Source: a virus
IMG/VR virus record: IMGVR_UViG_3300045988_093856
Location: 1-64,000 of that record
Length of the DNA stretch: 64,000 nucleotides
Strand: one strand, 5' to 3'
In this document: positions 1 through 64,000 of the stretch, piece after piece
Position numbering within the stretch: the first letter of the stretch is position 1
How the letters are laid out: each line of letters begins with the position of its first letter
Notes under the pieces: model-generated
Told to the model about the DNA's origin: nothing
Databases searched by the model: none
What the model saw: the letters and a program-made list of their open reading frames with translations, nothing else
Made by a program: the position numbers and the translations under genes

Positions 1-1600
1 GTGTTCCTGTAGACCACCCCACACCATTGGATTATCATGCTGCACGTTGCGTTCCACCCCCCCCCCTCAACCTTTTCTACACGGCAGATTCCCATGCTCT
101 GTGAGGTAATTGTGGGGCAAATATTACCGCCTCCCTGTACTCTCCCACGCCTTAATTCACTTGTGGGATAGGAGAAGTCGGCAACACCGCCAATTTCGCA
201 CTCTATGTACCCCTTATGGGTTGCTTGCCGTATTCCAACCATTTCTTTATCCATTTCTATATTTCCTTATCTCCAAAACTAAATTATCTTTTTGAACCGT
301 TGTGAGAGTATTTGATATTCCATCTGTCCTAGCCTCCAGCTTCGTCATATTGCCACGTTTCTCTTGGATAGCATGATTCTCATATAGTTTTCTGATTTGT
401 TTTCCGTATTCAGTTCTCACACATCGGCATATCGCAAATTCCTTATCCATTATTAGTCCTGATTTCCAAAACGTAATTATCTTTCTGTACGGAGGTAAGT
501 GTATTGCAGATTCCCTCAGAGTTCGGTTCTAACCTTTGTTCCGTAGGACTTCCGGCAGTTCTATCGGAGGGATTTGTAGGGTTTCTTCCCCTCGAAGCTA
601 CAATTATTTTCTCAATCACTCTTTTATCTCCACATCCATCTATTGTTCTTAAAGTCCCGCAACATCCATCCTTAAAAAATCGTATTCCTTCGTCTGATCT
701 TTCTTCACAGACAATGCGGTTTATTATTTGAGTGCCAATACCCCCCCCCGCACTGGTTTGCAGAGAGGATATTGCATAAATCTTTATCCTGATTTTGCAA
801 TATTATTTCCCTTTCCTCTGGTATTGACTATGATACAAGGTACAGTACCCCCCCACTCGTAATCGCCGGAGCAACCCCTTTGGTATCATATACCCTACCC
901 TGATTTGGATTGTCTCTCGTGGAAGTGGGGAGAATATTGCCTAACCTCTTTATTCCGGTCTGCAATATCTTTCTTCCTTTCCTTGGTTTCTAATATCTTT
1001 GGTTCTCTATTCCCCCCCCGCACGTATTCAGAGTTGGTGCAAGTCCATCTACTGAATACACTCTCCCGGCTTGGGGGTTGTCCCAATTCTTTCCTGCCAC
1101 AATATTTCCTAACTGTATGCAGCTTATTTTATTTGCCATATTACATTTCCTCTACCACATATTTGTTGTGCTTATAATCGCTCGCCAACAACGTAGGGCA
1201 AATCATTTTGTAGAGTGCTTTGTTGTAGGGGTCGTATATTCCACAAGCACTTTCGGAGGGTCTTTGTAATCCGTTGCCCTTATTGCTTGGCAAATACCCC
1301 CCCCGAGAGAACTCGGACTCTGTCCTGGACTTCCTTTTCTGGGTTCAGAGAGCCGATCACAATAATCTTGTCTGCCATCCATTCTGTCCTCCACTAATAC
1401 TTTTGGCGGGTCCTTGTAATCTGTGGCTGATAGAGATATTGATATTCCATCAGGGGACATTATGCGTCCTCTTTCTCCACCGGTTCCCGTATGAGCCACT
1501 ATTATAGGCCGGCTCATTGGGAATCCGGGCTATCTAATTCGTCAGAACCGCATCCCAATGATGCCTGTCTATCGAGCCTCTGCCCCCCCCCCCGAACCGT
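1..1600 (-). other. Array of >=9 tandem C5-methyltransferase TRD-like modules downstream of the catalytic core. It is spread over all three minus-strand frames and runs off the window at position 1.
   Basis: Hand translation of the minus strand gives these repeated TRD-type peptides: TVRGGG(R)GSIDRHHWD (~1540-1600); RIMSPDGISISLSATDYKDPPKVLVE (~1390-1470); RVRVLSGGGICQAIRATDYKDPPKVLVE (~1235-1320); IYDPYNKALYKMICPTLLASDYKHNKYVVEE (~1140-1235); QAGRVYSVDGLAPTLNTCGGGNREPKILE (~988-1080); NQGRVYDTKGVAPAITSGGG (~845-905); KIYAISSLQTSAGGGIGTQII (~723-788); IRFFKDGCCGTLRTIDGCGDKRVIE (~612-686); RGRNPTNPSDRTAGSPTEQRLEPNSEGICNTLTSVQKDNYVLE (~455-600); RTEYGKQIRKLYE...LEARTDGISNTLTTVQKDNLVLE (247-450); FSYPTSELRRGRVQGGGNICPTITS (~100-176). 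No motif IX/X (GN[AS]V) was seen, so the gene probably continues left of the window. Confidence 0.6.
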
Positions 1601-2512
1601 CTTAGACACCTTATCTAACTGTCCGCTTTCCCGGAGGTCTTTGATAAGTTGCTGTGCCTTTTCAGAGTTAATGTAATACTTCTCGTCAACTTCATCCTCC
1701 AAATAATCTTTCATGGTTTTATCAAGAGGTATCGGCTGAGGAAACTTAAAGTTGTAATCTCCGAGGATTGATACCATAAAACAACGCTCCCGGTTCTGTG
1801 CCACTCCGTAATCCTTTGCGTTGAGAATTTGTGTATAACACTTATATCCCTTTCCTCTCAAAAAGTCGCACCAACTATGGAAATCATCTATGTTTTCCGG
1901 GCTTACTACTTGTGGTACATTCTCCATGAGAAGTATTTGAGGGAGGCTTTCTGTTTCATTCAGAAGCCTTTCGACTTCCCACAACAAACCGGAACGTGTA
2001 CCAGACCCTTTTTTCATTCCTTTCATCTTTCCGGCTAACGATAAGTCTTGACAAGGGAATGAGTAAGTAAGTATGTAAGTAAACTTATCTGTTTCAACAA
2101 TCCCTAAATCCGATCCTTTGGCGGCCATAATATTGACGAGGTTGTGTGTGGATTTTATATTGTTGTAGCACTCTCTGCGCCATAGTTCTCCGTAAGAATT
2201 GCTTGCGATCTGTTTCCTTGTAAGAGGATTTTTCCCATCTACGGATATTCCCAAATTTGAGAGAATGTCGATCAGCTGCTCGTCCGTCAGGCCTGCGCTA
2301 TAATCCGTATTATCGTTTTCCATGTGAATTTGCTTATAAGATGCTGTCGCGTGTGTTTCCCATTCGCAAATAAGATAATGTTCAAACGGCACTCCCAACA
2401 CTTTCAAAGCCATCGCCTGGCTTCCGACTCCGGCAAATAATTCTATTAGTCGAACCGGGGAATTTACTTTATACGTTGGGTACATCAAATCAAACATTGT
2501 AATCTGATCCAC
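1514..2512 (-). CDS. dcm: DNA (cytosine-5)-methyltransferase, catalytic N-terminal part (motifs I-VIII). The ORF stops just after an 11-nt G-run.
   Basis: Motif I LFAGVGS, motif IV SFPCQDLS, motif VI LMENVPQ and motif VIII QNRERCFMVS. A reading with one G fewer in the run at 1583-1593 gives RGGGRGSIDRHHWDAVLTN*. Confidence 0.9.
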   Translation of the reverse strand: MDQITMFDLMYPTYKVNSPVRLIELFAGVGSQAMALKVLGVPFEHYLICEWETHATASYKQIHMENDNTDYSAGLTDEQLIDILSNLGISVDGKNPLTRKQIASNSYGELWRRECYNNIKSTHNLVNIMAAKGSDLGIVETDKFTYILTYSFPCQDLSLAGKMKGMKKGSGTRSGLLWEVERLLNETESLPQILLMENVPQVVSPENIDDFHSWCDFLRGKGYKCYTQILNAKDYGVAQNRERCFMVSILGDYNFKFPQPIPLDKTMKDYLEDEVDEKYYINSEKAQQLIKDLRESGQLDKVSKTVRGGGQRLDRQASLGCGSDELDSPDSQ

Positions 2513-2527
2513 TGGTTTTCTCCTTTC

Positions 2528-3052
2528 TTAGTTATTTCTGAAAACTGCATTGTTTTGTTGCCTGATATATATTCTCCGCTCCAGTGTTTTTTCAGAAGCG
2601 TTCGCATACTCCAAATTCTTTATGCTTGTTTCCTTGCATTTCTCGCATAATTTTCCACTTTCGATATGTATTCCGCAGCGATAACATCTGCCATACATAG
2701 GTCTTTCGGAGCGATCCATTCCATCCTTGCGTCTCTCATTCTTCCTTTGGTTTTTGATTCTGCAATCAATACACATACATGAAGAATTGATACTTTGAGG
2801 CTTCCCGCAGTAAATACAAAGTCCAGACGCTTTTCGCTGTTCCCTTAATTTTTTTATGTATGTTCGGTGTTCTCTGCGAATACTCTCTGTTTGCTGTTGA
2901 GATTGCTTTTCTCTTTGTTTACGCGAGCTTTCTGCATTTTTAGCAAGACATTCTTCACATCTTACTTTTCCTGGGGCGGCTTTATTCGTTCCGCACTGCG
3001 GACATATCCCCATTTCCTTGTACCACTGATAAAGTTCCTGATGCTCTTTCAT
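2528..3052 (-). CDS. Multi-CxxC zinc-ribbon protein, function unknown
   Basis: 174-aa ORF with at least 5 CxxC pairs and a basic linker; packed between neighbouring genes. Confidence 0.6.
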   Translation of the reverse strand: MKEHQELYQWYKEMGICPQCGTNKAAPGKVRCEECLAKNAESSRKQREKQSQQQTESIRREHRTYIKKLREQRKASGLCIYCGKPQSINSSCMCIDCRIKNQRKNERRKDGMDRSERPMYGRCYRCGIHIESGKLCEKCKETSIKNLEYANASEKTLERRIYIRQQNNAVFRNN

Positions 3053-3097
3053 TGATTTTCAGAGGTTCCCGGGATTATGTGCGCACACCCTTTCCTC

Positions 3098-3748
3098 CTA
3101 CTTTCCTAAATTCTCATAAAGCTGTTGAATTTTCTCCTTCATTTCCGGCGATATTTCTGATTTGGCGTTAATTTGAGGTTTTTCCTCTTTGGTGCTCTCA
3201 ATCTTTGGAGGAGATTTTTCTGCAATCTCTACCGCGTGTTTTCTACCCATATCCGCAATCAGAAGTTTCATTTTCTCCGGCAGTTTCGCATCGTCCTTTA
3301 TCCTTTGAACCGCTGCCCTATAATTCCTGATGAAATGTGATTGCTCAACGGTTGCCACTTGGTCTGAATCCATAAGCGCCCACTCTCTAAGGTTTGCCGG
3401 AGTACCTACTGCAATCTTGCACGCCTCCGGCAACCTTTCAAATTCTTCCTCGGAGTTATAATTGGAATTTCGGATTGCCTTTTGAACAAGCGCCCATGCC
3501 TGTAACTCACTCATGCTTTCCTCCGCCGGAGCGATAATTTCCGTTGCTTTGGTACGAATATCTGCGATTGTCGGCGGAAACTTTTCTGTTGCCATGTATT
3601 TTTGAATTGCCAAATTTGCCTGTTCGTAAGAAAGGTCCTGCAGAAGTCCATACCAAACATTAAAAGCATCTGCGTCTGGGATGAATGTCGGCTGTGCATA
3701 TACAGCTTTCATTGCCTTTACTAAAATCTTAAATTCCTCTCTCTCCAT
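3098..3748 (-). CDS. Replication protein, helicase-loader-like (G39P-type N-terminus)
   Basis: N-terminal pattern AVYAQPTF..NVWYGLLQDL...FPPTIADI resembles phage helicase loader/inhibitor proteins. Its stop overlaps the upstream gene's region. Confidence 0.45.
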   Translation of the reverse strand: MEREEFKILVKAMKAVYAQPTFIPDADAFNVWYGLLQDLSYEQANLAIQKYMATEKFPPTIADIRTKATEIIAPAEESMSELQAWALVQKAIRNSNYNSEEEFERLPEACKIAVGTPANLREWALMDSDQVATVEQSHFIRNYRAAVQRIKDDAKLPEKMKLLIADMGRKHAVEIAEKSPPKIESTKEEKPQINAKSEISPEMKEKIQQLYENLGK

Positions 3749-4578
3749 TACCAGTTATCCACATCCTTTACCCTATTATCAATTCGATCCCCACTGTTCC
3801 GATAGCCGGGAGTAGATTGCAGTTTGTCCCAGATTATACCTTTCCACTGATTCGACATACATTCATCAATCAGATTACATACAGCGGTATCTCCGTAGAC
3901 GGAAACCTTATTGTTAATCTGCTTTAACAAGGATTTCATTCCCTGTTCCTTATACCCCTCTTTTCGCTCTGTCTTATATTTAATCCACTCGCGAAGTTTA
4001 TCAGCCATTACATCAGAGATAGAGTATTCAGGGAGAAGTCGTTCAAAGATAGTTTGGGTGGTTTCCCTCTTTCCCCCTTTTTTATTCTCTATATCTAACT
4101 CTTTCTCTATCTCTTTCTCTATGTTACTTTTTTGAACAACTGTGTTACATTCTGTTACATTGTCGTTACTTTCAGTATTTTCTTGGGTTTCAGAGCTTTT
4201 TGCCTTGCCTTTTTCCCTCTCTCTGTACTCCCTTACCCTCTGTGCGGACGCGGATTCTGACCCTATCATTTTCAGGGATTTGGGTAAAAATAACGTTCCG
4301 TCACTTTCTGTAATCACTAATTGCAATTTTGAAAATTGCTGTAACGCTTGTGTAACAATCTGTAACGCAAAACCGGATGCCTCTGCCAACATTTCCTCGT
4401 CATAAGGAATATCTTCTGAATAACGAAGCCTTCCCTCATGGTCGATTGATTCTGTAAGCATCCATATATAGAACATGACTAAAAGATCGCCATTGTCCTT
4501 TGCCCTGAGTATCTTAATATAGTGTTTTTCAAAGAAGTTTCGGGGCATTTTGAGCCAGAAGTATTTTTTATCAGCCAT
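3748..4578 (-). CDS. Phage replisome organizer / DnaD-domain protein
   Basis: N-terminus KYFWLKMPRNFFEKHYIKILR...MFYIWML is typical of the phage replisome organizer N-terminal domain; the middle is acidic. Confidence 0.7.
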   Translation of the reverse strand: MADKKYFWLKMPRNFFEKHYIKILRAKDNGDLLVMFYIWMLTESIDHEGRLRYSEDIPYDEEMLAEASGFALQIVTQALQQFSKLQLVITESDGTLFLPKSLKMIGSESASAQRVREYREREKGKAKSSETQENTESNDNVTECNTVVQKSNIEKEIEKELDIENKKGGKRETTQTIFERLLPEYSISDVMADKLREWIKYKTERKEGYKEQGMKSLLKQINNKVSVYGDTAVCNLIDECMSNQWKGIIWDKLQSTPGYRNSGDRIDNRVKDVDNW

Positions 4579-4981
4579 CGAACGCCCCTCTCTCTATTTC
4601 TTCAAGGTATATTTCAATCCTTGGATTTTTCGCATCTACATAAAATTCATGCGTGAAATTATCAATCTCACTCCACCCATCATTTTTAATGACTCCACAT
4701 TTCTGCAAAGCATCCTGGAAAACCTTATCAGCGAACGAGAAAATATTGCCTTTGTCGCGCTGTTTATCCGGCTCATAGAAGTGGTAATGAATAATGATGG
4801 GGTTTGTTATTTTGAGTCGAGGAAGCTGCGTTCTGATAGCATTACACGCTATGAATTGGTAGTCCCTTTTCATTTTCGCGCCCTTTTGAGGGTGTTTTGC
4901 ACACTCGTGGAGGTAATCGTTCAAGTCAGGAAATGTTCTGGTTCTTCCGTAATAATTCCCTTTGATAACAACCTTGTGCAT
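4571..4981 (-). CDS. rusA: RusA-family Holliday junction resolvase
   Basis: 136 aa, with ...RDKGNIFSFADKVFQDALQKCGVIKNDGW... matching the RusA D-x-D/N core pattern. Confidence 0.7.
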   Translation of the reverse strand: MHKVVIKGNYYGRTRTFPDLNDYLHECAKHPQKGAKMKRDYQFIACNAIRTQLPRLKITNPIIIHYHFYEPDKQRDKGNIFSFADKVFQDALQKCGVIKNDGWSEIDNFTHEFYVDAKNPRIEIYLEEIERGAFDG

Positions 4982-5175
4982 ACCTATTCCTCCTTTCCTC
5001 TTTTATGGTGGAGCCGCCACTTTGACGGCTCCAATGGGGTAGTTTAACCTTTGATTGCCATTCAACTGATTTGTGATAGGAGGCAACTGCCTGTGTATTC
5101 TGCTTTTCGTGATATGTTTTCCTTAGAGACCAATCTTCGGAGGTTTATGCGCAGAACTTATTTACAGTTACATTC

Positions 5176-5910
5176 CTACGAGATTACAAAAATGTTCTCT
5201 ACATCCGTCAGCTCGCTTTCAAGGTAAGCCTTGATGTTTGCCTTTGCCTCATTCTTCCAAGCGCCGCCATCTGCCTCAAATAAGGCACAGGTAACGCCAT
5301 AGCGATCATTGTCCTTTACTCTGAAAATGAAGCTGCTCATAGGCTGTGCAACCTCGGTAAAGGTTCTAAACGGCATCAGGTAGCAAGGACTCGGCACTTC
5401 TACTTCCTGGAGGGACGCAACGCCCTTCTTGATTGCCGCTTTCTGTCCTACACCGGTATCGCCGTATTCCGCAACAGTGCCGGCCTTAACGTTTCCGGCA
5501 AACTGGAGAATGATTGCCTTATCGTTCTGCTCCGCTTTCTCGTCAAGAAACTTCGCCTGAACATTGATAACGAATTTCTCATTTTCGATGAACTCTCCGA
5601 ACTCAAACTGCGGCAATTCTGCCTTAACCTCTGCCAGTGTTTCTCTCTTGCGATCATCGTCTAAATCTGAGATTAGACGGACTACTGTGGGAGATACAAC
5701 CTGAATGATGTACTTGTGTCCGGGCTTAAAATCAGCCACAGACTTCTTGATAAAGTCTACTAAGCTGCTGAGGGTGTTCATGGTAATTTCCTCAGCGCGG
5801 AGTTCTTTGTTAATAGGAATTAAATTCTTATCAACATACTTTCTCCCCTCAATATCCTCAATGTGAGGTTCGCTAAGGGAGAGAATCTTTTCAATCGCTG
5901 CTTTTAACAT
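5176..5910 (-). CDS. Hypothetical phage protein (244 aa)
   Basis: Long ORF in an operon with its neighbours; no motif recognised. Confidence 0.6.
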   Translation of the reverse strand: MLKAAIEKILSLSEPHIEDIEGRKYVDKNLIPINKELRAEEITMNTLSSLVDFIKKSVADFKPGHKYIIQVVSPTVVRLISDLDDDRKRETLAEVKAELPQFEFGEFIENEKFVINVQAKFLDEKAEQNDKAIILQFAGNVKAGTVAEYGDTGVGQKAAIKKGVASLQEVEVPSPCYLMPFRTFTEVAQPMSSFIFRVKDNDRYGVTCALFEADGGAWKNEAKANIKAYLESELTDVENIFVIS

Positions 5911-6165
5911 TTACATTTCCTCCAAATTGACACCTTCCATGACGGCTCTCGCTTCCAAAACAGCGATGTAGTCTGTCATGGCTTTGATCTGCATATTGTA
6001 AGTGCTTCTCGGACAGGTAGGAGTGAAATCAAGTTCTCCTTTGTCCCACTTTTCAAGCATTGCAGATAACTTCTGGTAACGAATAACAACCTGATAATAT
6101 TCCGCTCTAAAGCGTTCTTTGTAATCAGCGCTATTCATCATATCCACGGTTTCTTTTAATTCCAT
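5911..6165 (-). CDS. Hypothetical protein (84 aa)
   Basis: ORF abuts the downstream gene on the same strand. Confidence 0.55.
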   Translation of the reverse strand: MELKETVDMMNSADYKERFRAEYYQVVIRYQKLSAMLEKWDKGELDFTPTCPRSTYNMQIKAMTDYIAVLEARAVMEGVNLEEM

Positions 6166-6175
6166 ATTGCCCTCC

Positions 6176-6655
6176 TTAATTGTTTGCGGCTTCTCTCAGG
6201 CTGATAACCTTACCGCCGCCTGCCTGTGCTTCTTCCAAAACTTCTCCCGTCTCAGGATCGCACCCAAGTTCCTCAGCCGTAGGCGGTTCTTCGCTCTGCG
6301 GGTCCATAGACATTCCACAGTCGTCAAGCGTAAGCTGTCCTTTGATCGCTCCCTTGGCGTGTTCTGTGAGGGTTGTAACGCCGGTCTTAAAGTCCTTGTT
6401 GATAAACAACTGCGTTTTCAGACCCATTTCAGGAGCCAACTTAACGGAAGTCTGAACCTCAACAGTAACATCTTCCCTATCATCCTCATTCGGAGTAAGG
6501 ATAATCTTCACATCAAGAGTTCTTTTCTTCTTGGCTTCTGTGTTAAGATCGAGAATGTTGTCGGAGATTTTCGCCAAAGCGCGGTCGATTCTCTCCTGAA
6601 CGCCTCCGCTACACATGGATGCAAGTGTCATTTTTTCCTTTGCCATTGTTCTCAC
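6176..6655 (-). CDS. Hypothetical protein (about 159 aa)
   Basis: Start moved to the ATG at 6655 (MAKEKM), which is preceded by AAGGAAG. Confidence 0.55.
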   Translation of the reverse strand: MRTMAKEKMTLASMCSGGVQERIDRALAKISDNILDLNTEAKKKRTLDVKIILTPNEDDREDVTVEVQTSVKLAPEMGLKTQLFINKDFKTGVTTLTEHAKGAIKGQLTLDDCGMSMDPQSEEPPTAEELGCDPETGEVLEEAQAGGGKVISLREAANN

Positions 6656-6663
6656 TTCCTTTC

Positions 6664-6975
6664 TCAAATGTAGAATTTTTTGTATCTGTCAAAGAACTTC
6701 TTCCGTGCTTCTTCCACGGTCAGTCCATGCGATACCTCATTTTGAATGTACGCAAACTGAGCTACCATTTTACACCACTTTGCGATAGTAGGATTGAGAT
6801 GAACCGACTCCTTACTATCCATATTATGATGTTTGGGGCAGAGAGGAATTGTAAGGTTATCCTCATCTGCCAACTTTCTGCCGGATGTTCCGCTGATTGC
6901 GTGGTGCATAACCACATTGGGGTTGCCACATATCAAACAATGTTCTGTGTCTGTTGTAATAATGCTGTCAAACAT
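6664..6975 (-). CDS. HNH-like zinc-binding protein
   Basis: CLICG...HH...CPKHHN pattern (CxxC ... CxxHH). Confidence 0.5.
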   Translation of the reverse strand: MFDSIITTDTEHCLICGNPNVVMHHAISGTSGRKLADEDNLTIPLCPKHHNMDSKESVHLNPTIAKWCKMVAQFAYIQNEVSHGLTVEEARKKFFDRYKKFYI

Positions 6976-7495
6976 TGACTATATATCCTCCAACTTCAAA
7001 ACTATTTCCATGCTTTTTCTTCTGCTTGCATAAATACTGTCTCTTATGATTAAGAAATAGCGAACCCTCTTTCAGTGAAGAAAAATGTAATTCTTCGCCT
7101 GTATTTTTATCTGTTAGGACACAAGCAATGCTTTGGTATTGGTCGTTTCGTAAACCTGTCTTAATGGCGTGTTGTATGTTTTCCACGTAATTGCACCATT
7201 CGAGATTTTCAACAGAATTATTTGTTTTATCTCCATCTATATGGTTTACTTGCGGTTTCCCATCTACCTTTGGAATGAACGCCTCGGCAACAATCCTGTG
7301 TACTTTTATCGTCTTTTGCACTCCATGGGAACGGAGACCAACAACAAGGTACCCGTATCTGTCATGTTGCGGACGCATTATCATTTCCTCAAACCAGATT
7401 ACCCCATGATATTTAGCGAGGGCTTTGACCCTACCGGTATTACTAACTTCGTAACTGCCCTCATATCCGACAACAGGTCTCCATTCCTCTCTCAT
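6968..7495 (-). CDS. NUMOD4/HNH homing-type endonuclease
   Basis: N-terminal EEWRPVVGYEGSYEVSNTGRVK (NUMOD4) and VNHIDGDKTNNSVENLEW (HNH). Confidence 0.85.
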   Translation of the reverse strand: MREEWRPVVGYEGSYEVSNTGRVKALAKYHGVIWFEEMIMRPQHDRYGYLVVGLRSHGVQKTIKVHRIVAEAFIPKVDGKPQVNHIDGDKTNNSVENLEWCNYVENIQHAIKTGLRNDQYQSIACVLTDKNTGEELHFSSLKEGSLFLNHKRQYLCKQKKKHGNSFEVGGYIVNV

Positions 7496-8331
7496 TAGAT
7501 TTCCCCCATTATCTGATCCATTGATACCGGTCCATCCAATACCTCAGTATCAGCGCAGTAATCGCAGATTTCACAACGGAGGGGTTCAATATCTCCATCC
7601 TTAATCCGTTGTATTTTCTCAATGTTCTGCTGAACCTCTACCAATTTCTCGTCCATCATCATAGGAGGTACTTCTATGACTTTAATTCGCGGATGTGGTA
7701 TGTTATCCGTTTTGTCCTTGCTGATAGCGCATATATAAAACGGAAGTAAATCTCCGGTGTTCTGCCGGTAGACTTCTCTGTAAATGGCAGCCTGTAAGTC
7801 ATATCCCCACCACTCGCAGAAATTCAATCTCTGTCCGAGGTCCTTTGCATAAAAGGTTTCTGAGATGCTTTTCACAGTTTTAAGGTCTGTAAGCCGTCTG
7901 CCGTCCACACTATCAATTTTGATTTTGACCGGTACACCAGCAATTTCGCCGGTCATAATAACCTGTTTATCGCCGGCCATATACTGCATGAATATAGGAT
8001 CTCTCTCAGCGCGGTCAATCATAATGGATGCCTGTTTGTACTCGGATTTCAATTCTCCGGCTGTTTTACCTCTGGAAGAAAAGATTTCCGGGTGCTGTGC
8101 GGCAAAAGTGGGAAGTGTACCCTCAAAGTGAGCGTCCACATAGGAGCCTACCATGAGGGCTGTGGTGTTTACTTCCTCAACTTCTCCCCGGAGTTTTGCC
8201 ATTGCATAAGCCTCGCATCCGAGTTTTCCGGTTGTACCGTTAAAGTCTTTATACTGAGATGCTGATACATACTGCATATTGGCTTCTTGCGAATAGTAAT
8301 TCTCCGGGGTAAGTACAAGAAGGTTACTCAT
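7495..8331 (-). CDS. PD-(D/E)XK / Cas4-like exonuclease, partner of RecT
   Basis: It sits directly downstream of recT. It has a C-terminal Cys cluster (CEICDYC) and fits phage RecB/Cas4-family exonuclease proteins. Confidence 0.65.
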   Translation of the reverse strand: MSNLLVLTPENYYSQEANMQYVSASQYKDFNGTTGKLGCEAYAMAKLRGEVEEVNTTALMVGSYVDAHFEGTLPTFAAQHPEIFSSRGKTAGELKSEYKQASIMIDRAERDPIFMQYMAGDKQVIMTGEIAGVPVKIKIDSVDGRRLTDLKTVKSISETFYAKDLGQRLNFCEWWGYDLQAAIYREVYRQNTGDLLPFYICAISKDKTDNIPHPRIKVIEVPPMMMDEKLVEVQQNIEKIQRIKDGDIEPLRCEICDYCADTEVLDGPVSMDQIMGEI

Positions 8332-9139
8332 TTCCCTCTGTTACTTCTCTGAACTCTCCGTCAATCGCATCCTCACAATTTCCAACACCACTTTGGGAAC
8401 TCTGAGCATGAGACTGGTACACATCCTGAGCTTGGTATTTCTCTTTAGGTTTGTCGCCCTTTACATCGAACTCTGATCCGTCCTCGAACGCCTGGCACTG
8501 CTCCGCTGTATCAAAGTTGAGGTCGATCAGTTTGCATAAGCGGCGAAGAACTGTCTTTTTGCACATTTCTCCGTATGACTCTTTCCACGCCTTACTGTCC
8601 TTTGCCTTGGAAAATGTCTGCCGAGTATGTTCGATGTCCTCTTTGCTCATGGTGTCGTACATCATAGAACCATCTTTGTAGAGAACAACTGCGAACGCAC
8701 CGATTATTTCTCCGTTGTTGAACGCCTTGGGTTTGAAATTGACATACTGCTTACCGTTTTCGATGACTTCCTCGAAAATATCTCCCTCACGAACAACCTT
8801 TGCGTAAATATCCTGAATAGGATTGCTTGAATAGCGTTTACACAGCTTAATCTCGCCCTTGTAATCCGTCTGGAACTGACAGGAAGTACCATACGGAATT
8901 GCGTAACATTCTCCGTTGAAGAAATCCAGCCCAAGAAACGCGCCCTTCAAAAGTGTTCTAACGACTGTCTTTGCATCACATTTTGAGAAATCAGCCTGTC
9001 CGTCCTGCAGAATCGTCATACAGTTTTGCATAAACCTCTGCTTGTTGAACTTCTCCGGCAGTGCCGCCACCTGTTTATCAAGGCTTGCACCAAGCTCGGT
9101 ATGCACTGCCATAAGATAATCTTTGTTCTGTGTTGCCAT
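8324..9139 (-). CDS. recT: RecT-family single-strand annealing recombinase
   Basis: ECYAIPYG..QFQTDYKGEIKL and MCKKTVLRRLCK motifs. Confidence 0.85.
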   Translation of the reverse strand: MATQNKDYLMAVHTELGASLDKQVAALPEKFNKQRFMQNCMTILQDGQADFSKCDAKTVVRTLLKGAFLGLDFFNGECYAIPYGTSCQFQTDYKGEIKLCKRYSSNPIQDIYAKVVREGDIFEEVIENGKQYVNFKPKAFNNGEIIGAFAVVLYKDGSMMYDTMSKEDIEHTRQTFSKAKDSKAWKESYGEMCKKTVLRRLCKLIDLNFDTAEQCQAFEDGSEFDVKGDKPKEKYQAQDVYQSHAQSSQSGVGNCEDAIDGEFREVTEGNE

Positions 9140-9151
9140 AAAATATCCTCC

Positions 9152-9585
9152 TTATTTATTTTGTGTCTGCCTGACACGCATCACTACGGCAGGCAGACTA
9201 TTTATCATATCAGGGGTTATCGTTTTGCCCCCCCCGAAAAGGCTTCTCATAAACTCTGCAAATCCGTCTGCGTCCGGGTGTGTGCCGGTTTTCACGACTT
9301 CAAATCCGAACTTCTTCTTTGCCAGTTCACAGAATTTGGTTGTCTGCTCTTTCATAATGGGTTCAATGAGGCTGCTTGTTTCTCTGAACCATTCTTCTCC
9401 GCCCTCAATATCTTTGAGAAATCTCTTATTGCCCTCTACGTGGCATGATATTGAAGTCGGAGCAACTGTTACCTCTACCTTGAATGGATAAGTTCCGGGG
9501 CTGCCTTATCTCCGATAATACTTTTCAGGAGCATTGCTGCCATAAGAGCATCGAAGTCTTTTTCAAAATTATCTTTATCTGCCAT
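9152..9585 (-). pseudogene. Hypothetical gene split by an apparent 1-nt frameshift
   Basis: ATG at 9585 with GGAGGA upstream gives MADKDNFEKDFDALMAAMLLKSIIGDKAAPELIHSR*. The next frame is open from that point (..YPFKVEVTVAPTSISCHVEGNKRF...) into listed ORF 9152-9355. One extra base in CCCCGG (~9496-9501) would fuse them. Confidence 0.5.
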
Positions 9586-9599
9586 AGTGTGTATTCCTC

Positions 9600-11030
9600 C
9601 TACAATTCGATAACTGTCAAATCGTTATCATCCGTTGTTCTGGTTGCGATAAACTGCAATCCTTTGGCGCGGCACTTCTCGTAAAGACGATTGCGGTTTT
9701 CTTCTGAGAGTTTTTCTGTGCCGTCTATGAGAATGATCTGTAATCCTGCCGGATTCTGAATTGCTACATCAATGCAAAGGTCAAGTTTCTCTCCTTCTGA
9801 AAGGTTACTTACCGGCAATCCGTTGATAAGAGGTATTCCGTCTTTAACCGAAAGACCCTCAATCGGAATTTGGGCGGTTTCCAGAATGGTTCCCGGAAGC
9901 GATCTCGCAAGTTCAATCTTTTCTGTAAGACTTCTCGATTCTTCCTGCAGTTCCTCAACTTCTTTCTGGATAGAAAGCATACGCCGCCACTCATTGATAT
10001 GCCCTTTCATCTTCTCTGTTTCGTTTGCCTTTGCCAGTAATTCATCAACCGGCTTTGTCTCTTTGTCTGCATATTCAGCGTAAGAAGCCTGTTCCGCCTC
10101 ATATTTCGCAACAGAGGTTTCGTATTCAGACTCGATAACCTTGGTCTTGTCTGCCTTTATACCAGTAAGGCCGGCTTTCTTTTCCTCCAAGGCTTTGATA
10201 CGTTCACGCAGAGACGATAATTCACTCTCAATGTTCTTCTCTTCCTGACCCATTTCCCGATCAAGAGCTGCCAGTGCAACTTCTTTGGTTGCCTGAAAGC
10301 CTCGAATCTTTGCATCATGGCTGTCTCTGAGTCGTTGAGCTTTTTCGATGGTTTCATTCTCCTTACGAATCTGCTCGATTTCCGTGTAGAGTTCCGAAAG
10401 GTTTTCTTTCTCCCAACGTTCTCCATCGTAATCAATAGGCAGTGCCGCACCAATATCGGCAATAACAGCTTTCTTCGCCTTAATGTCGCGGTTCACATCC
10501 TGTCTGTGCATGAAGTAATAACCATTCTCTGCCTGAATATCATTCAGTACGGCCAAAATATTCTGTTCATAGTTCACATCCCTTGGAATCTCGCCAAACC
10601 ATTCTTTGATTGTTTCAAGACTCCAATCATACTGAATCATATCCAGAATGGTCGCATTTTGCGTTTTCTTATCCATTGAGATAAATTCCATAGGGGAAAG
10701 TTGTAATGGGGTAAAAATCGTTTTCAGAAAAGCCTCCGGGCTTGATACGACATTGCCATTCTGCTTTATTGATTTATAGTCCGTCATGGCTGCCCTTGCT
10801 TTTCTGTCGATTGAAAGACCGTTATCCATCTCAATATAGATTTCTCCCTCTGTTTCGCCATTCTTGATAATGTAATCGCGATCAGAAGAATTTGTGAGGG
10901 CATAACGGATTGCGTCAATTACAGAAGTTTTACCGGTTCCATTCTTGCCCGCAAGCTCTACGTTTTTCCCGTCTGCCTCATATTGAGAGATACCGAAAAG
11001 ACTTTTTATTTTGATTTTTGAAATCTTCAT
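9600..11030 (-). CDS. SMC/SbcC/RecN-like AAA ATPase
   Basis: Walker A GKNGTGKTS, a long coiled-coil middle and C-terminal LSEGEK...ILIDG (signature and Walker B). Start taken at MKISKIK. Confidence 0.75.
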   Translation of the reverse strand: MKISKIKIKSLFGISQYEADGKNVELAGKNGTGKTSVIDAIRYALTNSSDRDYIIKNGETEGEIYIEMDNGLSIDRKARAAMTDYKSIKQNGNVVSSPEAFLKTIFTPLQLSPMEFISMDKKTQNATILDMIQYDWSLETIKEWFGEIPRDVNYEQNILAVLNDIQAENGYYFMHRQDVNRDIKAKKAVIADIGAALPIDYDGERWEKENLSELYTEIEQIRKENETIEKAQRLRDSHDAKIRGFQATKEVALAALDREMGQEEKNIESELSSLRERIKALEEKKAGLTGIKADKTKVIESEYETSVAKYEAEQASYAEYADKETKPVDELLAKANETEKMKGHINEWRRMLSIQKEVEELQEESRSLTEKIELARSLPGTILETAQIPIEGLSVKDGIPLINGLPVSNLSEGEKLDLCIDVAIQNPAGLQIILIDGTEKLSEENRNRLYEKCRAKGLQFIATRTTDDNDLTVIEL

Positions 11031-11056
11031 ATAGCAGTTTCCTTTCCTCAATACGC

Positions 11057-11560
11057 CTATTTGCCGTGTTCTACTTCCAACTCTGCCGCCCTCTCAGATA
11101 CTTCAATCGCATAATCTGAATAATCTCCGCTTTCCCACCGACTATTTGCCGTTGAGGTTTTGAGATTATAACGCATGAGGACATAATAGAGATCATCCCC
11201 TCTGCCGCTTTGAATGGCTTCGTCAAAGAGTTCTGCCAGATAATCAGTCCCAACAAGAATATTGGAATACGAATCATACAAATTTGTTACTTCGAGTTCT
11301 TCCATCCTGTCGGCGTGCCACCTTTGGCTGACTTGCATAAGCCCTATGCAATTTCCATTTTTGGCGTATGGGTCGTAACTGCTTTCCCTCTCGATTATTG
11401 CCTGAATAAGCTCCGGGCAGATATTGTACTTTTCTCCGATTTCAACGGTGTATGCCTCAATATCGCTACGAGGGGGGGTGTTTTTAGTTTGTGCGCTTGT
11501 ACTTATTACCGGAATGAAGAACATAACGGAAATAAGGAGTATTGATAATTTGCGTTTCAT
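11057..11560 (-). CDS. Secreted lytic transglycosylase (SLT domain)
   Basis: Signal-peptide-like MKRKLSILLISVMFFIPVISTSA and the catalytic pattern IIERESSYDPYA...GLMQV. Confidence 0.75.
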   Translation of the reverse strand: MKRKLSILLISVMFFIPVISTSAQTKNTPPRSDIEAYTVEIGEKYNICPELIQAIIERESSYDPYAKNGNCIGLMQVSQRWHADRMEELEVTNLYDSYSNILVGTDYLAELFDEAIQSGRGDDLYYVLMRYNLKTSTANSRWESGDYSDYAIEVSERAAELEVEHGK

Positions 11561-11598
11561 GTTTTCCCTTTCGGTGGGGCTATTCCGCCCCACTTTCG

Positions 11599-11802
11599 TT
11601 ACTGTATTACGGTCACGTTACTTGCCTGTGATCCCTTGCTTCCGTCTACAATTTCAAATTCAACTTCCTGACCTTCTACCAGAGTTTTGAACCCGTCCAT
11701 TGCTAAGGCGGTGTAATGTACAAAGATTTCCGAACCATCCTCACAAGTAATAAAGCCGTAGCCCTTAGCGGCGTTAAACCACTTTACTGTCCCTCTTTTC
11801 AT
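11599..11802 (-). CDS. csp: Cold-shock domain protein
   Basis: [15 protein letters not shown] and FVHYTAL (RNP1/RNP2). Start taken at MKRGTV, after AAGGAGAG. Confidence 0.85.
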
Positions 11803-11848
11803 GGCGCTCTCCTTTCCTTCATAATGTCTATTAAGAACCTCTCGGCGC

Positions 11849-12043
11849 TTAACCAATTCCTAAATACCTCTTATGCTCGTCCAATAAATGTCTGTATATA
11901 TAGAAACCCCACTTCGTTTTGCCGTCCTTTTTAATGGCATATCCAATGGGAAGTTTCTCCCTTTTCATCATTTCCCGGAGTGTCAATACATCCATGTGTA
12001 GCTCACGGGCAGCATTTTTTGTTGATACTCTTACTTCTTGCAT
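11849..12043 (-). CDS. Small DNA-binding (excisionase/HTH-like) protein
   Basis: 64 aa. The pattern [25 protein letters not shown] is helix-turn-helix-like. Confidence 0.45.
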
Positions 12044-12128
12044 TTTTGTTGCATCGCCTCGTCTGTTCGTTTTACTGTTTCAAAGTGCGTTGGTGTATAT
12101 CCTCTCTTTGTTTGTCCGACTAAACTTT

Positions 12129-12317
12129 TTAGGCAAAAAGTTTACTCACAGGTACTTCTAAGGCGTTTGCTAAAGATTTAAGTGTCCCAACCAAAGCCTC
12201 ATGTTCTTCGTTATTTTCAAGAGCAATTATCGTCATTCTGCTTACGCCAGACTTCTGGGCCAACTGCTCTTGGGTAAGTTTTTTCTTTTCTCTGAGTTCC
12301 TTGATTCGATACGCCAT
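12129..12317 (-). CDS. cro: Cro-like XRE-family HTH repressor
   Basis: IKELREKKKLTQEQLAQKSGVSRMTIIALE; transcribed divergently from the CI-like gene. Confidence 0.8.
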   Translation of the reverse strand: MAYRIKELREKKKLTQEQLAQKSGVSRMTIIALENNEEHEALVGTLKSLANALEVPVSKLFA

Positions 12318-12366
12318 TACTGCGCCCCCTTTCTATTGTCCGATGTTTGTTTGACTGAACAATTAG

Positions 12367-12395
12367 AGTATAGCCGACTAAACAAGGAATGTCAA
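12367..12395 (-). promoter_or_regulatory. Candidate early (cro-side) sigma70-type promoter
   Basis: On the minus strand: TTGACA (12390-12395), 17 nt spacer, TATACT (12367-12372). Confidence 0.55.
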
Positions 12396-12413
12396 GCGGA
12401 ATTTACAAATAAA

Positions 12414-12442
12414 TTGACTTTTGTGTTTCTACGATGTATAAT
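12414..12442 (+). promoter_or_regulatory. Candidate repressor (cI-side) promoter
   Basis: TTGACT (12414-12419), 17 nt spacer, TATAAT (12437-12442). GACTAAACA-like repeats lie at ~12376 and ~12444. Confidence 0.6.
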
Positions 12443-12471
12443 GGACTAAACATCAAAAGGAGGATTTTTGT

Positions 12472-13134
12472 ATGACATTAGGGCAAATTATCAAAGCATA
12501 TAGAGAAGAAAACAACATGAGTATGGATAGATTTGCAAGAGTGAGTGATTTAAGCAAAGGCTATATATCTCAGTTAGAAAATAACTTAAATCCCAAAACC
12601 GGGGAGCCGCCGAAACCGTCTGTAGAAACTATTCGCAAGGCAGCAAAAGGAATGTTTATGACATTTGACGAGATTATTAGTAATCTGGATGATAATATAA
12701 AGATCGTTGATGACAAACCAGAAGTTAAGATTGTGAAGAAAGCAATCCGCATACCGGTTCTTGGAAATGTCGCTGCCGGAATACCAATCGAAGCTATCGA
12801 GGAAGTAATTGATTATGAAGAAATCTCAGAAGAACTTGCACACACAGGCGATTTCTTCGCCTTAAAAATAAAAGGAGATTCCATGGAACCTCGTATATGT
12901 GATGGGGATGTGGTAATCGTGCGAAAACAGGAGTATGCCGAATCAGGAGATCTTGTTATTGTATTGGTAAATGGAGATAGTGCTACTTGCAAGCAGTTAG
13001 CAAAATATCCGAGTGGTATCAGCCTGATTCCTTTCAACCGGGCATACGAACCGTTCTTCTATTCAAATGAAGAAATTGAGAATAAACCAGTGCGAATCAT
13101 TGGGAGAGTAGTCGAAAATCGGCAGAAATATTAG
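12472..13134 (+). CDS. CI/LexA-like repressor (XRE HTH plus S24 peptidase)
   Basis: N-terminal HTH (MSMDRFARVSDLSKGYISQLE) and C-terminal GDSMEP...VIVRK autopeptidase motifs. Confidence 0.9.
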   Translation: MTLGQIIKAYREENNMSMDRFARVSDLSKGYISQLENNLNPKTGEPPKPSVETIRKAAKGMFMTFDEIISNLDDNIKIVDDKPEVKIVKKAIRIPVLGNVAAGIPIEAIEEVIDYEEISEELAHTGDFFALKIKGDSMEPRICDGDVVIVRKQEYAESGDLVIVLVNGDSATCKQLAKYPSGISLIPFNRAYEPFFYSNEEIENKPVRIIGRVVENRQKY

Positions 13135-13291
13135 AAATAGAAAACCGCCTCTGCTACCAACAGGGACGGTATCTATAAACACATCGGGAAGTCCGATAAT
13201 GTTTGTCTGAACACCCTACATTATATCATCTTCCCGGTAGAAACACAATATACCGGGCATTTTTATGCCCTTTTTTAAGGAGGATGATACT

Positions 13292-14512
13292 ATGCGTCTG
13301 CCGAATGGTTATGGAAGTGTAATCAAACTGAAAGGCAAGAGGCGTAAGCCTTATGCTGTCCGAACTTCTGAAATTGTAGAGTACATAGAAATTGATGCTC
13401 CGAGAGAGTTATCAAATGCTATTCTGTATGATTTCAAACGGTTCAATTTTAGGTGGAAATGGCAATCACAGATATGGTCTGCCGTGTCAACCGATAACGC
13501 AAAAAAATTTGCCGAAAATCTCATGGAATCCGATGGATATGAGTACAGTATCGTTTACAAACAGACATTCAAATATTTGGAGTATTTTGCGAAGCAGGAG
13601 CACGCCTACTCTTATCTGTCTGAATTGAATAACGCGGAGGTTGTCCCGGAACATATCAGATATTCGGAAACGCCGACCTTTGCAGAAATGTATGATAAGT
13701 GGAAACATTATAGAAAGAGTCTGCCGGACAAAATATCAAGCAGCACATGGCGTAACTATGAGATAGCATTTAATCATCTGGCCGATCTGCACCACAAGAA
13801 ATTCAATGCGCTGCGTACCGATGAAGTCCAGGAGTGCATCAATAAGTGGACTTGTAAATCAAATTCTACTGTATCAAATATCCGAACAGTCCTGAATAAT
13901 ATGTACAAATATGCCCTTATGAATAACTATGTTGAAAAGGATTTATCTCAGTTCTTCGTTTATTCGTGGGCGGGACCGGTTGAACAAATCCATAGCCGTT
14001 ATTCTGACGAGGAAATTGCTCTCCTGTGGGCGAATCTCTATGTAATAAACAATGTCGATCTGATACTCATAACAATATATACGGGGCTTCGCCCTACTGA
14101 GCTGCTTGAAATCACAACGGATAACGTTCACATCGAAGAACAGTATATGATAGGAGGTATGAAAACCGAAGCCGGAACGGATAGGATAATTCCGATTGCC
14201 GATAAAATTCTTCCGCTTATCAAGAACAGATATGATCCCAACAAAAGATTTTTAGTAAATAACAAATATGGAAATCATTACACTTACGGTTCTTATGTGA
14301 GTGCGAATTTCAACACGGTAATGAATAGGTTGCAAATGAAACACTTGCCGCATGACGGCCGCCACACGTTTGCTTCTTTAATGGATAACGCCGGGGCAAA
14401 TGAAGTCTGTTTGAAACTTATTATGGGTCACAGCATGAAGAATAATGTTACTAAGGGTGTCTATACGCACAAGACAATACCTCAGCTTATCGAAGAGGTC
14501 AATAAAATTTAG
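13292..14512 (+). CDS. int: Tyrosine integrase
   Basis: C-terminal HDGRHTFASL...LIMGHS...GVYTHK (R..HxxR..H..Y). Start at 13292 follows GGAGGA. Confidence 0.9.
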   Translation: MRLPNGYGSVIKLKGKRRKPYAVRTSEIVEYIEIDAPRELSNAILYDFKRFNFRWKWQSQIWSAVSTDNAKKFAENLMESDGYEYSIVYKQTFKYLEYFAKQEHAYSYLSELNNAEVVPEHIRYSETPTFAEMYDKWKHYRKSLPDKISSSTWRNYEIAFNHLADLHHKKFNALRTDEVQECINKWTCKSNSTVSNIRTVLNNMYKYALMNNYVEKDLSQFFVYSWAGPVEQIHSRYSDEEIALLWANLYVINNVDLILITIYTGLRPTELLEITTDNVHIEEQYMIGGMKTEAGTDRIIPIADKILPLIKNRYDPNKRFLVNNKYGNHYTYGSYVSANFNTVMNRLQMKHLPHDGRHTFASLMDNAGANEVCLKLIMGHSMKNNVTKGVYTHKTIPQLIEEVNKI

Positions 14513-14534
14513 GGGAGAAATCCCCTATTTTTTA
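14512..14534 (+). terminator. Intrinsic terminator after int
   Basis: GGGGAGAAATCCCC hairpin followed by a T-run. Confidence 0.7.
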
Positions 14535-14571
14535 TTGCATAAATATTCGGTAACATCCCCAAAATCCGTGT

Positions 14572-14652
14572 ATATTATGCGTATATTATAAATTTTCAGT
14601 TGTATATTACGTGTATCTTACTTGTATATTGTGTGTATATTACCATCAAAAA
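14572..14652 (+). repeat. Cluster of direct TGTATATTA-like repeats (putative integrase arm sites)
   Basis: The run gtgtatattatgcgtatattata...gttgtatattacgtgtatcttacttgtatattgtgtgtatattacc. One more pair lies at ~14808-14835. Confidence 0.6.
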
Positions 14653-14696
14653 TCTACATAAATCAGCGAACACTAACTCTAAAAATACGCACAATA

Positions 14697-14733
14697 AAAC
14701 CCCGGAAACATAGTATTTCCGGGGTTCGTTTTT
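14697..14733. terminator. Bidirectional hairpin terminator
   Basis: CCCCGGAAA-N7-TTTCCGGGG with an A-run upstream and a T-run downstream. Confidence 0.6.
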
Positions 14734-14869
14734 ATCTCTTAGCACACACCCTGTGCTAACATAGCCGTAGCACAGGTTTCCAGTGTTTATGCGGTTTTCA
14801 AGGTTATTTGTATATTATAGGTATAGTACCATCACATATCAACATAGACCATTATCATCTTTCGCCAAT

Positions 14870-16198
14870 CTATGCTTTTTTCAAATATGCACTCGAACAG
14901 AAACCGGTCATTCCCTTATACGCTACGAGAAGCCACTTGGTTCCGCTCACATCTGTATAATATCCATAGCACTTTACGGTTTCTCCCTTCGGGATTATCG
15001 TAATGGATGTTTTGCTCTTTCCGGCTCCCGCCCGGAGATTCAGATTCGCAGTTGTTTTATAACTGCCCGCCAATGAGGCTGATTTGCTCTTAGCTGCCTC
15101 CACCTTAACAGCCGGGGTGGATGATGTTGACTGAGTTGTGCTGTTGGAAACCTTGGCCCCATTCGACAAAGCAACAACCGTATGCCCCTTGGTTTTTGTT
15201 ACTAAAATATCCCCTCTCTGGAGATAATCAGAGGACTTGCAGTATTGATCCGTTGTCAGAATGTCAAATTTTCCAGTCGCATTAAGCATGGTTTTCTCAT
15301 TTGCGGTCGTAAATGAGGCTACGTTGATTCCGGCATAAAGCACGCAATTTCTTACTGCCTCAGAACAATCGACTTCTACTTTTGTGGTTACTTTGGACGC
15401 ATCATATCCGAAAGGCTTCGCCGCCGTGGTTAAAGAACCTCTATGGCTCTGGCAATAGCCAATATTATCGTTATCACAGATTGCTTGCATATTTTGGGCT
15501 ATTTTTTCTGCGATTGCCTTGTCCTTGGCACGAATTACTATCCACCCTTTTGAATGAAGATACCATGCCTGAGTAGATACTTCGCCTTTGGTCTGATCTC
15601 CCGCTGCCCCTCCGGTGGTTGTCCCTTTCTCGTTTATTCTTGCACTTCCTACGATTACGCTCATAGTATTCCCTCCTTTACTCATAGCAAATTGCTTATA
15701 ATATTCCTCTGCATATCCGCCTCGTTCTTCTTTGGCAGATAAGCCCTGATTATTCGGCTTTTCATAACCGGTCAGCACAATATCTGATGCCTCTCTGGTT
15801 GATTTTGCGGATTTCAGTTTTGAGAGGACTCCTTTATATGCGCCGGAAAGTTCTACCCAAATGAAGTTCAACTGCATTTCTTCATCTCCGATTGATTTCC
15901 CTTGCTGTTTCGCATAATTGAGAAGATTCTGCTTTCTGGTATAGTAGGTCCACTGCGCATATCCATATCCGGCCTTATCAGTCACGAATCCCGGATAGTT
16001 GTTGCCATCGACAAGCCTCGTGTAATCTTCATCCGAAATGTTCAGCTTTTTGTTATAGCTGTTCTGTAAATTGCATGGATTAAATGCACTCTCGGCGCGT
16101 ATGCTTGCCATTATCCCGGCAGTTCCGTATTCCCCTACCCCTTTGCTCATAAAGAAATTCCATGCCCTTTCCTGGGCGGTATTGCCTTTCAAAGCCAT
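14870..16198 (-). CDS. Endolysin (N-terminal phage lysozyme-type domain, second hydrolase-like domain, C-terminal SH3)
   Basis: IMASIRAESAFNP...YGYAQWTY pattern and a C-terminal SH3b-like YKTTANLNLRAGAG...TKWLLVAYKG. Start taken at 16198, 8 nt after GGAGG. Confidence 0.8.
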   Translation of the reverse strand: MALKGNTAQERAWNFFMSKGVGEYGTAGIMASIRAESAFNPCNLQNSYNKKLNISDEDYTRLVDGNNYPGFVTDKAGYGYAQWTYYTRKQNLLNYAKQQGKSIGDEEMQLNFIWVELSGAYKGVLSKLKSAKSTREASDIVLTGYEKPNNQGLSAKEERGGYAEEYYKQFAMSKGGNTMSVIVGSARINEKGTTTGGAAGDQTKGEVSTQAWYLHSKGWIVIRAKDKAIAEKIAQNMQAICDNDNIGYCQSHRGSLTTAAKPFGYDASKVTTKVEVDCSEAVRNCVLYAGINVASFTTANEKTMLNATGKFDILTTDQYCKSSDYLQRGDILVTKTKGHTVVALSNGAKVSNSTTQSTSSTPAVKVEAAKSKSASLAGSYKTTANLNLRAGAGKSKTSITIIPKGETVKCYGYYTDVSGTKWLLVAYKGMTGFCSSAYLKKA

Positions 16199-16215
16199 AT
16201 TCATCGCCTCCTTAC

Positions 16216-16262
16216 AGAAAAAGAGCCGGATGCAATTTAGCACCCGGCTCACTGGCTCTAAC
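16216..16262 (-). terminator. Conserved GAGCC-tandem hairpin, copy 1 (between holin and endolysin)
   Basis: Minus strand: AGTTAGAGCCAGTGAGCCGG-loop-CCGGCTC-TTTTT, immediately upstream of the endolysin RBS. Confidence 0.55.
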
Positions 16263-16273
16263 TCAATATGGGA

Positions 16274-16582
16274 TTATTTGCTATTGTCTTTGATCTGCTT
16301 GATAGCCTGAATTACTTTATCATATCCGTTTGTAGCAACCAAGAAGCTGAGATAAGCAAGTGCGATCAATTCCACGGCGATTCGTGCATTGAGTGCCGTT
16401 TCAGTCCATATCAAATATCCTGCAGATACCGCTATGGAAATGACTACGGAAGTGACCGCCGCCATCACATTTGATGAATAATTTGCTGACTTCTTATCCA
16501 AAATCTTTTTGATGCCCTCAACTGTAAGGTTTGTCAGAACTGAAATTACAAGCAGTGCTACAAATAAAAATTCCATTGACAT
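16274..16582 (-). CDS. Holin (small multi-TM protein)
   Basis: 102 aa with hydrophobic segments and a charged C-terminus; lies directly upstream of the endolysin. Confidence 0.7.
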   Translation of the reverse strand: MSMEFLFVALLVISVLTNLTVEGIKKILDKKSANYSSNVMAAVTSVVISIAVSAGYLIWTETALNARIAVELIALAYLSFLVATNGYDKVIQAIKQIKDNSK

Positions 16583-16593
16583 AGTTTGTCCTC

Positions 16594-17004
16594 CTATCCT
16601 TCTGCTCCATCTTCTGCGGAGCTATGTGTGGTTCCGTCCTTGGTAATGACGGTGCTGTTTAATGGTATCGAAAAACTGAGTTTGTTTTTTTCAAAGATGT
16701 TCATAATCGTATTGGTTCCGAGATATACTACCAACGGAGCTACGATTTCTCTGACGATTGTACTCGACACATCCACTACTGGGTCCATGCCGATACTTGC
16801 AAGGATGTATGAACATGAGGTTAAGATCATGCCGTGGATCAGCACAGCCGTTGTGGCTACTTTTGCGTAAGTGTTGAGGCTCACTTTTTTCTTCTTCTCT
16901 TTTCGCCTCTTATGTTCTCTCACGCGCATCGCATAAATGATAACGCAAGCCGCGATAAATCCAACAACGATTCCAATAATCGCGCTAATTATCATCCTCT
17001 CCAT
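16594..17004 (-). CDS. Membrane protein of the lysis cassette
   Basis: 136 aa; N-terminal TM segment followed by a KRRKEKKKK stretch, then further TM segments. Confidence 0.55.
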   Translation of the reverse strand: MERMIISAIIGIVVGFIAACVIIYAMRVREHKRRKEKKKKVSLNTYAKVATTAVLIHGMILTSCSYILASIGMDPVVDVSSTIVREIVAPLVVYLGTNTIMNIFEKNKLSFSIPLNSTVITKDGTTHSSAEDGAEG

Positions 17005-17329
17005 TCCTTTCCCCTTTCTTCTTTGGTGGTTCGGTAGGCAATTTCTTCAAATCCTCAATCAAATCTGTTGCTACATCATTGCCGCCTAACGTATGGTATG
17101 GTTCATACATTCGTATAGCGTTCTCACGGGCGTATATAGGGCAATATCCTTTCTCAGACCATTTATTGTATGTCTGGACGATTCCGTTTCTCAGAAGGGC
17201 TTCTACGCCCTTTCCAATGGCCTTGTTTTTAAGATACTGGCTGTAAAGAATTTTGCCAATTACCCCCATGCCGCTGATTATCAATCCAAAAAGAAATTCA
17301 ATCCAATATTTCAGTATAAATTCAACCAT
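16985..17329 (-). CDS. Holin-like membrane protein
   Basis: N-terminal TM segment, then ALLRNGIVQTYNKW..KGYCPIYA...YHTLGGND, a pattern recurrent in Firmicutes phage holin annotations. Confidence 0.5.
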   Translation of the reverse strand: MVEFILKYWIEFLFGLIISGMGVIGKILYSQYLKNKAIGKGVEALLRNGIVQTYNKWSEKGYCPIYARENAIRMYEPYHTLGGNDVATDLIEDLKKLPTEPPKKKGERNGEDDN

Positions 17330-17342
17330 CTCTCTATGCTCC

Positions 17343-17534
17343 TTACCTGAATTTACGCAGTCTGTATTCTATTACATCCAACCTTTCATCTGCGTCCGTT
17401 CTCATTTTTTCTAAGTCGTTTTTTACTTCAACGCTAATGTCGGATTGCGCAATGGCTTCTGCCTGCTTCCTGACGATTTCAGATAGGAGAGTTGTCACTT
17501 CACACAATCTGTCAATAATTTCATATTGTCCCAT
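17343..17534 (-). CDS. Hypothetical protein (63 aa)
   Basis: ORF with same-strand packing. Confidence 0.45.
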   Translation of the reverse strand: MGQYEIIDRLCEVTTLLSEIVRKQAEAIAQSDISVEVKNDLEKMRTDADERLDVIEYRLRKFR

Positions 17535-17621
17535 GCGCCACTTCTCCCTCTTTATTTAGTTCACATATCTTCGACAGCATAAACTATACTGGCAAAGATA
17601 TGTGAGCTAAGTGTTATTGGA

Positions 17622-17756
17622 CTATTCCAAAACGTTTCCGTTCTCGTCCAGACCTAATGCTGCCAATTCAGCTATTACAGCATCGCGGTATCTTGCCGGA
17701 ACTTTGTCGATTGTTCTCCGTCCCGCAATAATCAAAGCACAATATAAATCTACCAT
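17622..17756 (-). CDS. Small CD1375-like phage protein (44 aa)
   Basis: MVDLYCALIIAGRRTIDKVPARYRDAVIAEL, after AAAGGAGGA. Confidence 0.6.
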   Translation of the reverse strand: MVDLYCALIIAGRRTIDKVPARYRDAVIAELAALGLDENGNVLE

Positions 17757-17806
17757 AGTCTCATTTCCTCCTTTTGTTATAAGAATCCATAAAATATTTA
17801 ACATTA

Positions 17807-17908
17807 TCATGCCTCCAGTGCTTTTTCCACTGCTTCTCTGTACTTTTCCGGTACATCTTCGATCGTTTTTCTCCCCGCTTTGATAAGGGTTACATACAAA
17901 TCTACCAT
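17807..17908 (-). CDS. Second CD1375-like paralogue (33 aa; not in the ORF track)
   Basis: MVDLYVTLIKAGRKTIEDVPEKYREAVEKALEA*. Its stop overlaps the next start (ATGA). Confidence 0.5.
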   Translation of the reverse strand: MVDLYVTLIKAGRKTIEDVPEKYREAVEKALEA

Positions 17909-17924
17909 CTTCCTACCTCCCTTC

Positions 17925-18284
17925 TCACTGCATACTCTCATACAGATCGGCAATCGCTTCCATGATAACTAACTGGTTTTCCTGGAGGGCCATCTGTTGT
18001 TCAAACGTATCTGCAATCGCTTCCATGAGCACCAGATTGTTTTCCACTAACTCTTTCTGCGAAAGACTTCCGCACGCAGCGAGTTCTTTCTGGTATTCTG
18101 CGTATTCTGCCAGTGTGAGTTTCGCTTCTTCATACTTCCATACGAGAACCGTCTGATCCCCGGACTCTTTTTCGATCTGCGTGATATTTCTACGAAGATA
18201 AACCACGCAAGGACTTGATTTTGCGTCAACTTCATCCGGCTTTTTTGCCTGTGTCCCTTCTACTGCAATCCACTTTATTTCCAT
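17925..18284 (-). CDS. XkdW-like tail-fibre-associated protein
   Basis: 119 aa with an internal repeat (NNLVLMEAIADTFE / NQLVIMEAIADLYE); position is downstream of the fibre genes. Confidence 0.4.
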   Translation of the reverse strand: MEIKWIAVEGTQAKKPDEVDAKSSPCVVYLRRNITQIEKESGDQTVLVWKYEEAKLTLAEYAEYQKELAACGSLSQKELVENNLVLMEAIADTFEQQMALQENQLVIMEAIADLYESMQ

Positions 18285-19554
18285 CCTTGTTCAACCTCCT
18301 TTGGTTTTTGCTTACTACCTTTTTCAACTTCTTGACTTCGACAATCGGCTTTATCCGATCTTCATACATTCCGTAAGTATCAGTATGGTATATCCATCCC
18401 ATAGATGATAAGAGAGAAGCGGCATCTTTCGGATTGATTTTGTCTTGCTTTGAAATCTGCCTTGCCTTTTTATTCAGTCTGAGCATAATGCTCTCCCTCA
18501 TAATCGTTTTGTTCCTATGGAACTCGAACCCCATATAATCGAGGGGTCTGCCGTGTATCGTGGTAACAACTTTTATTTCTGCATGATACTTATTAACAAC
18601 ATCTTCAAATGCCTTAGCCTTTGTCTTTACAGAAGCCACCTTAACGAAGATTTTTCTATGGCCTTTGTGGACTTTTGACTTATACCTAATTCTTAACTTT
18701 TCCAAATCTTTCCCTAGGTTCTCTAATTCATTCAGGTGTACGCATTGGATGGCGTACTCTTCTACTTCATATTCAAACCTGAATACCTGCCAATTCCCTT
18801 TGAGTTTAAGATGCAGCTCTGTTTCGAGGTAACTGCTGATTGCTTCTCTGACTTTATGCAATTCTTTCTTATTGCGACCGAAACATACTATATCGTCCAT
18901 GTATCGAGTCATGTACTCAATGTGTAGGACTTCCTTTATGTAATGGTCTAAAGGTTGTAAAAGGAAATTCGCAAACCATTGTGAGGTATAGAAACCAAGA
19001 GGCAGCCCCATTTCTATCGCATCAATTATTAAAAACAATAGCTCCAGAATATATTCGTCTCTGAATTTTTTCGTCAGCCATGCTTTCAAAATATCGTGAT
19101 CTACCGATTCAAAGAAATGGCGTATATCCATTTTCAAAACGTACTTTGTTGCGGTGGGGTCTGTGCGAATCCACTTTGTTATCCGCTTCGCTCCCATGTG
19201 CTGTCCTCTGCCGGGAATTGAACCGAGAACGTAATCATACATTCCTGATTCTATGCCGGGTCTGATTGCTTGAACAACAACGTGGTGGACCACTTGCTCA
19301 TATTTGAAATTGGGTTTTACTATTGTACGTTCTTTAAGATAATTCCTCTCGTTTATTTTGACTGATGGATGCTTGCTCGGCTTGAACTCTCCGTTATACA
19401 ACATCTCTTGGACTTTCTTTATCTCGTCCTCCAGATTATCAAGCACTTTCTTCACATCCGCCCTGTTTCTCTTTCCTTTCGATGGTTTCAGGAAGGACCG
19501 TTCAATGCTATCGTGGGATAGCATATCTTCTTGATTGACACGAAAACTTTTCAT
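18232..19554 (-). CDS. DGR reverse transcriptase
   Basis: LPLGFYTSQ ([ILV]GxxxSQ, DGR-type motif 4) and YMDD (motif 5); lies directly downstream of the TR. Confidence 0.9.
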   Translation of the reverse strand: MKSFRVNQEDMLSHDSIERSFLKPSKGKRNRADVKKVLDNLEDEIKKVQEMLYNGEFKPSKHPSVKINERNYLKERTIVKPNFKYEQVVHHVVVQAIRPGIESGMYDYVLGSIPGRGQHMGAKRITKWIRTDPTATKYVLKMDIRHFFESVDHDILKAWLTKKFRDEYILELLFLIIDAIEMGLPLGFYTSQWFANFLLQPLDHYIKEVLHIEYMTRYMDDIVCFGRNKKELHKVREAISSYLETELHLKLKGNWQVFRFEYEVEEYAIQCVHLNELENLGKDLEKLRIRYKSKVHKGHRKIFVKVASVKTKAKAFEDVVNKYHAEIKVVTTIHGRPLDYMGFEFHRNKTIMRESIMLRLNKKARQISKQDKINPKDAASLLSSMGWIYHTDTYGMYEDRIKPIVEVKKLKKVVSKNQRRLNKDGNKVDCSRRDTGKKAG

Positions 19555-19704
19555 ATCTTTCTTATTGCCTCACGGTTTCTGGGCGGTGACCGCTTACTGA
19601 ACCGTGCCTTTACCGGCGTAATTTCCACTGGTTAGCATTATTTCAAATGCCTGCGGTGTAGGAAAATGGTGTCCTTGGTTAATCTTCCAATTTTATAAGA
19701 ATTA

Positions 19705-19807
19705 GGCAGCCCCGATGTTCCAGTTGGAATTGGACACAAGATTGTTCAGATTCACGCACGAACCGCCGCAAAGGAAACCATTGTTGCAGTTGCCGCCGAC
19801 AATCGCA
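19705..19807 (-). repeat. DGR template repeat (TR)
   Basis: 103 bp aligned by hand to 19930-20032. There are 13 mismatches, every one at a TR T on the plus strand (A on the coding strand). Confidence 0.9.
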
Positions 19808-19869
19808 CGAAGCAAGGCACAGGGCGGACACCAAATCCCCTAAAATTTTCTATATTCGTCTAAGTATGG

Positions 19870-19908
19870 CGGGGGAAATCCCCCGGACCCCCTATGCGGC
19901 TATGCCGC
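19870..19908 (-). promoter_or_regulatory. Two GC hairpins just 3' of the VR (candidate DGR target-recognition element)
   Basis: GCGGC-ATA-GCCGC (19896-19908, spanning the stop codon) and CGGGGG-ATTT-CCCCCG (19870-19885). Confidence 0.45.
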
Positions 19909-21471
19909 TAAAGGCTGTTCACAAGAAAGGGCAGCCCCGATGGCCCAGGAGGAATAGGACACAAGATTGGCCAGAGACACGCACGAACCGCCGCAAAGGA
20001 AACCAGCGTCGCAGTGGCCGCCGACAATCGCATAATCTACTTGGCTGGCATTATACCAACCGCCATCGCAAGTGTAGGTGGTCTGGCTTCCCGACATTGT
20101 TACCGGTAATCTTCCCTGATCCGTCATTTTGGTAACAGAGCAATAACCTCCGCTTGTTCCTCCCATAGTCACTCCGGTATCTGTGTAACCATCTCCGGTC
20201 GTGTTGTACTCAGGAGTCATTTTGGTTTTAATCTTTCCGCCAACATACATCAGGCCGGCAATTCTTTCCCAAGCGTTACCCCACCAGTTCTCAATGTGGA
20301 ATACCTTAACACCTACGCCAGTTCCGTTTGTTCCGTAGAATCTTCCTTTGTCTGATAACGTACCGGTTTTAAGCAGATTGGATGCCTGAGAACCGCCTGT
20401 GTAATGTCCGTTTCCGTAGGTTGTCTGGAAATCGTCTGAGCATCCCATGAGAATCAAAAGCATATTGATAAGGTTTCTCTGGGACCAGCTTCTTGTGTAC
20501 CAGAGACTTCCGTTTGCCTTTGCGTAGGTAATCTCATTCGTACCTGTCTGGGTGTTCATGGTGGTTTGTCCCTTAATTGAACGAACTTTATTGCTTATAA
20601 GGGAGCCGTCAAAGCAAGAAAGCCAAATGTAATCCATAATACTTCCATCGGCACGTGTATGAGCATACGCATTGAATGTCTCGTCTAACTGGATGTTGCA
20701 AACCTGACAATATTCGTAGTTTTCATCTTCCCACTGCTTAATCCACACTCTTGGAATTTTTGAGCACGCATTTCCCTCAAATGAAGTATTACTTACATCG
20801 GAGGCTGTGCCGTCTAATTTCTTTGTGTAATCGTCAGGATCGAGCTTGTACTTTTCTTCTCCGTCATAGCCAACCATCGCCGGATAGTTGTCCTGGAGGA
20901 AGAAAACATCATCAGGATTCCAACTACCATAATCAAACTTGCCTGTCGAATAGTCCATGTGCGCCGGGGTAAATCCTTCTGCCATATCTGTGTAATGGAC
21001 TCTGGTTGCCGGGTTGCTATCGTTTTTGTCGATCTTAAATCCGTATAAGATATATGCTTTAGGGGTAGTGGACTTCGCATTTGCAATATTGCAGTTATAT
21101 ACTCCGTGATCCGAATAAATGAAAAACCTGTAAAAATACTCCGTGTCGTTCTCTAATCCAGAATCGACATAAGGGGTTTTTGCGTATTTCCCAAGTTCCT
21201 CATTTACTAAGACCACTGTTCCGTCCTTTATGTTCTCCGGCATGGCCCCTTGTTTCCTCACAACCGCTACGCCCTTAACCGTGCATACCAACTGATCGTC
21301 TATGACGGTATCATCGGGTTCTGTGAATGTGATCTTTGCGCATCCATCGCCCGGCTGAATTGTAAGGCTCTTTAAGTTTGATGGCGGGATTCCTGTGTGC
21401 GAATCTCCCATGGATTCTATTCCAGAAAGTACCTCGTCAACAATGTATGTTGCCTGTGCATAATCACTCAT
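19900..21471 (-). CDS. Distal tail fibre / receptor-binding protein; DGR target with a C-terminal variable (C-type-lectin/FGE-like) region
   Basis: 523 aa. It is the last structural gene before the RT, and the VR encodes ..GGHCDAGFLCGGSCVSLANLVSYSSWAIGAALSC. Confidence 0.85.
   Translation of the reverse strand: MSDYAQATYIVDEVLSGIESMGDSHTGIPPSNLKSLTIQPGDGCAKITFTEPDDTVIDDQLVCTVKGVAVVRKQGAMPENIKDGTVVLVNEELGKYAKTPYVDSGLENDTEYFYRFFIYSDHGVYNCNIANAKSTTPKAYILYGFKIDKNDSNPATRVHYTDMAEGFTPAHMDYSTGKFDYGSWNPDDVFFLQDNYPAMVGYDGEEKYKLDPDDYTKKLDGTASDVSNTSFEGNACSKIPRVWIKQWEDENYEYCQVCNIQLDETFNAYAHTRADGSIMDYIWLSCFDGSLISNKVRSIKGQTTMNTQTGTNEITYAKANGSLWYTRSWSQRNLINMLLILMGCSDDFQTTYGNGHYTGGSQASNLLKTGTLSDKGRFYGTNGTGVGVKVFHIENWWGNAWERIAGLMYVGGKIKTKMTPEYNTTGDGYTDTGVTMGGTSGGYCSVTKMTDQGRLPVTMSGSQTTYTCDGGWYNASQVDYAIVGGHCDAGFLCGGSCVSLANLVSYSSWAIGAALSCEQPLAA
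19930..20032 (-). repeat. DGR variable repeat (VR) in the 3' end of the fibre gene
   Basis: See the TR entry. All 13 variable positions fall on codon positions 1 or 2 of the 19900-21471 frame. The shared 3' end ATCGGGGCTGCC is the putative IMH. Confidence 0.9.
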
Positions 21472-21559
21472 TAAGTAAATACCTCCTTTTTCTTTGCAGT
21501 CTTAATTGCCATTTCTTTACCTCCTGTTCGGATTAACGTTTTATGATTAAGCATTGCGC

Positions 21560-22342
21560 CTAAGCACCGGTATTACTATCGTCTGAGTAAGTGTACGCTG
21601 CCAATCCAGAGACTTCGTACTTTTCTACTATCCGTTTGTTTTCTGTCTCTGTTGCCGGAATGATAGTTGTTGTCTTGATATACTTGGACGAATCGGCTTT
21701 GACTGTGACTGTCTGAGTAATCGTTTTATTTCCAGATTCATCGTAACCGTTTACTGTGGTAATCACAGCTTCATCGCTTTCCTGAACAATGCTTTTATCC
21801 GGCAGAAACTCCGTGGTCTGATTAACAAGTCCCATGTAATGACGAAACTCTTTCTCTGCCAGGCTTTCAATCTGCAACTGCAGGCTTCCGGCAGCATCCT
21901 TTGAAAGCTGATCTTTCATCATTGCAAACCACTGTGAAAACAGCGCTTCTTGCATTTTCTCGAAATCATCCAAATCTGCTCCGTAATCGGTTTTGATCTG
22001 GCTGATAACCTTATCTGCTTCTTCTTCCAGTGTCGCAACATAATCTTCGAGACCACTCAATGTACTGTCTGCGTTCTTCTCGAACTCAGTCTTTTGTGTA
22101 TCGAAGAATTGAGTAAATACTTCGTACAAATCTGTACCCTGTTCCAATGCTGCTAAGATGGCATTGACAGCAGTATTGATTTTATTTGCATCCTTCGCTC
22201 CAAAAAACGCTTCTTCGTACACGGAGTATGTCGTTACATCTCTCAGCGAGATTGTGCCGTCTGAGTTCTTGATCTCAGTGTACTTTTTAAGCCCGTCCCA
22301 GACCGCATCCTTATAATCTGTTCTCAGTAATTCCCATGCCAT
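21560..22342 (-). CDS. Tail fibre/baseplate-associated structural protein
   Basis: 260-aa ORF in the tail-tip cluster. Confidence 0.55.
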   Translation of the reverse strand: MAWELLRTDYKDAVWDGLKKYTEIKNSDGTISLRDVTTYSVYEEAFFGAKDANKINTAVNAILAALEQGTDLYEVFTQFFDTQKTEFEKNADSTLSGLEDYVATLEEEADKVISQIKTDYGADLDDFEKMQEALFSQWFAMMKDQLSKDAAGSLQLQIESLAEKEFRHYMGLVNQTTEFLPDKSIVQESDEAVITTVNGYDESGNKTITQTVTVKADSSKYIKTTTIIPATETENKRIVEKYEVSGLAAYTYSDDSNTGA

Positions 22343-22344
22343 AA

Positions 22345-22785
22345 TTAAATACCTCCATTCGTCCCAAGTAGAAACTGAAACATTCTGCGCCCATCATATT
22401 GGTTAATGAGCTTGTTGTATAAGCTCAATGTTGCACTTTCGATTCTGTTGAGTTCGGTATAATCGAATATCTTTCCTTGTGGCGAATAGGTTCTCGGATC
22501 GCCAAAATCAATTCCCACGGTATTCTGTGAGATAATTTCCAGATTGTTTTCTATCGCGTTGATTTCATCTGCATACGGATATTCGCTTTTCCCTTTGTCT
22601 TGGCCCATGTCTGATATTGCAAAGTCCGGGTAAATGGTCTGGGCTATATGGTGCAAATAATTGAGATTATTCTTAATTCGGTTATAATCTTCCGAATTAA
22701 AGCGATCCCCAAAATACACGCCATTTCCATCCGTATAGCCGTACCAATCTATTTTAGGTTCAATCCATGTGTATGTTTCACTCAT
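22345..22785 (-). CDS. Tail-tip-associated protein (146 aa)
   Basis: ORF with tight packing. Confidence 0.55.
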   Translation of the reverse strand: MSETYTWIEPKIDWYGYTDGNGVYFGDRFNSEDYNRIKNNLNYLHHIAQTIYPDFAISDMGQDKGKSEYPYADEINAIENNLEIISQNTVGIDFGDPRTYSPQGKIFDYTELNRIESATLSLYNKLINQYDGRRMFQFLLGTNGGI

Positions 22786-22796
22786 TCCGCCACCTC

Positions 22797-25037
22797 CTAT
22801 CGCTTATCGGGGCGCGTCTCTATGGATCGGCGCGCTACAACTTTGCCGGATAATGATTGCGCAAACTTTATTGTGTGCCTATAAATGTTGACTTTAAGAC
22901 CAGGGCGATAAGGATTTTCCTGATATACAATGTCGTTTGCATCTATCTCTGGATTTCCTCTTGTCGGGTATTCATATTCGATTTCCGCATCATAGTAATC
23001 TCCGAGCCAATTTGCCAAATCCTGTGCTACTTCCATATCGCTTATTAAAGGATTCTGCCATGGTATTGTCTTGCCTCGATTATTGAGTACCCTTGTGGCT
23101 GTCTGCTGCACGATGTTATATCTGTTTCCAAGAATTTCAATCTGCCCTTTGCCGGACGCTTTGAAACGTATTTCCACATAGTAAGCTCCAGAGGACAGGA
23201 TTTCTACATTCGATGCCGAATCAAGGAACTTCGCAGAGTAGTTGTAAACAGCTTCTCCCATGTAATAAACCGCAGTCTGTCCCGCCGTGACCTCTATATC
23301 ATCACTTACCAATGTTTCTGTTGTGGCAGAGGCATTGTAACTGTAGCAGGCAACATCAATCCTCTTGACAAGCTCCTGTTTTATGGCTTTCGGAGATGCG
23401 GTCATATCCAATCTTTCCATTGTGAAATCTGCAATATCTCCGAACGTAAAATAGTTCACGATGATTCTGTTGAATGGATTGGCAGTCTTTGTAAACTCTA
23501 TCTCCATTACATCGAAATCATCGAACTGCTCATGGATAATCGTACTGTCTGTGATTTTATCTGCGGTAACGACCATGTTCTGTACAGGGGCTCCGTTATT
23601 GTATGTTCGCACCAGAAATTCTCCGGGCAGTGCCGATCCGAAATCTATCCTGAAACCGTAATATGTGCATACGGACTCTTGCGTGATAGTAATGATCGGA
23701 TTTGTTTCAAACGTGCAATCTTCCGCGGACTGACACTCAGAAACATAACCGGTGTACAAATCTGCTTCTGATAGATTTTTCGGAAGAAAATAATGGTGCT
23801 GATCCACTCTGGTATAGTCCTGTGAATATGCGGCGTATTCGTCTTTTTCCACAGGGCTTTTGATGTTCCCTATGTTGGAATACTCTGCCTCTCCATTACA
23901 CCCAACCGTTATCTCGGGTAAGAAAGATGATTTTATCTGAGGTATTCCATCTCTATTCTGACTGAAAACACATCTTCCGGCATTTGCGATAATCTGCAAT
24001 GCTTCTTTGTGCTTTACTCTCGGAAGTGGGTTCTTTGTTATAATCTTTTTGAGGTATGGATCAATGTAATATGACTCAACACCGGCATCTATGAATACCA
24101 GCTCTGCAAGATCGTAGAGACTTATGCCCTCTGGTCTATATACGCCCTTATAGTATTCTCCGTCCATTGTGCCGAGCATATCTTCGCATCTTATCGTTGC
24201 TGAATAATCATCGCTTTCCCATGCGCTACATAGCAACTTTCCACCTTTAACCCACTCGATCTCCCCTGATGATGGCAGTTGATAACCATAGAAAATCTCC
24301 ATTTCCTGTCCGGTTTCAAGGAAGTTGATCGCCGACTTCGGATTATCAACATTGAAATACTGATTGTAGTTCTGCAACTTCACATAGAAATCAATCTGAG
24401 AAACATTTTCAGAGATTGGGGATATGTAGGTCTCTAAAGAGGAATCCAGAATATCCTTGTTGTCATATACAAGACCGAATCCCATCTGTATGGAATAAAT
24501 TCTGAGCCTCGTATAGTCGTTTTTCATTTTATAAAACACAAACTTTATGAATGTGGTATTTTCAAGGACTTCCTGGGTGTTCCATTCTCCGGTATCGTTC
24601 CCCCGGATTTCAAAAAGCTGTCCGCTTTCGGTTATGACATCGAAATCTACCGGGTATATTTCTCCGAAATCCACGGATATTCCTTTTATGTCAGTGGCCG
24701 ATATATTCAGATTGATTAAAAGCGTATAACCTTCTTCCCCAACAAGCGGGTTTCCGATAAGTCCGGTTTCGTAATATGCGTAATTCTGTGTCGGGCGCGG
24801 CAGAAAATACATGGACCCGTCCACTTTAGTAAAATCCTGTTCAAAGGTTGCATATATGATCTCGTCTGTGCTTTTGCCGAAAATGTTTTTACTTGAATAG
24901 TAAGTGAAATCGTCCCCGGCTACCTTTGCGTTTGCCTGCGCCTCCTGATTTACCAGACCGAATGAAACCATCATGTATGAGCGTTCGCGCAACAGATTTT
25001 TCATGCTTTTTTTGTATTCATTTGAAACATTTTGCAT
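22797..25037 (-). CDS. Tail-tip / Tal-like minor structural protein
   Basis: 746 aa, two genes after the tape measure, which is the typical siphovirus Tal position. Confidence 0.65.
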   Translation of the reverse strand: MQNVSNEYKKSMKNLLRERSYMMVSFGLVNQEAQANAKVAGDDFTYYSSKNIFGKSTDEIIYATFEQDFTKVDGSMYFLPRPTQNYAYYETGLIGNPLVGEEGYTLLINLNISATDIKGISVDFGEIYPVDFDVITESGQLFEIRGNDTGEWNTQEVLENTTFIKFVFYKMKNDYTRLRIYSIQMGFGLVYDNKDILDSSLETYISPISENVSQIDFYVKLQNYNQYFNVDNPKSAINFLETGQEMEIFYGYQLPSSGEIEWVKGGKLLCSAWESDDYSATIRCEDMLGTMDGEYYKGVYRPEGISLYDLAELVFIDAGVESYYIDPYLKKIITKNPLPRVKHKEALQIIANAGRCVFSQNRDGIPQIKSSFLPEITVGCNGEAEYSNIGNIKSPVEKDEYAAYSQDYTRVDQHHYFLPKNLSEADLYTGYVSECQSAEDCTFETNPIITITQESVCTYYGFRIDFGSALPGEFLVRTYNNGAPVQNMVVTADKITDSTIIHEQFDDFDVMEIEFTKTANPFNRIIVNYFTFGDIADFTMERLDMTASPKAIKQELVKRIDVACYSYNASATTETLVSDDIEVTAGQTAVYYMGEAVYNYSAKFLDSASNVEILSSGAYYVEIRFKASGKGQIEILGNRYNIVQQTATRVLNNRGKTIPWQNPLISDMEVAQDLANWLGDYYDAEIEYEYPTRGNPEIDANDIVYQENPYRPGLKVNIYRHTIKFAQSLSGKVVARRSIETRPDKR

Positions 25038-25043
25038 AAATCA

Positions 25044-25415
25044 TCACTCTCCGCAATCAATCAGGTTTACCTTACAATGCTGATACGTTATGGGGTTTCC
25101 GTCTGCATCCATCCAATAAGGTTCTGCCGTTCTATCTCCTGGGTACATTTTTATGGTTATCTTTTTGTTCGTAACCATATCTGGAAATGTGACATATACA
25201 AAAAATCCACTCAGTGCTTGCAGCATACGGCTCCATTCATCAGCCATAAGCCACGGCCATTCGAGAGAATCGAGTTTGTGTTGATCTCTGCCTACCTTTT
25301 GCCCTACCACAGTTCCGTTGGCGTTCCTACCGGCATCTACCATAGTAGACACCGTAGGTTTAGCGCCACGCTTCGGGGGCGGAAAGTCGTACCCATTTAC
25401 TGATATATAAGCCAT
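25044..25415 (-). CDS. Distal tail (Dit-like) protein, short form
   Basis: Start MAYISVNG follows AAGGAGG; lies immediately after the tape measure gene. Confidence 0.5.
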   Translation of the reverse strand: MAYISVNGYDFPPPKRGAKPTVSTMVDAGRNANGTVVGQKVGRDQHKLDSLEWPWLMADEWSRMLQALSGFFVYVTFPDMVTNKKITIKMYPGDRTAEPYWMDADGNPITYQHCKVNLIDCGE

Positions 25416-25428
25416 TCCACACCCCTCC

Positions 25429-28400
25429 TTACGTTGGCTGGAAGCGGAAGCCATTGCGTTCCGCCTGTTTTGTTACTGTATCTGTGATTGTTCTTCCGCC
25501 TATTTCAATTACAGTCTGTTCCTTCTTATCTGCCTGAACCTTTGTATTTCTTGAAATATCAGTTACGCCAGATGTAATTCCAAGCTCATTCAGTGCTTCT
25601 TTTATTGCTTCTTTCAAACCGCCGCCAGAAGTGAGCGTTGCCTGAACCGCGCCATTTGTTGATACCTCTCTTGTTACACGCTGTACAATGGCTTCATTTG
25701 TGAAATCACTGCCGTAGTTGGTCTGATAGTCTTTCAATGCACTGTCGTTGATTCTTAACCGTGTTCCAACGCTCATATCGGTAAAGGAATCGGCCCACGT
25801 TGCCATTGTGGCTTTGGTTTTCTTCCCTTCCGCTTCGATTCCGGCATTATATCCCTCAACAGAATACGCGCCCATCTGCCTGAACACTTTAGACGGAGAA
25901 TTTATATCCAGCTTATCTTTGAACCATGAGATAATACTGCTGCCCCATGATTCGATGTTGTTTTTACAAGTGGTATATAATGCTCCAATACCATTCTTAA
26001 ATCCACTGATAACATCTGATGCAATGTCATAGAATTTGCTGTATGAACAAGTATCAGTAAACCACGACTTAACACTGGAAGCCCATGTTGTAATGCTGCT
26101 CTTTGTGGTCGTGTAAGAATTTGTAATCTTTGTCTTAAATCCACTGAGTACATTGCTTGCATATGTGGTCCATGTAGTCGAATTTATTCCGCCGTGGGAT
26201 GAACCACTGAACCACTCTTTGAGATTGCTGGCCCACGTTGTAATGCTGCTCTTTGTGGTCGTGTATGCGTTTCCAATCTTGTCCTTAAAACCAGAAATAA
26301 CATTGGAAGCATAGGTAGACCATGTGGTTCCATTCACTCCACCAAAGGACGAACTATTGAACCATTCCTTAACACTGGAAGCCCATGTTGTTATGTTTCC
26401 CTTAACAGTGGTGTATGTGTTTCCGATTTTGTCCTTAAAACTTGCGATAATATCACTGCCATATTTCTCCCATGTGGATTTGCAGATTCCTCCAAAACTT
26501 ACTCCGCTAAACCACTCCTTAATATTTCCGGCCCATTCAGTGATCTTATTCTTGCACTCGGTAAACTTCTCTGATATTCCTCCGGTAAGCCCGGCTACAA
26601 TGTTTTGGCCGATTTCCGCAAATACCGTTGATGGAGAATGGATTCCGAATAACTGCTTAACAATAGTTGTTACCATGTTGAAACAGTCAAGGGCGGTTTT
26701 CAAAGGAGCAGGCAGACAAGCGCTTGCAATTCCGTTAAGCAATCCGCCTACGATATTCTCTCCAATGGTATTGATCTCTCCATCATCGTTACCGGAATTG
26801 AATACGCCGGATATTCCCTCTACAATACTGGTCTTTAACTGGTTGAATATGGTAGACCAAGACACCAGTTTGAACATATTCTTAAAAGTCCACTTTGCGG
26901 CAAATACCTTGAATACAGTAGCCAGAAGTGTGTCCCAATCTACCTCCGACATTGCCTGTGCGACTCCGCCCAAAAGACTGTACCAGTCCACTTCATCGAT
27001 CAGAGTATTTATCAAGGTGCATACGCCTGTTATAAGTGAGTTAATCGTGCCGCCAGCTTCTTTCCAGTCGATTGTTTTGACCGCAGTATTGATTGCCGAG
27101 GCAATGTCATTACCTATCTTCTCAAAGTCGATCTCTGCGAGGAATGTTCCAATGCCGCTGAATAAAGTATTTATACAATTACCAATGGTTCTTCCTACTG
27201 TTTTCCAATCTATCTGAGTAATTGCCAAATTCAGATTGGAACCTAAACCTTTGGCAAATGATGTGACTCCATTCTTAATAGTGGTCCAATCAAGATTTCC
27301 AAGGGCTGAGTTGATACCCATTGCGACTTTAAGTGCGAGTTCGGTCCAAGGGAATGTTTCTGCAAATGCGTATAACGCCTGGAATGCTCCGTTTATGCCC
27401 GTGCTGAGTGTATAGCCAATTCCAACCCAACTAATACCTGTGAGTGCATTTCCTATTCCGGTCGCAACCGCTGTCCCAAATGCTGTAAAGTCGAAGTTTG
27501 TAACGAACTCTTGCGCACCCCATATTACTGAGTTGATGGCATTTGCAAATGAAGTTCCTACTAATCCCCAAGTTTCTGTGTCCTGGAACATTGTGCTTAG
27601 GAAATCAGCTATTCCCTTGCCAATTCCTCTGAGCGTTTCATAGATTAAAGGCCAATCGAGTGTTTCCAATGCGCCTTTGATTGCGTCTGTAACAGCTATT
27701 CCGAGACTGTCCCAATGGAAATTTTCTACAAAGGAATCAACAAACTCAAAAGCCGAATTGATGCCCTCGGCGATCGTCTTTCCTATGACTGTAAACAGCC
27801 CGGGAGTTTCGAGGAATCCATTGAGAAATGTTGCAATACTCTTTGCTATCTTGCGGAGTGTCCTCTTTATGCCGGCCCATGGAATGTTTTCAAGGGCTTC
27901 TTTGAGCTTTTCGCCTAACAATCGCCCTATATCGTAGAAATCTCCATCTTCCCACGCTTCCTTAATCATGTCGGCGATATTTTTGTATTTTTCGGCAATG
28001 GGGTTTTCTTCAAATCCGCTGCCGTCAATATCGTTTGCTCCGCTTCCTCCCCCACTTCCTTCATCGAGAATGTTTAACTCGTCTATTCCAGTTGTGAGGT
28101 TCTTTGCTGCTTTTGCTGCGCCATTTAATGATTCTGCATAATCCTTGTTCTGTTTTATTGCCTTGGTGTAAAAACTTTTACCGGTCAGCGCAGAAAAGAA
28201 CTGTGCTAAAGCATTTGTGGCGGTAATGAGTTTCTGAATGAGGTAGTCCAGAATAGGAGTAACCACATTTAGGATAGGTTCAAATGCGGTTGCCAATGAA
28301 CTTCCTAATTGCCGAATGTCGTTATAAAGCAAATTGACATTTTTATGGAACTCTGAACCTATCTTCTTTGAGAAAATAACGAGGTTGTTAAATCCGTTCT

Positions 28401-29706
28401 TCACAAGTTCAAACAACTGTGTAAACGCAGAACGTAAGAGCATGAAAGTAAAAAGTCTCGTGATAGACCTCAATTTCTTCGCAAAGCTGCCAGCCTGTTT
28501 TTCAGAAAATCCAAGGCTATCCCGGACTTTCTTTTTGAGTTCCTTAAATTTGTTGATTATAGACTGTACGGCAGAACGTATCTTATTTGCCAAGCTCTTA
28601 ATGTTGGCAATTACTTTCTGTACGGCGTTTTTTACGGCTGTTGCCGCTTGATTTACCAGATTGATAATCGTGGTAAGAATAGTAAGGATTATTCCGATGA
28701 TTGGAATTGCCGCCTGTACTGCCTGCAGTCCGGCAGCCATTGACTGAAATCCGGCGTTGGCTGCCATGCCACCTATCTCGATGTTCGGAAGAATAGCGGC
28801 AATATGGCTTAATATGGAAGAAAATGTGCCAAGTCCACATTTCTGTGCAGCATCTCCGATTGAGCCGATAGACTTCGCAATATCCTCCATGGTTTTAGGC
28901 GTTTCTGTTATTGTCTCTTTGAACTGCTTAAACTGTTCCTGAGCCTGACGTAATCCATTCACAGCTTCTTCATACTGTGAAGTATCAAACATTACTTTGC
29001 CGCTTTCCATTCCTTTGATAGTGGCTTTGTATTGATTGATCTGTGAAATAAGAGACTGTATTTTAGCGTTTGCGCTGCTTGCGTTGGTCTGATTAAGACT
29101 ACTGTTAAATGCCTGCTGCCCCTGTGCTGCATTTCGTCCGCTCGATGCCGCTTTATCCTCTGCTGTGGATAATCTCTCTACCGACTGCGCTGCGCCAGAC
29201 ATAGCAGATTGAACCTCTCTCGAAACAGTTGCGGCGCTTGATAATCCAGATGTATCAAACTGCTGTGGTTTCCACTGCCGCACATTTACATTTGAAGAAT
29301 CCTTGATAATGGCCGGCAGCTTCTCCATAGACTTCACAGTTTCCTTAACGCCTGTGGAATCAATCTTAATGCTGATCTTATTATTTGAGCCAAGGTTGCC
29401 AAGTGAGTTGCCGATTTTTTCGACGGTATCGGCCACATCCCTTAATTTGGAGCTATCAATATCTGTCATTGACTTAATGGAAGATACGATACCTCTCATT
29501 CCGGCCCCGGCGCTTTTTAATTGCTCTCCCACGCTCGCAAACTCTTTCAGGCAGTTTGTGATTGTAGACAGCTTATCTTTGTCAATACCTTCCGTGGCTT
29601 TCAGCATGGAAGTAAGACTTTTTGTAACTTTATCAATACCACCGTCTGCCTTGTCAGTGGTGGCTTCGATTTCCAGTAAAATGCTATCGACTTTGTTATC
29701 AGCCAT
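25429..29706 (-). CDS. Tail tape measure protein
   Basis: About 1425 aa, largely Ala/Ser/Gly/Ile-rich with TM-like central segments, in the expected position. Start taken at MADNKVD (29706). Confidence 0.9.
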   Translation of the reverse strand: MADNKVDSILLEIEATTDKADGGIDKVTKSLTSMLKATEGIDKDKLSTITNCLKEFASVGEQLKSAGAGMRGIVSSIKSMTDIDSSKLRDVADTVEKIGNSLGNLGSNNKISIKIDSTGVKETVKSMEKLPAIIKDSSNVNVRQWKPQQFDTSGLSSAATVSREVQSAMSGAAQSVERLSTAEDKAASSGRNAAQGQQAFNSSLNQTNASSANAKIQSLISQINQYKATIKGMESGKVMFDTSQYEEAVNGLRQAQEQFKQFKETITETPKTMEDIAKSIGSIGDAAQKCGLGTFSSILSHIAAILPNIEIGGMAANAGFQSMAAGLQAVQAAIPIIGIILTILTTIINLVNQAATAVKNAVQKVIANIKSLANKIRSAVQSIINKFKELKKKVRDSLGFSEKQAGSFAKKLRSITRLFTFMLLRSAFTQLFELVKNGFNNLVIFSKKIGSEFHKNVNLLYNDIRQLGSSLATAFEPILNVVTPILDYLIQKLITATNALAQFFSALTGKSFYTKAIKQNKDYAESLNGAAKAAKNLTTGIDELNILDEGSGGGSGANDIDGSGFEENPIAEKYKNIADMIKEAWEDGDFYDIGRLLGEKLKEALENIPWAGIKRTLRKIAKSIATFLNGFLETPGLFTVIGKTIAEGINSAFEFVDSFVENFHWDSLGIAVTDAIKGALETLDWPLIYETLRGIGKGIADFLSTMFQDTETWGLVGTSFANAINSVIWGAQEFVTNFDFTAFGTAVATGIGNALTGISWVGIGYTLSTGINGAFQALYAFAETFPWTELALKVAMGINSALGNLDWTTIKNGVTSFAKGLGSNLNLAITQIDWKTVGRTIGNCINTLFSGIGTFLAEIDFEKIGNDIASAINTAVKTIDWKEAGGTINSLITGVCTLINTLIDEVDWYSLLGGVAQAMSEVDWDTLLATVFKVFAAKWTFKNMFKLVSWSTIFNQLKTSIVEGISGVFNSGNDDGEINTIGENIVGGLLNGIASACLPAPLKTALDCFNMVTTIVKQLFGIHSPSTVFAEIGQNIVAGLTGGISEKFTECKNKITEWAGNIKEWFSGVSFGGICKSTWEKYGSDIIASFKDKIGNTYTTVKGNITTWASSVKEWFNSSSFGGVNGTTWSTYASNVISGFKDKIGNAYTTTKSSITTWASNLKEWFSGSSHGGINSTTWTTYASNVLSGFKTKITNSYTTTKSSITTWASSVKSWFTDTCSYSKFYDIASDVISGFKNGIGALYTTCKNNIESWGSSIISWFKDKLDINSPSKVFRQMGAYSVEGYNAGIEAEGKKTKATMATWADSFTDMSVGTRLRINDSALKDYQTNYGSDFTNEAIVQRVTREVSTNGAVQATLTSGGGLKEAIKEALNELGITSGVTDISRNTKVQADKKEQTVIEIGGRTITDTVTKQAERNGFRFQPT
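25906..26553 (-). repeat. About 4.3 tandem 150-bp (50-aa) repeats inside the tape measure gene
   Basis: Peptide period: K.(N/S)IT(E/T)WA..(I/V/L)KEWF.....GG........Y.S..(I/L)(A/S)(S/G)FK.KI.N.YTT. repeated. Confidence 0.75.
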
Positions 29707-29824
29707 TTCTTGCCACCTCACATCAAACCCTGTCCGTGGGTGGTATTGTGTCCGTAAATAGAAAACATGGGGAACGCACCGGACTTGTGCTATTCGGTTC
29801 GTCAACCTATCCCCATGTAATCAG

Positions 29825-30124
29825 CTACTTATTTCGCTGTCTCATTTGCTTATTATGTTCTGCGGCAAAGGCAGCGAATCGTGCGCCATCGGTCATTTTC
29901 TCTCCCTTTGGTGCATTTGGTGTGCTGTTCATGCTTCTCGGTTCTTCTGGATATGTTGGATGCGTTTTGGATAAAAATACTGCCATCGCATCAAGCACAT
30001 ACGAACCTACGGACCACGCCAGGTTATCCAGCGCGATTGCCCTTTCCTTTACTTCTAACTCTCTTTTTTTCTGAAACGGCTCCAACTTCCTGGGGTTCAA
30101 TCCCCAAAAGGTTTCATAAGACAC
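29825..30124 (-). CDS. T-frame part of the tail assembly chaperone (probable -1 frameshift extension of 30208-30558)
   Basis: The -1 frame is open from the slippery G_GGT_TTT (30268-30274) across the G stop into this ORF. Confidence 0.55.
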   Translation of the reverse strand: MSYETFWGLNPRKLEPFQKKRELEVKERAIALDNLAWSVGSYVLDAMAVFLSKTHPTYPEEPRSMNSTPNAPKGEKMTDGARFAAFAAEHNKQMRQRNK

Positions 30125-30207
30125 TCCGTAAAACAGTGCATTTGGGAGCCAGACTTTATTGATAATTTCTGTAAAACTCTTATATTTACTGAAATCTATT
30201 TCCTCGG

Positions 30208-30558
30208 TTATTCTGCCGCGGTTGCTTTCTTCTTCCCTTTCGGTGCTTCTTCCTCGGCTGTCTCTCCAAAACCCGCGGTTTTCATTGCCTCCGTGAAAGC
30301 GCCCATGATTTCATCCATTGAGCCGCCATATTTCAAATGCTCAGATAAAATCTTTCCGGCTTCGGTCAAATCTTTTGTTTCGGTAAGCACTGCTATGATC
30401 GCCCGGATTGTTTTGAATATCTTCATACTGGCTCTGGTATCATCGTCCAGAAGCCCCATTACATCTACATCGTGATCTTCCAAATCACACATCAGATTGG
30501 TAAAATCCAAATCTGCTACCTTAATCTCTTTAGGTCCATTCGCTGTCTGTAAAATCAT
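30208..30558 (-). CDS. Tail assembly chaperone (gpG-like)
   Basis: 116 aa, acidic, lying between the major tail and tape measure genes. Confidence 0.7.
   Translation of the reverse strand: MILQTANGPKEIKVADLDFTNLMCDLEDHDVDVMGLLDDDTRASMKIFKTIRAIIAVLTETKDLTEAGKILSEHLKYGGSMDEIMGAFTEAMKTAGFGETAEEEAPKGKKKATAAE
30268..30274 (-). promoter_or_regulatory. Candidate -1 programmed frameshift heptamer G_GGT_TTT
   Basis: X_XXY_YYZ is in the correct phase in the codons ACC GCG GGT TTT GGA (KTAGFG). Confidence 0.45.
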
Positions 30559-30638
30559 ACTTATTAACCGTCCTTTCGTTAATCTGTCCTTATATGCGGC
30601 AAGGGAAATTTTTACTTCCCTTGCCGTTTATTTACTGG

Positions 30639-31061
30639 TTACGCTCCTGCAGTAACATAATGCAGAGCTTCTTCGCCCTCGTCTGTAATAGAGAAGGACA
30701 TTTCCCTTGCGTTGTTTGAGCTGCCGCTGTTCGGATAAACCGCCATTACGCCGGCCCACTCCCAGATACCATCCTCTCCGTTTTCGCCAAACCAAAGCTG
30801 GTAGGTGTCAACGGTTCCGGCATCCTGAATGGCAAGCAGCTTCTCGTAATCTGCCTTTTCGTACCATGCCTTAAAGTTCAAATCGCCGGTATCTTCGATG
30901 CCGTTGATTGTTCTTTTCTTTCTGTCGGAAAGAGTGGTTACATCTAACTTCTCTTTCTCGCCGCCAAGATCAGGGTACTCAGTAATGTCAATCAGCTTTG
31001 AAAAGTCTGATTCATCTTTGCCCTTGTGCATGATGTATGTTACATTCGTGCATTTTGCCAT
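30639..31061 (-). CDS. Major tail protein
   Basis: 140 aa, upstream of the chaperones. A strong hairpin (30598-30632) follows the gene. Confidence 0.65.
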   Translation of the reverse strand: MAKCTNVTYIMHKGKDESDFSKLIDITEYPDLGGEKEKLDVTTLSDRKKRTINGIEDTGDLNFKAWYEKADYEKLLAIQDAGTVDTYQLWFGENGEDGIWEWAGVMAVYPNSGSSNNAREMSFSITDEGEEALHYVTAGA

Positions 31062-31175
31062 GTCGTTTTACCTCCTTGATTTTTCCCTTGCCTAAGAGGT
31101 AAGCCCTAATTATTAAAACTACCGGCAGGCACTAGGCTTGTGCTTTTTGGGAGCGACCCTAGCCGGTAGAGTTAA

Positions 31176-31562
31176 TCATGTATCAAGTTTCGTGAAACGT
31201 GCAATGAACTGTTGGATAGAAGAATCGCTTACATTCTCTATGGGGGAGAAGTATGTACACCGGAATCCGGCGCTTACCATATATCCTCTCGCCGTATTGG
31301 CGATATTTCGCACTTCCGAAGCGGATTTATTGGAGTAGAACTTAATCTCGCATCCGAAATTGATCCCTTCCTCGGTATTTGAGAGAGTCGGCAGTGCGCC
31401 GCTTCCCTCTATCTGTTTGAAATACATATAAGGGAATGACGGCGGTGTTGCTTTATAAACCTGTCCCCCTTGCAAACCGGCATATTCCGTCTGCAAATGT
31501 TTTAGGAGGTCTGTGTAGTATTGATTTGTATTATCCTTAACCACTGAATACCTCCTTTGCAA
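31176..31562 (-). CDS. Tail terminator / tail completion protein
   Basis: Position in the head-tail joining cluster. Confidence 0.45.
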   Translation of the reverse strand: MQRRYSVVKDNTNQYYTDLLKHLQTEYAGLQGGQVYKATPPSFPYMYFKQIEGSGALPTLSNTEEGINFGCEIKFYSNKSASEVRNIANTARGYMVSAGFRCTYFSPIENVSDSSIQQFIARFTKLDT

Positions 31563-32079
31563 TGCGGTGTGCTTCTCGCCTTAGATACTGCGCTGTTTCG
31601 TACATGAATGGCCTTGACGGCATACCTTCGGTAAATCGCCACGTGCCATCATCTGCCGGGTAATACCACCCCTCCCTACCGTCCTTGGTAGTAAAGATAG
31701 TTGCCCCGGAATTATAAGCCCATTGCATAATTGCTTTATATTCGGCGCTTGGGTGGGAGCTATCCCTACCTTTAACGCCTGTTCCAAACTCAATGTACTT
31801 GCAGTAACCTCCCGCCTGGATAATTCCAATTCCCTCGGCATCATCGAGATAGCCGATAATGGAGGCTTGTGCTACTCCGGTATCAATCGGAACCAGTTCT
31901 CGTGCTTTCTCCAAACCCAGATTTGTGAGCAGCCTTACAAGGCTCTCGGCGCACTTATGAATACGCTCTTTTTCCTCTTGAAGTTCTTTAATCGCATTTC
32001 TGATACTGTCTGGGTCTAACGGGTTGACAGTAATTTTCTTTGTCACTTCTCCGCCCCCTTGATCTTCCGAATCGCCCAT
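31537..32079 (-). CDS. HK97 gp10-like head-tail joining protein
   Basis: Position and size; the KYIEFGTG pattern is typical of the gp10 family. Confidence 0.5.
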   Translation of the reverse strand: MGDSEDQGGGEVTKKITVNPLDPDSIRNAIKELQEEKERIHKCAESLVRLLTNLGLEKARELVPIDTGVAQASIIGYLDDAEGIGIIQAGGYCKYIEFGTGVKGRDSSHPSAEYKAIMQWAYNSGATIFTTKDGREGWYYPADDGTWRFTEGMPSRPFMYETAQYLRREAHRIAKEVFSG

Positions 32080-32438
32080 AAATTCTGATGCAAGTCATTT
32101 TTGGGGCAAACGCAGATATAATCCGGCTCCGTATCGGTAGAACCATCCTCATTGAGAACCGGTTCAACATCAATAAAAAGTCTGGTATATTCGTCAATCG
32201 GGAGTCGCTTAACAGTCGAAATCGACTTGTCATACACAATGTTCTTTCCGAATGGCGAATCTTCCGCGTTGCCTGAGTTTGGGCTTACTCTTGCCAATAC
32301 TCGGACAGGATTTGAATATTTCGGAACAGTATCTCCGGTGAGATTGCCGTCTGCATCCACTTCATCCACCTGTCCGATGTATGTCTGATACCAGAAAGGT
32401 ACTTGGTTTTCTTTTAAGTCTTTAAGTCTCAGAGCCAT
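32043..32438 (-). CDS. Head-tail adaptor
   Basis: Position in the cluster. Confidence 0.45.
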   Translation of the reverse strand: MALRLKDLKENQVPFWYQTYIGQVDEVDADGNLTGDTVPKYSNPVRVLARVSPNSGNAEDSPFGKNIVYDKSISTVKRLPIDEYTRLFIDVEPVLNEDGSTDTEPDYICVCPKNDLHQNLWAIRKIKGAEK

Positions 32439-32449
32439 CGGCAGCCTCC

Positions 32450-32779
32450 TTAATTCACATAAGTCTTAGGCGGTATCTTCGATAGAGCCACTTCAATATC
32501 TTTCTTTCCGGTCTGCCCCCAATTACGACTTACGCCGAGTTCGGTATGTGATACCAAACCGTCTCGGGCATCGTCCGAATTGATAGCTTTTGCCAGATCA
32601 TAGATTTCAAACTCATAACGGTTATAGAACCGCTCCAGTTCTTCCTCAGTCGGATTATCAAAGTCGGCCCAGAAATGATGATTTGCTGCCTGCTTTTGAG
32701 CTTTTGTAAGGAGGACGGCGATTTGGCTATCTGTGAGAGTTTCATCATCGAGAATTACCTTCAACACATTTGCGTCCAT
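32450..32779 (-). CDS. gp6-like head-tail connector
   Basis: Position; 109 aa. Confidence 0.45.
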   Translation of the reverse strand: MDANVLKVILDDETLTDSQIAVLLTKAQKQAANHHFWADFDNPTEEELERFYNRYEFEIYDLAKAINSDDARDGLVSHTELGVSRNWGQTGKKDIEVALSKIPPKTYVN

Positions 32780-32793
32780 CTGTCCTCACTCCT

Positions 32794-33192
32794 TTAGGGC
32801 TGGTTTTCCAGGAACTCAGCAATAATATCTTCCTTGCTCATTGAACTGATCTTAAAGCCAAGGGTTTTTGCAAGCTCTCTGATCTGCGGTACTTTCATAC
32901 CTTCGAGGTCTGCTTTGCTATACTTCTTCCCGGCTTCTGATTCTGTCTGAGGCAATTCGGGAATAGTTGTTGCTTCGTCCTGAATAGGCTGCGGTGCTAC
33001 CTGATCGGGTGCCACAGACTCAGCAACTTCCTTTATCAAAGGAGTGTGCTGTTTGTTATTGCTCCCTGACAGTTCCGCAATCCGCGCCTCTGTAACTGCC
33101 TTGCCCTGTCGGGGAAAAATATCCCCGACATTGTAAGGATGGCTATTGTCCTGCAAATCTGTGAAGTATTTGATTACTTCATACTTTGCCAT
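32794..33192 (-). CDS. YqbF-like protein with a C-terminal HeH/Rho-N-like motif
   Basis: C-terminal KVPQIRELAKTLGFKISSMSKEDIIAEF; lies downstream of the capsid gene. Confidence 0.5.
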   Translation of the reverse strand: MAKYEVIKYFTDLQDNSHPYNVGDIFPRQGKAVTEARIAELSGSNNKQHTPLIKEVAESVAPDQVAPQPIQDEATTIPELPQTESEAGKKYSKADLEGMKVPQIRELAKTLGFKISSMSKEDIIAEFLENQP

Positions 33193-33209
33193 AATTAACA
33201 CCTCCGTTA

Positions 33210-34184
33210 TTAAGCGCCAGTGCTAACAGCAGTCAGTTCACTCGGCAAATCCGTAGAAATGTTTGTGAACTTAGCGCTCATCCATTCAGGACCGTGATCC
33301 AAACCGGCCTGTCCGAAAATCTGGTAGGTTTCGCCCGCGCCGGTCTTAGCAAGCTGCTCTAAGAAGAAATTGCCCTTGCCAGGAACCATCTGGTAAACCG
33401 GAGCCATGATAGTCGGATCAAACAGTGTAGCAGTTCCGGCAGGAAGTGAGGTAAGCAATGCTACGCCCACAGTTCCAAGAGGGGTTACAACTGTCTGAAT
33501 TTTAATACCGTTTACATCTCTGCCATCAGGAACGATAGTCAGGTTGTTCTTCTGCGCATCAAGGTTGAGCTGCAACAGAGTGGTTGCATTTACGCCGAGA
33601 ACGATATTGTCTGTTCTTGCGCCCTGTTCATGGATGCTCTTTAATCCTTCTGCCACAAGCCAATAAGTAAGAGGTTTTCCGGCAAGATCAAGCGCGTTAG
33701 TCGTGATTGCTGTCAAAAGTCCTCTGGTCTGGTTTGCTTCGGAATCGGTAGTTGCCTTTGCATACTTACCATTCAGGAACGTGTACTCAATATCCTGGGC
33801 GATCTTTGCCATTCTCCGAGATACCTGGAAAGCAAGTTCGTCCAAAGGATTAGCCTGCTGACCGGCTACATTGATGCCCTGCAGAGTACCCATGTTGCTC
33901 TGCTTTCCGTAGCTGATAGATACGGACTTGTGGAAAATCTGAGTCACATTGGTAAGCTGACTTCTGGTTACTACTTCCGGTGTAGGAGCTGTAAGGGAAT
34001 CGTTCTCAGAAATCTTAGGCTGTTCGCCTGTTTCTGTATTAAACTCCTGTCCGCAAGTAAACTCTACATGATTGGTAACAAGAGGTCTTGCGCCAATCAT
34101 AGTAGAGAAAGGTGTTGCCTGCTGTCCCTTAGCGAACAACATTCCGCTGAAATTAGGGAGAGCAAATGATGTTGCTGTTGCCAT
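33210..34184 (-). CDS. Major capsid protein
   Basis: 324 aa, following the scaffold gene. Confidence 0.75.
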   Translation of the reverse strand: MATATSFALPNFSGMLFAKGQQATPFSTMIGARPLVTNHVEFTCGQEFNTETGEQPKISENDSLTAPTPEVVTRSQLTNVTQIFHKSVSISYGKQSNMGTLQGINVAGQQANPLDELAFQVSRRMAKIAQDIEYTFLNGKYAKATTDSEANQTRGLLTAITTNALDLAGKPLTYWLVAEGLKSIHEQGARTDNIVLGVNATTLLQLNLDAQKNNLTIVPDGRDVNGIKIQTVVTPLGTVGVALLTSLPAGTATLFDPTIMAPVYQMVPGKGNFFLEQLAKTGAGETYQIFGQAGLDHGPEWMSAKFTNISTDLPSELTAVSTGA

Positions 34185-34204
34185 GATTCATTACCTCCTT
34201 TAGA

Positions 34205-34879
34205 TTAGGTGGCGCTGTTGTTTGCTGCCGCCTGTTGTAATATTGCAAGTGCCGCAGACTGCGAATCTCCGGCATCCATTGCCTGTTTTATCTGTGCCGT
34301 GTAGTCAACCTGACCCACGTTGCCGGACTGAGGTAAAGGCATCTGTGCCATATACTGAGCACGGATTTCTTCATCCTTTTTCTTATCTCTCTCAGCCATG
34401 AACTTCGTGAGATTAGAAGTAACCGTGTCCATAGCCCCTTCCACTTCGGCTGTGGCAGTTGCTCTTGCCAAATCCTTATCCATTCCCATGCTCAGGTAGC
34501 GCTCTGACGATTCCGTTACGGCCTTAAACTTTTCAAGGTCCTTAACGTATGCCTCATGCTGCGCCTGCTGTTCTGCCTTGGCTTCTGCTTCCTGTTCCTC
34601 TGCGGTCTGCTTTGCTCTAAGCTGCTTGCGCAGATTTCCCTCGGAAGTACAGAGCTTGTCATTATCAGCTTTCAGCTTCGCATTAGCCGCATTTGCCTGT
34701 GCTAACTGCGCCATAAGGCTTTCAACCGTTACTTCTGCCGGGTTATTATCCTCATGGGGTTCCTGCGCCTGCTGCTGGCTGCCTGTTGCCGGGGTAGCCG
34801 GTGTCGGATTCTGATTCTGAGGCTGCTGTGCCTGCTGATTCTGTGTACCTGTTGCTGTGTTGTTGTTTACTTCTGCCAT
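34205..34879 (-). CDS. Scaffolding protein
   Basis: Gln/Ala/Glu-rich coiled-coil of 224 aa, upstream of the capsid gene. Confidence 0.7.
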   Translation of the reverse strand: MAEVNNNTATGTQNQQAQQPQNQNPTPATPATGSQQQAQEPHEDNNPAEVTVESLMAQLAQANAANAKLKADNDKLCTSEGNLRKQLRAKQTAEEQEAEAKAEQQAQHEAYVKDLEKFKAVTESSERYLSMGMDKDLARATATAEVEGAMDTVTSNLTKFMAERDKKKDEEIRAQYMAQMPLPQSGNVGQVDYTAQIKQAMDAGDSQSAALAILQQAAANNSAT

Positions 34880-35023
34880 AATTGACCTCCTGCGTTTGTA
34901 CGGTTCTCTCCGTGTAAATTTGTGCGTTTTTTTACTTGCGTCTCTGCAAGAACAGTAGTTGTAAGTGCGTTATTTGAAAGGCTTTCTCTAGCCTTGTATA
35001 TAAAGGGGAAACCCTTATATCCC

Positions 35024-35073
35024 AAAGAAATGAGCCGGACACGATTTCTCATATCCGGCTCACTGGCTCTAAC
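35024..35073 (-). terminator. Conserved GAGCC-tandem hairpin, copy 2 (upstream of the scaffold gene)
   Basis: Minus strand: AGTTAGAGCCAGTGAGCCGGA-loop-TCCGGCTC-ATTTCTTT. It shares a 20-nt identity with copy 1. Confidence 0.5.
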
Positions 35074-35082
35074 TATATTCAG

Positions 35083-35202
35083 TTAGCACTTCTTTCCTGC
35101 CTTTTTGGCAGTTGATTTCTTTGCGGCGCTCTTTTTGGAAGCTGCCATTTTCTTCTTGTCGTCCGCTTTCTTCGCGGATGTGGATTTCTTAGCACATGCC
35201 AT
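35083..35202 (-). CDS. Small Lys/Ala-rich basic protein (39 aa; not in the ORF track)
   Basis: MACAKKSTSAKKADDKKKMAASKKSAAKKSTAKKAGKKC*; GGAGGT lies 9 nt upstream. Confidence 0.45.
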   Translation of the reverse strand: MACAKKSTSAKKADDKKKMAASKKSAAKKSTAKKAGKKC

Positions 35203-35220
35203 TGGTTTTTACCTCCTATG

Positions 35221-43654: not shown

Positions 43655-43737
43655 CGGTGCATACAGGAATCGAACCTATACGGCATTTCTGCCGGACTGA
43701 TTAGCAATCAGCTCCGCTACCATTACGGCAATGCACC
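43655..43737 (-). tRNA. tRNA-Ser (GCT)
   Basis: Acceptor GGTGCAT/ATGCACC, loop TTGCTAA, long variable arm CGGCA-GAAA-TGCCG, discriminator G. Confidence 0.8.
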
Positions 43738-43741
43738 AAAA

Positions 43742-43821
43742 TAGATGTAATTGGAATTAAACCAATATCTGCCTCAGCTTTTTCAAGGCCGTGGTCGCTC
43801 TATCCATTAAGCTATACATCT
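43742..43821 (-). ncRNA. tRNA-like RNA H with a 9-nt anticodon-position loop and an atypical T loop
   Basis: Acceptor AGATGTA/TACATCT, D arm GCTT-AATGGATA-GAGC, stem GCCTT/GAGGC around GAAAAAGCT, T loop TTTAATT. Confidence 0.45.
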
Positions 43822-43825
43822 ATAG

Positions 43826-43908
43826 CGCCGTGTTAGGGAATTGAACCCCAGAGCCTTTTACAGCCGACAGTTTTCAAGACTGCTCCCTCGACCAACCGGA
43901 CACACGGC
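43826..43908 (-). tRNA. tRNA-Ser (TGA)
   Basis: Acceptor GCCGTGT/ACACGGC, stem GCAGT/ACTGT, loop CTTGAAA, discriminator G. The long variable region pairs poorly. Confidence 0.65.
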
Positions 43909-44349
43909 TTACAATATATTTTGTGGAATTTCTGTTACTCCTGCTTCTATTTCTCTATGGCAGTTTGAGCAAACAAGAATACATTTATCAATTTCATTTC
44001 TTATCTTTTCCCAACTTATAGTCCATCCTCTTTCAGAAATTCCAAACTTTTTATCATCAGAGTTTTTATGATGAAACTCCAATGCACCGGAATATTTATC
44101 ATATCCGCAAATACAGCACTTGCCACCTTTGTATTCAATGGCTTTCATTTTCACAAGTTTTCTTCGCATTGCTACTGCCTCTGGATTGCTTCTCTTTTTC
44201 TTTACAGTAGCAACTTCTAATTTTTTAGTATTGTGATTTCCAAATGGAGAACACTCCAAACAATACTTTCTTCTATTGAGTGTTCTTAATTTTCCATCAA
44301 TGGATATATGGTTTGGAAATGTCTTTCCGCATTTGTTGCATATTGGCAT
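43909..44349 (-). CDS. HNH endonuclease
   Basis: CNKCG...CLEC...CCICG...LEFHHKN...CSNCHREIE. Confidence 0.85.
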   Translation of the reverse strand: MPICNKCGKTFPNHISIDGKLRTLNRRKYCLECSPFGNHNTKKLEVATVKKKRSNPEAVAMRRKLVKMKAIEYKGGKCCICGYDKYSGALEFHHKNSDDKKFGISERGWTISWEKIRNEIDKCILVCSNCHREIEAGVTEIPQNIL

Positions 44350-44895
44350 GATGTAATCTCCTTAATGCAGTCCGGCAGCGGCTTGGATGGTTGCTACCGC
44401 CGAACCGATGCAACGTGTAAGACAGTTGCCAACAAGGGTATTTCATTTTTGATGTGGTTCTCGGACCCTACACCCCTCCACATGGCTCTCATAATCCACC
44501 GACTACATACTCAAAGAGCCTCTGGCGAGTCCAACTCTTTATCGCCTTACCTCGGATGTACGTTGTTTTCGCAGTTCTCCGCCTCTACTAAATCCTCTGC
44601 GCTATCTTCTCAGATAGAAAGTTTCAATGTTCGCGGTCCCTCTGCGCATGGCAGTCGCTCCGCAATCAATCGAAACCCACGGCATTTCTGCCGCCAAGTG
44701 GATATTCTCGTAATTTCCAACGCTGCTTAAATCGCTGTAATGCTCATGCACTCTAAGCAGTAAATTTTCCGCACCGGAGTTTTCTTGAAAACTCTTGGTA
44801 ATGAAAAAGCACTTAGTGATCACCGGAACCTCGCCACCGCCAATTTTCTTTCCTGTTAAAGCCGGACTAAGAAAATCGGTTAAGAAATCCGCTCG
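44350..44895 (-). other. Non-coding stretch with degenerate tRNA-derived fragments and hairpins
   Basis: GGCAGAAATGCCGTGGGTTTCGATT (~44655-44695) copies the variable and T-arm region of tRNA-Ser(GCT). Also a perfect hairpin GAGTTTTC-AA-GAAAACTC (~44778-44797) and the stem CTGCTTA...TAAGCAG (~44722-44760). Confidence 0.4.
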
Positions 44896-44967
44896 TCCTA
44901 CGGTGGGGTATCGAACCCCACTATCCCCGGTGCTAGCCCGTGGCATTTCCACTTATGCTATCGTAGG
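44896..44967 (-). ncRNA. Pseudo-tRNA (acceptor, D and T arms present; no foldable anticodon stem)
   Basis: Acceptor CCTACGA/CCGTAGG, D arm GCAT-AAGTGGAA-ATGC, T arm TGGGG-TTCGATA-CCCCA. The central ACGGGCTAGCACCGGGG does not pair. Confidence 0.45.
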
Positions 44968-45135
44968 CATCATTGCAACGATGGTCTTTTGCGTGACTTA
45001 CGCAAGCTCTCCAATTTTAAGTCTTGTCGGCTTTCCCAGACTATCACTCACATAAAAGTCTGCACCTTGCACGAGCGGCTTATTTCGTCCGTCCGTTTGG
45101 GGACTCGAACCCCGCTTCGCTCTTTGCGAATGGCA

Positions 45136-45207
45136 TACCCGATAGGAGAATCGAACTCCTGCTACCATCGTGAAAGGGTGGTGTCTTAGCCTCTTGACTA
45201 ATCGGGC
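45136..45207 (-). tRNA. tRNA-Glu (TTC)
   Basis: GCCCGAT-TA-GTCAAGAGGCTAAGAC-A-CCACC-CTTTCAC-GATGG... closely resembles Bacillus-type tRNA-Glu. Confidence 0.8.
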
Positions 45208-45212
45208 ATAAG

Positions 45213-45296
45213 TGGGTAGGAGAGGAATCGAACCTCTGGTGTTTCTAATGTGGGGGATTTACAGTCCCTTGCCCTCGCCGCTAGGCATACCTACCC
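45213..45296 (-). tRNA. tRNA-Tyr (GTA), class II
   Basis: Acceptor GGGTAGG/CCTACCC, D arm TGCC..GGCA, loop CTGTAAA, long variable region. Confidence 0.7.
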
Positions 45297-45751
45297 ATAT
45301 TTCTGCCAGAATAAGTATCTGTTTGTGAATGACAATTAGGACATAGAAAGCACAAATTACTTATTCTGTGATCGTTATGTATTCCGTTTTTATGTTCTAA
45401 TTGAAGCGTAAGCGGTTTTCCGTTCCACTCTCCTTTATTCCCACATTCGTGACACTCATACTTTAATAAACCAGCTTTCAATATTCTTTGTTTTAGGCGG
45501 TTTATATTTCCGTATGGAGAGTTTTCTATCAAAATGTCCTCTAAGGCATACTTCGGATGTGATGAACGAATATGGGTTGTTTCAAAATGCGAAATATCAA
45601 TTTCCATTTCCTCGATACGCTTTTTGACAAATCGCCCCATTGACCCGCTCGACTTGCTATATCCAAGTTTTTCTACGACTTCTTGTAAACATCTGCTTTC
45701 TTTTACTGCATTTCTAAATACATCATCTGGTATTTTTTTCAATCTTCCCAT
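45281..45751 (-). CDS. HNH endonuclease
   Basis: YECHECG...LQLEHKNGIHNDHRISNLCFLCPNCHSQ. Confidence 0.85.
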   Translation of the reverse strand: MGRLKKIPDDVFRNAVKESRCLQEVVEKLGYSKSSGSMGRFVKKRIEEMEIDISHFETTHIRSSHPKYALEDILIENSPYGNINRLKQRILKAGLLKYECHECGNKGEWNGKPLTLQLEHKNGIHNDHRISNLCFLCPNCHSQTDTYSGRNMGRYA

Positions 45752-45875
45752 GATATATCCTTTTCATCATGCTCCTTGTTATCGCACAAAGGAAAGCGGT
45801 GGGAACCTTATTCGCAAGAGCTACGCCCACAGGTGGAATCGAACCACCATTCTGCTCCAAGCTCGCTCCGGCATA

Positions 45876-46151
45876 TTATCGGTTGACTTCTTCCTTTAAT
45901 GCCTTGCCCGGCTTAAACTTCGGAGCTTTGCAAGCTGCAATTTTAAGTTCCTCTCCGGTCTGCGGATTCTTACCTGTTCTTGCAGCACGTTCTACTGTCT
46001 CAAACGTACCGAATCCGATCAACTGAACCTTTTCGCCCTTTCCCAGCTCTCCGCCGACAACTTCAACAAATGCGTTCAGCGCTTTCTCTGCGTCATTCTT
46101 TGAAATTCCGGCTCTGTCTGCCATTGCGGCGACTAATTCTGCCTTATTCAT
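45876..46151 (-). CDS. hup: HU/IHF-family DNA-binding protein
   Basis: [11 protein letters not shown]...[38 protein letters not shown]. Confidence 0.95.
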
Positions 46152-46260
46152 CCTTTTTCCCTCCTTTCTTGTGATCGCTATATACTGCGTATGCGATTAC
46201 TGCGACTACTTCTACAACTAAGGTTACGGCTACGCCGCACCAAAATTCAGGAATGTACAT
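46144..46260 (-). CDS. Small hydrophobic peptide (38 aa; not in the ORF track)
   Basis: [44 protein letters not shown] lies 7 nt upstream, and the stop overlaps the hup start. Confidence 0.4.
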
Positions 46261-46395
46261 ATCCGTTCTCCTTGTTCATATATTTGCATAGCGACCATCC
46301 TTCGCTCTATGCCCGGGAGCATTTAACTTTCACAGCTCCAACCGTCCGGAGATCCGCTTACGATGCACCGGAAGCACCGTCTGTTGCAACCAGAA

Positions 46396-46469
46396 TGGAC
46401 CATCAGGGACTCGAACCCCGGACCGACCGGTTATGAGCCGGTTGCTCTAACCAACTGAGCTAATGGTCC
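46396..46469 (-). tRNA. tRNA with a CAT anticodon, Ile2 (lysidine)-like body
   Basis: GGACCAT-TA-GCTCAGTTGGTTAGAGC-A-ACCGG-CTCATAA-CCGGT-CGGTC... resembles Firmicutes tRNA-Ile(CAU). Confidence 0.75.
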
Positions 46470-46567
46470 AATCCCCACACCGTTTCCGGCATGGGTTTGA
46501 CATTAGGGTTTACCGGAAGATAATTTCAGTGGGACCTTCCGGGCGAACTGTCGGGGACCAGTTCTAA

Positions 46568-46640
46568 TGGGAAGTGTTGGTGTCGAACCAACTCCTGCAG
46601 ATTTTCAGTCTGCCGCTTCTACCGAGTTAGCTTACTTCCC
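46568..46640 (-). tRNA. tRNA-Phe (GAA)
   Basis: Acceptor GGGAAGT/ACTTCCC, then GCAGA-CTGAAAA-TCTGC, T arm GTTGG-TTCGACA-CCAAC. Position 8 is A rather than U. Confidence 0.7.
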
Positions 46641-46832
46641 TTGGAGCAGTGCCGCTGTCTTTCGGCACCGCTTCTCATAAAAGGAGAATGTGTTATGTCC
46701 CTATACCTTATGGTTCTGTTTATTCCGCTAAACAGTTCTCCGTGTCACTTGGTATGGTCGTAGTATATCCCACTTAACATTGTTTGTCAAGTGGAATAAA
46801 CATCTTTTTCAAAAAAATTTCATTTTTCCTGT

Positions 46833-47063
46833 TTAGTCCACTTTACTTCCACATTTCTGGGAATCAGAAACCAAGGCACTTACAGGGATTTCTAAGAATT
46901 TTGCTATGTCGTATATCCTATCGACAGTAGGGTACCTTGTGTTTGTTTCCCATTCGGTTACGGTTACTCTTGAAACTCCTATCCCCCGTGCAAGTTCGTC
47001 TTGTGTCAGTCCGCGTTCTTTTCTTTCTCTCCGCAGATTCATCGGAAAATTATATTGTTCCAT
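46833..47063 (-). CDS. XRE-family HTH protein
   Basis: RKERGLTQDELARGIGVSRVTVTEWE. Confidence 0.7.
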   Translation of the reverse strand: MEQYNFPMNLRRERKERGLTQDELARGIGVSRVTVTEWETNTRYPTVDRIYDIAKFLEIPVSALVSDSQKCGSKVD

Positions 47064-47075
47064 GCTATCCCTCTC

Positions 47076-48728
47076 TTATATTCCGAGTTCGCTCCTTTTA
47101 ACAACGTGTCCTTCTCCCCCGAGAAGTGCATCTACATACTGTGCGAACATCGCTAAAGTGTCCGGCGCATCATCATGTTTGTTCTTTCCTAGCTGTGTGT
47201 AGCTGCAAAGGAACGACATCATAATGCCGTAATCACTCTTAGGCTCGTATTCTTCCGGGTCTTTGAATACAACGTGCTTTTTAACCCAATCCGAATTAAC
47301 GATTATCTTCGTTTCCTTATTCTGCGTGGTGTATTTCTTTGTGATATGGCATCTGCCGCCTTTTTCCTTGACGAGCTTTTCTACCTCATTCGCAGTACGG
47401 CTACCCTCTTTATTACTCTCGAATTGGCACTGCTGAACATGATGCTTTACAAGCATATCTGAGTTCAATTCATCGAGCGTTCCAGGATCAATGTTCTTAA
47501 ATACCAAATCCTCCAGATAATACAAATCTCCATACTGATAGAAAACGCCAAGGAAATTGTAGTCTGTACCTGTGTCCTTGGTATCGCAGATTCCCAGAAT
47601 AGAATCCGGCTCTCTGTCCGGCAGTCCTCCGAGATAACGTTTGAGTTCAGTAGGATGATACAGAATACCTTCACGTTCAATCGGATCGCTCTTATACAGA
47701 CAGCGATATGAAACATCGTCCATCGACATTTCCATATCCGCAAAATACTTTTCGTCAAATCCTACATCGTAGTCGTAATCAAAGTTGCTCTTTCCAGTCT
47801 TAGGGTCAATATCCGGCACGGCGATAAATTCTGCCCTCGGATTGCCCTCATACATTCTTTCAAGCCGGCCTATTACATCATGTACACTCCAACGGGTAGC
47901 AATGTGTATTTCTTTTGCCTTTTTCTTTTTACGAGATTTAAGGTCGGTCGTGTATTCGCCATATAATTTATCCAGTCGGTCGATTGAAAGAGCTTCCTCA
48001 ATACCGGAAACAAGGTCGTCCACATACAGAAATCCCTCACATCTCGTAACACCGGTAAGAGAACCTCTGATTGGTCTACAGGTTAGCGTCTTGAACGGCT
48101 GCCATCTGCCAAGATTTATCGTTTCCTCTTTTGCGTTGTTGCCCTCGAAAACCACATCCGGGAATACCTCGGCCCAGCAATACTCATTACTTGTAATGAT
48201 ATTGAGTACCGCATCATAAAACATTCGTGTCATAAATCCAGAATGTGAGGACATAAGGTTTGGCGTGTTGGGATAATGCCCCATCACAAACGAAATGAAA
48301 AATTCCCCAAGCGTGGTTTTTCCTGTGCCGGGCGGCATTGAAATCGACAGTATATCCAGTTCATCATCCAAAAGCCTTTGCATCTTCTGTACGAGCCAAT
48401 AGAGCTTATTTCGGCGCGGTTGATAATATCTGTCCTCTGGATCACGGTCTTTTTCAACAAAAAGGAGGTAGGCATCAAAATCCATGTGTTCCTGCGCAAG
48501 AAACCGCAGCGCATCATTGTACAGATTGTAAAATCTTATATCTCCGGTTGCGCACAGTCTCAACGCAAGGAAACGGACTTTATTTGCTACCTTCTTGGAT
48601 ATTGCCTTATCCTCCGGCAAAACTTCTCTTGCCATACTTAAAAGCGAAATGAGGTTATCGTAATCACTCAGATCGCTTTTAAGCAAGGCGGCAATAATCT
48701 GTTTATTTGTCAACTCGCTTTGAGCCAT
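47076..48728 (-). CDS. terL: Terminase large subunit
   Basis: Walker A-like SMPPGTGKTT and a C-terminal nuclease-type region; about 550 aa. Confidence 0.85.
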   Translation of the reverse strand: MAQSELTNKQIIAALLKSDLSDYDNLISLLSMAREVLPEDKAISKKVANKVRFLALRLCATGDIRFYNLYNDALRFLAQEHMDFDAYLLFVEKDRDPEDRYYQPRRNKLYWLVQKMQRLLDDELDILSISMPPGTGKTTLGEFFISFVMGHYPNTPNLMSSHSGFMTRMFYDAVLNIITSNEYCWAEVFPDVVFEGNNAKEETINLGRWQPFKTLTCRPIRGSLTGVTRCEGFLYVDDLVSGIEEALSIDRLDKLYGEYTTDLKSRKKKKAKEIHIATRWSVHDVIGRLERMYEGNPRAEFIAVPDIDPKTGKSNFDYDYDVGFDEKYFADMEMSMDDVSYRCLYKSDPIEREGILYHPTELKRYLGGLPDREPDSILGICDTKDTGTDYNFLGVFYQYGDLYYLEDLVFKNIDPGTLDELNSDMLVKHHVQQCQFESNKEGSRTANEVEKLVKEKGGRCHITKKYTTQNKETKIIVNSDWVKKHVVFKDPEEYEPKSDYGIMMSFLCSYTQLGKNKHDDAPDTLAMFAQYVDALLGGEGHVVKRSELGI

Positions 48729-48744
48729 GAAAACCATCCTTTCC

Positions 48745-48770
48745 CACGGCTCTACACGGCTCTATTTTTA
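48745..48770 (-). repeat. GAGCC-tandem motif, copy 4 (direct repeat TAGAGCCGTG x2) just upstream of terL
   Basis: Minus strand: ATAGAGCCGTGTAGAGCCGTGGGAAAGGATGG..ATG. Confidence 0.45.
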
Positions 48771-49079
48771 TTACTGTCTGACAGTCTTTATATCTGCGGT
48801 AATTTTCACTCCGCAAACCCTGGGTTCTTCTGTCATTGTGAAAGTTATGCACCCATTTTGAAGTAATCCATCGCACAATTCCTCTGCCATTCTTTTCCGA
48901 ACCCAATCAATGTGTTCTTTTGAACCGAGATCAAATATGTTTACAATTCTCTCTACTCGGTAAGTTTCTACATGGACACGGTTTGCTCCTACCTCTCGCA
49001 TTACCATTCTGTGCAAACGGTTAATCTCTGCTTTCATTTTTCGGCGGTTCATCCGCATTTCTTTTCTTGGCTTCTTCAT
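48771..49079 (-). CDS. Hypothetical protein (102 aa)
   Basis: ORF only. Confidence 0.5.
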   Translation of the reverse strand: MKKPRKEMRMNRRKMKAEINRLHRMVMREVGANRVHVETYRVERIVNIFDLGSKEHIDWVRKRMAEELCDGLLQNGCITFTMTEEPRVCGVKITADIKTVRQ

Positions 49080-49324
49080 GCGGTTTCCTCCGTCGGTTTA
49101 CTTTCGTTTTTCCGGTCGCGGACACTTTTACTGCATACCCTAACAATAAGAGTATTCATATTGTGGTTCTGCTCCATGATAAGCTGATTCTGCCGGACAA
49201 TTTCTTTTCGCACCTTAGAATCAAGTATTGTTGTCAAAATGGTGGCAATCAAATTCAGTATCAACATACCGAACCAGAACAAAGCGACCCAATTCACTTC
49301 TACCAGTAACACTTCCATTCTCAT
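49076..49324 (-). CDS. Small membrane protein (82 aa)
   Basis: Hydrophobic N-terminus WVALFWFGMLILNLIATILTTIL. Confidence 0.45.
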   Translation of the reverse strand: MRMEVLLVEVNWVALFWFGMLILNLIATILTTILDSKVRKEIVRQNQLIMEQNHNMNTLIVRVCSKSVRDRKNESKPTEETA

Positions 49325-49650
49325 TCCTCTCCCGGCATATAATATACGCCGCAGTTATAAGTTTTTACTTCGGGTTCTCCAGTTGACTTAATGAGCATTG
49401 CACCGTTCGCTAAGCCCTTTAACGCATCCAAACCTACCTCATGCTCTCTGGCAACTATGAAATTCTGAGGAAAAATATTGTTCAGCATATCTTTATAAAC
49501 TTCTGCTGCACGTTCTTCTGTACTGTAGGTTCCAAGGATAATATCATCAACTTTGGTAACTGCGGTAATTCTTCTTGACTCCTGAGTAATGCAAATCACA
49601 TTATCCACGTTTACCGTGATTTTACGCTTCATATCAACAACAAACATCAT
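49321..49650 (-). CDS. Hypothetical protein (109 aa)
   Basis: ORF with an overlapping stop/start. Confidence 0.5.
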   Translation of the reverse strand: MMFVVDMKRKITVNVDNVICITQESRRITAVTKVDDIILGTYSTEERAAEVYKDMLNNIFPQNFIVAREHEVGLDALKGLANGAMLIKSTGEPEVKTYNCGVYYMPGEE

Positions 49651-50432
49651 TCATCCTCCAACCATCTGTTATCCAGATAACAAAAGCCATACACCGCACC
49701 GCCAGTCAGCACAATCCATACAAACCAGAATAGAACCAGACTCGCCGTTCCACTCCCGACCATGTAATCAACGGCTTCCTCTGCGCTTCTCCCATTTATG
49801 AATTTCGCTCCGTTTATAGTTCCGCCGGCCAGCTTCGCATAGATTGTTCCGTCATAAGAGGTATCGCAGCCATAATATTTGTACCTGATATGATAGCCTC
49901 CATTTACTGTGTCGATATAGTATGATCCTGGAAATCCTATGGTTCCGTACGGGAACTCTACGCCGAGGAATTTAATGCTTTCACAGTGAATGGATTCTCT
50001 GCCAACTTCATCCCATTCCCAATATGTTTCTATGTGGGAGCCTACCTTGTTTCCATCTTCATCGTAATCATCCACGACTTTGGTATGTTCGGTGTATTCT
50101 TCTTTTATCTTTTCAACATAGGCATATTCCCCGTCAATATCTGGGTAACTTACCGGCCCTACCGCTTCCAATGTGCCTGACACAAAGGCATTTCCTACAT
50201 TTGTTCTCATGCCATACTGAAATAACTCTGTGTCCGCATTGATTTTCATAGCTTGGTAGTATTCCTGATTTGCTTCATCGTTGGCGGAGGCTATCTTCTC
50301 ACTCAGGAAGAAGCCCGCCGTCAACATGACAAGAACTATGGCTATGCTGAAAAGAAGCTCTCTCACGGTCAAATCCCAACCACAGCCGGAATAAATAACC
50401 TTGCTTCTCTTTCTCATAGGCTTACTCTCCAA
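49647..50432 (-). CDS. Membrane-anchored protein (N- and C-terminal TM segments), partner of LemA
   Basis: 261 aa, overlapping the lemA-like gene by 11 nt. Confidence 0.55.
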   Translation of the reverse strand: MESKPMRKRSKVIYSGCGWDLTVRELLFSIAIVLVMLTAGFFLSEKIASANDEANQEYYQAMKINADTELFQYGMRTNVGNAFVSGTLEAVGPVSYPDIDGEYAYVEKIKEEYTEHTKVVDDYDEDGNKVGSHIETYWEWDEVGRESIHCESIKFLGVEFPYGTIGFPGSYYIDTVNGGYHIRYKYYGCDTSYDGTIYAKLAGGTINGAKFINGRSAEEAVDYMVGSGTASLVLFWFVWIVLTGGAVYGFCYLDNRWLEDE

Positions 50433-51006
50433 ATAAGTTGCTCACAGGCTGTCTATCTGCCTCACTGTATTCCAAATATGTGTAACTGATAGTTTCATAC
50501 CCCATGATGGATAGAATCTGTTTATTGGGGAATTTGCGCACGAATTTGTTATATGCCCGGACCTCATTGTTATAAGTCGTCCTGTACTGCAGGATCATGT
50601 TCTCCGTGGTAGACAACTCATTCATCAACTCTTTATAATTTTCATTCGATTTCAATTCCGGGTATGCCTCGGCGATCGCCGCAATGGAGGTAGTCACATT
50701 TTCAATATCTGCGCTGCCGCCGTTTTCTCCCCTTGCTTCAACCACGCCAATAAGGGTTTCCGCTTCGTGCTTATCGTACTGCATTACGCAGTCTGCTAGA
50801 TTGTAGATAAGATCAGTTCTGCGCTTCTCCTGAGCCTGAATGTCAGAGTCAGCAGCCAAAATCTGTTCCTCCAATGAGATTGCTCTGTTGTTGGTGCTGG
50901 TAAAAATACCAACGACCACAAGAGCAAATGCCGCTACAATACAAACGATAATGAGTGCCTTTTTGTTAATCTTCATCTTTCTTGTCCTCCTGGATTTTAA
51001 TTTCAA
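50422..51006 (-). CDS. lemA: LemA-family membrane protein
   Basis: N-terminal TM segment, then NRAISLEEQI...EKRRTDLIYNL...YPELKSNENYKELMNELSTTEN. Confidence 0.75.
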   Translation of the reverse strand: MKLKSRRTRKMKINKKALIIVCIVAAFALVVVGIFTSTNNRAISLEEQILAADSDIQAQEKRRTDLIYNLADCVMQYDKHEAETLIGVVEARGENGGSADIENVTTSIAAIAEAYPELKSNENYKELMNELSTTENMILQYRTTYNNEVRAYNKFVRKFPNKQILSIMGYETISYTYLEYSEADRQPVSNLFGE

Positions 51007-51077
51007 GACTTCCGCGTAGGAAGCCCGTTACTCAACTTTTCTACAGATGATAAGTGAGCTAAATTTAATCTGTGTTA

Positions 51078-51806
51078 TTATGCCTTTGCCCCATCTTCAA
51101 TCCACCAATCGAAATCGAGATTGTATTTTGCCATAAATAAGGATTTTGCCATATCCTCTAATAATTGATGCTGCATTTCGGAGTAATACAATCCCTCTAA
51201 AGAGTGATTTTCTGCCGAAAAGAACTTAAAATGCAATAATTCATGGATAAGAGTTACTTCATGCGGCTGTTTAATAATCATATCAGTCGGCATATCCTCT
51301 TTTGCTAATATGCTTATGGTTCCGCATCTGTTTACCCATTGACAACTGCTTTCTCCAGCCCAATTTATATCGCTCAATTCCCCTCTTTTTGCAAAAGCTA
51401 TTGCGATATGCCAATCAGACAAAAGCAGTCTCTTTTTCCATTCATTCAGGCAATCGTACATTTCCTGTTCGTTATCAAAATACATCTTAGGCTCTGTCGG
51501 TAACGATTTGACAATCTCAAAAGTTTCATTGAAGTATCTTGGAGAATAGGGTCTAAACCCTCTTTCGTTTTTAACAATATAATCTCCCGGTTCTGTGCGG
51601 GCATCTCCTTTCCCCGGCGGTGTTTTAATAACAAGCCCACCATTGGGACTGTAACTGAAATCTATGCGAAAATGTTCTCCACTTGCGCTCATGTAATCAT
51701 CTTTCTTCTCTCCAAAAGTGAGGAAGTCAAACATTTCTCTTTGATTCTGACCGGTCCATACAAGATACTCGCATATAGCACCTGTTTCTCTTGATTTACA
51801 TTTCAA
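51078..51806 (-). CDS. Putative zinc metallopeptidase-like protein (HExxH)
   Basis: HEVTLIHELLH motif. Confidence 0.4.
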   Translation of the reverse strand: MKCKSRETGAICEYLVWTGQNQREMFDFLTFGEKKDDYMSASGEHFRIDFSYSPNGGLVIKTPPGKGDARTEPGDYIVKNERGFRPYSPRYFNETFEIVKSLPTEPKMYFDNEQEMYDCLNEWKKRLLLSDWHIAIAFAKRGELSDINWAGESSCQWVNRCGTISILAKEDMPTDMIIKQPHEVTLIHELLHFKFFSAENHSLEGLYYSEMQHQLLEDMAKSLFMAKYNLDFDWWIEDGAKA

Positions 51807-51955
51807 TCCCTATTCCTCCTTAATCAGCTTTGCCGACTTCACTTTAATTTTCTTCCTGCCATACAGATCGTAAACCAATGCTGAGGCATGAACGCTATCA
51901 CAGCATTGCACTTTCACGGTCCTGGTAATGGGTTTTCTTTCAATGGTCTTAAAGG

Positions 51956-52177
51956 TCACTTCGTACCATCGCTGTTCTCTTTGCACTCCTGTTCCCTCCT
52001 TAACCTCTCATGGAGTCTCACGCACTTTTCGGCATTTTCGCACCTGATTGTAGTAATAGCCCTTGGAGTGGGGTCCATCATCACGGTTATGTCTGCCTTT
52101 TCAACCCTCGCTTCAAAATCAGGGCAAAACGCACAGTAGCTTTCAACTCTGAGTTCTATTCCGTTATCTTTACTCAT
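51956..52177 (-). CDS. Hypothetical protein (73 aa)
   Basis: ORF only. Confidence 0.45.
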   Translation of the reverse strand: MSKDNGIELRVESYCAFCPDFEARVEKADITVMMDPTPRAITTIRCENAEKCVRLHERLRREQECKENSDGTK

Positions 52178-52736
52178 GCCCTCGCACCGCCTTTAACATT
52201 GAAATTCTATCAACAAGCACATCTATCGTAGTATTGAGCTGATTGATTTTAATGCACTGATCCTGATATTTGTCGTAGATAAAGGAGTTCGAGTCTTTGT
52301 CTTTTTCCAATTCCTCAATCCTTTTCTTTAATTTCTCAGTACAAGCCTTCGCTTCATCGGCTGTTTTCTGCAAAATCTCATTTTCCTTTGTCAGCACATC
52401 TATTCTCTTTTCCAATTCTGCTACATTCGCGTCCGCCATTGGTTCCTTTTCCTCCGTTTCCTCAATCCCCAATATGGTTTTCATACCTTTCAGGGACACA
52501 TGGTATGCCTTGGCGAGAGCGGCTACACTTTCGCCATTTTGGTATTTCTCTGTGATTTCATCCGATTTTGTGGAAACATCCACGCCATTCGTATTGAAAA
52601 TCCGCAGATAGCCGCCCTCTGTCAATATTTCAATGATTGTCTCTTTACTGCAGGCGTTAAGGTCTGCAAGAATGGGTATCTGCCGCTTATGGTTCTTCGC
52701 GGCTTTGTAGTCCCGCAAAATCTGTCCTTTATCCAT
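52170..52736 (-). CDS. Coiled-coil protein (188 aa)
   Basis: ORF with a heptad-rich C-terminal half. Confidence 0.5.
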   Translation of the reverse strand: MDKGQILRDYKAAKNHKRQIPILADLNACSKETIIEILTEGGYLRIFNTNGVDVSTKSDEITEKYQNGESVAALAKAYHVSLKGMKTILGIEETEEKEPMADANVAELEKRIDVLTKENEILQKTADEAKACTEKLKKRIEELEKDKDSNSFIYDKYQDQCIKINQLNTTIDVLVDRISMLKAVRGHE

Positions 52737-52747
52737 TCTTGCCCTCC

Positions 52748-53335
52748 TTATTTACCCCCCCCCACAGTGAGAAGATCGTCATAGATTGCCTTGATTACCT
52801 CGGCATCGTACAATGCGTTGTGTTTCTGACCTTTCGGCAAAGAAATTCCTCTATTTGTCAGCAATTCCTCTCTCGAAAAGTCAAAAGCCTCTGCCTCTGA
52901 TATATCCAACACCATTGCAATGTCCTGGGTAATATCATGGCAAAACGGATTGATATAATCCGGCAGCAACACCGCTCCGTCCGCAAGCAGATCACACAGT
53001 AGAACCATATCGTAGTGACATACATCGGACACAAACTGAATATCATCCTTGAAGTTATCGAGCCATTCGAGCAATTCCACTCTCACATCGTTTTTGCTTC
53101 CAAGAACAACCGTTGTCATGCCGTCCTCTCCAAGCGTTTTTGCAAGTTCCTCATTCCCACTCAGGATCAGATGGTCGAGTACATTCTTCTCAATCCATTC
53201 GTCACACTGCGTATCATCAAAATCCGTCAGCTCTGCGTAGAAGCGTTCCCCCTCGTCTGAGATAAAACCGATACTAACAAGGGTTGTCCCTTTGTGGAGC
53301 CCGGTAAATTCTGTGCCAAAGAATATTCGTCTCAT
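52748..53335 (-). CDS. DEDD-type 3'-5' exonuclease
   Basis: FFGTEFTGL (Exo I) and HNALYDAEV (Exo III, DEDDh). Confidence 0.7.
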   Translation of the reverse strand: MRRIFFGTEFTGLHKGTTLVSIGFISDEGERFYAELTDFDDTQCDEWIEKNVLDHLILSGNEELAKTLGEDGMTTVVLGSKNDVRVELLEWLDNFKDDIQFVSDVCHYDMVLLCDLLADGAVLLPDYINPFCHDITQDIAMVLDISEAEAFDFSREELLTNRGISLPKGQKHNALYDAEVIKAIYDDLLTVGGGK

Positions 53336-53628
53336 TCTGTTACCTCCCCTGTATCTTCGGGTGTTTCCTCGGTGGGTTCTCCTGTGATTTCTTCCGTGGT
53401 TCCCGCATCTTCGACAGGCGCATCCGAAACAAGGATTACAATTACTTCCGCATGGAGGATAAAGACTTTCACGGAATACTTATCTACTTCCTTATCCAGA
53501 ATTTCATCCTTGATGGCATTGTAATTGTCACTTGGGAATGTTACTGTGGGGTTTTCATCCTCCGCAGAGGCAAACACATTCATGGTTATAGAGCCATCGT
53601 AGCTCTCAGCCAGCTCTCTTAGTGTCAT
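53332..53628 (-). CDS. Hypothetical acidic protein (98 aa)
   Basis: ORF only. Confidence 0.45.
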   Translation of the reverse strand: MTLRELAESYDGSITMNVFASAEDENPTVTFPSDNYNAIKDEILDKEVDKYSVKVFILHAEVIVILVSDAPVEDAGTTEEITGEPTEETPEDTGEVTE

Positions 53629-53631
53629 AGA

Positions 53632-54561
53632 TTATTCCTCCGTTTTCTTTGCTTTCTTGGCAGCTTTCTTAGCCGCTTTCTCACGTTCTGCCATTCCCGG
53701 AATGAATTTACGGAATACATTATTGTAATTGCCCTCGTTGCCGAAATACTTCTTTACGATAGCCATAGCCAGACCAGCTTCCTCGGAATAGGTATCGCAC
53801 TTTCTCGCGCGGCGCACGGTTACTTCCTTGCCGTCCACGATCTTCTTCTTGATCTCTGCGTTATCCATGCAGTTTACAACGGTTTTTGTACCATCCGTCC
53901 AGAATACAATCGTTGCCGGGTTCTGGAAGATAACTTCCTTGATGCCGTAATTGCCGGATGCTCGCTTAGATATTCTCACGGTAAGCTCCTGACTCGAAAT
54001 ATCATAAGGGCAACCCACAATACGCTCTACTTTACCCTCATAGGTCTTTCCGTCCTCACACTTAATAGTTACTTCTTTGATTTTTCTTGCGTTCAAGCTC
54101 ATTTCCATGCTCTCGTCCTCTTTCTCTCCTAAATCTCTTAAAATTGCTCTTGTGCTGCTTTCTCCCGGAAACAGTTCAGCCGGTATGCCGATAGCATTAT
54201 AGAGATGCCATTGCAGCATCTGTTCCATTTGCAAACGAGCATAGGTCGCTTCTGCTTCTAATCCCGTAGCGGTTACTTCGGATGCCGCCGGGTTCTCCCA
54301 CCATTTTGGTTTTTCTATGGCTATGGTAGGCGGTTCAAAATTGGGTTTCATTTTCTCACTCCGAAACGCCGGCCATACTCCGCCGCGGCCATAATTCAGA
54401 TAATCTTTCGCCAGGAGTTCCGGCGGCTTCCCTATGGGGGCTATTAAATGTCTCCGTTTCGGTTTCCCACATAATTCCTCCCATGCGTGTTCTAAGGCTT
54501 CTTTAGCCGCATCATCCGCCATTTCCAACATGATCGGTGGGGAAAATGGTTTCTTATCCAT
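53632..54561 (-). CDS. Hypothetical protein (309 aa)
   Basis: The C-terminal VIFQNPATIVFWTDGTKTVV...GLAMAIVKKYFGN pattern recurs in Firmicutes phage and plasmid proteins of unknown function. Confidence 0.55.
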   Translation of the reverse strand: MDKKPFSPPIMLEMADDAAKEALEHAWEELCGKPKRRHLIAPIGKPPELLAKDYLNYGRGGVWPAFRSEKMKPNFEPPTIAIEKPKWWENPAASEVTATGLEAEATYARLQMEQMLQWHLYNAIGIPAELFPGESSTRAILRDLGEKEDESMEMSLNARKIKEVTIKCEDGKTYEGKVERIVGCPYDISSQELTVRISKRASGNYGIKEVIFQNPATIVFWTDGTKTVVNCMDNAEIKKKIVDGKEVTVRRARKCDTYSEEAGLAMAIVKKYFGNEGNYNNVFRKFIPGMAEREKAAKKAAKKAKKTEE

Positions 54562-54615
54562 GGTGTTTTCCTCCTTCTTTGATTTTTTATGATTAAAGGC
54601 ACTGCCCTTAATTTC

Positions 54616-54906
54616 CTACTCAATATCAATATCCAACGGTATTCCCCGGCGGCTTGATACCTCGATCTCTCCGCTTTGGAGTTCTGCCAGTCTCTCAACG
54701 CAATCTTCGTCTGATTCATAGCCGGAGCAGAATACCATATTGTCCGGTCCTCTCCATTTCTCTTTTAGGTCGATAATTGTGTATAAGACCGTATGATACA
54801 GATTGATTGGTTTTGTGCAGATTATGAAACGCTCGTCTCTCGTGCGCACCCTATAAGGCTTTTTCTCATTAGGGAAATAGACTTTATCGCCTACGTTGAC
54901 TTTCAT
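54616..54906 (-). CDS. Hypothetical protein (96 aa)
   Basis: ORF only. Confidence 0.5.
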   Translation of the reverse strand: MKVNVGDKVYFPNEKKPYRVRTRDERFIICTKPINLYHTVLYTIIDLKEKWRGPDNMVFCSGYESDEDCVERLAELQSGEIEVSSRRGIPLDIDIE

Positions 54907-54933
54907 GCCTTAATCCTCCTTCTCGGTGTCGTT

Positions 54934-55212
54934 TTATACTTCTATCATCGTGAATTTATGCTTAACCACTGCATTTCCATCGCACGCAACCAGAGAATGT
55001 ATCTCAGCCTCTCCCAGATATACTTGATAGGTAATTCCTTGTATGGTTAATTCTCCGAGACGTACCTTATCTTCAAACTTAACACGGATATTTCCAACAT
55101 CTTTGCATACCGATCCGCAACATTTACATATATCTCCGTCTACTTTCGATCCGCAATGCAAGCATATTTTCGGTTTTCTATGAGACTGCTTTTTACTCCC
55201 TAAGAATTTCAT
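54934..55212 (-). CDS. Zinc-ribbon protein (about 92 aa)
   Basis: CLHCG...CKCCG. Start moved to MKFLGS (55212). Confidence 0.45.
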   Translation of the reverse strand: MKFLGSKKQSHRKPKICLHCGSKVDGDICKCCGSVCKDVGNIRVKFEDKVRLGELTIQGITYQVYLGEAEIHSLVACDGNAVVKHKFTMIEV

Positions 55213-55384
55213 AAATCGTACCTTCACACTCTTTCGGGGCCATGGTTCCCCATCCATTCGGTTTCCGAAGCTCGTAATGATCGCCCTTATCTTCGGCAGA
55301 AAGTATCTCTCCCTCGTCAATCGTCATTGTCAGGTCGTTTTCAATGTCATTTACCTGGATGTTCTGTAAAAATCTTGCTTTCAC
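55193..55384 (-). CDS. Hypothetical protein (63 aa)
   Basis: ORF only. Confidence 0.45.
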   Translation of the reverse strand: MKARFLQNIQVNDIENDLTMTIDEGEILSAEDKGDHYELRKPNGWGTMAPKECEGTIYEILRE

Positions 55385-55386
55385 TG

Positions 55387-55620
55387 TTATGCCTCCTTTT
55401 TCGTGATTACTCTGATCCGGCTAAGTGGAAACTGCTCTACCTTGCCATCGTCGAGAATAACCACTGCCTTTGTGCCAAACAGATTTGTTATTGTGCCTAT
55501 CCATTCGCCCTTTTGCCTTTTGCAATGAGAACAATCTGGAATTTGGTCGTACATTTCTGCAATATCGCTACAGGTTTTGCAGTCTGAATAACTTCTCTCT
55601 ATCTCTACTCGCTTTGTCAT
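55387..55620 (-). CDS. Hypothetical Cys-containing protein (77 aa)
   Basis: ORF only. Confidence 0.45.
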   Translation of the reverse strand: MTKRVEIERSYSDCKTCSDIAEMYDQIPDCSHCKRQKGEWIGTITNLFGTKAVVILDDGKVEQFPLSRIRVITKKEA

Positions 55621-55672
55621 ATTATCCTTTCCAAGCCGTAAGGCTTCGCCGCTATGTGAAATTTTGCCCTTT

Positions 55673-55942
55673 TTATTTTTCGGGGAATTTTTGAGATTGG
55701 AGTTTTGGTTTGAAATCCGGTTCTCCGTGGCAATTTCGCACGCAAGTCAAATTGTCAGCTATATCTCTCGGTATCATTCCGCCCCTTGCCTTGCAACTTA
55801 GCACCGGCCCGCCATTGTCTATGAGCTTGTCGCAGTTTGCGCATACCGGCTTTACCCCACTGTGCCATATCTCATTCATTCTCTTTCGATGCAATTCCTC
55901 TTGTAATTCTTTTGGAATTTCTATTATCCTTGTGAAATCCAT
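55673..55942 (-). CDS. Hypothetical protein (89 aa)
   Basis: ORF only. Confidence 0.45.
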   Translation of the reverse strand: MDFTRIIEIPKELQEELHRKRMNEIWHSGVKPVCANCDKLIDNGGPVLSCKARGGMIPRDIADNLTCVRNCHGEPDFKPKLQSQKFPEK

Positions 55943-55978
55943 TCCTTCTCCTTATGAGGCGTAAGCCTCCGCCGATTT

Positions 55979-56230
55979 TTAATTTTTGCCACTTATCATC
56001 TCCGCAAAGAGACTACATCTTTGATTGAGCGCGTAGTTTTCGTCTGCGAGCATATTAACCATCAGCCGCAATCCCTCAACCTCTGTTAGTTCTCCGCGCC
56101 CTATCGTTTGCAGCACCCCAAAAATCAATTCGTTTCTGCATATGTTGTCGAACGTAATTCCCTGAGTATATTCTTCCAGACGATTACTGATGAATGACAT
56201 ATTATCTTTTGGCGATACATTATTTCCCAT
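55979..56230 (-). CDS. Hypothetical protein (83 aa)
   Basis: ORF only. Confidence 0.45.
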   Translation of the reverse strand: MGNNVSPKDNMSFISNRLEEYTQGITFDNICRNELIFGVLQTIGRGELTEVEGLRLMVNMLADENYALNQRCSLFAEMISGKN

Positions 56231-56561
56231 GTTCTCTCTCCATGCCGTAAGGCATCCGTTACTTTTAATTTTGGGAGTTTTGTAAATTCCCGACTTGTCA
56301 TTTGTTCTTTGAACTCCGTGTTTATACTCATTTTGTAAATTGCGGAGTTTACTGCAATCGGATTTTTTGCTGTTTTAAGAAACGGGTGGTTTTTGGCTTT
56401 TTAATTTTTGGGGAACTCAGAGGGGTGAGTTGCCCCTGATCCGCTCCGCTCCAAACCCCCGCCCCAGGGTGCCAGGACCAGCCCAGCCGCCGGAGCTGTT
56501 GCGGCTCTGCATCCGTCCGAGTTCGTAAAAGTAAAAGAAAACGAACCGCAAAACGCCCATT

Positions 56562-57203
56562 TTACAACATTTCGTCGAGATCGTCCCCCTCTGCCGGATC
56601 TTTTCCACTCATGGCGGCGGGTAATCTCTTTATAATGTCCGCCTTTTCCGGCAGTTCTGCGCCCTGTCTGCCTACATTCAGATCAATTTTCTGTGGTGCT
56701 TGTGTGTAACCGTGGTTATTATTAAAATCTGTCGCAAATACGATCGCCGGGATCTTGCCGGAAAATGCAAGTTGTTTCTTGTATGCTGCAATGCCGGTCT
56801 TAAACCTTTTTATGGTGTCGGAATACTCGCCCGGGCGGGTTCTTTCCCAATCATTCAAAGTATCGCGAGAAATTCCGGCGAAACTACAAAAGCCCTCAAT
56901 GTCGGGGATCAGCCGCACACCCTCCGCCGCCCTATCTCTAATATACAAAATATACTTTTCGGCTATATCTCGAAACTCTTCCACGGTTTCCAACTTCCGA
57001 GGCCGTCCCCCTTTCCTTTCTACCGTTTCACCGGTTGCCGTTTCCTCCGTCTGCAAGAATCCCTTTAGAAATACATCGCAAAGCGCTTGCGTCTGTTCTG
57101 CGTCTGTGGGTTCGTAATCGCGCCCCTCCTGGAATCTTCTATAGTTTTGCTTCCTTACTCCGTTTTCGTCCCTTGTGTTTGTCTCTTTCTTTCTCTCTGC
57201 CAT
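56562..57203 (-). CDS. terS: Terminase small subunit
   Basis: IPDIEGFCSFAGISRDTLNDWE...YSDTIKRFKTGIAAYKKQL...IFATDFNNNHGY matches the common Firmicutes phage TerS pattern. Confidence 0.65.
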   Translation of the reverse strand: MAERKKETNTRDENGVRKQNYRRFQEGRDYEPTDAEQTQALCDVFLKGFLQTEETATGETVERKGGRPRKLETVEEFRDIAEKYILYIRDRAAEGVRLIPDIEGFCSFAGISRDTLNDWERTRPGEYSDTIKRFKTGIAAYKKQLAFSGKIPAIVFATDFNNNHGYTQAPQKIDLNVGRQGAELPEKADIIKRLPAAMSGKDPAEGDDLDEML

Positions 57204-57333
57204 CTCTGCGCCCTTTCTCCTTTCCCGCCCTCTGTGGCTCTCTCATGCGCTCATAGGGGCAAAATAAAAAGGGCATCGGGAAAAGCTGCGCTTGCTTCTC
57301 TCAATGCCCTACAATCTACTTTTTCGGCTAACT

Positions 57334-57561
57334 CTATTTATTTTTATCTGCTCCGCCCTCCGGCGGTTCTTTTACTTCTATTTCGATGGTACAACCAAGC
57401 GCGGCGGCGTAGTCTCTCATTTCGGCGGTTGTAAAATCGCTATTTTTTAGGCGGTTGTTTACGTTCTGGCGGCTCTTTCCCAACCTCTGCGCCAACTCTG
57501 CCACCGTTACGCCCTGGCGCTTCATTATAACGGCGATCTGTTCATTAAAAGATAATTGCAC
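57334..57561 (-). CDS. Small XRE-type HTH regulator, first gene of the leftward operon
   Basis: GVTVAELAQRLGKSRQNVNNRL. Start moved to the GTG at 57561, 7 nt after AAGGAGG. Confidence 0.65.
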   Translation of the reverse strand: MQLSFNEQIAVIMKRQGVTVAELAQRLGKSRQNVNNRLKNSDFTTAEMRDYAAALGCTIEIEVKEPPEGGADKNK

Positions 57562-57597
57562 CGGCTCGCCCTCCTTTCGTGCGGTCTTTACTTCTCT

Positions 57598-57626
57598 ACT
57601 ATATAAGAAATAGCGCCCCTTGTCAA
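57598..57626 (-). promoter_or_regulatory. Candidate promoter for the HTH/terS operon
   Basis: Minus strand: TTGACA (57621-57626), 17 nt spacer, TATAGT (57598-57603). It overlaps a direct repeat, TGTCAAGTNTNCACTTTAC, found at 57618-57642 and 57671-57695. Confidence 0.5.
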
Positions 57627-57765
57627 GTCTGCACTTTACCACTTGCGGATTTCTCCGGCGTTTTCTGTCAATCTGTCAAGTGTACACTTTACACAAAAAC
57701 CGCCCTTGTTTCTGTCTAGTCGGCTATACACTTTTCACAAATCGCAGAAAATAGCAATTTATCGC

Positions 57766-57794
57766 TTGACATTGTAAAGTCTAGGCGATACAAT
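57766..57794 (+). promoter_or_regulatory. Candidate rightward promoter
   Basis: TTGACA (57766-57771), 17 nt spacer, TACAAT (57789-57794). Confidence 0.55.
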
Positions 57795-58129
57795 ACAATC
57801 AACAAGAACGAACACGGAACGAAAACAACGAACCGCCAAACGTTCAGCATAACAAACAAGCACGGACAGGGGCGCACGGTGTACCCCAAAAGAACAACGT
57901 ACCGCAGACCGGACCAAGGGCACCACCCGGACCAAGGCAACAGCGGCGCGGCACTTATTAAGACGAGACCGACAAACCGCCACCCGTTCAGAGCTTGAAA
58001 AAGCAACCAATAAAAAGGGCGATCCGCTACACCTACCAAGCAACACGGACCGCCGCCACCCCTCCGGGGCTTGTCTCCTATTATAACAGGCTTTCCCGGA
58101 TGGAACAACAGAAAAGAGAGGGAAAAACC
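57795..58129 (+). other. About 330-nt T-poor, A/C-rich untranslated leader or ncRNA
   Basis: Strong strand-compositional skew seen by eye. Internal repeats: ACCGCCA(A/C)(A/C)CGTTCAG twice and CCGGACCAAGG twice. The antisense ORFs listed here are Cys/Leu-rich artefacts. Confidence 0.45.
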
Positions 58130-58534
58130 ATGACAAACGCAAAAGCAATTATTGAATCGCTGAAATTCACAGCAACAAAGGCAGAGGAACAAAAGGACCT
58201 TTTTACACCGTCCCACGTTCTTTATAAATGCCGCATTATTAACCCGGCAAATAACCGCCGCTACACCTTTAGCTATCAGTGCAACCCGACAGCAACCCAC
58301 AAGCCAACAAAAGAAGATTGTTTATATTGTCTTTTGTCCGATGCTTCAAGCGTGGACTATTGCCAGGATGAAGCCGACTTTTTAGTAGAGTTCGGATATA
58401 TTGACGGCGGCGCGGAACAGGTGCGCAAAGGATTAAAAGCCTTTAAGGCTTGCCAAAAAACCGCGAAAGCTATTGATCGACTTTTCACAGAGGAAGAGAA
58501 AGCCGCACTTGAAAAGCATTTTGAAAACTACTAA
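58130..58534 (+). CDS. Hypothetical protein (134 aa)
   Basis: Start MTNAKAI follows GAGAGGGAAAAACC. Confidence 0.55.
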   Translation: MTNAKAIIESLKFTATKAEEQKDLFTPSHVLYKCRIINPANNRRYTFSYQCNPTATHKPTKEDCLYCLLSDASSVDYCQDEADFLVEFGYIDGGAEQVRKGLKAFKACQKTAKAIDRLFTEEEKAALEKHFENY

Positions 58535-58598
58535 TTGACAACACGAGGTGCAGCCCCTCCGGGGGCTTCCCTCTCTAAATAATAGGAGGCGTTATATT

Positions 58599-58871
58599 AT
58601 GATGACATTATCAGAGGCAAAAGCCATTTATGGAACCGGAAGCGGTCACTTTTTCGACCGTGACACTATGAAATATTGGGGATCTCGTATTGAATCCGCA
58701 TTGTATAAAAATCGTTGTTTTGTTACAAGTGAATTGAATTTTGACGGAAGCCGCCGCGCGTACACCGTCCGCCGCTTTTCTCCTGATTTTCTCCACGTTG
58801 AGACGGTCGGAGAATTTCAGGAACACGCTACAAAGTACGGAGCAAGAGAGGCCGCAAAGGAGGTTGTATAA
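58599..58871 (+). CDS. Hypothetical protein (90 aa)
   Basis: Start follows AGGAGG. Confidence 0.55.
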   Translation: MMTLSEAKAIYGTGSGHFFDRDTMKYWGSRIESALYKNRCFVTSELNFDGSRRAYTVRRFSPDFLHVETVGEFQEHATKYGAREAAKEVV

Positions 58872-58875
58872 AACT

Positions 58876-59289
58876 ATGAAAGAATTTATGTATTGTTTCC
58901 AGATTTCAAAAATGATCGTTTTCGAGGTTGAATATTATACACTAGGCAGCAACAAAGCGCCGTATTTTTCCACTAGTGCGGCGAAGTTTATCAGATCAAA
59001 GCGCGATTATAGCACATGCGGACAAGCACAATCCGCCCTTCTCCCTAAAGGAAGCCCGGCGCGCCGGTTCTGGCAAAAATGGAACCCGTTACACCTTAAA
59101 GACCTAACCCCGGCAGAATATGAGGAAATGACCGCCGATATTGAACAGCTAAAAGCCAGGTACAACTATATTGAGGATGTGCGCGACTGTTTCGGACAGT
59201 CTGCCGGATGTTACAAGACACATATTCCATTTTATGAGGTTGTGGAGCTTTCCAAGCAGACACCAAAGGCAAAACAGAAAACAGCATAA
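58876..59289 (+). CDS. Hypothetical protein (137 aa)
   Basis: ORF only. Confidence 0.5.
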   Translation: MKEFMYCFQISKMIVFEVEYYTLGSNKAPYFSTSAAKFIRSKRDYSTCGQAQSALLPKGSPARRFWQKWNPLHLKDLTPAEYEEMTADIEQLKARYNYIEDVRDCFGQSAGCYKTHIPFYEVVELSKQTPKAKQKTA

Positions 59290-59366
59290 ACCGAGGGCGG
59301 GCGGGTTTGCCGCTCCCCTCTCCCCTCTCTATTGGGGGCATATATTGAAATGTGGAGGCTTTAGAA

Positions 59367-59681
59367 ATGTTATCAATGACTTTTGGAAATTATCAAAAAG
59401 ACCCTTTCACGGGGCAATACTACAACGCCGGGGATCGTACTTTTTCGGTTATGCGTTCCGCCATTGATGAAAATATACTTTTGTTTGATCGTGGCGGTTT
59501 TATTAAGTCCGTGCGAGTTGTGGACCAGGGCGGCGGCTTTGTATATCAGTTTAGAAAGAAATTCATAAACGCCAACGGAGGCGCAGCCGGTTTATATAAC
59601 TTTCTGGAGAGAGAAAGCAAAACGCCCGGCGGCGGTTTCTTCCTCACAGTTTGCAATAAAGTATTTGAGTATATGAGTTAA
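59367..59681 (+). CDS. Hypothetical protein (104 aa)
   Basis: Start follows GGAGG. Confidence 0.5.
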   Translation: MLSMTFGNYQKDPFTGQYYNAGDRTFSVMRSAIDENILLFDRGGFIKSVRVVDQGGGFVYQFRKKFINANGGAAGLYNFLERESKTPGGGFFLTVCNKVFEYMS

Positions 59682-59693
59682 GGAGGGCTTGCA

Positions 59694-60038
59694 ATGTCTT
59701 ATAAAGCATTGAATCGAATTGTTACCCTTGAGCATCTGGAAGAGGGACAAATAATTAACATTGAGGAATATATCGAAAAATTGCAGTTTTTCGCGAAATA
59801 TAGCCGGTTTGGTATTGATGGAATTTTCAAGACTGAGGGCACCTATATAACCGAAAAATGCTATATTGAGCATACGGAAACCGGCTTGCACTATTACAAG
59901 TTTAGTACATTGATAAAATTCTTTGAAAAGTTCCGGACCGTGAATCGGTTCGGCAGAAACAAAAAGCAGCTTGTAAAGATAACTTTTGATAAAAACCACA
60001 ATTTGGAATGTGAGAAAGTCGAGGATGTGGAGAAATGA
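59694..60038 (+). CDS. Hypothetical protein (114 aa)
   Basis: ORF only. Confidence 0.5.
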   Translation: MSYKALNRIVTLEHLEEGQIINIEEYIEKLQFFAKYSRFGIDGIFKTEGTYITEKCYIEHTETGLHYYKFSTLIKFFEKFRTVNRFGRNKKQLVKITFDKNHNLECEKVEDVEK

Positions 60039-60277
60039 AAAAACCATTGAATTATATTGTAAAGTACAAAATAAGAACAACCGCCGGAGAAAACCCGGAT
60101 ATAGATGAAATTTATTTCAGCAAGAAAACAGCGGTTACAAGATACCTTGATATATTGGGAGGCTTTATTTTCCCTGGTTCTGGTTCGGGAAGTATTTCGT
60201 CACTTGCAATCTTGCAGGCGTTCAACGATGGGAATATTGAGGATATTACAAGTAAAATAAATAAATTCATCATGTAG
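60035..60277 (+). CDS. Hypothetical protein (80 aa)
   Basis: ORF with overlapping stop/start. Confidence 0.5.
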   Translation: MKKPLNYIVKYKIRTTAGENPDIDEIYFSKKTAVTRYLDILGGFIFPGSGSGSISSLAILQAFNDGNIEDITSKINKFIM

Positions 60278-60291
60278 GAGGATATAAAATC

Positions 60292-60657
60292 ATGAATAAT
60301 ACAGCATTGAGCATTGAGTACGGAATGAGTAGTTTTGAACTGTTGCAGGCTAAAATAGCAAGCCTTGAAGCAACGGAAAAGCGCATGAGCATTGAGGAAG
60401 ATCGCCGCATGGCTGCCATTGATGCAATGGATCGCACTTATAACAATCCATCCACACCACGCCGCACACGTTTTGAGCTTTCTATTGAACTTCCTATACA
60501 GCGTGAGGCATTGAGAAACTATCATAATGAGCGCAGCCGTGTAGCTGCCGAACTCCGGGGATTAAGAACCGCTATTGATCTTATATTGACAGTTTCCAAC
60601 TATGGTGGGGAAGTTACGCAGCAGAACCGCCGGATGATCGAGGCAATATTGAATTGA
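60292..60657 (+). CDS. Hypothetical protein (121 aa)
   Basis: ORF only. Confidence 0.5.
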   Translation: MNNTALSIEYGMSSFELLQAKIASLEATEKRMSIEEDRRMAAIDAMDRTYNNPSTPRRTRFELSIELPIQREALRNYHNERSRVAAELRGLRTAIDLILTVSNYGGEVTQQNRRMIEAILN

Positions 60658-60676
60658 ATTTTGAGGGAGAAAGAGC

Positions 60677-60979
60677 ATGAAATATGTACATTGGCTTAAA
60701 ATAGACGGTTATTCAAAACTTGAAGAAACCGCATCGCAATTTCTTGCGATTGAGAACTATTTGAATCATTATCCGAACTCTAATGCTATGTTATATGAAT
60801 ATGACAGTGGCTCATTTAATTGGATAGTCCGTTTAGAATGTGAACAGTGCTATAACGATTTAGATATTGATGTGAATAGCGGTTCGACAAGATTAAGGAG
60901 GCTTTCATCTAAACCCGTGCGCATTGGTAGGGAGAGGGTCTTTAAGTTTCCAGAGCATTATAGAAAATATCTTAAATAG
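60677..60979 (+). CDS. Hypothetical protein (100 aa)
   Basis: ORF only. Confidence 0.5.
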   Translation: MKYVHWLKIDGYSKLEETASQFLAIENYLNHYPNSNAMLYEYDSGSFNWIVRLECEQCYNDLDIDVNSGSTRLRRLSSKPVRIGRERVFKFPEHYRKYLK

Positions 60980-61046
60980 TTGAAACAACTGAAAAATCGT
61001 TACATTGTAACTCATTGTAACAAGTTGTAATATAGGGGTAACTAAA

Positions 61047-61397
61047 ATGTTGGATTTTGAAAAATTGATTTATAACGATATTAACAAAGAGGAAAAGCCG
61101 GTATTGGTAAACTTTGAATATTCCAAAGAGGCAGGAGACATTGAGAGTATTCTGTTATATGATTTGGGCGAGGATGATGTCCCGGAAGATGATGAAATTG
61201 AAAGCATTGAGTTTGATTTGTATATCTGGAATATGAATAACTTTAATGTGGAATGTACCTTGCACGGTGCCGCTGGGGATTACTTTGTCGGAGATTATAT
61301 TGAGAGTATGCACAATGCTACAGAATGGCTTGAACAGATACCTTCGGACATTCTGGCAGAGATCAAAGCTATTTTCGCAGATAAGGAGGGTATGTAA
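61047..61397 (+). CDS. Hypothetical acidic protein (116 aa)
   Basis: ORF only. Confidence 0.5.
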   Translation: MLDFEKLIYNDINKEEKPVLVNFEYSKEAGDIESILLYDLGEDDVPEDDEIESIEFDLYIWNMNNFNVECTLHGAAGDYFVGDYIESMHNATEWLEQIPSDILAEIKAIFADKEGM

Positions 61398-61637
61398 ATG
61401 CTAAAAATGTCGTTTTACGATGGCACTTTGGATAGAGCCAGGGCAAAGGAAGTTGTTGAGGCATCCGAAAAGCCTTTGATGTTCCGGTTTGGTTTCACAT
61501 ATAAGGGCGCAGAGAAAAGACCTATAACCAAGGAAAAGGCATTGAGCATTATTGAGGATTCCGGGAACTATCTGGATATTGAAGAAAGTGAGGCGGAAAT
61601 CCTTTTGAACACTTATTCAAGTAATGATATGTGGTAG
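61398..61637 (+). CDS. Hypothetical protein (79 aa)
   Basis: ORF only. Confidence 0.5.
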   Translation: MLKMSFYDGTLDRARAKEVVEASEKPLMFRFGFTYKGAEKRPITKEKALSIIEDSGNYLDIEESEAEILLNTYSSNDMW

Positions 61638-61643
61638 GGAGGT

Positions 61644-61835
61644 ATGAGCATGGGAGTTATTTCATTGACAGACAGAGAAGAAACATTGTTGAGCGATGCT
61701 TTATTGACTATGATAGATAATGCCGGGCAGGCCAAGCGTCTTGTGTGTGACACCGCATCGCAAAACGCCATTGATAGATATACAAAAGAATTGCAGGCAT
61801 TGAATACTAAGTTATGCCATACGGGTATTAAGTAG
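61644..61835 (+). CDS. Hypothetical protein (63 aa)
   Basis: ORF only. Confidence 0.45.
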   Translation: MSMGVISLTDREETLLSDALLTMIDNAGQAKRLVCDTASQNAIDRYTKELQALNTKLCHTGIK

Positions 61836-61853
61836 GAGAAAGGATCGAGAGCT

Positions 61854-63104
61854 ATGAGAAAGAAAAGCGCATTTATCAACAGTTTGGAGTTATTGAATAA
61901 GAACAGAAAAAGGCATGAGGCCCGCGAGCTTCTTAATGAGGGGTTGGCAGAATCTAATGCTCCGCGCTCCGCTTTCGCTCCGGCGTATGTGCCGAATGGC
62001 AAGCCCTGGGTACTTCCTTCTATTGAGGAAAATATGACCTATCATCTGGAATGGGCGCAGAAAGATATATCCGCCGATGTGGCTGCTATTGGTTCCGTTA
62101 TGGATAATGCCCGTCTTTCTTGTGAGATCGCCAAGGTAAACCAAGGTGCAATGCTTACGCAGTACCTTTTGAAGCCTACCGGAACAACCAAATTTGCTCA
62201 AGTTCTCAAATTGAAACGTGAGTTTATGGGGGCTTTCAATAACAATGCGATCAAGCTCTATCAGAATGGTTCTTATGTGGTAGTTGAGGTTTCTGGGGCA
62301 TCCAGTTCTGTCCGTGTGGCCGACATTCTCCGTTGCGATCAGTTCCGGGATAGTAAACGTATGACCGTAGCAATCGGAAAAGGTATTGACGGTTCTAATG
62401 TTCTGGCAGACATTGAGAAAATGCCCCACATGCTGATAGCTGGTACTACCGGTTCTGGTAAATCCGTATTTATTCAGGGTATGATTGTTTCTCTGCTTTT
62501 GAAACATTCTCCGGCAGACATGGAGCTTTACATGGTTGATCCCAAAATGGTTGAGTTCTCATATTATGAGCCGCTTTGTATGTGCCATGTGGTTACTGAG
62601 GTAAAGGATGCAGTTGCCCTTCTGGAAGAACTCTGCAAGGATATGGATGCTCGTTATCGTGAGTTGGCCGCTGCCGGTGTCCGTGACATTGATGAATATA
62701 ATGCCAAGGTCCCCTCTCCAATGAAACGCAAAGTCGTATTCGTAGACGAGTTGGCCGATCTGATTATGACAAGTAAGAAGTCTGTAGAAAACTGTATTGT
62801 AAGACTTGCACAGAAAGCTCGTGCCTGTGGCATCCACCTTGTACTTGCTACGCAGCGCCCTACTGTCAATGTCGTGACTGGCCTGATTAAGTCCAATATC
62901 CCGGTAAAGGTATGTTTCGCAGTTCCGTCCTATCGTGACTCCATGGTAATGCTTGACAAGGCCGGTGCGGAAAACCTTTTAGGCAAGGGAGATATGCTTT
63001 ATAGAACTGGAACCGGTGTTAATGCGGTTCGTCTGCAGGGCGGTTTCATTGATAGTACAGAAATCCACAATATTGTATATGAGCTTTTGAAGAATCAGGA
63101 ATAG
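61854..63104 (+). CDS. FtsK/SpoIIIE-family DNA translocase ATPase
   Basis: Walker A LIAGTTGSGKS, Walker B VVFVDELADL and the downstream LVLATQRP. Confidence 0.85.
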   Translation: MRKKSAFINSLELLNKNRKRHEARELLNEGLAESNAPRSAFAPAYVPNGKPWVLPSIEENMTYHLEWAQKDISADVAAIGSVMDNARLSCEIAKVNQGAMLTQYLLKPTGTTKFAQVLKLKREFMGAFNNNAIKLYQNGSYVVVEVSGASSSVRVADILRCDQFRDSKRMTVAIGKGIDGSNVLADIEKMPHMLIAGTTGSGKSVFIQGMIVSLLLKHSPADMELYMVDPKMVEFSYYEPLCMCHVVTEVKDAVALLEELCKDMDARYRELAAAGVRDIDEYNAKVPSPMKRKVVFVDELADLIMTSKKSVENCIVRLAQKARACGIHLVLATQRPTVNVVTGLIKSNIPVKVCFAVPSYRDSMVMLDKAGAENLLGKGDMLYRTGTGVNAVRLQGGFIDSTEIHNIVYELLKNQE

Positions 63105-63113
63105 GAGACAGTT

Positions 63114-63383
63114 ATGGAAGTGAAAATTATCGCACCTGGTATTGAATGTAAGGTAACAAATTGTGGCATTGCGGCAAGAATTGTTCCCGAACTTATGGAT
63201 CGTATTTTCTATGATGAAGATTGTCACAGGGATGTAATCACATTGCACTTCGGCGATGAAGAAGGCTGCACAGAAATCTATGTAAAAGAAGATATTGCTT
63301 TTATTATAAATGGCAAGGAATATTGTGTGCCGGATGCTGTGAATGTTGTAACCGAATTGATATGTGAGAAGTTCTTTCAATAA
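63114..63383 (+). CDS. Hypothetical protein (89 aa)
   Basis: ORF only. Confidence 0.5.
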   Translation: MEVKIIAPGIECKVTNCGIAARIVPELMDRIFYDEDCHRDVITLHFGDEEGCTEIYVKEDIAFIINGKEYCVPDAVNVVTELICEKFFQ

Positions 63384-63401
63384 ACAGAGAGGAAATATGT
63401 T

Positions 63402-63989
63402 ATGGCAGGAAAGACAACTGTGGCCTGTACGCATGAGCAGTACCAGACCTTAATCACAACTTTATATGAGGGTATTGGAGATTCCGTTCTACCTAATCCC
63501 CGGATCGCAACCGTTCTTGTGGTTGAGGCAAACACAGGATTGAGAATTGGCGATATTCTCCGCCTCCGGCGTTCCTCTTTTGTCCGTACTTCCACCGGCC
63601 ACCGCTTTGATATTGTGGAAGAAAAGACTGGAAAGACCAGGACATTTAAGGTCCAGGAAAAGGTTTACACATTCCTTTTGGAATATGCCGATACGGAGCG
63701 CATCGAAGGCGATGATTTAATATTCCCTATCACTGTCCGGGCAGTCCAGAAACATTTGAAAAAGGTCTGTGATTATCTGGGTAGGGATTATGAGGATGTA
63801 TCGACTCACTCTTTCAGAAAGTATTTTGGGACGGAAATCTATTACAAAAATGGTAAGGATATTGAACTTGTTCGCCGCCTATATCAGCATAGTTCCGCCG
63901 CTGTCACAGCTCGTTATCTTGGCATTACAGACGAGAAAATTGAGCAAGCCTTAGATTCTCACGTTGATATTATTTATCGTCCGAAATAA
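63402..63989 (+). CDS. Minimal (195-aa, catalytic-domain-only) tyrosine recombinase
   Basis: GLRIGD (Arg I), THSFRKYF (HxxR), LYQHSS (His) and TARYL (Tyr nucleophile). Its size is comparable to FimB/FimE-type invertases. Confidence 0.8.
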   Translation: MAGKTTVACTHEQYQTLITTLYEGIGDSVLPNPRIATVLVVEANTGLRIGDILRLRRSSFVRTSTGHRFDIVEEKTGKTRTFKVQEKVYTFLLEYADTERIEGDDLIFPITVRAVQKHLKKVCDYLGRDYEDVSTHSFRKYFGTEIYYKNGKDIELVRRLYQHSSAAVTARYLGITDEKIEQALDSHVDIIYRPK

Positions 63990-64000
63990 GGCTTATGGAG

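Follow-up and report, generated by a model that had tools for sequence, protein, structure and literature searches.

Phage-borne C5-cytosine methyltransferases (C5-MTases) of the multispecific type, such as M.SPRI, M.Phi3TI, M.Rho11sI, M.H2I, and M.(phi)BssHII, are single polypeptides with a C5 core, motifs I to X, and two to five short target-recognition modules (TRDs) in tandem between motifs VIII and IX, each presumed to give one target, and they have no simple-sequence repeats. References to these enzymes are listed in PMC8936443 and PMC12707154. In the two-subunit C5-MTases M.AquI, which is split into alpha and beta in the variable region, and M.EcoHK31I, in which beta is encoded in another frame, motifs I to VIII and IX to X lie on separate, overlapping or adjacent reading frames, and assembly is presumed to be noncovalent; Streptococcus phage MM1 orf13/orf14 is annotated in the same way. 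These enzymes have two pieces, one specificity, and no switching. Phase-variable methyltransferases driven by simple-sequence repeats (phasevarions: Type III mod, Type I hsdS/hsdM, and Type IIG in Haemophilus, Neisseria, Helicobacter, and Campylobacter) are chromosomal N6-adenine enzymes in which slippage of one homopolymer or short repeat inside the coding sequence shifts the frame and switches the whole enzyme on or off, with tract lengths that are polymorphic among near-identical genomes. Type I hsdS shufflons, for example, pneumococcal SpnD39III/ivr and those of Mycoplasma and Bacteroides, obtain many alternative specificities from one locus by reassorting TRDs with a site-specific recombinase and inverted repeats.

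The locus analyzed here lies at the left end of a 64,000-nucleotide stretch (the window; positions 1 to 64,000 of IMG/VR record IMGVR_UViG_3300045988_093856) from a gut-bacterial phage. Like the multispecific enzymes, it has a C5 core followed by tandem TRD homologs, but it has 14 modules spread over about nine cistrons in three frames, and the core and motif IX are never in one open reading frame (ORF). Like M.AquI, it has motifs I to VIII and IX to X on two separate predicted polypeptides split in the variable region, but about seven further TRD-only cistrons lie between them. Like the phasevarions, it has simple-sequence repeats inside the coding region whose length sets the reading frame, but in this C5 locus there are six independent tracts, each predicted to act on one recognition module and some as three-way selectors. 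The outcome inferred for it is the same as that of the hsdS shufflons, but the predicted switch is slippage, and no inverted repeats were found in positions 1 to 1650. Literature searches on phase variation, homopolymers, and multispecific or split C5-MTases in phages returned no description of such a locus, a result that does not cover Trautner et al. 1996 (PMC450048).

A preliminary description, made from the sequence alone, had reported a methyltransferase core followed by at least nine TRD-like segments in one frame or another, and this observation is confirmed. The core ORF matches PF00145 (E = 6.6e-46) and contains motifs I, IV, VI, and VIII in order (ELFAGVGSQ, SFPCQDLS, MENVPQ, and AQNRERCF). 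All of the peptides named in that description are present. ATDYKDPPKVLVE occurs twice (about 1424 to 1386 and 1277 to 1239), and its two DNA copies differ at 9 of 39 bases, all synonymous; NTLT(S/T)VQKDN(Y/L)VLE also occurs twice, and RVY..G.APT(L/I)...GGG modules are present. GGAGGA-N8-ATG precedes MADKIIVIG (ATG at 1378), and GAGGA-N8-ATG precedes MANKISCIQLGN (ATG at 1139). However, 11 to 12 modules, rather than 9, were counted in the window. The modules are true homologs of the region between motifs VIII and IX of intact single-chain multi-TRD enzymes, namely, those of Dulem virus 39 (528 amino acids [aa]) and of the relatives L014 (516 aa) and L017 (667 aa), with tblastn E values down to 1e-25, and of C5-MTases of Streptococcus, Bacillus, and Lactobacillus phages. 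A Pfam search of the isolated small ORFs gave no meaningful hits, because PF00145 does not model the TRDs. As the preliminary description had stated, the array is not a recent duplication or an assembly stutter: a tandem repeat search (TRF) found nothing relevant, there is no DNA-level tandem or inverted repeat, and the only direct repeat is 61 nt at 75% identity. Motifs IX and X, which had been reported as missing from the window and were sought further to the left, are indeed absent from it but were found (RIRKLTPIECWRLMDF and AGNSIV) 0.4 to 0.55 kb past its left edge in four ~96%-identical contigs (L095 to L098), as a separate PF00145-positive ORF of 206 to 240 aa.

The interpretation given in the preliminary description is only partly supported. 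The long array of genuine TRD homologs held, and its side remark that stand-alone TRD subunits or alternative C termini were conceivable turned out to be the better reading. The comparison with SPR-type enzymes does not hold for a single polypeptide, and the alternation "in one frame or another" is not noise but reflects two organized features that had been missed, hypermutable poly-G tracts inside six modules and conserved stop/start junctions between cistrons. The features are listed in the table below.

Table. Features of the methyltransferase locus in the window (all on the minus strand). M1 to M14 are recognition modules, N and C their N- and C-parts, n the number of G residues in a tract, and ~ a fusion.
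Positions	Feature	Reading	Evidence
1514..2512	Cistron A (alpha), 332 aa	C5-MTase core with motifs I-VIII, running into the N-part of M1; GTG start at 2512 preceded by AGGAG; in the window's state (11 G) the tail is out of frame and ends at TGA 1516-1514, overlapping the ATG of cistron B (ATGA)	pN/pS 0.17-0.18 against relatives
1583..1593	Poly-G tract 1 (11 G)	Gly loop of M1 (KTVRGGG/RGSIDRHHWD); M1 intact at n=7, 10 or 13; all three frames reach a stop before tract 2	6-10 G in 45 relatives
1537..1581	M1 C-part	RGSIDRHHWDAVLTN, then a stop; one base downstream (+1) of the core's frame	Selection test ambiguous (short segment)
1203..1517	Cistron B, M2	ATG at 1517; ..GRIMSPDGISISLSATDYKDPPKVLVE; frame runs on to tract 2; in the window's state fused to M3C, 104 aa	ATG conserved 55/55; M2 pN/pS 0.09-0.17
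1280..1378	Cistron C, M3 N-part	ATG at 1378 with GGAGGA-N8; MADKIIVIGSLNPEKEVQDRVRVLS; truncated in the window's state	ATG plus SD conserved 58/58; pN/pS 0.07-0.11
1297..1304	Poly-G tract 2 (8 G)	Three-way switch: n=9 or 12, intact M3 and M2~M4; n=8 or 11, M2~M3C; n=7 or 10, M3N~M4	All three states populated among relatives; 7-12 G
1239..1295	M3 C-part	ICQAIRATDYKDPPKVLVE	pN/pS 0.00-0.03 (11 synonymous against 1 nonsynonymous versus relative L002); frame open back to the tract in 52/52 arrays
1141..1239	M4	IYDPYNKALYKMICPTLLASDYKHNKYVVEEM, then a stop; no ATG or GTG ahead of the module, though TTG codons lie between tract and module; taken to be reached through tract 2	pN/pS 0.07-0.11; frame open back to tract 2 in 51/51 arrays
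990..1139	Cistron D, M5 N-part	ATG at 1139 with GAGGA-N8; ..GRVYSVDGLAPTLNTCGGG; truncated in the window's state	pN/pS 0.12-0.40; 61% identical to the TRD of intact L014
1012..1019	Poly-G tract 3 (8 G)	M5 intact at n=9 or 12	
988..1011	M5 C-part	NREPKILE	Frame open back to the tract in 54/54 arrays
828..965	Cistron E, M6 N-part	TTG at 965 preceded by AAGGAAAGGAAG; ..QGRVYDTKGVAPAITSGG	TTG plus SD conserved 54/54; pN/pS 0.02-0.16
848..854	Poly-G tract 4 (7 G)	M6 intact at n=8 or 11	
787..846	M6 C-part	TVPCIIV...	Frame open back to the tract in 53/53 arrays; selection signal ambiguous
705..800	Cistron F, M7 N-part	TTG at 800; QNQDKDLCNILSANQCGGG; least certain module	Weak selection signal (pN/pS about 0.56 in every frame)
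741..749	Poly-G tract 5 (9 G)	At n=8 or 11, M7N fused to M7C+M8+M9	
443..739	M7 C-part plus M8 plus M9	M8 (..DGCCGTLRTIDGCGDKRVIE), M9 (KIIVASRGRNPTNPSDRTAGSPTEQRLEPNSEGICNTLTSVQKDNYVLE), all in one frame; possible internal GTG start at 619 before M9 (ORF 443..619)	pN/pS 0.13-0.23; 67% identical to the Dulem virus 39 TRD region
247..450	Cistron G, M10	Stand-alone 67-aa TRD protein; ATG overlaps the preceding stop (ATGGATAA)	ATG conserved 37/37; pN/pS 0.15; about 50 homolog clusters, nearly all ORFs of 52-115 aa; AF2 pLDDT 81.8
67..254	Cistron H, M11	ATG at 254 (ATGGATAA overlap); ..GGVADFSYPTSELRRGRVQGGGNICPTITSQS..	ATG conserved 54/54; pN/pS 0.11-0.16
57..66	Poly-G tract 6 (10 G)	At n=8 or 11, M11 fused in frame to the beta subunit	Beta frame open back to the tract in 46/46 arrays; fusion realized in L095 as a 240-aa ORF with PF00145
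1..55	Start of the beta cistron's frame	VERNVQHDNPMVWGGLQEH...; the rest lies off the window to the left: M12, M13, M14, motif IX RIRKLTP, motif X AGNSIV	Alignment to L095-L098 continues through window position 1; beta ORF of 206 aa with PF00145

The six poly-G tracts, of 7 to 11 G on the coding strand, each lie on the Gly loop of a module and are concentrated in the array. GGGGGGG matches 23 times in the window against 4.95 ± 2.63 expected, and 17 of the 23 matches lie in positions 1 to 1600. GGG is the rarest Gly codon elsewhere in the window (11.8%), and single-chain relatives encode the same Gly loops with mixed codons. A DNA-level search of a phage collection gave only one distant hit, Dulem virus 39, whose methyltransferase is intact and has no G run of 7 or more. 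The tracts are hypermutable. In the window and L095 to L098, respectively, the lengths are 11/7/8/9/9, 8/10/8/9/10, 8/8/8/9/9, 7/8/9/8/8, 9/9/8/9/9, and 10/9/8/7/7 for tracts 1 to 6, and they span 6 to 12 G over about 45 IMG/VR arrays with identical flanks and across about 60 relatives. One pair of contigs with 0 substitutions in 2,634 nt differs at 4 of 6 tracts, and the fraction of tracts that differ saturates at about 0.63 below 1% divergence. All switch states occur in nature at roughly 15 to 40% each, although intact states are not enriched above one third and, in the window, all six switches are in a nonintact or alternative state. This variation is seen between assemblies, not within a clone, and some of it could be assembly noise; homopolymers are error-prone in some sequencing chemistries. 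However, several near-identical contig pairs share all their tract lengths, so the lengths are not random noise, the same frame layout occurs in about 60 independent contigs from many samples and in an isolate genome, the fixed junctions are not at homopolymers, and other long ORFs in the window are intact. A homopolymer sequencing or assembly artifact of an ordinary multispecific gene is therefore contradicted by these data.

The many frame breaks could also be taken as the decay of a pseudogene, but this reading is likewise contradicted. For most modules (M2, M3, M4, M5N, M6N, M7C to M9, M10, and M11), pN/pS in the module's own frame is 0.07 to 0.25 in most comparisons (M5N up to 0.40), at pS of 0.5 to 0.9, which is similar to that of the core (0.17), while the other two frames are mostly above 1; the signals are ambiguous for the short segments M1C, M5C, M6C, and M7N. 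The frame layout is shared across lineages over this deep divergence, which also excludes an ordinary enzyme of ~450 aa, an outcome that the preliminary description had named as one that would refute it. At the fixed junctions, a stop codon lies beside an ATG or TTG that is conserved at a fixed distance in 37/37 to 58/58 arrays, mostly with a Shine-Dalgarno (SD)-like sequence, and different lineages reach the stop/ATG overlap with different sequences. The frames of M3C, M4, M5C, M6C, and beta are open back to their tract in every array.

It is conceivable that recoding joins these frames, with ribosomes shifting +1 at the fixed junctions and slipping on the G runs, so that a single polypeptide with about 14 TRDs, running from the core to motif X, would be the active product. 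Seven of 8 fixed junctions are +1 shifts at or next to a stop codon, and G runs are slippery for Gly-tRNA. In relatives, an 8-nt insertion with an in-frame TAA at motif IV (the peptide spanning it would be ...TYSFPCQDLSLAGK) persists while both halves of the core stay under purifying selection, which hints that this lineage may tolerate or decode frame breaks. Nevertheless, recoding is very unlikely. Frameshifting would not need the conserved start codons and SD-like sequences, the P-site codons before the stops (GGA, GAT, ATG, and CTA) cannot re-pair in the +1 frame, eight or more successive low-efficiency events would leave almost no full-length product, and all three frames stop within about 70 nt after tract 1.

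The split between alpha and beta is obligate. When all combinations of tract states were enumerated, 0 of 729 placed motif IV/VIII and motif IX in one open frame, and 0 of 57 natural arrays did so; alpha ends at 1514 to 1570 in every frame, and beta has its own strong SD plus ATG in relatives. It is possible, although unlikely, that only alpha and beta form the enzyme, so that only M1 and M11 to M14 are ever used and the middle cistrons are a silent cassette store that recombination or deletion occasionally moves into alpha or beta. In agreement with this, locus length differs among relatives in steps of about 190 nt, which is module gain or loss, in L002 a module like M10 is part of a longer beta ORF, and beta has its own start in relatives. 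However, silent cassettes should show relaxed selection, but the middle modules have pN/pS of 0.07 to 0.2, equal to or below the core, and their start codons and SD sequences are conserved. The repeated peptide motifs have diverged at synonymous sites, which disfavors homologous recombination, and an invertase or shufflon mechanism was rejected because of the lack of inverted repeats in 1 to 1650, a result on repeats only and not on recombinase genes in the neighborhood.

The explanation favored here, with moderate confidence, is that positions 1 to 2512 are most of a phage multispecific C5-MTase locus that has evolved from one long gene into a translationally coupled operon, with an alpha cistron (motifs I to VIII plus M1), about seven short cistrons encoding only recognition modules (M2 to M11), and a beta cistron (three TRDs plus motifs IX and X). 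In this view, slipped-strand mispairing during replication changes the tract lengths, and because each tract is fenced by stop codons and followed by a new start codon, each change would affect only its own module, which becomes intact, truncated, or spliced to a different downstream half. Tract 2 would choose between M3, M2~M3C, and M3N/M2~M4, and tract 6 would attach M11 to beta or leave it free. One phage lineage would thus keep producing progeny with different sets of working TRDs, up to 3^6 genotypes, which are inferred to differ in the cytosine motifs they methylate, as bet-hedging against the varied Type II restriction systems and methylation-dependent Type IV systems of the Lachnospiraceae hosts. 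The anatomy, the tract hypermutability, the conserved frames and start codons, the purifying selection on most modules, and the obligate alpha/beta split are established by the present analysis, whereas the assembly of alpha and beta as in M.AquI, the activity of the TRD-only peptides and their noncovalent work with alpha and beta, and the effect of tract state on the methylome are inferred.

A bolder reading, which is possible but tentative, is that the short cistrons encode free specificity subunits, TRD-only proteins of 45 to 125 aa that dock noncovalently onto a two-piece alpha/beta scaffold, each with its own poly-G on/off or selector switch. One phage genome would then be a combinatorial, heritable, but rapidly reversible generator of hundreds of methylation repertoires. 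C5-MTases are not known to use exchangeable specificity subunits, no phage is known to run a multiswitch phase-variable methylome, and no precedent is known for TRD-only peptides of this size working with a C5 core beyond the two-piece enzymes M.AquI and M.EcoHK31I. In support of the operon explanation above, M10 exists as a stand-alone ORF of about 67 aa in about 50 clusters and sits directly before motif IX in a C. botulinum protein. Its AlphaFold2 model is confident, but a Foldseek search against PDB found no solved structure resembling it (best E value, 0.99), which says nothing either way about a TRD fold.

Phage methyltransferases are a main way of escaping restriction, but overmethylation exposes the phage to methylation-dependent nucleases. 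A locus that lets each recognition module flip independently would give a phage population standing variation in its protective methylation pattern, a counterdefense analog of bacterial contingency loci, and would extend what is thought possible for C5-MTase architecture, with many recognition modules supplied on separate small proteins. In practice, gene callers split these loci into hypothetical mini-ORFs, and homopolymer correction or frameshift repair pipelines would erase the signal.

The genomic setting is that of a phage. RecT, a PDDEXK nuclease, and a replisome organizer lie upstream, and Tad2-like, Sequestin, and Gad2 antidefense genes lie nearby in near-identical contigs. The array is also present as a prophage in the isolate Diplocloster hominis CSJ-3, and phase-variable methyltransferases control regulons in bacteria, so the same machinery might instead act in the lysogen as a phasevarion that changes host gene expression or excludes other phages, rather than protecting phage DNA from restriction. 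This purpose is considered unlikely, because the gene sits in the early replication and recombination module next to antidefense genes, which is the usual place for phage self-protection methyltransferases, and known phasevarions are N6-adenine Type I/III enzymes with one switch. The family is common in human-gut Lachnospiraceae phages, with about 60 contigs and this one cultured lysogen found here, which makes it accessible to direct study.

On the minus strand, a C5-cytosine methyltransferase core was identified that matches PF00145 with an E value of 6.6e-46 and has a GTG start behind an AGGAG sequence. Downstream of the core, 11-12 TRD-like modules (M1 to M11/12) were counted in the window, rather than the 9 given as a minimum in a preliminary description made from the sequence alone. 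The observation in that description holds, and every peptide quoted in it is present. The modules are real TRD homologues. Intact single-chain relatives, namely Dulem virus 39 (528 aa) and the relatives L014 (516 aa) and L017 (667 aa), align to M5, M6, and M8 to M11 across their region between motifs VIII and IX, with E values down to 1e-25, and a concatenate of the modules hits the C5-MTases of 81 phage records, mostly Streptococcus, Bacillus, and Lactobacillus phages. Searches for repeats showed no DNA-level tandem repeat and, in positions 1-1650, no inverted repeat, and the two ATDYKDPPKVLVE copies differ at 9 of 39 bases, with all differences being synonymous. In addition, compared with Dulem virus 39 and L017, the core has an insertion of about 55 aa between motifs I and IV, which is shared by L014.

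A 67-aa ORF of the array (M10) occurs identically in other assemblies. Four of these contigs (L095 to L098, Logan assemblies of separate SRA runs) are about 96% identical to the window across the array and continue past window position 1. There, the locus ends with a PF00145-positive ORF of 206-240 aa, which carries three more TRDs (M12 to M14), motif IX (RIRKLTPIECWRLMDF), and motif X (AGNSIV). The complete locus is therefore about 3.1 kb long with 14 modules, and the window lacks only the last 0.4-0.55 kb.

The key feature missed in the preliminary description is a set of six runs of 7-11 G on the coding strand, each of which sits on the Gly-Gly-Gly loop of a module. GGGGGGG matches 23 times in the 64-kb window against 4.95 +/- 2.63 expected, and 17 of the matches lie in positions 1-1600. 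GGG is the rarest glycine codon in 23 other ORFs of the window (11.8%), and single-chain relatives encode the same loops with mixed codons, such as GGT GGT GGT GGA, so the homopolymers are a derived, nonrandom trait.

Locations of the features of the methyltransferase locus and of related loci (window positions unless a contig is named; tract lengths are given for the window and its four near-identical contigs; n, number of G in the tract)
Feature	Location	Strand	Size or tract lengths	Remarks
Methyltransferase core ORF	2512..1514	minus	332 aa	Motifs I, IV (SFPCQ), VI, and VIII
Poly-G tract 1	1583-1593	coding	11/7/8/9/9	M1 intact at n=7 or 10
Poly-G tract 2	1297-1304	coding	8/10/8/9/10	n=9 or 12: M3 intact and M2~M4; n=8 or 11: M2~M3C; n=7 or 10: M3N~M4
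Poly-G tract 3	1012-1019	coding	8/8/8/9/9	M5 intact at n=9 or 12
Poly-G tract 4	848-854	coding	7/8/9/8/8	M6 intact at n=8 or 11
Poly-G tract 5	741-749	coding	9/9/8/9/9	M7N joined to M7C+M8+M9 at n=8 or 11
Poly-G tract 6	57-66	coding	10/9/8/7/7	M11 fused to beta at n=8 or 11
ORF of M10	247-450		67 aa
Insertion between motifs I and IV of the core	about 2170-2340	minus	about 55 aa	..NDNTDYSAGLTDEQLIDILSNLGISVDGKNPLTRKQIASNSYGELWRRECYNNIK..
Region of the window corresponding to the 8-nt insertion of relatives	2048-2062			Reads tcattcccttgtcaa; insertion absent
8-nt insertion at motif IV	L008-L011, L015, L028-L078, and L082 (for example, L036:6453-6470 and L082:5455)		8 nt	TTTCC[ATAAGACC]TTGCCAG
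Additional poly-G tract in the core of the insertion clade	L082:5395, and position about 395 of the core		7 (39 arrays), 8 (6), and 9 (1)	60 nt upstream of motif IV; the window lacks it
Other simple-sequence repeats at the core/TRD boundary	L018-L027 (about 6700-6760), L002-L004 (about 6960-6985), and L017 (about 6745-6775 and about 7090-7140)
Other G/C runs of 7 or more	52755-52763, 9228-9235, and 11472-11478; L036:11047
Anti-defence and other flanking genes	L095:287-541, L096:255-527, L096:9698-10414, and L096:7296-8156			Sequestin PF21825, Tad2-like PF11195, Gad2 PF26128, OGG/HhH-GPD glycosylase, and peptide deformylase
Protein with zinc-ribbon-like units	2528-3052	minus	174 aa	Immediately upstream of the methyltransferase

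The tracts are hypermutable, and the window and its four near-identical relatives differ at all six of them. Across about 45 IMG/VR arrays with identical flanking sequence, the length of each tract ranges within 6-12 G and fills all three frame classes. Two contigs, L055 and L058, have no substitution in 2634 nt but differ at 4 of 6 tracts, and the fraction of tracts that differ reaches its plateau (about 0.63) below 1% divergence. Other near-identical pairs (L060/L067 and L037/L041) share all their tract lengths, which indicates that the lengths are heritable and not random assembly noise. The array is also carried as a prophage by a cultured isolate, Diplocloster hominis CSJ-3.

Besides the tracts, there are eight fixed junctions where the frame changes without any homopolymer, seven of which are +1 shifts. 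At each junction, the old frame stops within a few bases of an ATG or TTG in the new frame (ATGA, ATGGATAA, TAATATG, and similar), and most have a Shine-Dalgarno-like sequence upstream. These starts are conserved at a fixed distance in 37/37 to 58/58 arrays, and different lineages build the overlap from different sequences. An alternative explanation, in which ribosomal frameshifting yields one giant protein, is disfavored by these conserved start codons, by P-site codons that cannot re-pair in the +1 frame, and by the number of events required.

In Nei-Gojobori comparisons of the window with the relatives L007, L013, L028, and L036, at pS values of 0.5-0.9, pN/pS in each module's own frame was 0.09-0.17 for M2, 0.07-0.11 for M3N, 0 for M3C, 0.07-0.11 for M4, 0.12-0.40 for M5N, 0.07-0.16 for M6N, 0.13-0.23 for M7C to M9, 0.15 for M10, and 0.11-0.16 for M11, compared with 0.17-0.18 for the core. 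In the other two frames, the values are mostly above 1, while the short pieces M1C, M5C, M6C, and M7N gave uninformative values. The array is therefore translated, module by module, in three different frames and has been throughout a long divergence, and a pseudogene or sequencing artifact is excluded. The strong selection on the middle modules, together with their conserved start codons, also disfavors the possibility that only alpha (core plus M1) and beta (TRDs plus motifs IX/X) are used and that the middle modules are silent cassettes.

After tract 1, all three frames stop before tract 2. Varying the six tracts over all 729 frame combinations never yields an open frame containing both motif IV and motif IX, and none of 57 natural arrays contains one either. 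The enzyme is obligately split into alpha and beta, as in M.AquI, and each tract acts locally on the predicted products. The frames of M3C, M4, M5C, M6C, and beta are open back to their tract in every array examined (46/46 to 54/54), which keeps these fusions possible. All states occur in nature, with M3 intact in 20/58 arrays, M2~M3C in 22/55, M3N~M4 in 13/57, M5 intact in 19/55, M6 intact in 8/52, and M11~beta in 13/52. Arrays with 0, 1, 2, or 3 of the scored switches intact number 15, 29, 11, and 3, respectively, and in the window itself, all six tracts are in a nonintact or alternative state.

In the best reading of these data, the locus is a translationally coupled operon encoding alpha, beta, and a set of TRD-only proteins, in which replication slippage at the six poly-G tracts independently toggles or re-splices individual recognition modules. 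In this view, the separation into cistrons is what makes independent switching possible, since in a single-chain enzyme any frameshift would remove motifs IX/X and kill all specificities. While the frame layout, the tract variability, the selection on most modules, and the split between alpha and beta are seen directly in the sequences, the assembly of alpha with beta, the functioning of free TRD peptides with them, and a methylation pattern that tracks the tract state are inferences. An AlphaFold2 model of M10 is confident (pLDDT of 81.8; predicted strand-helix-strand-strand) but has no match in PDB, and the fold comparison is therefore uninformative. It is inferred that phage progeny may differ in which cytosine motifs they methylate, which would hedge against the diverse type II restriction systems and the methylation-dependent systems of their hosts. 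A host-directed phasevarion role remains possible as an additional function.

The interpretation in the preliminary description, which compared the array with multispecific SPR-type enzymes, is partly supported. The locus works like such an enzyme in having tandem TRDs but fails the single-polypeptide criterion. It is split like M.AquI and M.EcoHK31I but has many more pieces, and it switches like phasevarion methyltransferases, but it is a phage C5 enzyme with six module-level switches. It would reach the same outcome as type I hsdS shufflons by slippage rather than by a recombinase, and without inverted repeats in positions 1-1650. Full-text literature searches found no description of such a locus, which is a real, conserved, and unusual feature that combines traits of the multispecific, split, and phase-variable methyltransferases already described. 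If the TRD-only proteins prove to be trans-acting specificity subunits, it would be a new kind of C5-methyltransferase organization.

Upstream in the window are RecT, a PDDEXK nuclease, HNH endonucleases, RusA, a replisome organizer, and a G39P-like loader, which constitute a phage early or replication module. In the contigs about 96% identical to the window, anti-defence genes, a DNA glycosylase, and a peptide deformylase flank the methyltransferase locus, which sits in a counter-defence neighborhood. The 174-aa protein encoded next to the methyltransferase has repeated CxxC...CxxC zinc-ribbon-like units and no Pfam match, and its gene is conserved at this position in L095 to L098.

About 47 relatives, including the Diplocloster hominis isolate, carry an 8-nt insertion exactly at catalytic motif IV, which gives YSFP followed by a stop, with PCQ in another frame. 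Within this clade, the polymorphism is still overwhelmingly synonymous in both halves (29 synonymous against 2 nonsynonymous and 69 against 12). The geometry is CCA (Pro), then TAA, then 5 nt, and then CCT-TGC-CAG, which would fit a short translational hop restoring F-P-C-Q, and no canonical start codon precedes PCQ in the second frame. However, recombination importing variation is an alternative explanation. The same clade has the additional poly-G tract inside the catalytic core.

More distant members of the same phage methyltransferase family carry other simple-sequence repeats at the core/TRD boundary. One is a 5-nt repeat that reads RAEQSRAEQS in all frames, with copy number and frame differing between contigs, and others are a (GA)n run, a 4-nt repeat (TDRQTDRQ), and an 8-nt repeat (ARKQESKK x3). 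Several of these relatives are also split into alpha/beta ORFs with an overlapping stop and ATG. Among the window's other G/C runs of 7 or more, a 9-G run encodes the last glycines (..LLTVGGGK, then a stop) of an ORF with no family assignment, just before the ATG of the next ORF, and an 8-G run lies in frame in a small ORF. In relatives, a MazF/PemK-like ORF carries a 9-G run on GGG. Poly-G switching may extend to a few other genes of these phages.

Follow-up and report, generated by a model that had tools for sequence, protein, structure and literature searches.

Since the 1980s it has been known that phage methylases can have several specificities; bacteria have repeat-switched methylases, and Campylobacter phages have polyG switches in tail-fibre genes. 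The multispecific cytosine-5 (C5) methyltransferases of Bacillus phages (M.SPRI, M.Phi3TI, M.Rho11sI, and M.H2I), reportedly the work of Trautner, Noyer-Weidner, and Walter, are said to be single polypeptides without repeats, in which one core carries tandem target-recognition (TRD) modules between motifs VIII and IX; their role is presumed to be anti-restriction. Other C5 methylases are split. M.AquI and M.EcoHK31I function as two polypeptides, and complementation between C5-methylase fragments has been documented (PMC3404938). In the case of M.AquI, the alpha subunit contains motifs I to VIII along with a portion of the variable region, the beta subunit contains the remainder and motifs IX and X, and the two subunits have one specificity.

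Repeat switching is described in cellular genes. A polyG tract of 6 to 11 G phase-varies CpG C5 methylases in Mycoplasma (M. agalactiae), and poly(GA) is found in M. pulmonis and M. crocodyli (PMC9465063). The length of this mid-gene repeat sets whether the product is full length or truncated, and each gene has one tract, one specificity, and a simple ON/OFF output. Phasevarions depend on Type III mod, Type I hsdS/hsdM, and Type IIG methylases that are switched by simple-sequence repeats in Haemophilus, Neisseria, Helicobacter, and Campylobacter (PMC4889913). These are bacterial N6-adenine methylases that usually have one repeat per gene and serve as gene regulators. In phages, hypermutable polyG tracts were reported by Sorensen et al. 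(2021, Cell Rep 35:109214, as cited in PMC12823448); in that secondary account, several genes per genome carry tracts, phenotypic subpopulations arise, and the tracts lie in receptor-binding protein genes of lytic myoviruses with a Gram-negative host.

Here, we describe a locus in a 64,000-nucleotide stretch of viral DNA (the window; positions 1 to 64,000 of IMG/VR record IMGVR_UViG_3300045988_093856). The carrier is a temperate Lachnospiraceae gut phage, and positions 1 to 2512 of the minus strand are best read as the greater part of a locus for a multispecific DNA cytosine-5 methyltransferase encoded by the phage, with six G tracts in its variable part. Like the Bacillus-phage enzymes, it has one core and several tandem modules (about nine that are TRD-like) between motifs VIII and IX, but core and TRDs are not in one polypeptide and the array contains hypermutable tracts. 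Like M.AquI, it has a catalytic ORF that ends in the variable region and, in relatives, a separate ORF with a TRD and motifs IX and X; unlike M.AquI, it has up to about eight extra TRD-only cistrons between alpha and beta. The Mycoplasma methylases belong to the same enzyme class, and the (GA)n of sister lineages described below is at the equivalent place, but the locus here is viral, has 4 to 8 tracts, and distributes them over different target-recognition modules that are separate cistrons. With phasevarions it shares a simple-sequence repeat in a methylase ORF and, prospectively, stochastic methylation switching; it differs in being viral, in modifying C5, and in having many switches and a presumed anti-restriction role. 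As in the Campylobacter phages, so far as the secondary account goes, the polyG tracts are phage borne, but they lie in DNA-modification genes of a temperate Lachnospiraceae phage.

The catalytic alpha ORF contained motifs I (FAGVGS), IV (FPCQDLS), VI (ENV), and VIII (QNRERCF) in the order expected of a DNA cytosine-5 methyltransferase. It matched PF00145 (E=6e-46, profile positions 32-214 of 324), its best solved relative was M.MpeI, a CpG methylase from Mycoplasma (E=1e-34), M.HhaI was also matched, and substitutions relative to homologs fell mainly at the third codon position (3794/2598/11045 at positions 1/2/3). The ORF stopped 4 to 23 codons past the first tract, whichever frame was followed, and the split between motifs I to VIII and motifs IX and X fell inside the variable region. 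The window's own beta ORF is off the left edge; motifs IX and X were absent from the window, and a tblastn search of the window with the beta ORF of L081 gave no match. L081 was the closest assembly that we found (N-terminal ORF 93% identical, flanks 92-96%). Its beta ORF (10086-10484) contained a TRD, motif IX (RKLTPKEYWRLMDF), and motif X (GNSIVVNV), and matched PF00145 at profile positions 237-322 (E=6e-12). A beta ORF was also present in L004, L058, L063, and L077, and in L058 and L063 it was the sole second cistron. Exact-protein look-ups with three window proteins found none on record, and a megablast search of GenBank phages with positions 1 to 2600 gave no match. The sole tblastn match among GenBank phages was Dulem virus 39 (54% identity), in which the methylase is uninterrupted (527 aa). 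Our literature searches found no description of polyG-bearing multi-TRD phage methylases.

A preliminary description, made from the letters of the window, had listed six C-runs on the plus strand, and their coordinates and lengths proved exact (Table 1). The entire 64 kb contained only three other G or C runs of at least 7 nucleotides. GGGGGGG occurred 23 times (overlapping count), compared to 4.95 +/- 2.63 in shuffled sequences, none of which reached 23 (0 of 100), and 17 of the 23 occurrences were within the first 1.6 kb, where the six G7 to G11 tracts lie in coding sequence. Among glycine codons in the window's remaining genes, GGG was the rarest (14%), and none of the 45 Gly-Gly dipeptides outside the array was encoded by GGGGGG. 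That each run encodes the conserved Gly-Gly-Gly of one module was roughly true: all six encode Gly-Gly(-Gly) on the minus strand, but their placement varies. Tracts 3 to 5 come after a T-L-type motif (PTLNTCGGG, PAITSGGG, and ILSANQCGGG), whereas tract 2 comes before one (RVLSGGGICQAIRATDYK), tract 1 is within the tail of the catalytic ORF (TVRGGGRGS), and tract 6 is within a linker behind a module.

Uninterrupted multi-TRD relatives were found in P0067 (574 aa), P0088, P0090, and a 667-aa ORF of L035, and their layout is exactly that of the Bacillus-phage enzymes. L035 encodes the same glycine run with mixed codons (TGC GGT GGT GGT GGA), and mixed codons were confined to such distant, uninterrupted relatives. 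The homopolymeric coding of glycine is derived and specific to the tract sites. At the alpha/TRD linker, sister lineages carried (AGAGC)n or (GA)n repeats, the three-frame outcome there was the same, and the architecture was retained across lineages that were only 50-90% identical.

As shown in Table 1, the array between the alpha ORF and the left edge of the window was resolved into modules with their own reading frames. Every inter-tract segment contained stops in all three frames, so no setting of the tract lengths restores one ORF; a single ORF obtained through tract-length changes alone was ruled out on these grounds. The frame changes that the preliminary description had noticed away from homopolymers were confirmed, and they were conserved in more than 50 relatives. 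The wobble-phase signal switched frame exactly at the module borders: in the longer modules, B3, and B5, 63-96% of substitutions were at position 3, compared to 0-17% in overlapping "junk" frames, and weaker signals were obtained for the alpha tail (0.45), B4 (0.29), and S5 (0.48). The substitution pattern thus indicates that the modules are under purifying selection in their own frames on both sides of the tracts. Start codons were invariant among homologs at all seven module starts. Six of the seven starts had an SD-like motif, and S1 had an ATGA stop/start overlap instead. Five modules aligned to the variable regions of the uninterrupted multi-TRD relatives (E=1e-10 to 1e-25). Pfam searches with single modules gave zero matches, and a PDB search with a module gave a weak, non-significant match of GRVYSVDGLAPTLNTCGGGNR to residues 306-326 of the M.MpeI TRD.

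Table 1. Modules and tracts of the methylase locus, in minus-strand order. Triplets separated by slashes are substitution counts at codon positions 1/2/3.
Feature	Positions	Strand	Reading
Alpha ORF, catalytic, DNA cytosine-5 methyltransferase	1514..2512	-	332 aa as assembled; conserved coding to 1595
T1, G11 (TVR-GGG)	1583..1593	-	10 or 13 G: conserved tail RGSIDRHHWDAVLTN, then stop; frame supported by synonymous changes (AGG>CGG, CTG>TTA) and codon-position substitutions
T1, other states	1583..1593	-	11 G (assembled): nonconserved 22-aa tail, TGA overlapping the next ATG (ATGA); 9 or 12 G: AEAR, then stop
S1, complete TRD-like cistron without tract (MSRPIIVAHTGTGGERGRIMSPDGISISLSATDYKDPPKVLVE)	1389..1517	-	Assembled ORF reads to 1203; ATG in 54/54 homologs; 228/4/1064
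S2, first half of TRD3 (MADKIIVIGSLNPEKEVQDRVRVL)	1307..1378	-	GGAGGA 5' of ATG; ATG in 57/57 and SD-like motif in 57/57 homologs; 123/65/548
T2, G8, putative three-state switch	1297..1304	-	9 or 12 G: S2+B3; 7 or 10 G: S2+linker+M3'; 8 or 11 G: S2 truncated (GGVFAKQ, then stop)
B3, second half of TRD3 (ICQAIRATDYKDPPKVLVE)	1239..1295	-	9/2/236; overlapping alternative frame, 0% of substitutions at position 3
M3', alternative TRD-like module (GIYDPYNKALYKMICPTLLASDYKHNKYVVEEM, then stop)	1144..1242	-	No start codon of its own, access solely via T2; 304/67/915
S3, first half of TRD4 (MANKISCIQLGNIVAGKNWDNPQAGRVYSVDGLAPTLNTC)	1020..1139	-	GAGGAA, then stop, one nucleotide, and ATG; 420/255/1163
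T3, G8	1012..1019	-	9 G: NREPKILE joined (81 aa); 8 and 7 or 10 G: stop in 1-6 codons
B4, end of TRD4 (NREPKILE)	988..1011	-	BLASTP matches to P0067, P0046, L035, and P0090; too short for a codon-position signal
S4, first half of TRD5, TTG start in ATATTGCAG ((M)QTGIKRLGNILPTSTRDNPNQGRVYDTKGVAPAITS)	855..965	-	TTG in 57/57 homologs; purine-rich SD; 161/63/688
T4, G7	848..854	-	8 (or 5) G: TVPCIIV joined; 7 and 6 or 9 G: stop after 6-15 codons
B5, end of TRD5 (TVPCIIV)	826..846	-	2/9/90
S5, TTG start in ATATTGCAA ((M)QNQDKDLCNILSANQC)	750..800	-	TTG in 17/17 homologs; homolog in L004
T5, G9	741..749	-	8 or 11 G: S5 joined to module L (118 aa); 9 and 7 or 10 G: stop in 4-11 codons
Module L (IGTQIINRIVCEERSDEGIRFFKDGCCGTLRTIDGCGDKRVIEKIIVASRGRNPTNPSDRTAGSPTEQRLEPNSEGICNTLTSVQKDNYVLE)	464..739	-	ORF stop at 443-445; 71-87% identical to variable regions of P0090, P0046, and P0088; 607/452/2220
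S6, complete TRD-like cistron without tract (MDKEFAIC...GISNTLTTVQKDNLVLE)	271..450	-	ATG overlaps preceding stop (ATGGATAA); matches L035 and P0067; 308/215/1193
S7 (MDKEMVGIRQATHKGYIECEIGGVADFSYPTSELRRGRVQGGGNICPTITSQSMGICRVEKV)	69..254	-	ATG overlaps preceding stop; ATG in 45/45 homologs; 65% identical to P0067 residues 421-475, immediately before motif IX; 421/73/1485
T6, G10, linker after S7	57..66	-	8 or 11 G: would stay in the frame by which relatives reach the C-terminal ORF
Linker start toward C-terminal (beta) ORF	1..56	-	Beta ORF itself beyond the left edge of the window

The frames at each tract were re-derived and checked against the conserved frames. The preliminary description had placed frame changes at four tracts, but all six were at frame breaks and, as assembled, all six were in non-joining (OFF) states; two of its six frame statements did not stand. 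The need for one G fewer at 1583-1593 and one G more at 1297-1304 and at 1012-1019 was borne out. In the case of 848-854, the direction had been reversed, because GGGTVPCIIV is reached with one G more, and one G fewer gives SGGYCTLYHSQYQRKGK and a stop. The tract at 741-749 had been taken to be in frame; however, the conserved upstream half (QNQDKDLCNILSANQC) is one base off the conserved downstream frame (IGTQIINRIV...), and the upstream frame that had been followed is not conserved (position-3 share of substitutions, 0.29 compared to 0.48 for S5). For 57-66, homology with L081 and L004 pointed to a frame that continues into the C-terminal methylase ORF; 10 G, as assembled, does not join to it.

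When products were predicted in silico for each tract length, length changes made the ORFs full length or truncated, and the ON readings were backed by homology and selection. Specifically, the joined T3 reading matched P0067, which is uninterrupted, in an alignment that spanned the tract (62% identity, E=3e-15), and the joined T4 reading aligned to the same protein (47% identity, E=2e-12).

The preliminary description had called for a comparison of run lengths in related phages, and this comparison revealed polymorphism from 6 to 12 G. Orthologous tracts were collected from about 50 related IMG/VR contigs (49-55 per tract; 14 loci only for T5), one Logan contig, and one isolate prophage. They were assigned by single-linkage clustering of flanks, since strict ungapped flank identity and short-query BLAST missed most of them. 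The counts below are non-independent because many loci are closely related. T1 (54 loci) had 6 G in 2 loci, 7 in 10, 8 in 22, 9 in 15, and 10 in 5; T2 had 7 G in 4, 8 in 20-21, 9 in 16-18, 10 in 8, 11 in 2-3, and 12 in 1-2, which corresponded to 17 ON, 12 ALT, and 23 off states. T3 had 6 G in 5, 7 in 20, 8 in 14, and 9 in 10; T4 had 6 G in 2, 7 in 24, 8 in 9, and 9 in 18; T5 (14 loci) had 7 G in 8, 8 in 2, and 9 in 4; and T6 (49 loci) had 6 G in 1, 7 in 11, 8 in 11, 9 in 20, and 10 in 6. Near-identical pairs, with 0-2 substitutions per approximately 2.5 kb, differed at 3-4 of the 6 tracts: L019 and L022 had 0 substitutions in about 2.5 kb and differed at 4 of 6 tracts, L024 and L029 had 1 substitution and differed at 3, and L039 and L074 had 2 substitutions and differed at 4. 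Because such near-identical contigs differ mainly at the tracts, the tracts are hypermutable rather than miscalled. In 39 of the 46 loci a comparable G7 tract (T0) had one constant length; other G7 tracts varied. The same tract layout was present in a prophage of an isolate genome, Diplocloster hominis CSJ-3. Close relatives vary in tract length, which runs against a finding that the preliminary description had named as damaging to its idea, namely, homologs with mixed glycine codons and no length variation.

The length variation in about 50 contigs supported the proposal that this is a slipped-strand contingency locus. We consider it reasonably likely that the locus is a split methylase in which slipping polyG tracts toggle TRD cistrons, so that a phage population has mixed methylation specificities. 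In this Lachnospiraceae-phage lineage, the methylase would have been broken into short, translationally coupled cistrons: an alpha ORF (motifs I to VIII and a short recognition tail), at least seven TRD mini-ORFs with their own starts, and, beyond the window edge, a beta ORF with a further TRD and motifs IX and X. A polyG tract encoding Gly-Gly-Gly is present in the majority of TRD cistrons, in the tail of alpha, and in the linker that leads to beta. Slipped-strand mispairing at replication would cause the tracts to gain or lose G, presumably within a population, and each change would move a cistron between ON (full length) and OFF (quickly terminated products); at T2, a third state would swap in an alternative TRD. 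Separate cistrons provide a plausible structural rationale for independent TRD switching, because modules that start at their own codons could persist when another is frameshifted, and a population would therefore carry many combinations of specificities. If the TRD mini-proteins are active and work with alpha and beta, tract switching would change methylation specificity, and the combinations would let the phage hedge its bets when hosts differ in their restriction systems. The phage can probably keep changing the DNA sequences that it methylates and so escape host restriction enzymes.

We also put forward, more tentatively, a combinatorial switchboard, in which TRD mini-proteins of 45-120 aa act in trans, each with its own polyG toggle, T2 serves as a chooser between two alternative TRDs, and up to 2^n methylation patterns are possible; in a sister clade, the enzyme may also rely on a short translational hop (CCA-UAA-GA-CCU) over an 8-nt insert at the catalytic Pro-Cys motif. 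We know of no precedent for a TRD-only peptide without motifs IX and X that acts in trans on a C5-methylase core and, to our knowledge, no enzyme uses a TRD-only subunit.

Among the other explanations, the one that fares best places the event mainly at the RNA or ribosome level: RNA polymerase would stutter, or tRNA-Gly would slip on G GGG GGG, so that a single template gives products in several frames, with DNA polymorphism as a by-product. On an all-G run a tRNA-Gly can re-pair perfectly whatever the frame, T1 and T2 are followed by two or three usable frames, and the consensus DNA shows no enrichment of ON lengths. Downstream of T3 to T5, however, two frames out of three reach a stop in 1-15 codons, so multi-frame output would add little there. 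Large variation was seen directly at the DNA level, and known transcriptional slippage prefers A/T runs. We consider this account unlikely as an alternative; it is compatible with switching by slipped-strand mispairing.

A second explanation holds that one long multi-TRD polypeptide is made by programmed recoding at the junctions and that the start codons are incidental. A +1 shift would be needed at 7 of the 8 non-tract junctions, SD-like motifs lie just 5' of them, as in prfB, and recoding seems to be required at motif IV of a sister clade, which reads CCA TAA GA CCT TGC there, with an 8-nt insert, and keeps selection on either side. The hairpin predicted around this insert in relatives was no better than those of shuffled sequences (z = 0.15). 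Translational hops at the junctions were considered on the basis of ATG TAA T ATG and ATG G ATG in the window, but relatives have CTA TGA A ATG and GTA AAT GGC. Because conservation does not extend to the matched take-off and landing codons, hops were dropped in favor of ordinary start codons. No canonical -1 or +1 slippery sites were found at the module junctions, every junction combines a stop in the upstream frame with a start codon that is invariant and properly spaced from an SD motif, and at least eight successive events would give a negligible yield. Recoding of the whole array is therefore improbable in our estimation.

We give a similarly small chance to the idea that the internal modules serve as silent cassettes, not as proteins themselves, that recombine into the alpha-proximal or beta-proximal positions. 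Near-identical phages do differ in module content, array sizes lie between 2.46 and 3.16 kb and tract numbers between 4 and 8, and junction sequences recur. On the other hand, protein-level purifying selection and the conserved SD-like motifs and start codons argue that the modules are translated, and tracts in silent cassettes would be without a role.

A decaying pseudogene array, in which tract variation is neutral drift in hypermutable sequence without function, is slightly less probable still. It would account for the many stops and frame changes, and the fraction of relatives that were ON was 0.22-0.28 for T1, 0.33 for T2, about 0.29 for T3, 0.15 for T4, 0.13 for T5, and 0.19 for T6; with fractions of about one-third or less and all six window tracts OFF, there is no sign of selection for ON in consensus sequences. 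A pseudogene would not be expected to show, in substitutions that arose after the frames had been scrambled, third-position bias in the modules' own frames, also past the tracts (B3, B5, and L), nor would it be expected to have invariant start codons at seven of seven modules, an architecture kept across diverged lineages, or a derived, site-specific homopolymeric coding of glycine.

Lastly, that homopolymers were miscalled or misassembled in what is really one intact multi-TRD gene is highly improbable: long G runs are error prone on some platforms, but variation across about 50 independent contigs makes error in this one assembly insufficient, no tract lengths give one ORF, junctions that lack a homopolymer change frame in more than 50 independent assemblies, the isolate genome included, lengths span 6-12 rather than +/-1, platform error would not discriminate T0 from other G7 tracts, and purifying selection in the modules' own frames would be left unexplained.

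What is new here is that the specificity modules of one anti-restriction methylase are arranged as cistrons with a tract in almost every module, and that sister lineages use penta- and dinucleotide repeats to reach the same logic. Provided that the modules are active, phages would hedge against restriction diversity by stochastic, heritable, and reversible changes in their methylation repertoire. Trans-acting TRD subunits, if they exist, would be a new modular principle and subunit type for C5 methylases, possibly useful for engineering programmable 5mC writers. The switching idea is directly testable because a cultured lysogen, D. hominis CSJ-3, exists. Nearly all of the 120 best-scoring database entries of the methylase family are "truncated" proteins of 290-380 aa. 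If the modules are active, these annotations would need correcting, as such proteins would not be pseudogenes or assembly errors to dismiss.

The phage family with a split, tract-bearing methylase was common in human, rabbit, and ruminant gut. In relatives of the window's phage, polyG tracts were also observed in PAPS-reductase-like, PemK-like, and MT-A70 genes.

The best-supported reading of the locus was a split multispecific C5 methylase made up of a catalytic ORF (alpha), a series of TRD mini-cistrons, and a separate ORF with its own TRD and motifs IX-X beyond the window edge (beta). The alpha ORF corresponded to the N-terminal two-thirds of a DNA cytosine-5 methyltransferase: it matched PF00145 (E=6e-46), motifs I, IV, VI, and VIII were recognizable, and its best solved relative was the CpG methylase M.MpeI. 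About nine short modules with the pattern xKIIVxG..QxGRVY..G.xPTLT..GGG..PKILVE lay between alpha and the window edge. Five of these aligned (E=1e-10 to 1e-25) to the motif VIII-IX variable region of uninterrupted relatives that carried several modules in one frame (proteins P0067 [574 aa], P0088, P0090, and P0046, and a 667-aa ORF in locus L035), which argued that the modules were the TRDs of a multispecific methylase. The motif IX/X part was absent from the window; in the closest relative found, L081 (N-terminal ORF 93% identical, flanks 92-96%), carried by sample SRR7619056, it was encoded apart, by a 132-aa ORF that also contained a TRD. The window phage, a temperate siphovirus-like phage, encoded an integrase, RecT, a replisome organizer, an SPP1-type portal, and a tape-measure protein. 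Relatives were recovered from Lachnospiraceae MAGs, and one, L083, is a prophage of the isolate Diplocloster hominis CSJ-3 on NZ_JAWDIY010000002.1; a search among GenBank phages yielded no close relative.

The six plus-strand C-runs in the array were located exactly as listed, in position and length, in the preliminary description, and only three other G or C runs of at least 7 nt were present in the 64-kb window. GGGGGGG had 23 overlapping occurrences, 17 of them within the first 1.6 kb, compared to 4.95 ± 2.63 in dinucleotide-preserving shuffles, none of which reached 23. GGG was the rarest Gly codon (14%; 11,955 codons in the window's other genes), and none of the 45 Gly-Gly dipeptides outside the array was coded as GGGGGG.

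Table. Catalytic ORF and G/C runs of the window. T1 to T6 are the polyG tracts of the array. Ortholog lengths are from 80 IMG/VR loci plus L081-L083, many of them closely related to one another; orthologous tracts were assigned by clustering of flanks.
Feature	Position	Outcome by number of G	ON fraction across relatives	Ortholog length:count
Alpha ORF	2512..1514 (-)			
T1	1583-1593	10/13, conserved tail RGSIDRHHWDAVLTN then stop; 11, 22-aa non-conserved tail up to next ATG; 9/12, AEAR then stop	0.22-0.28	6:2, 7:10, 8:22, 9:15, 10:5
T2	1297-1304	9/12, S2-B3 (TRD3); 7/10, S2-linker-M3' (alternative TRD); 8/11, truncated	0.33, plus 0.23 alternative state	7:4, 8:21, 9:18, 10:8, 11:2, 12:2
T3	1012-1019	9, full TRD4; other, stop in 1-6 codons	about 0.29	6:5, 7:20, 8:14, 9:10
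T4	848-854	8 (or 5), full TRD5; other, stop in 6-15 codons	0.15	6:2, 7:24, 8:9, 9:18
T5	741-749	8/11, 118-aa product; other, stop in 4-11 codons	0.13	7:8, 8:2, 9:4
T6	57-66	8/11, on towards C-terminal ORF; 9/12, stop within 7 codons; 10 (as assembled), frame read on ends within ~20 codons in L081 and locus L004	0.19	6:1, 7:11, 8:11, 9:20, 10:6
G8 tract	9228-9235 (-)			
G/C run	11472-11478			
G9 tract	52755-52763 (-)			

All six tracts were in non-joining states in the window assembly. The frame changes previously proposed for T1 to T3 were correct; at T4, where one G fewer had been proposed, the opposite direction joined the frames, and T5 (G9) had been mistaken for in frame. The ON fractions in relatives did not exceed random expectation. 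Slipped-strand length changes at each tract would switch individual recognition modules, and it is the splitting into cistrons that would allow independent switching, since in a single ORF any shift would cost the enzyme motifs IX-X and with them its activity. We infer that switching occurs within populations, that TRD-only peptides are active, and that methylation specificity changes. Slippage on the G runs at the RNA level or on the ribosome may contribute leakiness and is compatible with the DNA-level variation. Two-polypeptide C5 methylases and fragment complementation are known (PMC3404938), Mycoplasma CpG C5 methylases show polyG phase variation (PMC9465063), and polyG tracts are described for Campylobacter phages by Sorensen 2021, as cited in PMC12823448. 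Precedents thus exist for the parts separately, and the literature searched gave no description of a split multispecific phage C5 methylase combined with polyG-switched TRDs.

The translation signals suggested that the modules are separate cistrons. ATG or TTG was found at all seven module starts in homologs (54/54, 57/57, 54/54, 57/57, 17/17, 12/13, and 45/45), and six of the starts had a purine-rich Shine-Dalgarno-like motif 4-18 nt upstream. The seventh, that of module S1, had an ATGA overlap with the stop of alpha's as-assembled frame. Stop/start-type junctions were also conserved (GAGGAA ATG TAA T ATG; AATGGATAAG), and module M3' was without a start codon and reachable through T2 alone. 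Recoding at the module junctions is unlikely, as the apparent take-off/landing pairs were not conserved, and a silent cassette store would leave the conserved translation signals unexplained.

Stops were present in all three frames in every inter-tract segment. Substitutions between the window and homologs were assigned to positions modulo 3, and the wobble phase shifted exactly at the module borders. The counts at positions 1/2/3, which were phylogenetically non-independent but uniform in pattern, were 228/4/1064 (S1), 123/65/548 (S2), 9/2/236 (B3), 304/67/915 (M3'), 420/255/1163 (S3), 161/63/688 (S4), 2/9/90 (B5), 607/452/2220 (L), 308/215/1193 (S6), and 421/73/1485 (S7). Just 0-17% of substitutions fell at position 3 in the overlapping read-through frames. 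Because the homologs already shared the scrambled frames, every module must have been selected in its own reading frame, before and after each tract alike. The array is not one broken gene, and its modules are not decaying. A pseudogene array conflicts with this third-position bias and with the conserved starts and Shine-Dalgarno-like motifs.

G-runs were at equal offsets but of varying lengths across the comparison loci. Loci L019 and L022 differed at four of six tracts with 0 substitutions over ~2.5 kb, L024 and L029 at three tracts with 1 substitution, and L039 and L074 at four tracts with 2 substitutions. Since such near-identical pairs differed mainly at the tracts, the per-tract change rate must be orders of magnitude higher than the per-site substitution rate. 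Homopolymer miscalling, the alternative raised in the preliminary description, was excluded: run lengths were polymorphic among related phages, even near-identical ones, a comparison that the preliminary description had proposed and that ruled out a private miscall, and there were stops in all frames between tracts and selection on the modules. Nearly all of the best 120 protein matches to the catalytic ORF ended at 290-380 aa, whether from Logan, ENA, JGI, or NCBI, and automated annotation will systematically take methylases of this family for fragments. One 313-aa cluster among these 120 matches, equal in length to the window's frame ending in AEAR, had 1396 member sequences.

The same principle was seen again in related loci. 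Uninterrupted relatives coded the corresponding Gly run with no homopolymer, as in L035 with TGC GGT GGT GGT GGA. L077 (50% identity) and L082 (75% identity, from a rabbit MAG) had their own sets of eight and seven polyG tracts, respectively, in frame-hopping mini-ORFs. A lineage without polyG (L057-L071, L075, L078-L080, and L091-L094) carried (AGAGC)n, 13-82 nt, read as RAEQSRAEQS, at the alpha/TRD linker ~+742 from the methylase start, and one beta ORF (176-294 aa) made up the remainder of the locus. L001-L003 carried (GA)n, 25 nt, read as ERERER, at this linker (+994), and kept additional frame-hopping mini-ORFs containing four G8 tracts; (GA)n was used likewise in proteins P0009 and P0010. 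The length of (AGAGC)n or (GA)n set the end of alpha, giving one of two alternative TRDs in different frames or a truncation. These lineages indicated that repeat-selected TRDs arose several times in this methylase family.

Module content varied among close relatives (L001-L083 compared to window positions 1-2512), with 2.46-3.16 kb from alpha start to beta end and 4-8 tracts. Window modules S5/T5, part of L, and S6 were missing from L081, despite the 93% identity of its catalytic ORF. Repeated junction sequences (VLEIR..NG-stop/MDKE; ATATTGCAG) could mediate such gain and loss.

A sister clade of 48 related loci, including L015 (6454-6469) and the isolate prophage L083 (6455-6470), had an 8-nt insert, TAAGACCT, at the catalytic Pro-Cys motif that was absent from the window. 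The resulting TTT CCA TAA GA CCT TGC CAG read F P stop and, after a change of frame, P C Q, and the downstream half was without a start codon. Polymorphism inside the clade was nonetheless biased to third positions in both halves (1/0/23 upstream and 10/4/57 downstream by codon position), and neither half contained an in-frame stop. If tRNA-Pro hopped from CCA over the UAA to CCU, FPCQDLS would be restored exactly, which makes the site a candidate natural translational bypass; in lysogens with CCA TAA GA CCT TGC, the hop would give the peptide ...TYSFPCQDLSLAGK... A hairpin was predicted at the insert but was no better than those of shuffles. The clade also had an extra polyG tract, T0 (AATGA-G7-TGATCT), inside the catalytic domain, 60 nt upstream of the insert and ~395 nt after the start of the methylase (e.g., L015:6395). 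Unlike the other tracts, T0 was nearly fixed at its in-frame length (7 G in 39/46 loci; 8 G in L083). Selection may be maintaining its ON state, or the surrounding sequence may mutate less readily.

PolyG tracts were also observed in neighboring early genes of related phages, downstream of the array and outside the window (L081:11163, 11228, 12747, and 16298), with homologous sites in 6-39 loci. The genes were PAPS-reductase-like (two tracts), PemK-like (GGG at codon 25), and an MT-A70 adenine methylase (G11), and the tracts were length-polymorphic (7:2, 8:10, 9:26, 10:1 in one cluster). A whole set of contingency genes appears to be present in the phage's DNA-modification and counter-defense region. 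Within the window, the G8 tract encoded FGGGK in a small ORF between an AAA_23/SMC-like gene and recT, and it was G8 and in frame in both the window and L081. The G9 tract formed part of the last five codons (TVGGGK-stop) of a 195-aa 3'-5' exonuclease-like ORF (PF16473), directly preceding the next gene's GGAGGG Shine-Dalgarno sequence and ATG. All three frames reached a stop within a few codons, and the tract could affect translational coupling and not the protein itself.

Follow-up and report, generated by a model that had tools for sequence, protein, structure and literature searches.

Side by side on the minus strand of the 64-kb stretch of viral DNA analysed here (the window) lie a tail-protein gene, a pair of imperfect repeats and a reverse transcriptase (RT) gene (Table 1), which raises the question of whether they form a diversity-generating retroelement (DGR) that diversifies the tail protein. 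The evidence set out below makes it very probable that they do, and that the cassette is a functional, Avd-less DGR (target with variable repeat, then template repeat, then RT). The phage that carries it would be temperate, with a siphovirus-like tail and a host among gut or rumen Clostridia; its nearest cultured relatives infect Butyrivibrio. An earlier note on this DNA had described the same order of elements on one strand, correctly, and had proposed that adenine mutagenic retrohoming acts on the C-terminal part of a distal tail or receptor-binding protein, a core reading now supported by the identity of the RT, the predicted fold of the target, the variable repeats of related phages and the mismatches counted across related loci.

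Table 1. Features of the cassette, in the order of the minus strand (positions in the window).
Feature	Position	Strand	Description
Target gene, 523-aa tail (receptor-binding) protein	19900..21471	-	ORF; PHROG 5302 'tail protein', E 1e-83; receptor binding suggested
Variable repeat (VR)	19930..20032	-	aa 481-514 of target; 11 diversifiable codons; 103 nt, 13 A-only mismatches to TR
IMH-like VR 3' boundary	19913..19941	-	ATCGGGGCTGCC common with TR (19930-19941), then VR-specific CTTTCTTGTGAACAGCC (19913-19929); from TR/VR flank alignment
Small hairpin GCGGC-ATA-GCCGC	19896..19908	-	Spans target stop codon; from sequence and fold; similar hairpin in relatives
GC-rich hairpin CGGGGG-ATTT-CCCCCG	19870..19885	-	Begins 45 nt past VR; candidate target-recognition hairpin or cruciform
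Conserved motif TTTTAGGGGATTTGGTG	19829..19845	-	~22 nt upstream of TR; found by eye in VR-to-TR intergenic region of window and 8 relatives
Template repeat (TR)	19705..19807	-	20 adenines; 9 AAY + 2 ATY codons; VR reading frame
Rfam RT-4 (RF03025) match	19560..19660	-	TR-RT spacer; 71.0 bits, E 1.6e-11, full-length
DGR-type reverse transcriptase, 440 aa	18232..19554	-	Pfam RVT_1; PHROG 1423, E 9e-95

A repeat finder returned one 103-nt direct repeat with 87% identity between its two copies, the TR and the VR. On the minus (coding) strand these copies differ at 13 positions, each with an A in the TR, such that 13 of the 20 TR adenines are changed in the VR and none of the non-adenine positions is; were 13 mismatches placed at random over the 103 positions, all of them would fall on the 20 adenines with a probability of 7e-12 (hypergeometric). 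Every mismatch (13/13) occupies codon position 1 or 2 of the target ORF, as does every adenine of the TR (20/20). The earlier note had reported this repeat length, mismatch count, adenine specificity and codon placement, with every number correct, and had held that non-adenine mismatches in a proper alignment would speak against its reading; the window contains none. The 11 adenine-containing codons set a diversity ceiling of 1.1e12 DNA and 6e11 protein variants, and stop codons are impossible among these variants, since the nine AAY codons can only become NNY and the two ATY codons NTY. When written with N at each adenine, the TR pattern matches at just two places in the 64 kb, where chance would give 0; these are the TR and the VR, and the window therefore holds a single VR. 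Scans for other VR variants with this pattern gave 0 matches in IMG/VR, JGI metagenomes and GTDB genomes; the variants described below came by way of the target protein cluster, not from exact-pattern scans. An 89-aa, very basic antisense ORF (19866-20135, plus strand) that overlaps the VR was not considered a gene, because diversification of the VR would scramble its own sequence.

The RT has an intact ORF with both motifs of the DGR clade, [ILV]GxxxSQ in motif 4 and YxDD, and the GxxxSQ and YMDD that the earlier note had ascribed to it were located in LGFYTSQ (aa 186-192; GFYTSQ, aa 187-192) and at aa 218-221, respectively. The best sequence match in the PDB is bRT, the RT of the BPP-1 DGR (8ub7, E 3.5e-20, compared to 6.6e-12 for the best group II intron RT), and the best Foldseek match of the AF2 model (pLDDT 89.5) is likewise 8ub7_A, with a TM of 0.87. 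These matches bear on the alternative that the repeats merely arose when the 3' end of the tail-fibre gene was duplicated or underwent gene conversion, and that the neighbouring RT serves another system, such as a retron, group II intron or defence RT. NCBIfam models of group II intron RT, Drt3a and retron RT do match the protein, but below threshold and far under their cut-offs (88.7 bits against 300 for the group II RT/maturase model, 60 against 235 for the retron model), and an Rfam E-value scan of 17000-22000 returned RT-4 and RT-18 only, with neither a group II intron RNA nor a retron RNA. Given also that the adenine-only pattern is so improbable by chance and recurs in 42 loci, and that changes in the TR are copied into the VR (see below), we attach almost no probability to this alternative and treat the cassette as a DGR.

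Next, we consider what the cassette diversifies. In the AF2 model (pLDDT 91.8), the target starts with a helix, continues with an FN3-like domain and a beta-rich middle domain, and ends in a C-type-lectin-like domain, which bears the VR. Its best Foldseek match in the PDB is TaqVP from Thermus aquaticus (5VF4, E 2e-12, about 390 aligned columns); further matches include Mtd (1YU0, E 2e-3) and FN3 domains. A CLec/FGE-like fold had been expected at the C-terminus, and the model indeed comes closest to the DGR variable proteins TaqVP and Mtd, which belong to the C-type lectin family; the VR thus appears, in the model, on a C-type-lectin fold. TaqVP is also the only PDB sequence match of the target (E 0.002), yet the two share only 15% identity with a TM of about 0.36-0.48, and TaqVP, which comes from a bacterium and not from a phage, has no counterpart of the FN3 or tail-attachment part at the N-terminus of the target. 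Searches with Pfam and NCBIfam gave no domain for the target. Its structural matches in BFVD are gut-phage proteins named 'tail collar fiber protein'.

A receptor-binding role of the target is suggested by its fold, by the name of its family and by the position of its gene. A real DGR might also act on a protein with another task, for example in virion decoration or associated with lysis, and bring about no host-range switching, a reading to which a target without Pfam or NCBIfam domain, whose function is deduced from position and fold, lends some room. However, the target comes last in the tail module (tape measure, Dit-like protein, 746-aa tail protein, two small ORFs, target) and is followed by small post-fibre ORFs and the lysis genes, it matches a PHROG 'tail protein' and its BFVD neighbours are tail collar fibre proteins, and homologues of the target in loci that lack an RT hold the tail-fibre position beside Sipho_Gp37-type baseplate genes. 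We consider a role other than receptor binding highly unlikely. The tail to which the putative receptor-binding protein belongs is siphovirus-like, as judged from a tape measure of 1458 aa, a 140-aa major tail (tube) protein that matches PHROG 158 and the lambda-like TTP family of Pfam, and the lack of a sheath-sized ORF between the head genes and the tape measure; the genes that follow the tape measure are of Dit/Tal type. The 'PBSX-like tail genes' of the earlier note, which stand for a contractile, myovirus-type tail, are therefore not borne out.

An invariant VR in phage populations would have contradicted the proposed retrohoming, but the VRs of near-identical phages from other samples do vary, and do so only at adenine-templated codons. 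Among 12 proteins 89-98% identical to the target, variation is almost confined to the 11 adenine-containing TR codons (hypervariable columns 482, 486, 488, 489, 499, 501, 502, 506, 508, 510 and 511), where the mean column entropy is 2.32 bits, compared to 0.06 at the remaining VR positions and 0.07 over residues 1-480. At the DNA level, three close relatives differ from the window by 14.6-17.5% in the VR and by 2-4% in the flanks, and by 0% in the TR. The TR is 100% identical in three of the four close relatives, and the fourth (L014) carries five non-adenine TR substitutions, all five of which recur in the VR of the same phage. The TR/VR mismatches pooled from 42 related loci number 508, and 496 of them lie at TR adenines. 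One non-adenine mismatch, shared by the close relatives L011 and L012 (CAT in the VR versus CTT in the TR), implies either that not all VR positions are refreshed in each event or that the TR mutated recently. Taken together, these comparisons among near-identical phages argue for directional transfer from TR to VR and for ongoing diversification.

The copy in the window could still be a fossil that diversified in the past and no longer homes, for instance because an accessory factor or a promoter is missing, its VR being frozen: no Avd was detected, this exact phage is represented by one assembled sequence, and some relatives do have non-adenine mismatches. Its RT ORF is intact with all catalytic motifs, however, its TR is the same as in relatives whose VRs each differ, it has accumulated no non-adenine TR/VR mismatch, and the same pattern extends across the whole Avd-less lineage. 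A frozen cassette thus has only a slim chance of being the correct reading, and we favour an active DGR. With no non-adenine mismatches in the window, and with natural populations in which the TR is fixed and the VR scrambled at the predicted codons, the cassette offers a very clean example of its kind.

How the VR would be told apart from the TR is suggested by the sequences at their 3' ends. The earlier note took the identical GC-rich end as the putative IMH. This shared end, ATCGGGGCTGCC, is indeed present in both copies, but its 12 nt alone cannot act as a directional IMH because they are the same in TR and VR, and the discriminating part is to be sought in the following ~17-30 nt. Here the 3' flanks of VR and TR diverge from each other while each is conserved in relatives, the VR-specific flank even in those with 55-72% RT identity. 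Further downstream, 39 of 42 family loci have a GC-rich hairpin equivalent to the G5/C5 hairpin of the window, located within ~110 nt past the VR (mostly 18-50 nt) and with compensatory variants in the stem, compared to essentially no match in 50 shuffles per locus. A GC-rich hairpin after the VR has also been described for BPP-1 (PMC5758913). The conserved motif upstream of the TR may mark where the TR-containing RNA starts, or form its 5' part; a promoter and terminator consensus scan of 19400-21700 revealed nothing above shuffle expectation.

No Pfam or NCBIfam match to Avd or HRDC was obtained for the neighbours of the cassette or for any of the 46 window ORFs scanned. Avd is poorly conserved, so this negative is not absolute and a divergent Avd is possible. 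An avd (or HRDC) accessory gene accompanies about 74% of DGRs and is thus not universal; to our knowledge, Avd is essential in the sole DGR that has been dissected biochemically. The DGR was called 'complete' in the earlier note, a term that holds in the sense of a known Avd-less architecture, but not in the sense of an accompanying Avd or HRDC gene. Because no Avd was found, we assign the cassette to 'architecture A' (target-TR-RT), which makes up 29% of 372 catalogued DGRs, in a survey in which C-terminal RT extensions reached ~20% (Wu et al., 2018; PMC5758913). With its TR-RT core, upstream adjacent target and no accessory gene, it resembles Architecture A1 in the same study (PMC5758913) and, judged by this likeness in architecture, may belong to Lineage 3.

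The spacer between TR and RT matches the Rfam motif RT-4 with a score 2.5 bits under the gathering threshold of 73.5. An RT-4 match occurs at the homologous place in all nine IMG/VR relatives, in five of them above the gathering score (74.4-77.6 bits), and an analogous motif, RT-10, sits between TR and RT in BPP-1 (PMC5737381). We dropped the idea that ACACC, with which RT-4 begins, pairs over a long range with a conserved GGUGU that precedes the TR, because the CAC pairs inside the motif in the RT-4 consensus. The RT itself carries a lineage-specific alpha/beta insertion at ~aa 262-335 (window positions 18550-18771), delimited against the RT of Butyrivibrio phage Arawn; the idea that it substitutes for Avd is weakened, because Arawn, which is without the insertion, is also without Avd. 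The analysis links two orphan Rfam motifs, RT-4 and RT-18, to the spacer between TR and RT in an Avd-less lineage of DGRs, which extends the proposal made for RT-10 in BPP-1. We tentatively suggest, while leaning slightly against it, that this lineage retrohomes without any Avd-like partner, by means of the RT and the RT-4/RT-18 spacer RNA, and that the sublineage of the window added the alpha/beta insertion domain to its RT. If true, this would assign a function to two orphan Rfam motifs and provide a cultivable model for an uncharacterised, Avd-independent DGR mechanism, since Butyrivibrio phages Arawn and Idris have the same cassette; with these isolates, Avd-independent retrohoming could become experimentally tractable.

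A plausible sequence of events would begin with transcription of an RNA over the TR and the downstream RT-4-type structured spacer. The 440-aa RT would then copy the TR into cDNA, with misincorporation opposite template adenines, as its homology to bRT and the adenine-only mismatches suggest, and the cDNA would take the place of the VR, where the tail-protein gene has its 3' end, presumably directed there by the GC-rich end common to both repeats, by the VR-specific flank and by the downstream G5/C5 hairpin. The resulting randomisation of 11 codons on the C-type-lectin-like domain would change receptor specificity.

Comparison with the BPP-1 DGR (mtd-avd-TR-brt) places the cassette among familiar systems. 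In both, the TR-to-VR mismatches are adenine-specific, the VR forms the 3' part of a gene for a tail receptor-binding protein of C-type-lectin fold (as predicted for the window), a shared GC-rich 3' end is followed by a GC-rich hairpin, a structured RNA (likewise predicted for the window) lies in the spacer between TR and RT, and the RTs are of the same clade (8ub7 being the best match by sequence and fold). Unlike BPP-1, the window has no avd gene detected, its spacer resembles Rfam RT-4 instead of RT-10, its RT is 112 aa longer with the alpha/beta domain inserted, its 523-aa target includes FN3 and an extra beta domain and has a CLec domain nearer to TaqVP than to Mtd, and the host of the phage is a member of the Gram-positive Clostridia. 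The cassette recurs in phage Arawn, in 9 contigs of IMG/VR and at about 50 genome loci; the 42 loci counted above are among these. Megablast of 17800-22400 against GenBank phages gave no match. As a DGR, the cassette belongs unremarkably to a large known family in phages of gut and rumen Clostridia. Thousands of phage DGRs have already been catalogued in gut and rumen viromes, so that one more well-formed example changes little.

The closest cultured counterparts are the Butyrivibrio phages Arawn, Idris and Closwp03 (MN882550, MN882554 and PQ069210), in which the gene order is as in the window, the target is also 523 aa long and the VR/TR pair shows 8 adenine-only mismatches. Their RT is 50% identical to that of the window over aa 1-262 and 40% over the full-length alignment. 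Arawn differs in that its RT has 381 aa and is without the insertion of roughly 66 aa, and in its 31-kb genome; the annotation calls its RT no more than 'putative reverse transcriptase', and the term 'diversity-generating' never occurs in the paper that describes the phage. In all three phages, as in the window, the RT gene shares its 3' end with an overlapping small acidic ORF. In the window this ORF encodes 119 aa (17925-18284), and it adjoins the RT in all nine relatives as well as in Arawn. We rejected it as a new DGR accessory: its homologues stand directly after RT-less target homologues in other phages (L020-L022, L062, L063 and L081), and the ORF therefore travels with the tail-protein gene and not with the RT.

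The 17000-23000 interval contains one outstanding direct repeat, a pair of 103-nt copies with 87% identity that correspond to the template repeat (TR) and the variable repeat (VR) of the diversity-generating retroelement (DGR; see table). Aligned on the minus strand, the copies have 13 mismatches, each with A in the TR (the downstream copy) and C, G or T in the VR (the upstream copy), such that 13 of the 20 TR adenines and none of the non-adenine positions are changed (P = 7e-12 for 13 random mismatches all falling on 20 adenines among 103 positions). All 13 occupy codon position 1 or 2 of the target tail-protein ORF. Read in the VR frame, the TR (AIVGGNCNNGFLCGGSCVNLNNLVSNSNWNIGAA) contains nine AAY and two ATY codons, which sets a repertoire ceiling of 4^20 = 1.1e12 DNA variants or 15^9 x 4^2 = 6e11 protein variants and makes stop codons impossible. 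A search of the window with the TR pattern allowing N at each adenine gave no hits beyond the two copies. Every number that an earlier note had read from the sequence alone, including the repeat coordinates, mismatch counts and codon positions, was correct on recomputation, as were the reverse transcriptase (RT) motifs.

Coordinates of the cassette and of other features in the window
Feature	Position	Strand	Remarks
S24 repressor gene	12472-13134	+	after the early genes
Integrase gene	13265-14512	+	followed by endolysin and holin-like genes
Inverted repeat	17556-17610		26-nt arms, 85% complementary; 3-nt loop
Acidic ORF	17925-18284	-	119 aa; pI 4.4; 53-nt overlap with RT 3' end; PHROG 20201
RT ORF	18232-19554	-	440 aa; LGFYTSQ and YMDD present
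RT-4 match	19560-19660	-	TR-RT spacer
TR	19705-19807	-	
GC-rich hairpin	19870-19885	-	CGGGGG-ATTT-CCCCCG; begins 45 nt past VR
Target ORF	19900-21471	-	523 aa
VR	19930-20032	-	
Tape measure gene	25429-29805		tail module, upstream of target
FtsK/SpoIIIE-family ATPase gene	61854-63104	+	far right; strand opposite to cassette

Twelve distinct proteins, recovered from different samples and sharing 89-98% identity with the target, make up its 90%-identity cluster; in them, 11 of the 15 most variable columns (residues 482, 486, 488, 489, 499, 501, 502, 506, 508, 510 and 511) are exactly the adenine-containing codons of the TR. Mean entropy is 2.32 bits at these columns, compared to 0.06 in the other VR columns and 0.07 in residues 1-480. 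At the DNA level, four close relatives differ from the window by 2-4% in flanking genes and by 14.6-17.5% in the VR, and in three of the four the TR shows 0/103 differences. The fourth, L014, carries five non-adenine substitutions in its TR, all five of which recur in its own VR, the signature of TR-to-VR copying. The pair of loci L011 and L012, whose TR is identical to that of the window, shows one TR/VR mismatch that is not at an adenine of the TR (VR CAT, TR CTT; aligned to window position 19988); the retention of CAT in the TR of the more distant L014 suggests either a recent A-to-T mutation of the TR or a partial, 5'-incomplete replacement of the VR. Across 42 family loci, 496 of 508 TR/VR mismatches lie at TR adenines. 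The earlier note had named an invariant VR and non-adenine mismatches as evidence against adenine-templated diversification; in public data, used as an approximation, VRs vary among near-identical phages and do so at adenine codons. Sequence comparison shows DGR activity in the lineage, and the window's own copy is presumably active as well.

The RT matches Pfam RVT_1 and PHROG 1423 (E 9e-95). Among solved structures, the DGR RT of Bordetella phage BPP-1 is its nearest match in sequence (8ub7, E 3.5e-20), with group II intron RTs following at 6.6e-12; scores against the NCBIfam RT models of group II introns, retrons and Drt are far under their cut-offs. An AlphaFold model built from 90 homologues (pLDDT 89.5) is closest to 8ub7_A (TM 0.87 on target, rmsd 3.2 A). 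Relative to the RT of Butyrivibrio phage Arawn, the window RT contains an insertion of ~66 aa (about aa 262-335) at the palm-thumb junction, modelled as a small alpha/beta domain; C-terminal extensions occur in ~20% of DGR RTs (PMC5758913). The accessory genes Avd and HRDC had no match among the cassette neighbours or any of the 46 window ORFs scanned, and the layout of the cassette is that of the known accessory-less 'architecture A', which makes up 29% of 372 DGRs (PMC5758913). The insertion alone does not explain how the reaction proceeds without Avd, because Arawn lacks both.

In BPP-1 the space separating TR and RT is occupied by RT-10, and other RT motifs have been speculated to serve other DGRs (PMC5737381; motif-defining paper), an idea that the window locus fits. 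The match to the Rfam motif RT-4 (RF03025) is full-length in the window and scores 71.0 bits (E 1.6e-11), 2.5 bits short of the gathering threshold; it recurs at the same place in 9/9 IMG/VR relatives, above threshold in five, and more distant family members carry RT-4 or the overlapping RT-18 motif in this spacer; in L025, L038, L039, L040, L052, L055, L058 and L074 it is RT-18, not RT-4, that exceeds its gathering score. Judged from these positions, RT-4 and RT-18, both orphan motifs, seem to be spacer RNAs in the DGRs of this Avd-less family, and their assignment is a small addition to what is known. The VR and TR share the 3' end ATCGGGGCTGCC, beyond which their flanks diverge; among relatives the following flank is conserved within the VR class and likewise within the TR class, which is how IMH and IMH* would be expected to behave. 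The target stop codon lies within a small hairpin, and an equivalent of the GC-rich hairpin, with G5/C5 arms and compensatory variants, is present in 39/42 family loci, while shuffles essentially never match. For the BPP-1 target, a GC-rich inverted repeat has been described 3' of the IMH (PMC5758913). Canonical mutagenic retrohoming is most likely: the RT would reverse transcribe a TR-spacer RNA with misincorporation opposite adenines, and the cDNA would replace the VR, guided by the common GC-rich end, the VR-specific flank and the hairpin.

The target, in which no Pfam or NCBIfam domain was found, matches PHROG 5302 'tail protein'. A confident structure model made from 120 homologues (pLDDT 91.8) resembles DGR variable proteins, with TaqVP of Thermus aquaticus as the best PDB match (E 2e-12) and Mtd of BPP-1 also matching; the N-terminal part matches FN3 domains. 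Its neighbours among viral models come from gut phages, crAss-like ones included, and are named 'tail collar fiber proteins'. The target is the final gene of the tail module, following the tape measure gene and ORFs of 136, 746, 146 and 260 aa. Because the tail tube protein is of lambda type (140 aa) and the module contains no sheath-sized ORF, the tail is siphovirus-like, and the earlier description of its genes as 'PBSX-like' is unsupported.

Between the cassette and the lysis genes lie a few small ORFs, including the acidic 119-aa ORF; the inverted repeat among them may be a terminator or regulatory hairpin. In the 119-aa ORF the N-terminal ~65 aa form a conserved domain, and a 45-nt stretch is directly repeated (17938-17982 / 18001-18045); every relative, and Arawn too, has a homologue adjoining the RT. 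In phages without the RT, its homologue directly follows the target homologue, an arrangement from which we infer that the ORF belongs with the tail-protein gene, and therefore the TR and RT seem to have been inserted between them. In two loci (L018, 3844-4455; L019, 2455-3066) an unknown 203-aa ORF takes the place of the RT ahead of the 119-aa ORF homologue, and the target homologue aligns right through the VR region; this may represent a replaced or lost DGR.

Earlier work has described DGRs that diversify phage tail proteins, architectures lacking Avd and Clostridia prophages rich in DGRs (PMC5758913; PMC6199706; PMC11792537; PMC8008677). The same cassette is present in nine IMG/VR contigs (RT 55-72% identical), in Arawn and in ~50 of 71 genome loci bearing a target homologue, most of them from Lachnospiraceae, Oscillospiraceae and other gut or rumen Clostridia. 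GenBank phages yielded no nucleotide-level match, and identity to the closest RT from a cultured phage is 50% over aa 1-262. Arawn (MN882550.2), a cultured rumen phage, encodes the homologous cassette at 3054-6423, with a 523-aa target, a 381-aa RT, an unannotated ORF resembling the 119-aa ORF that overlaps the RT 3' end, and a VR (4492-4596) and TR (4734-4838) with eight mismatches, all at adenines. Its record is annotated with 'putative reverse transcriptase' only, and the paper describing Arawn and Idris (PMC7372960) never uses the term 'diversity-generating'; recognition of these cultured Butyrivibrio phages as bearers of the cassette is a further small addition. In some family members, from Eubacteriales, Melainabacteria and Clostridia MAGs, two or three tandem TR-like copies occupy the target-to-RT gap in place of one (L042, 4431-5064; L044, 4419-4927; L073, 759-1212; L039, 4408-4989).

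The left 12 kb of the window holds phage early genes (C5 methylase, replisome organiser, PDDEXK DUF3799, AAA_23, two HNH endonucleases, RusA-like and SLT domain). With repressor, integrase and lysis genes following them (positions 1-17330), the window therefore resembles a circularly permuted phage map more than a prophage flanked by host DNA on that side. The FtsK/SpoIIIE-family ATPase gene may mark the phage end or a second mobile element.
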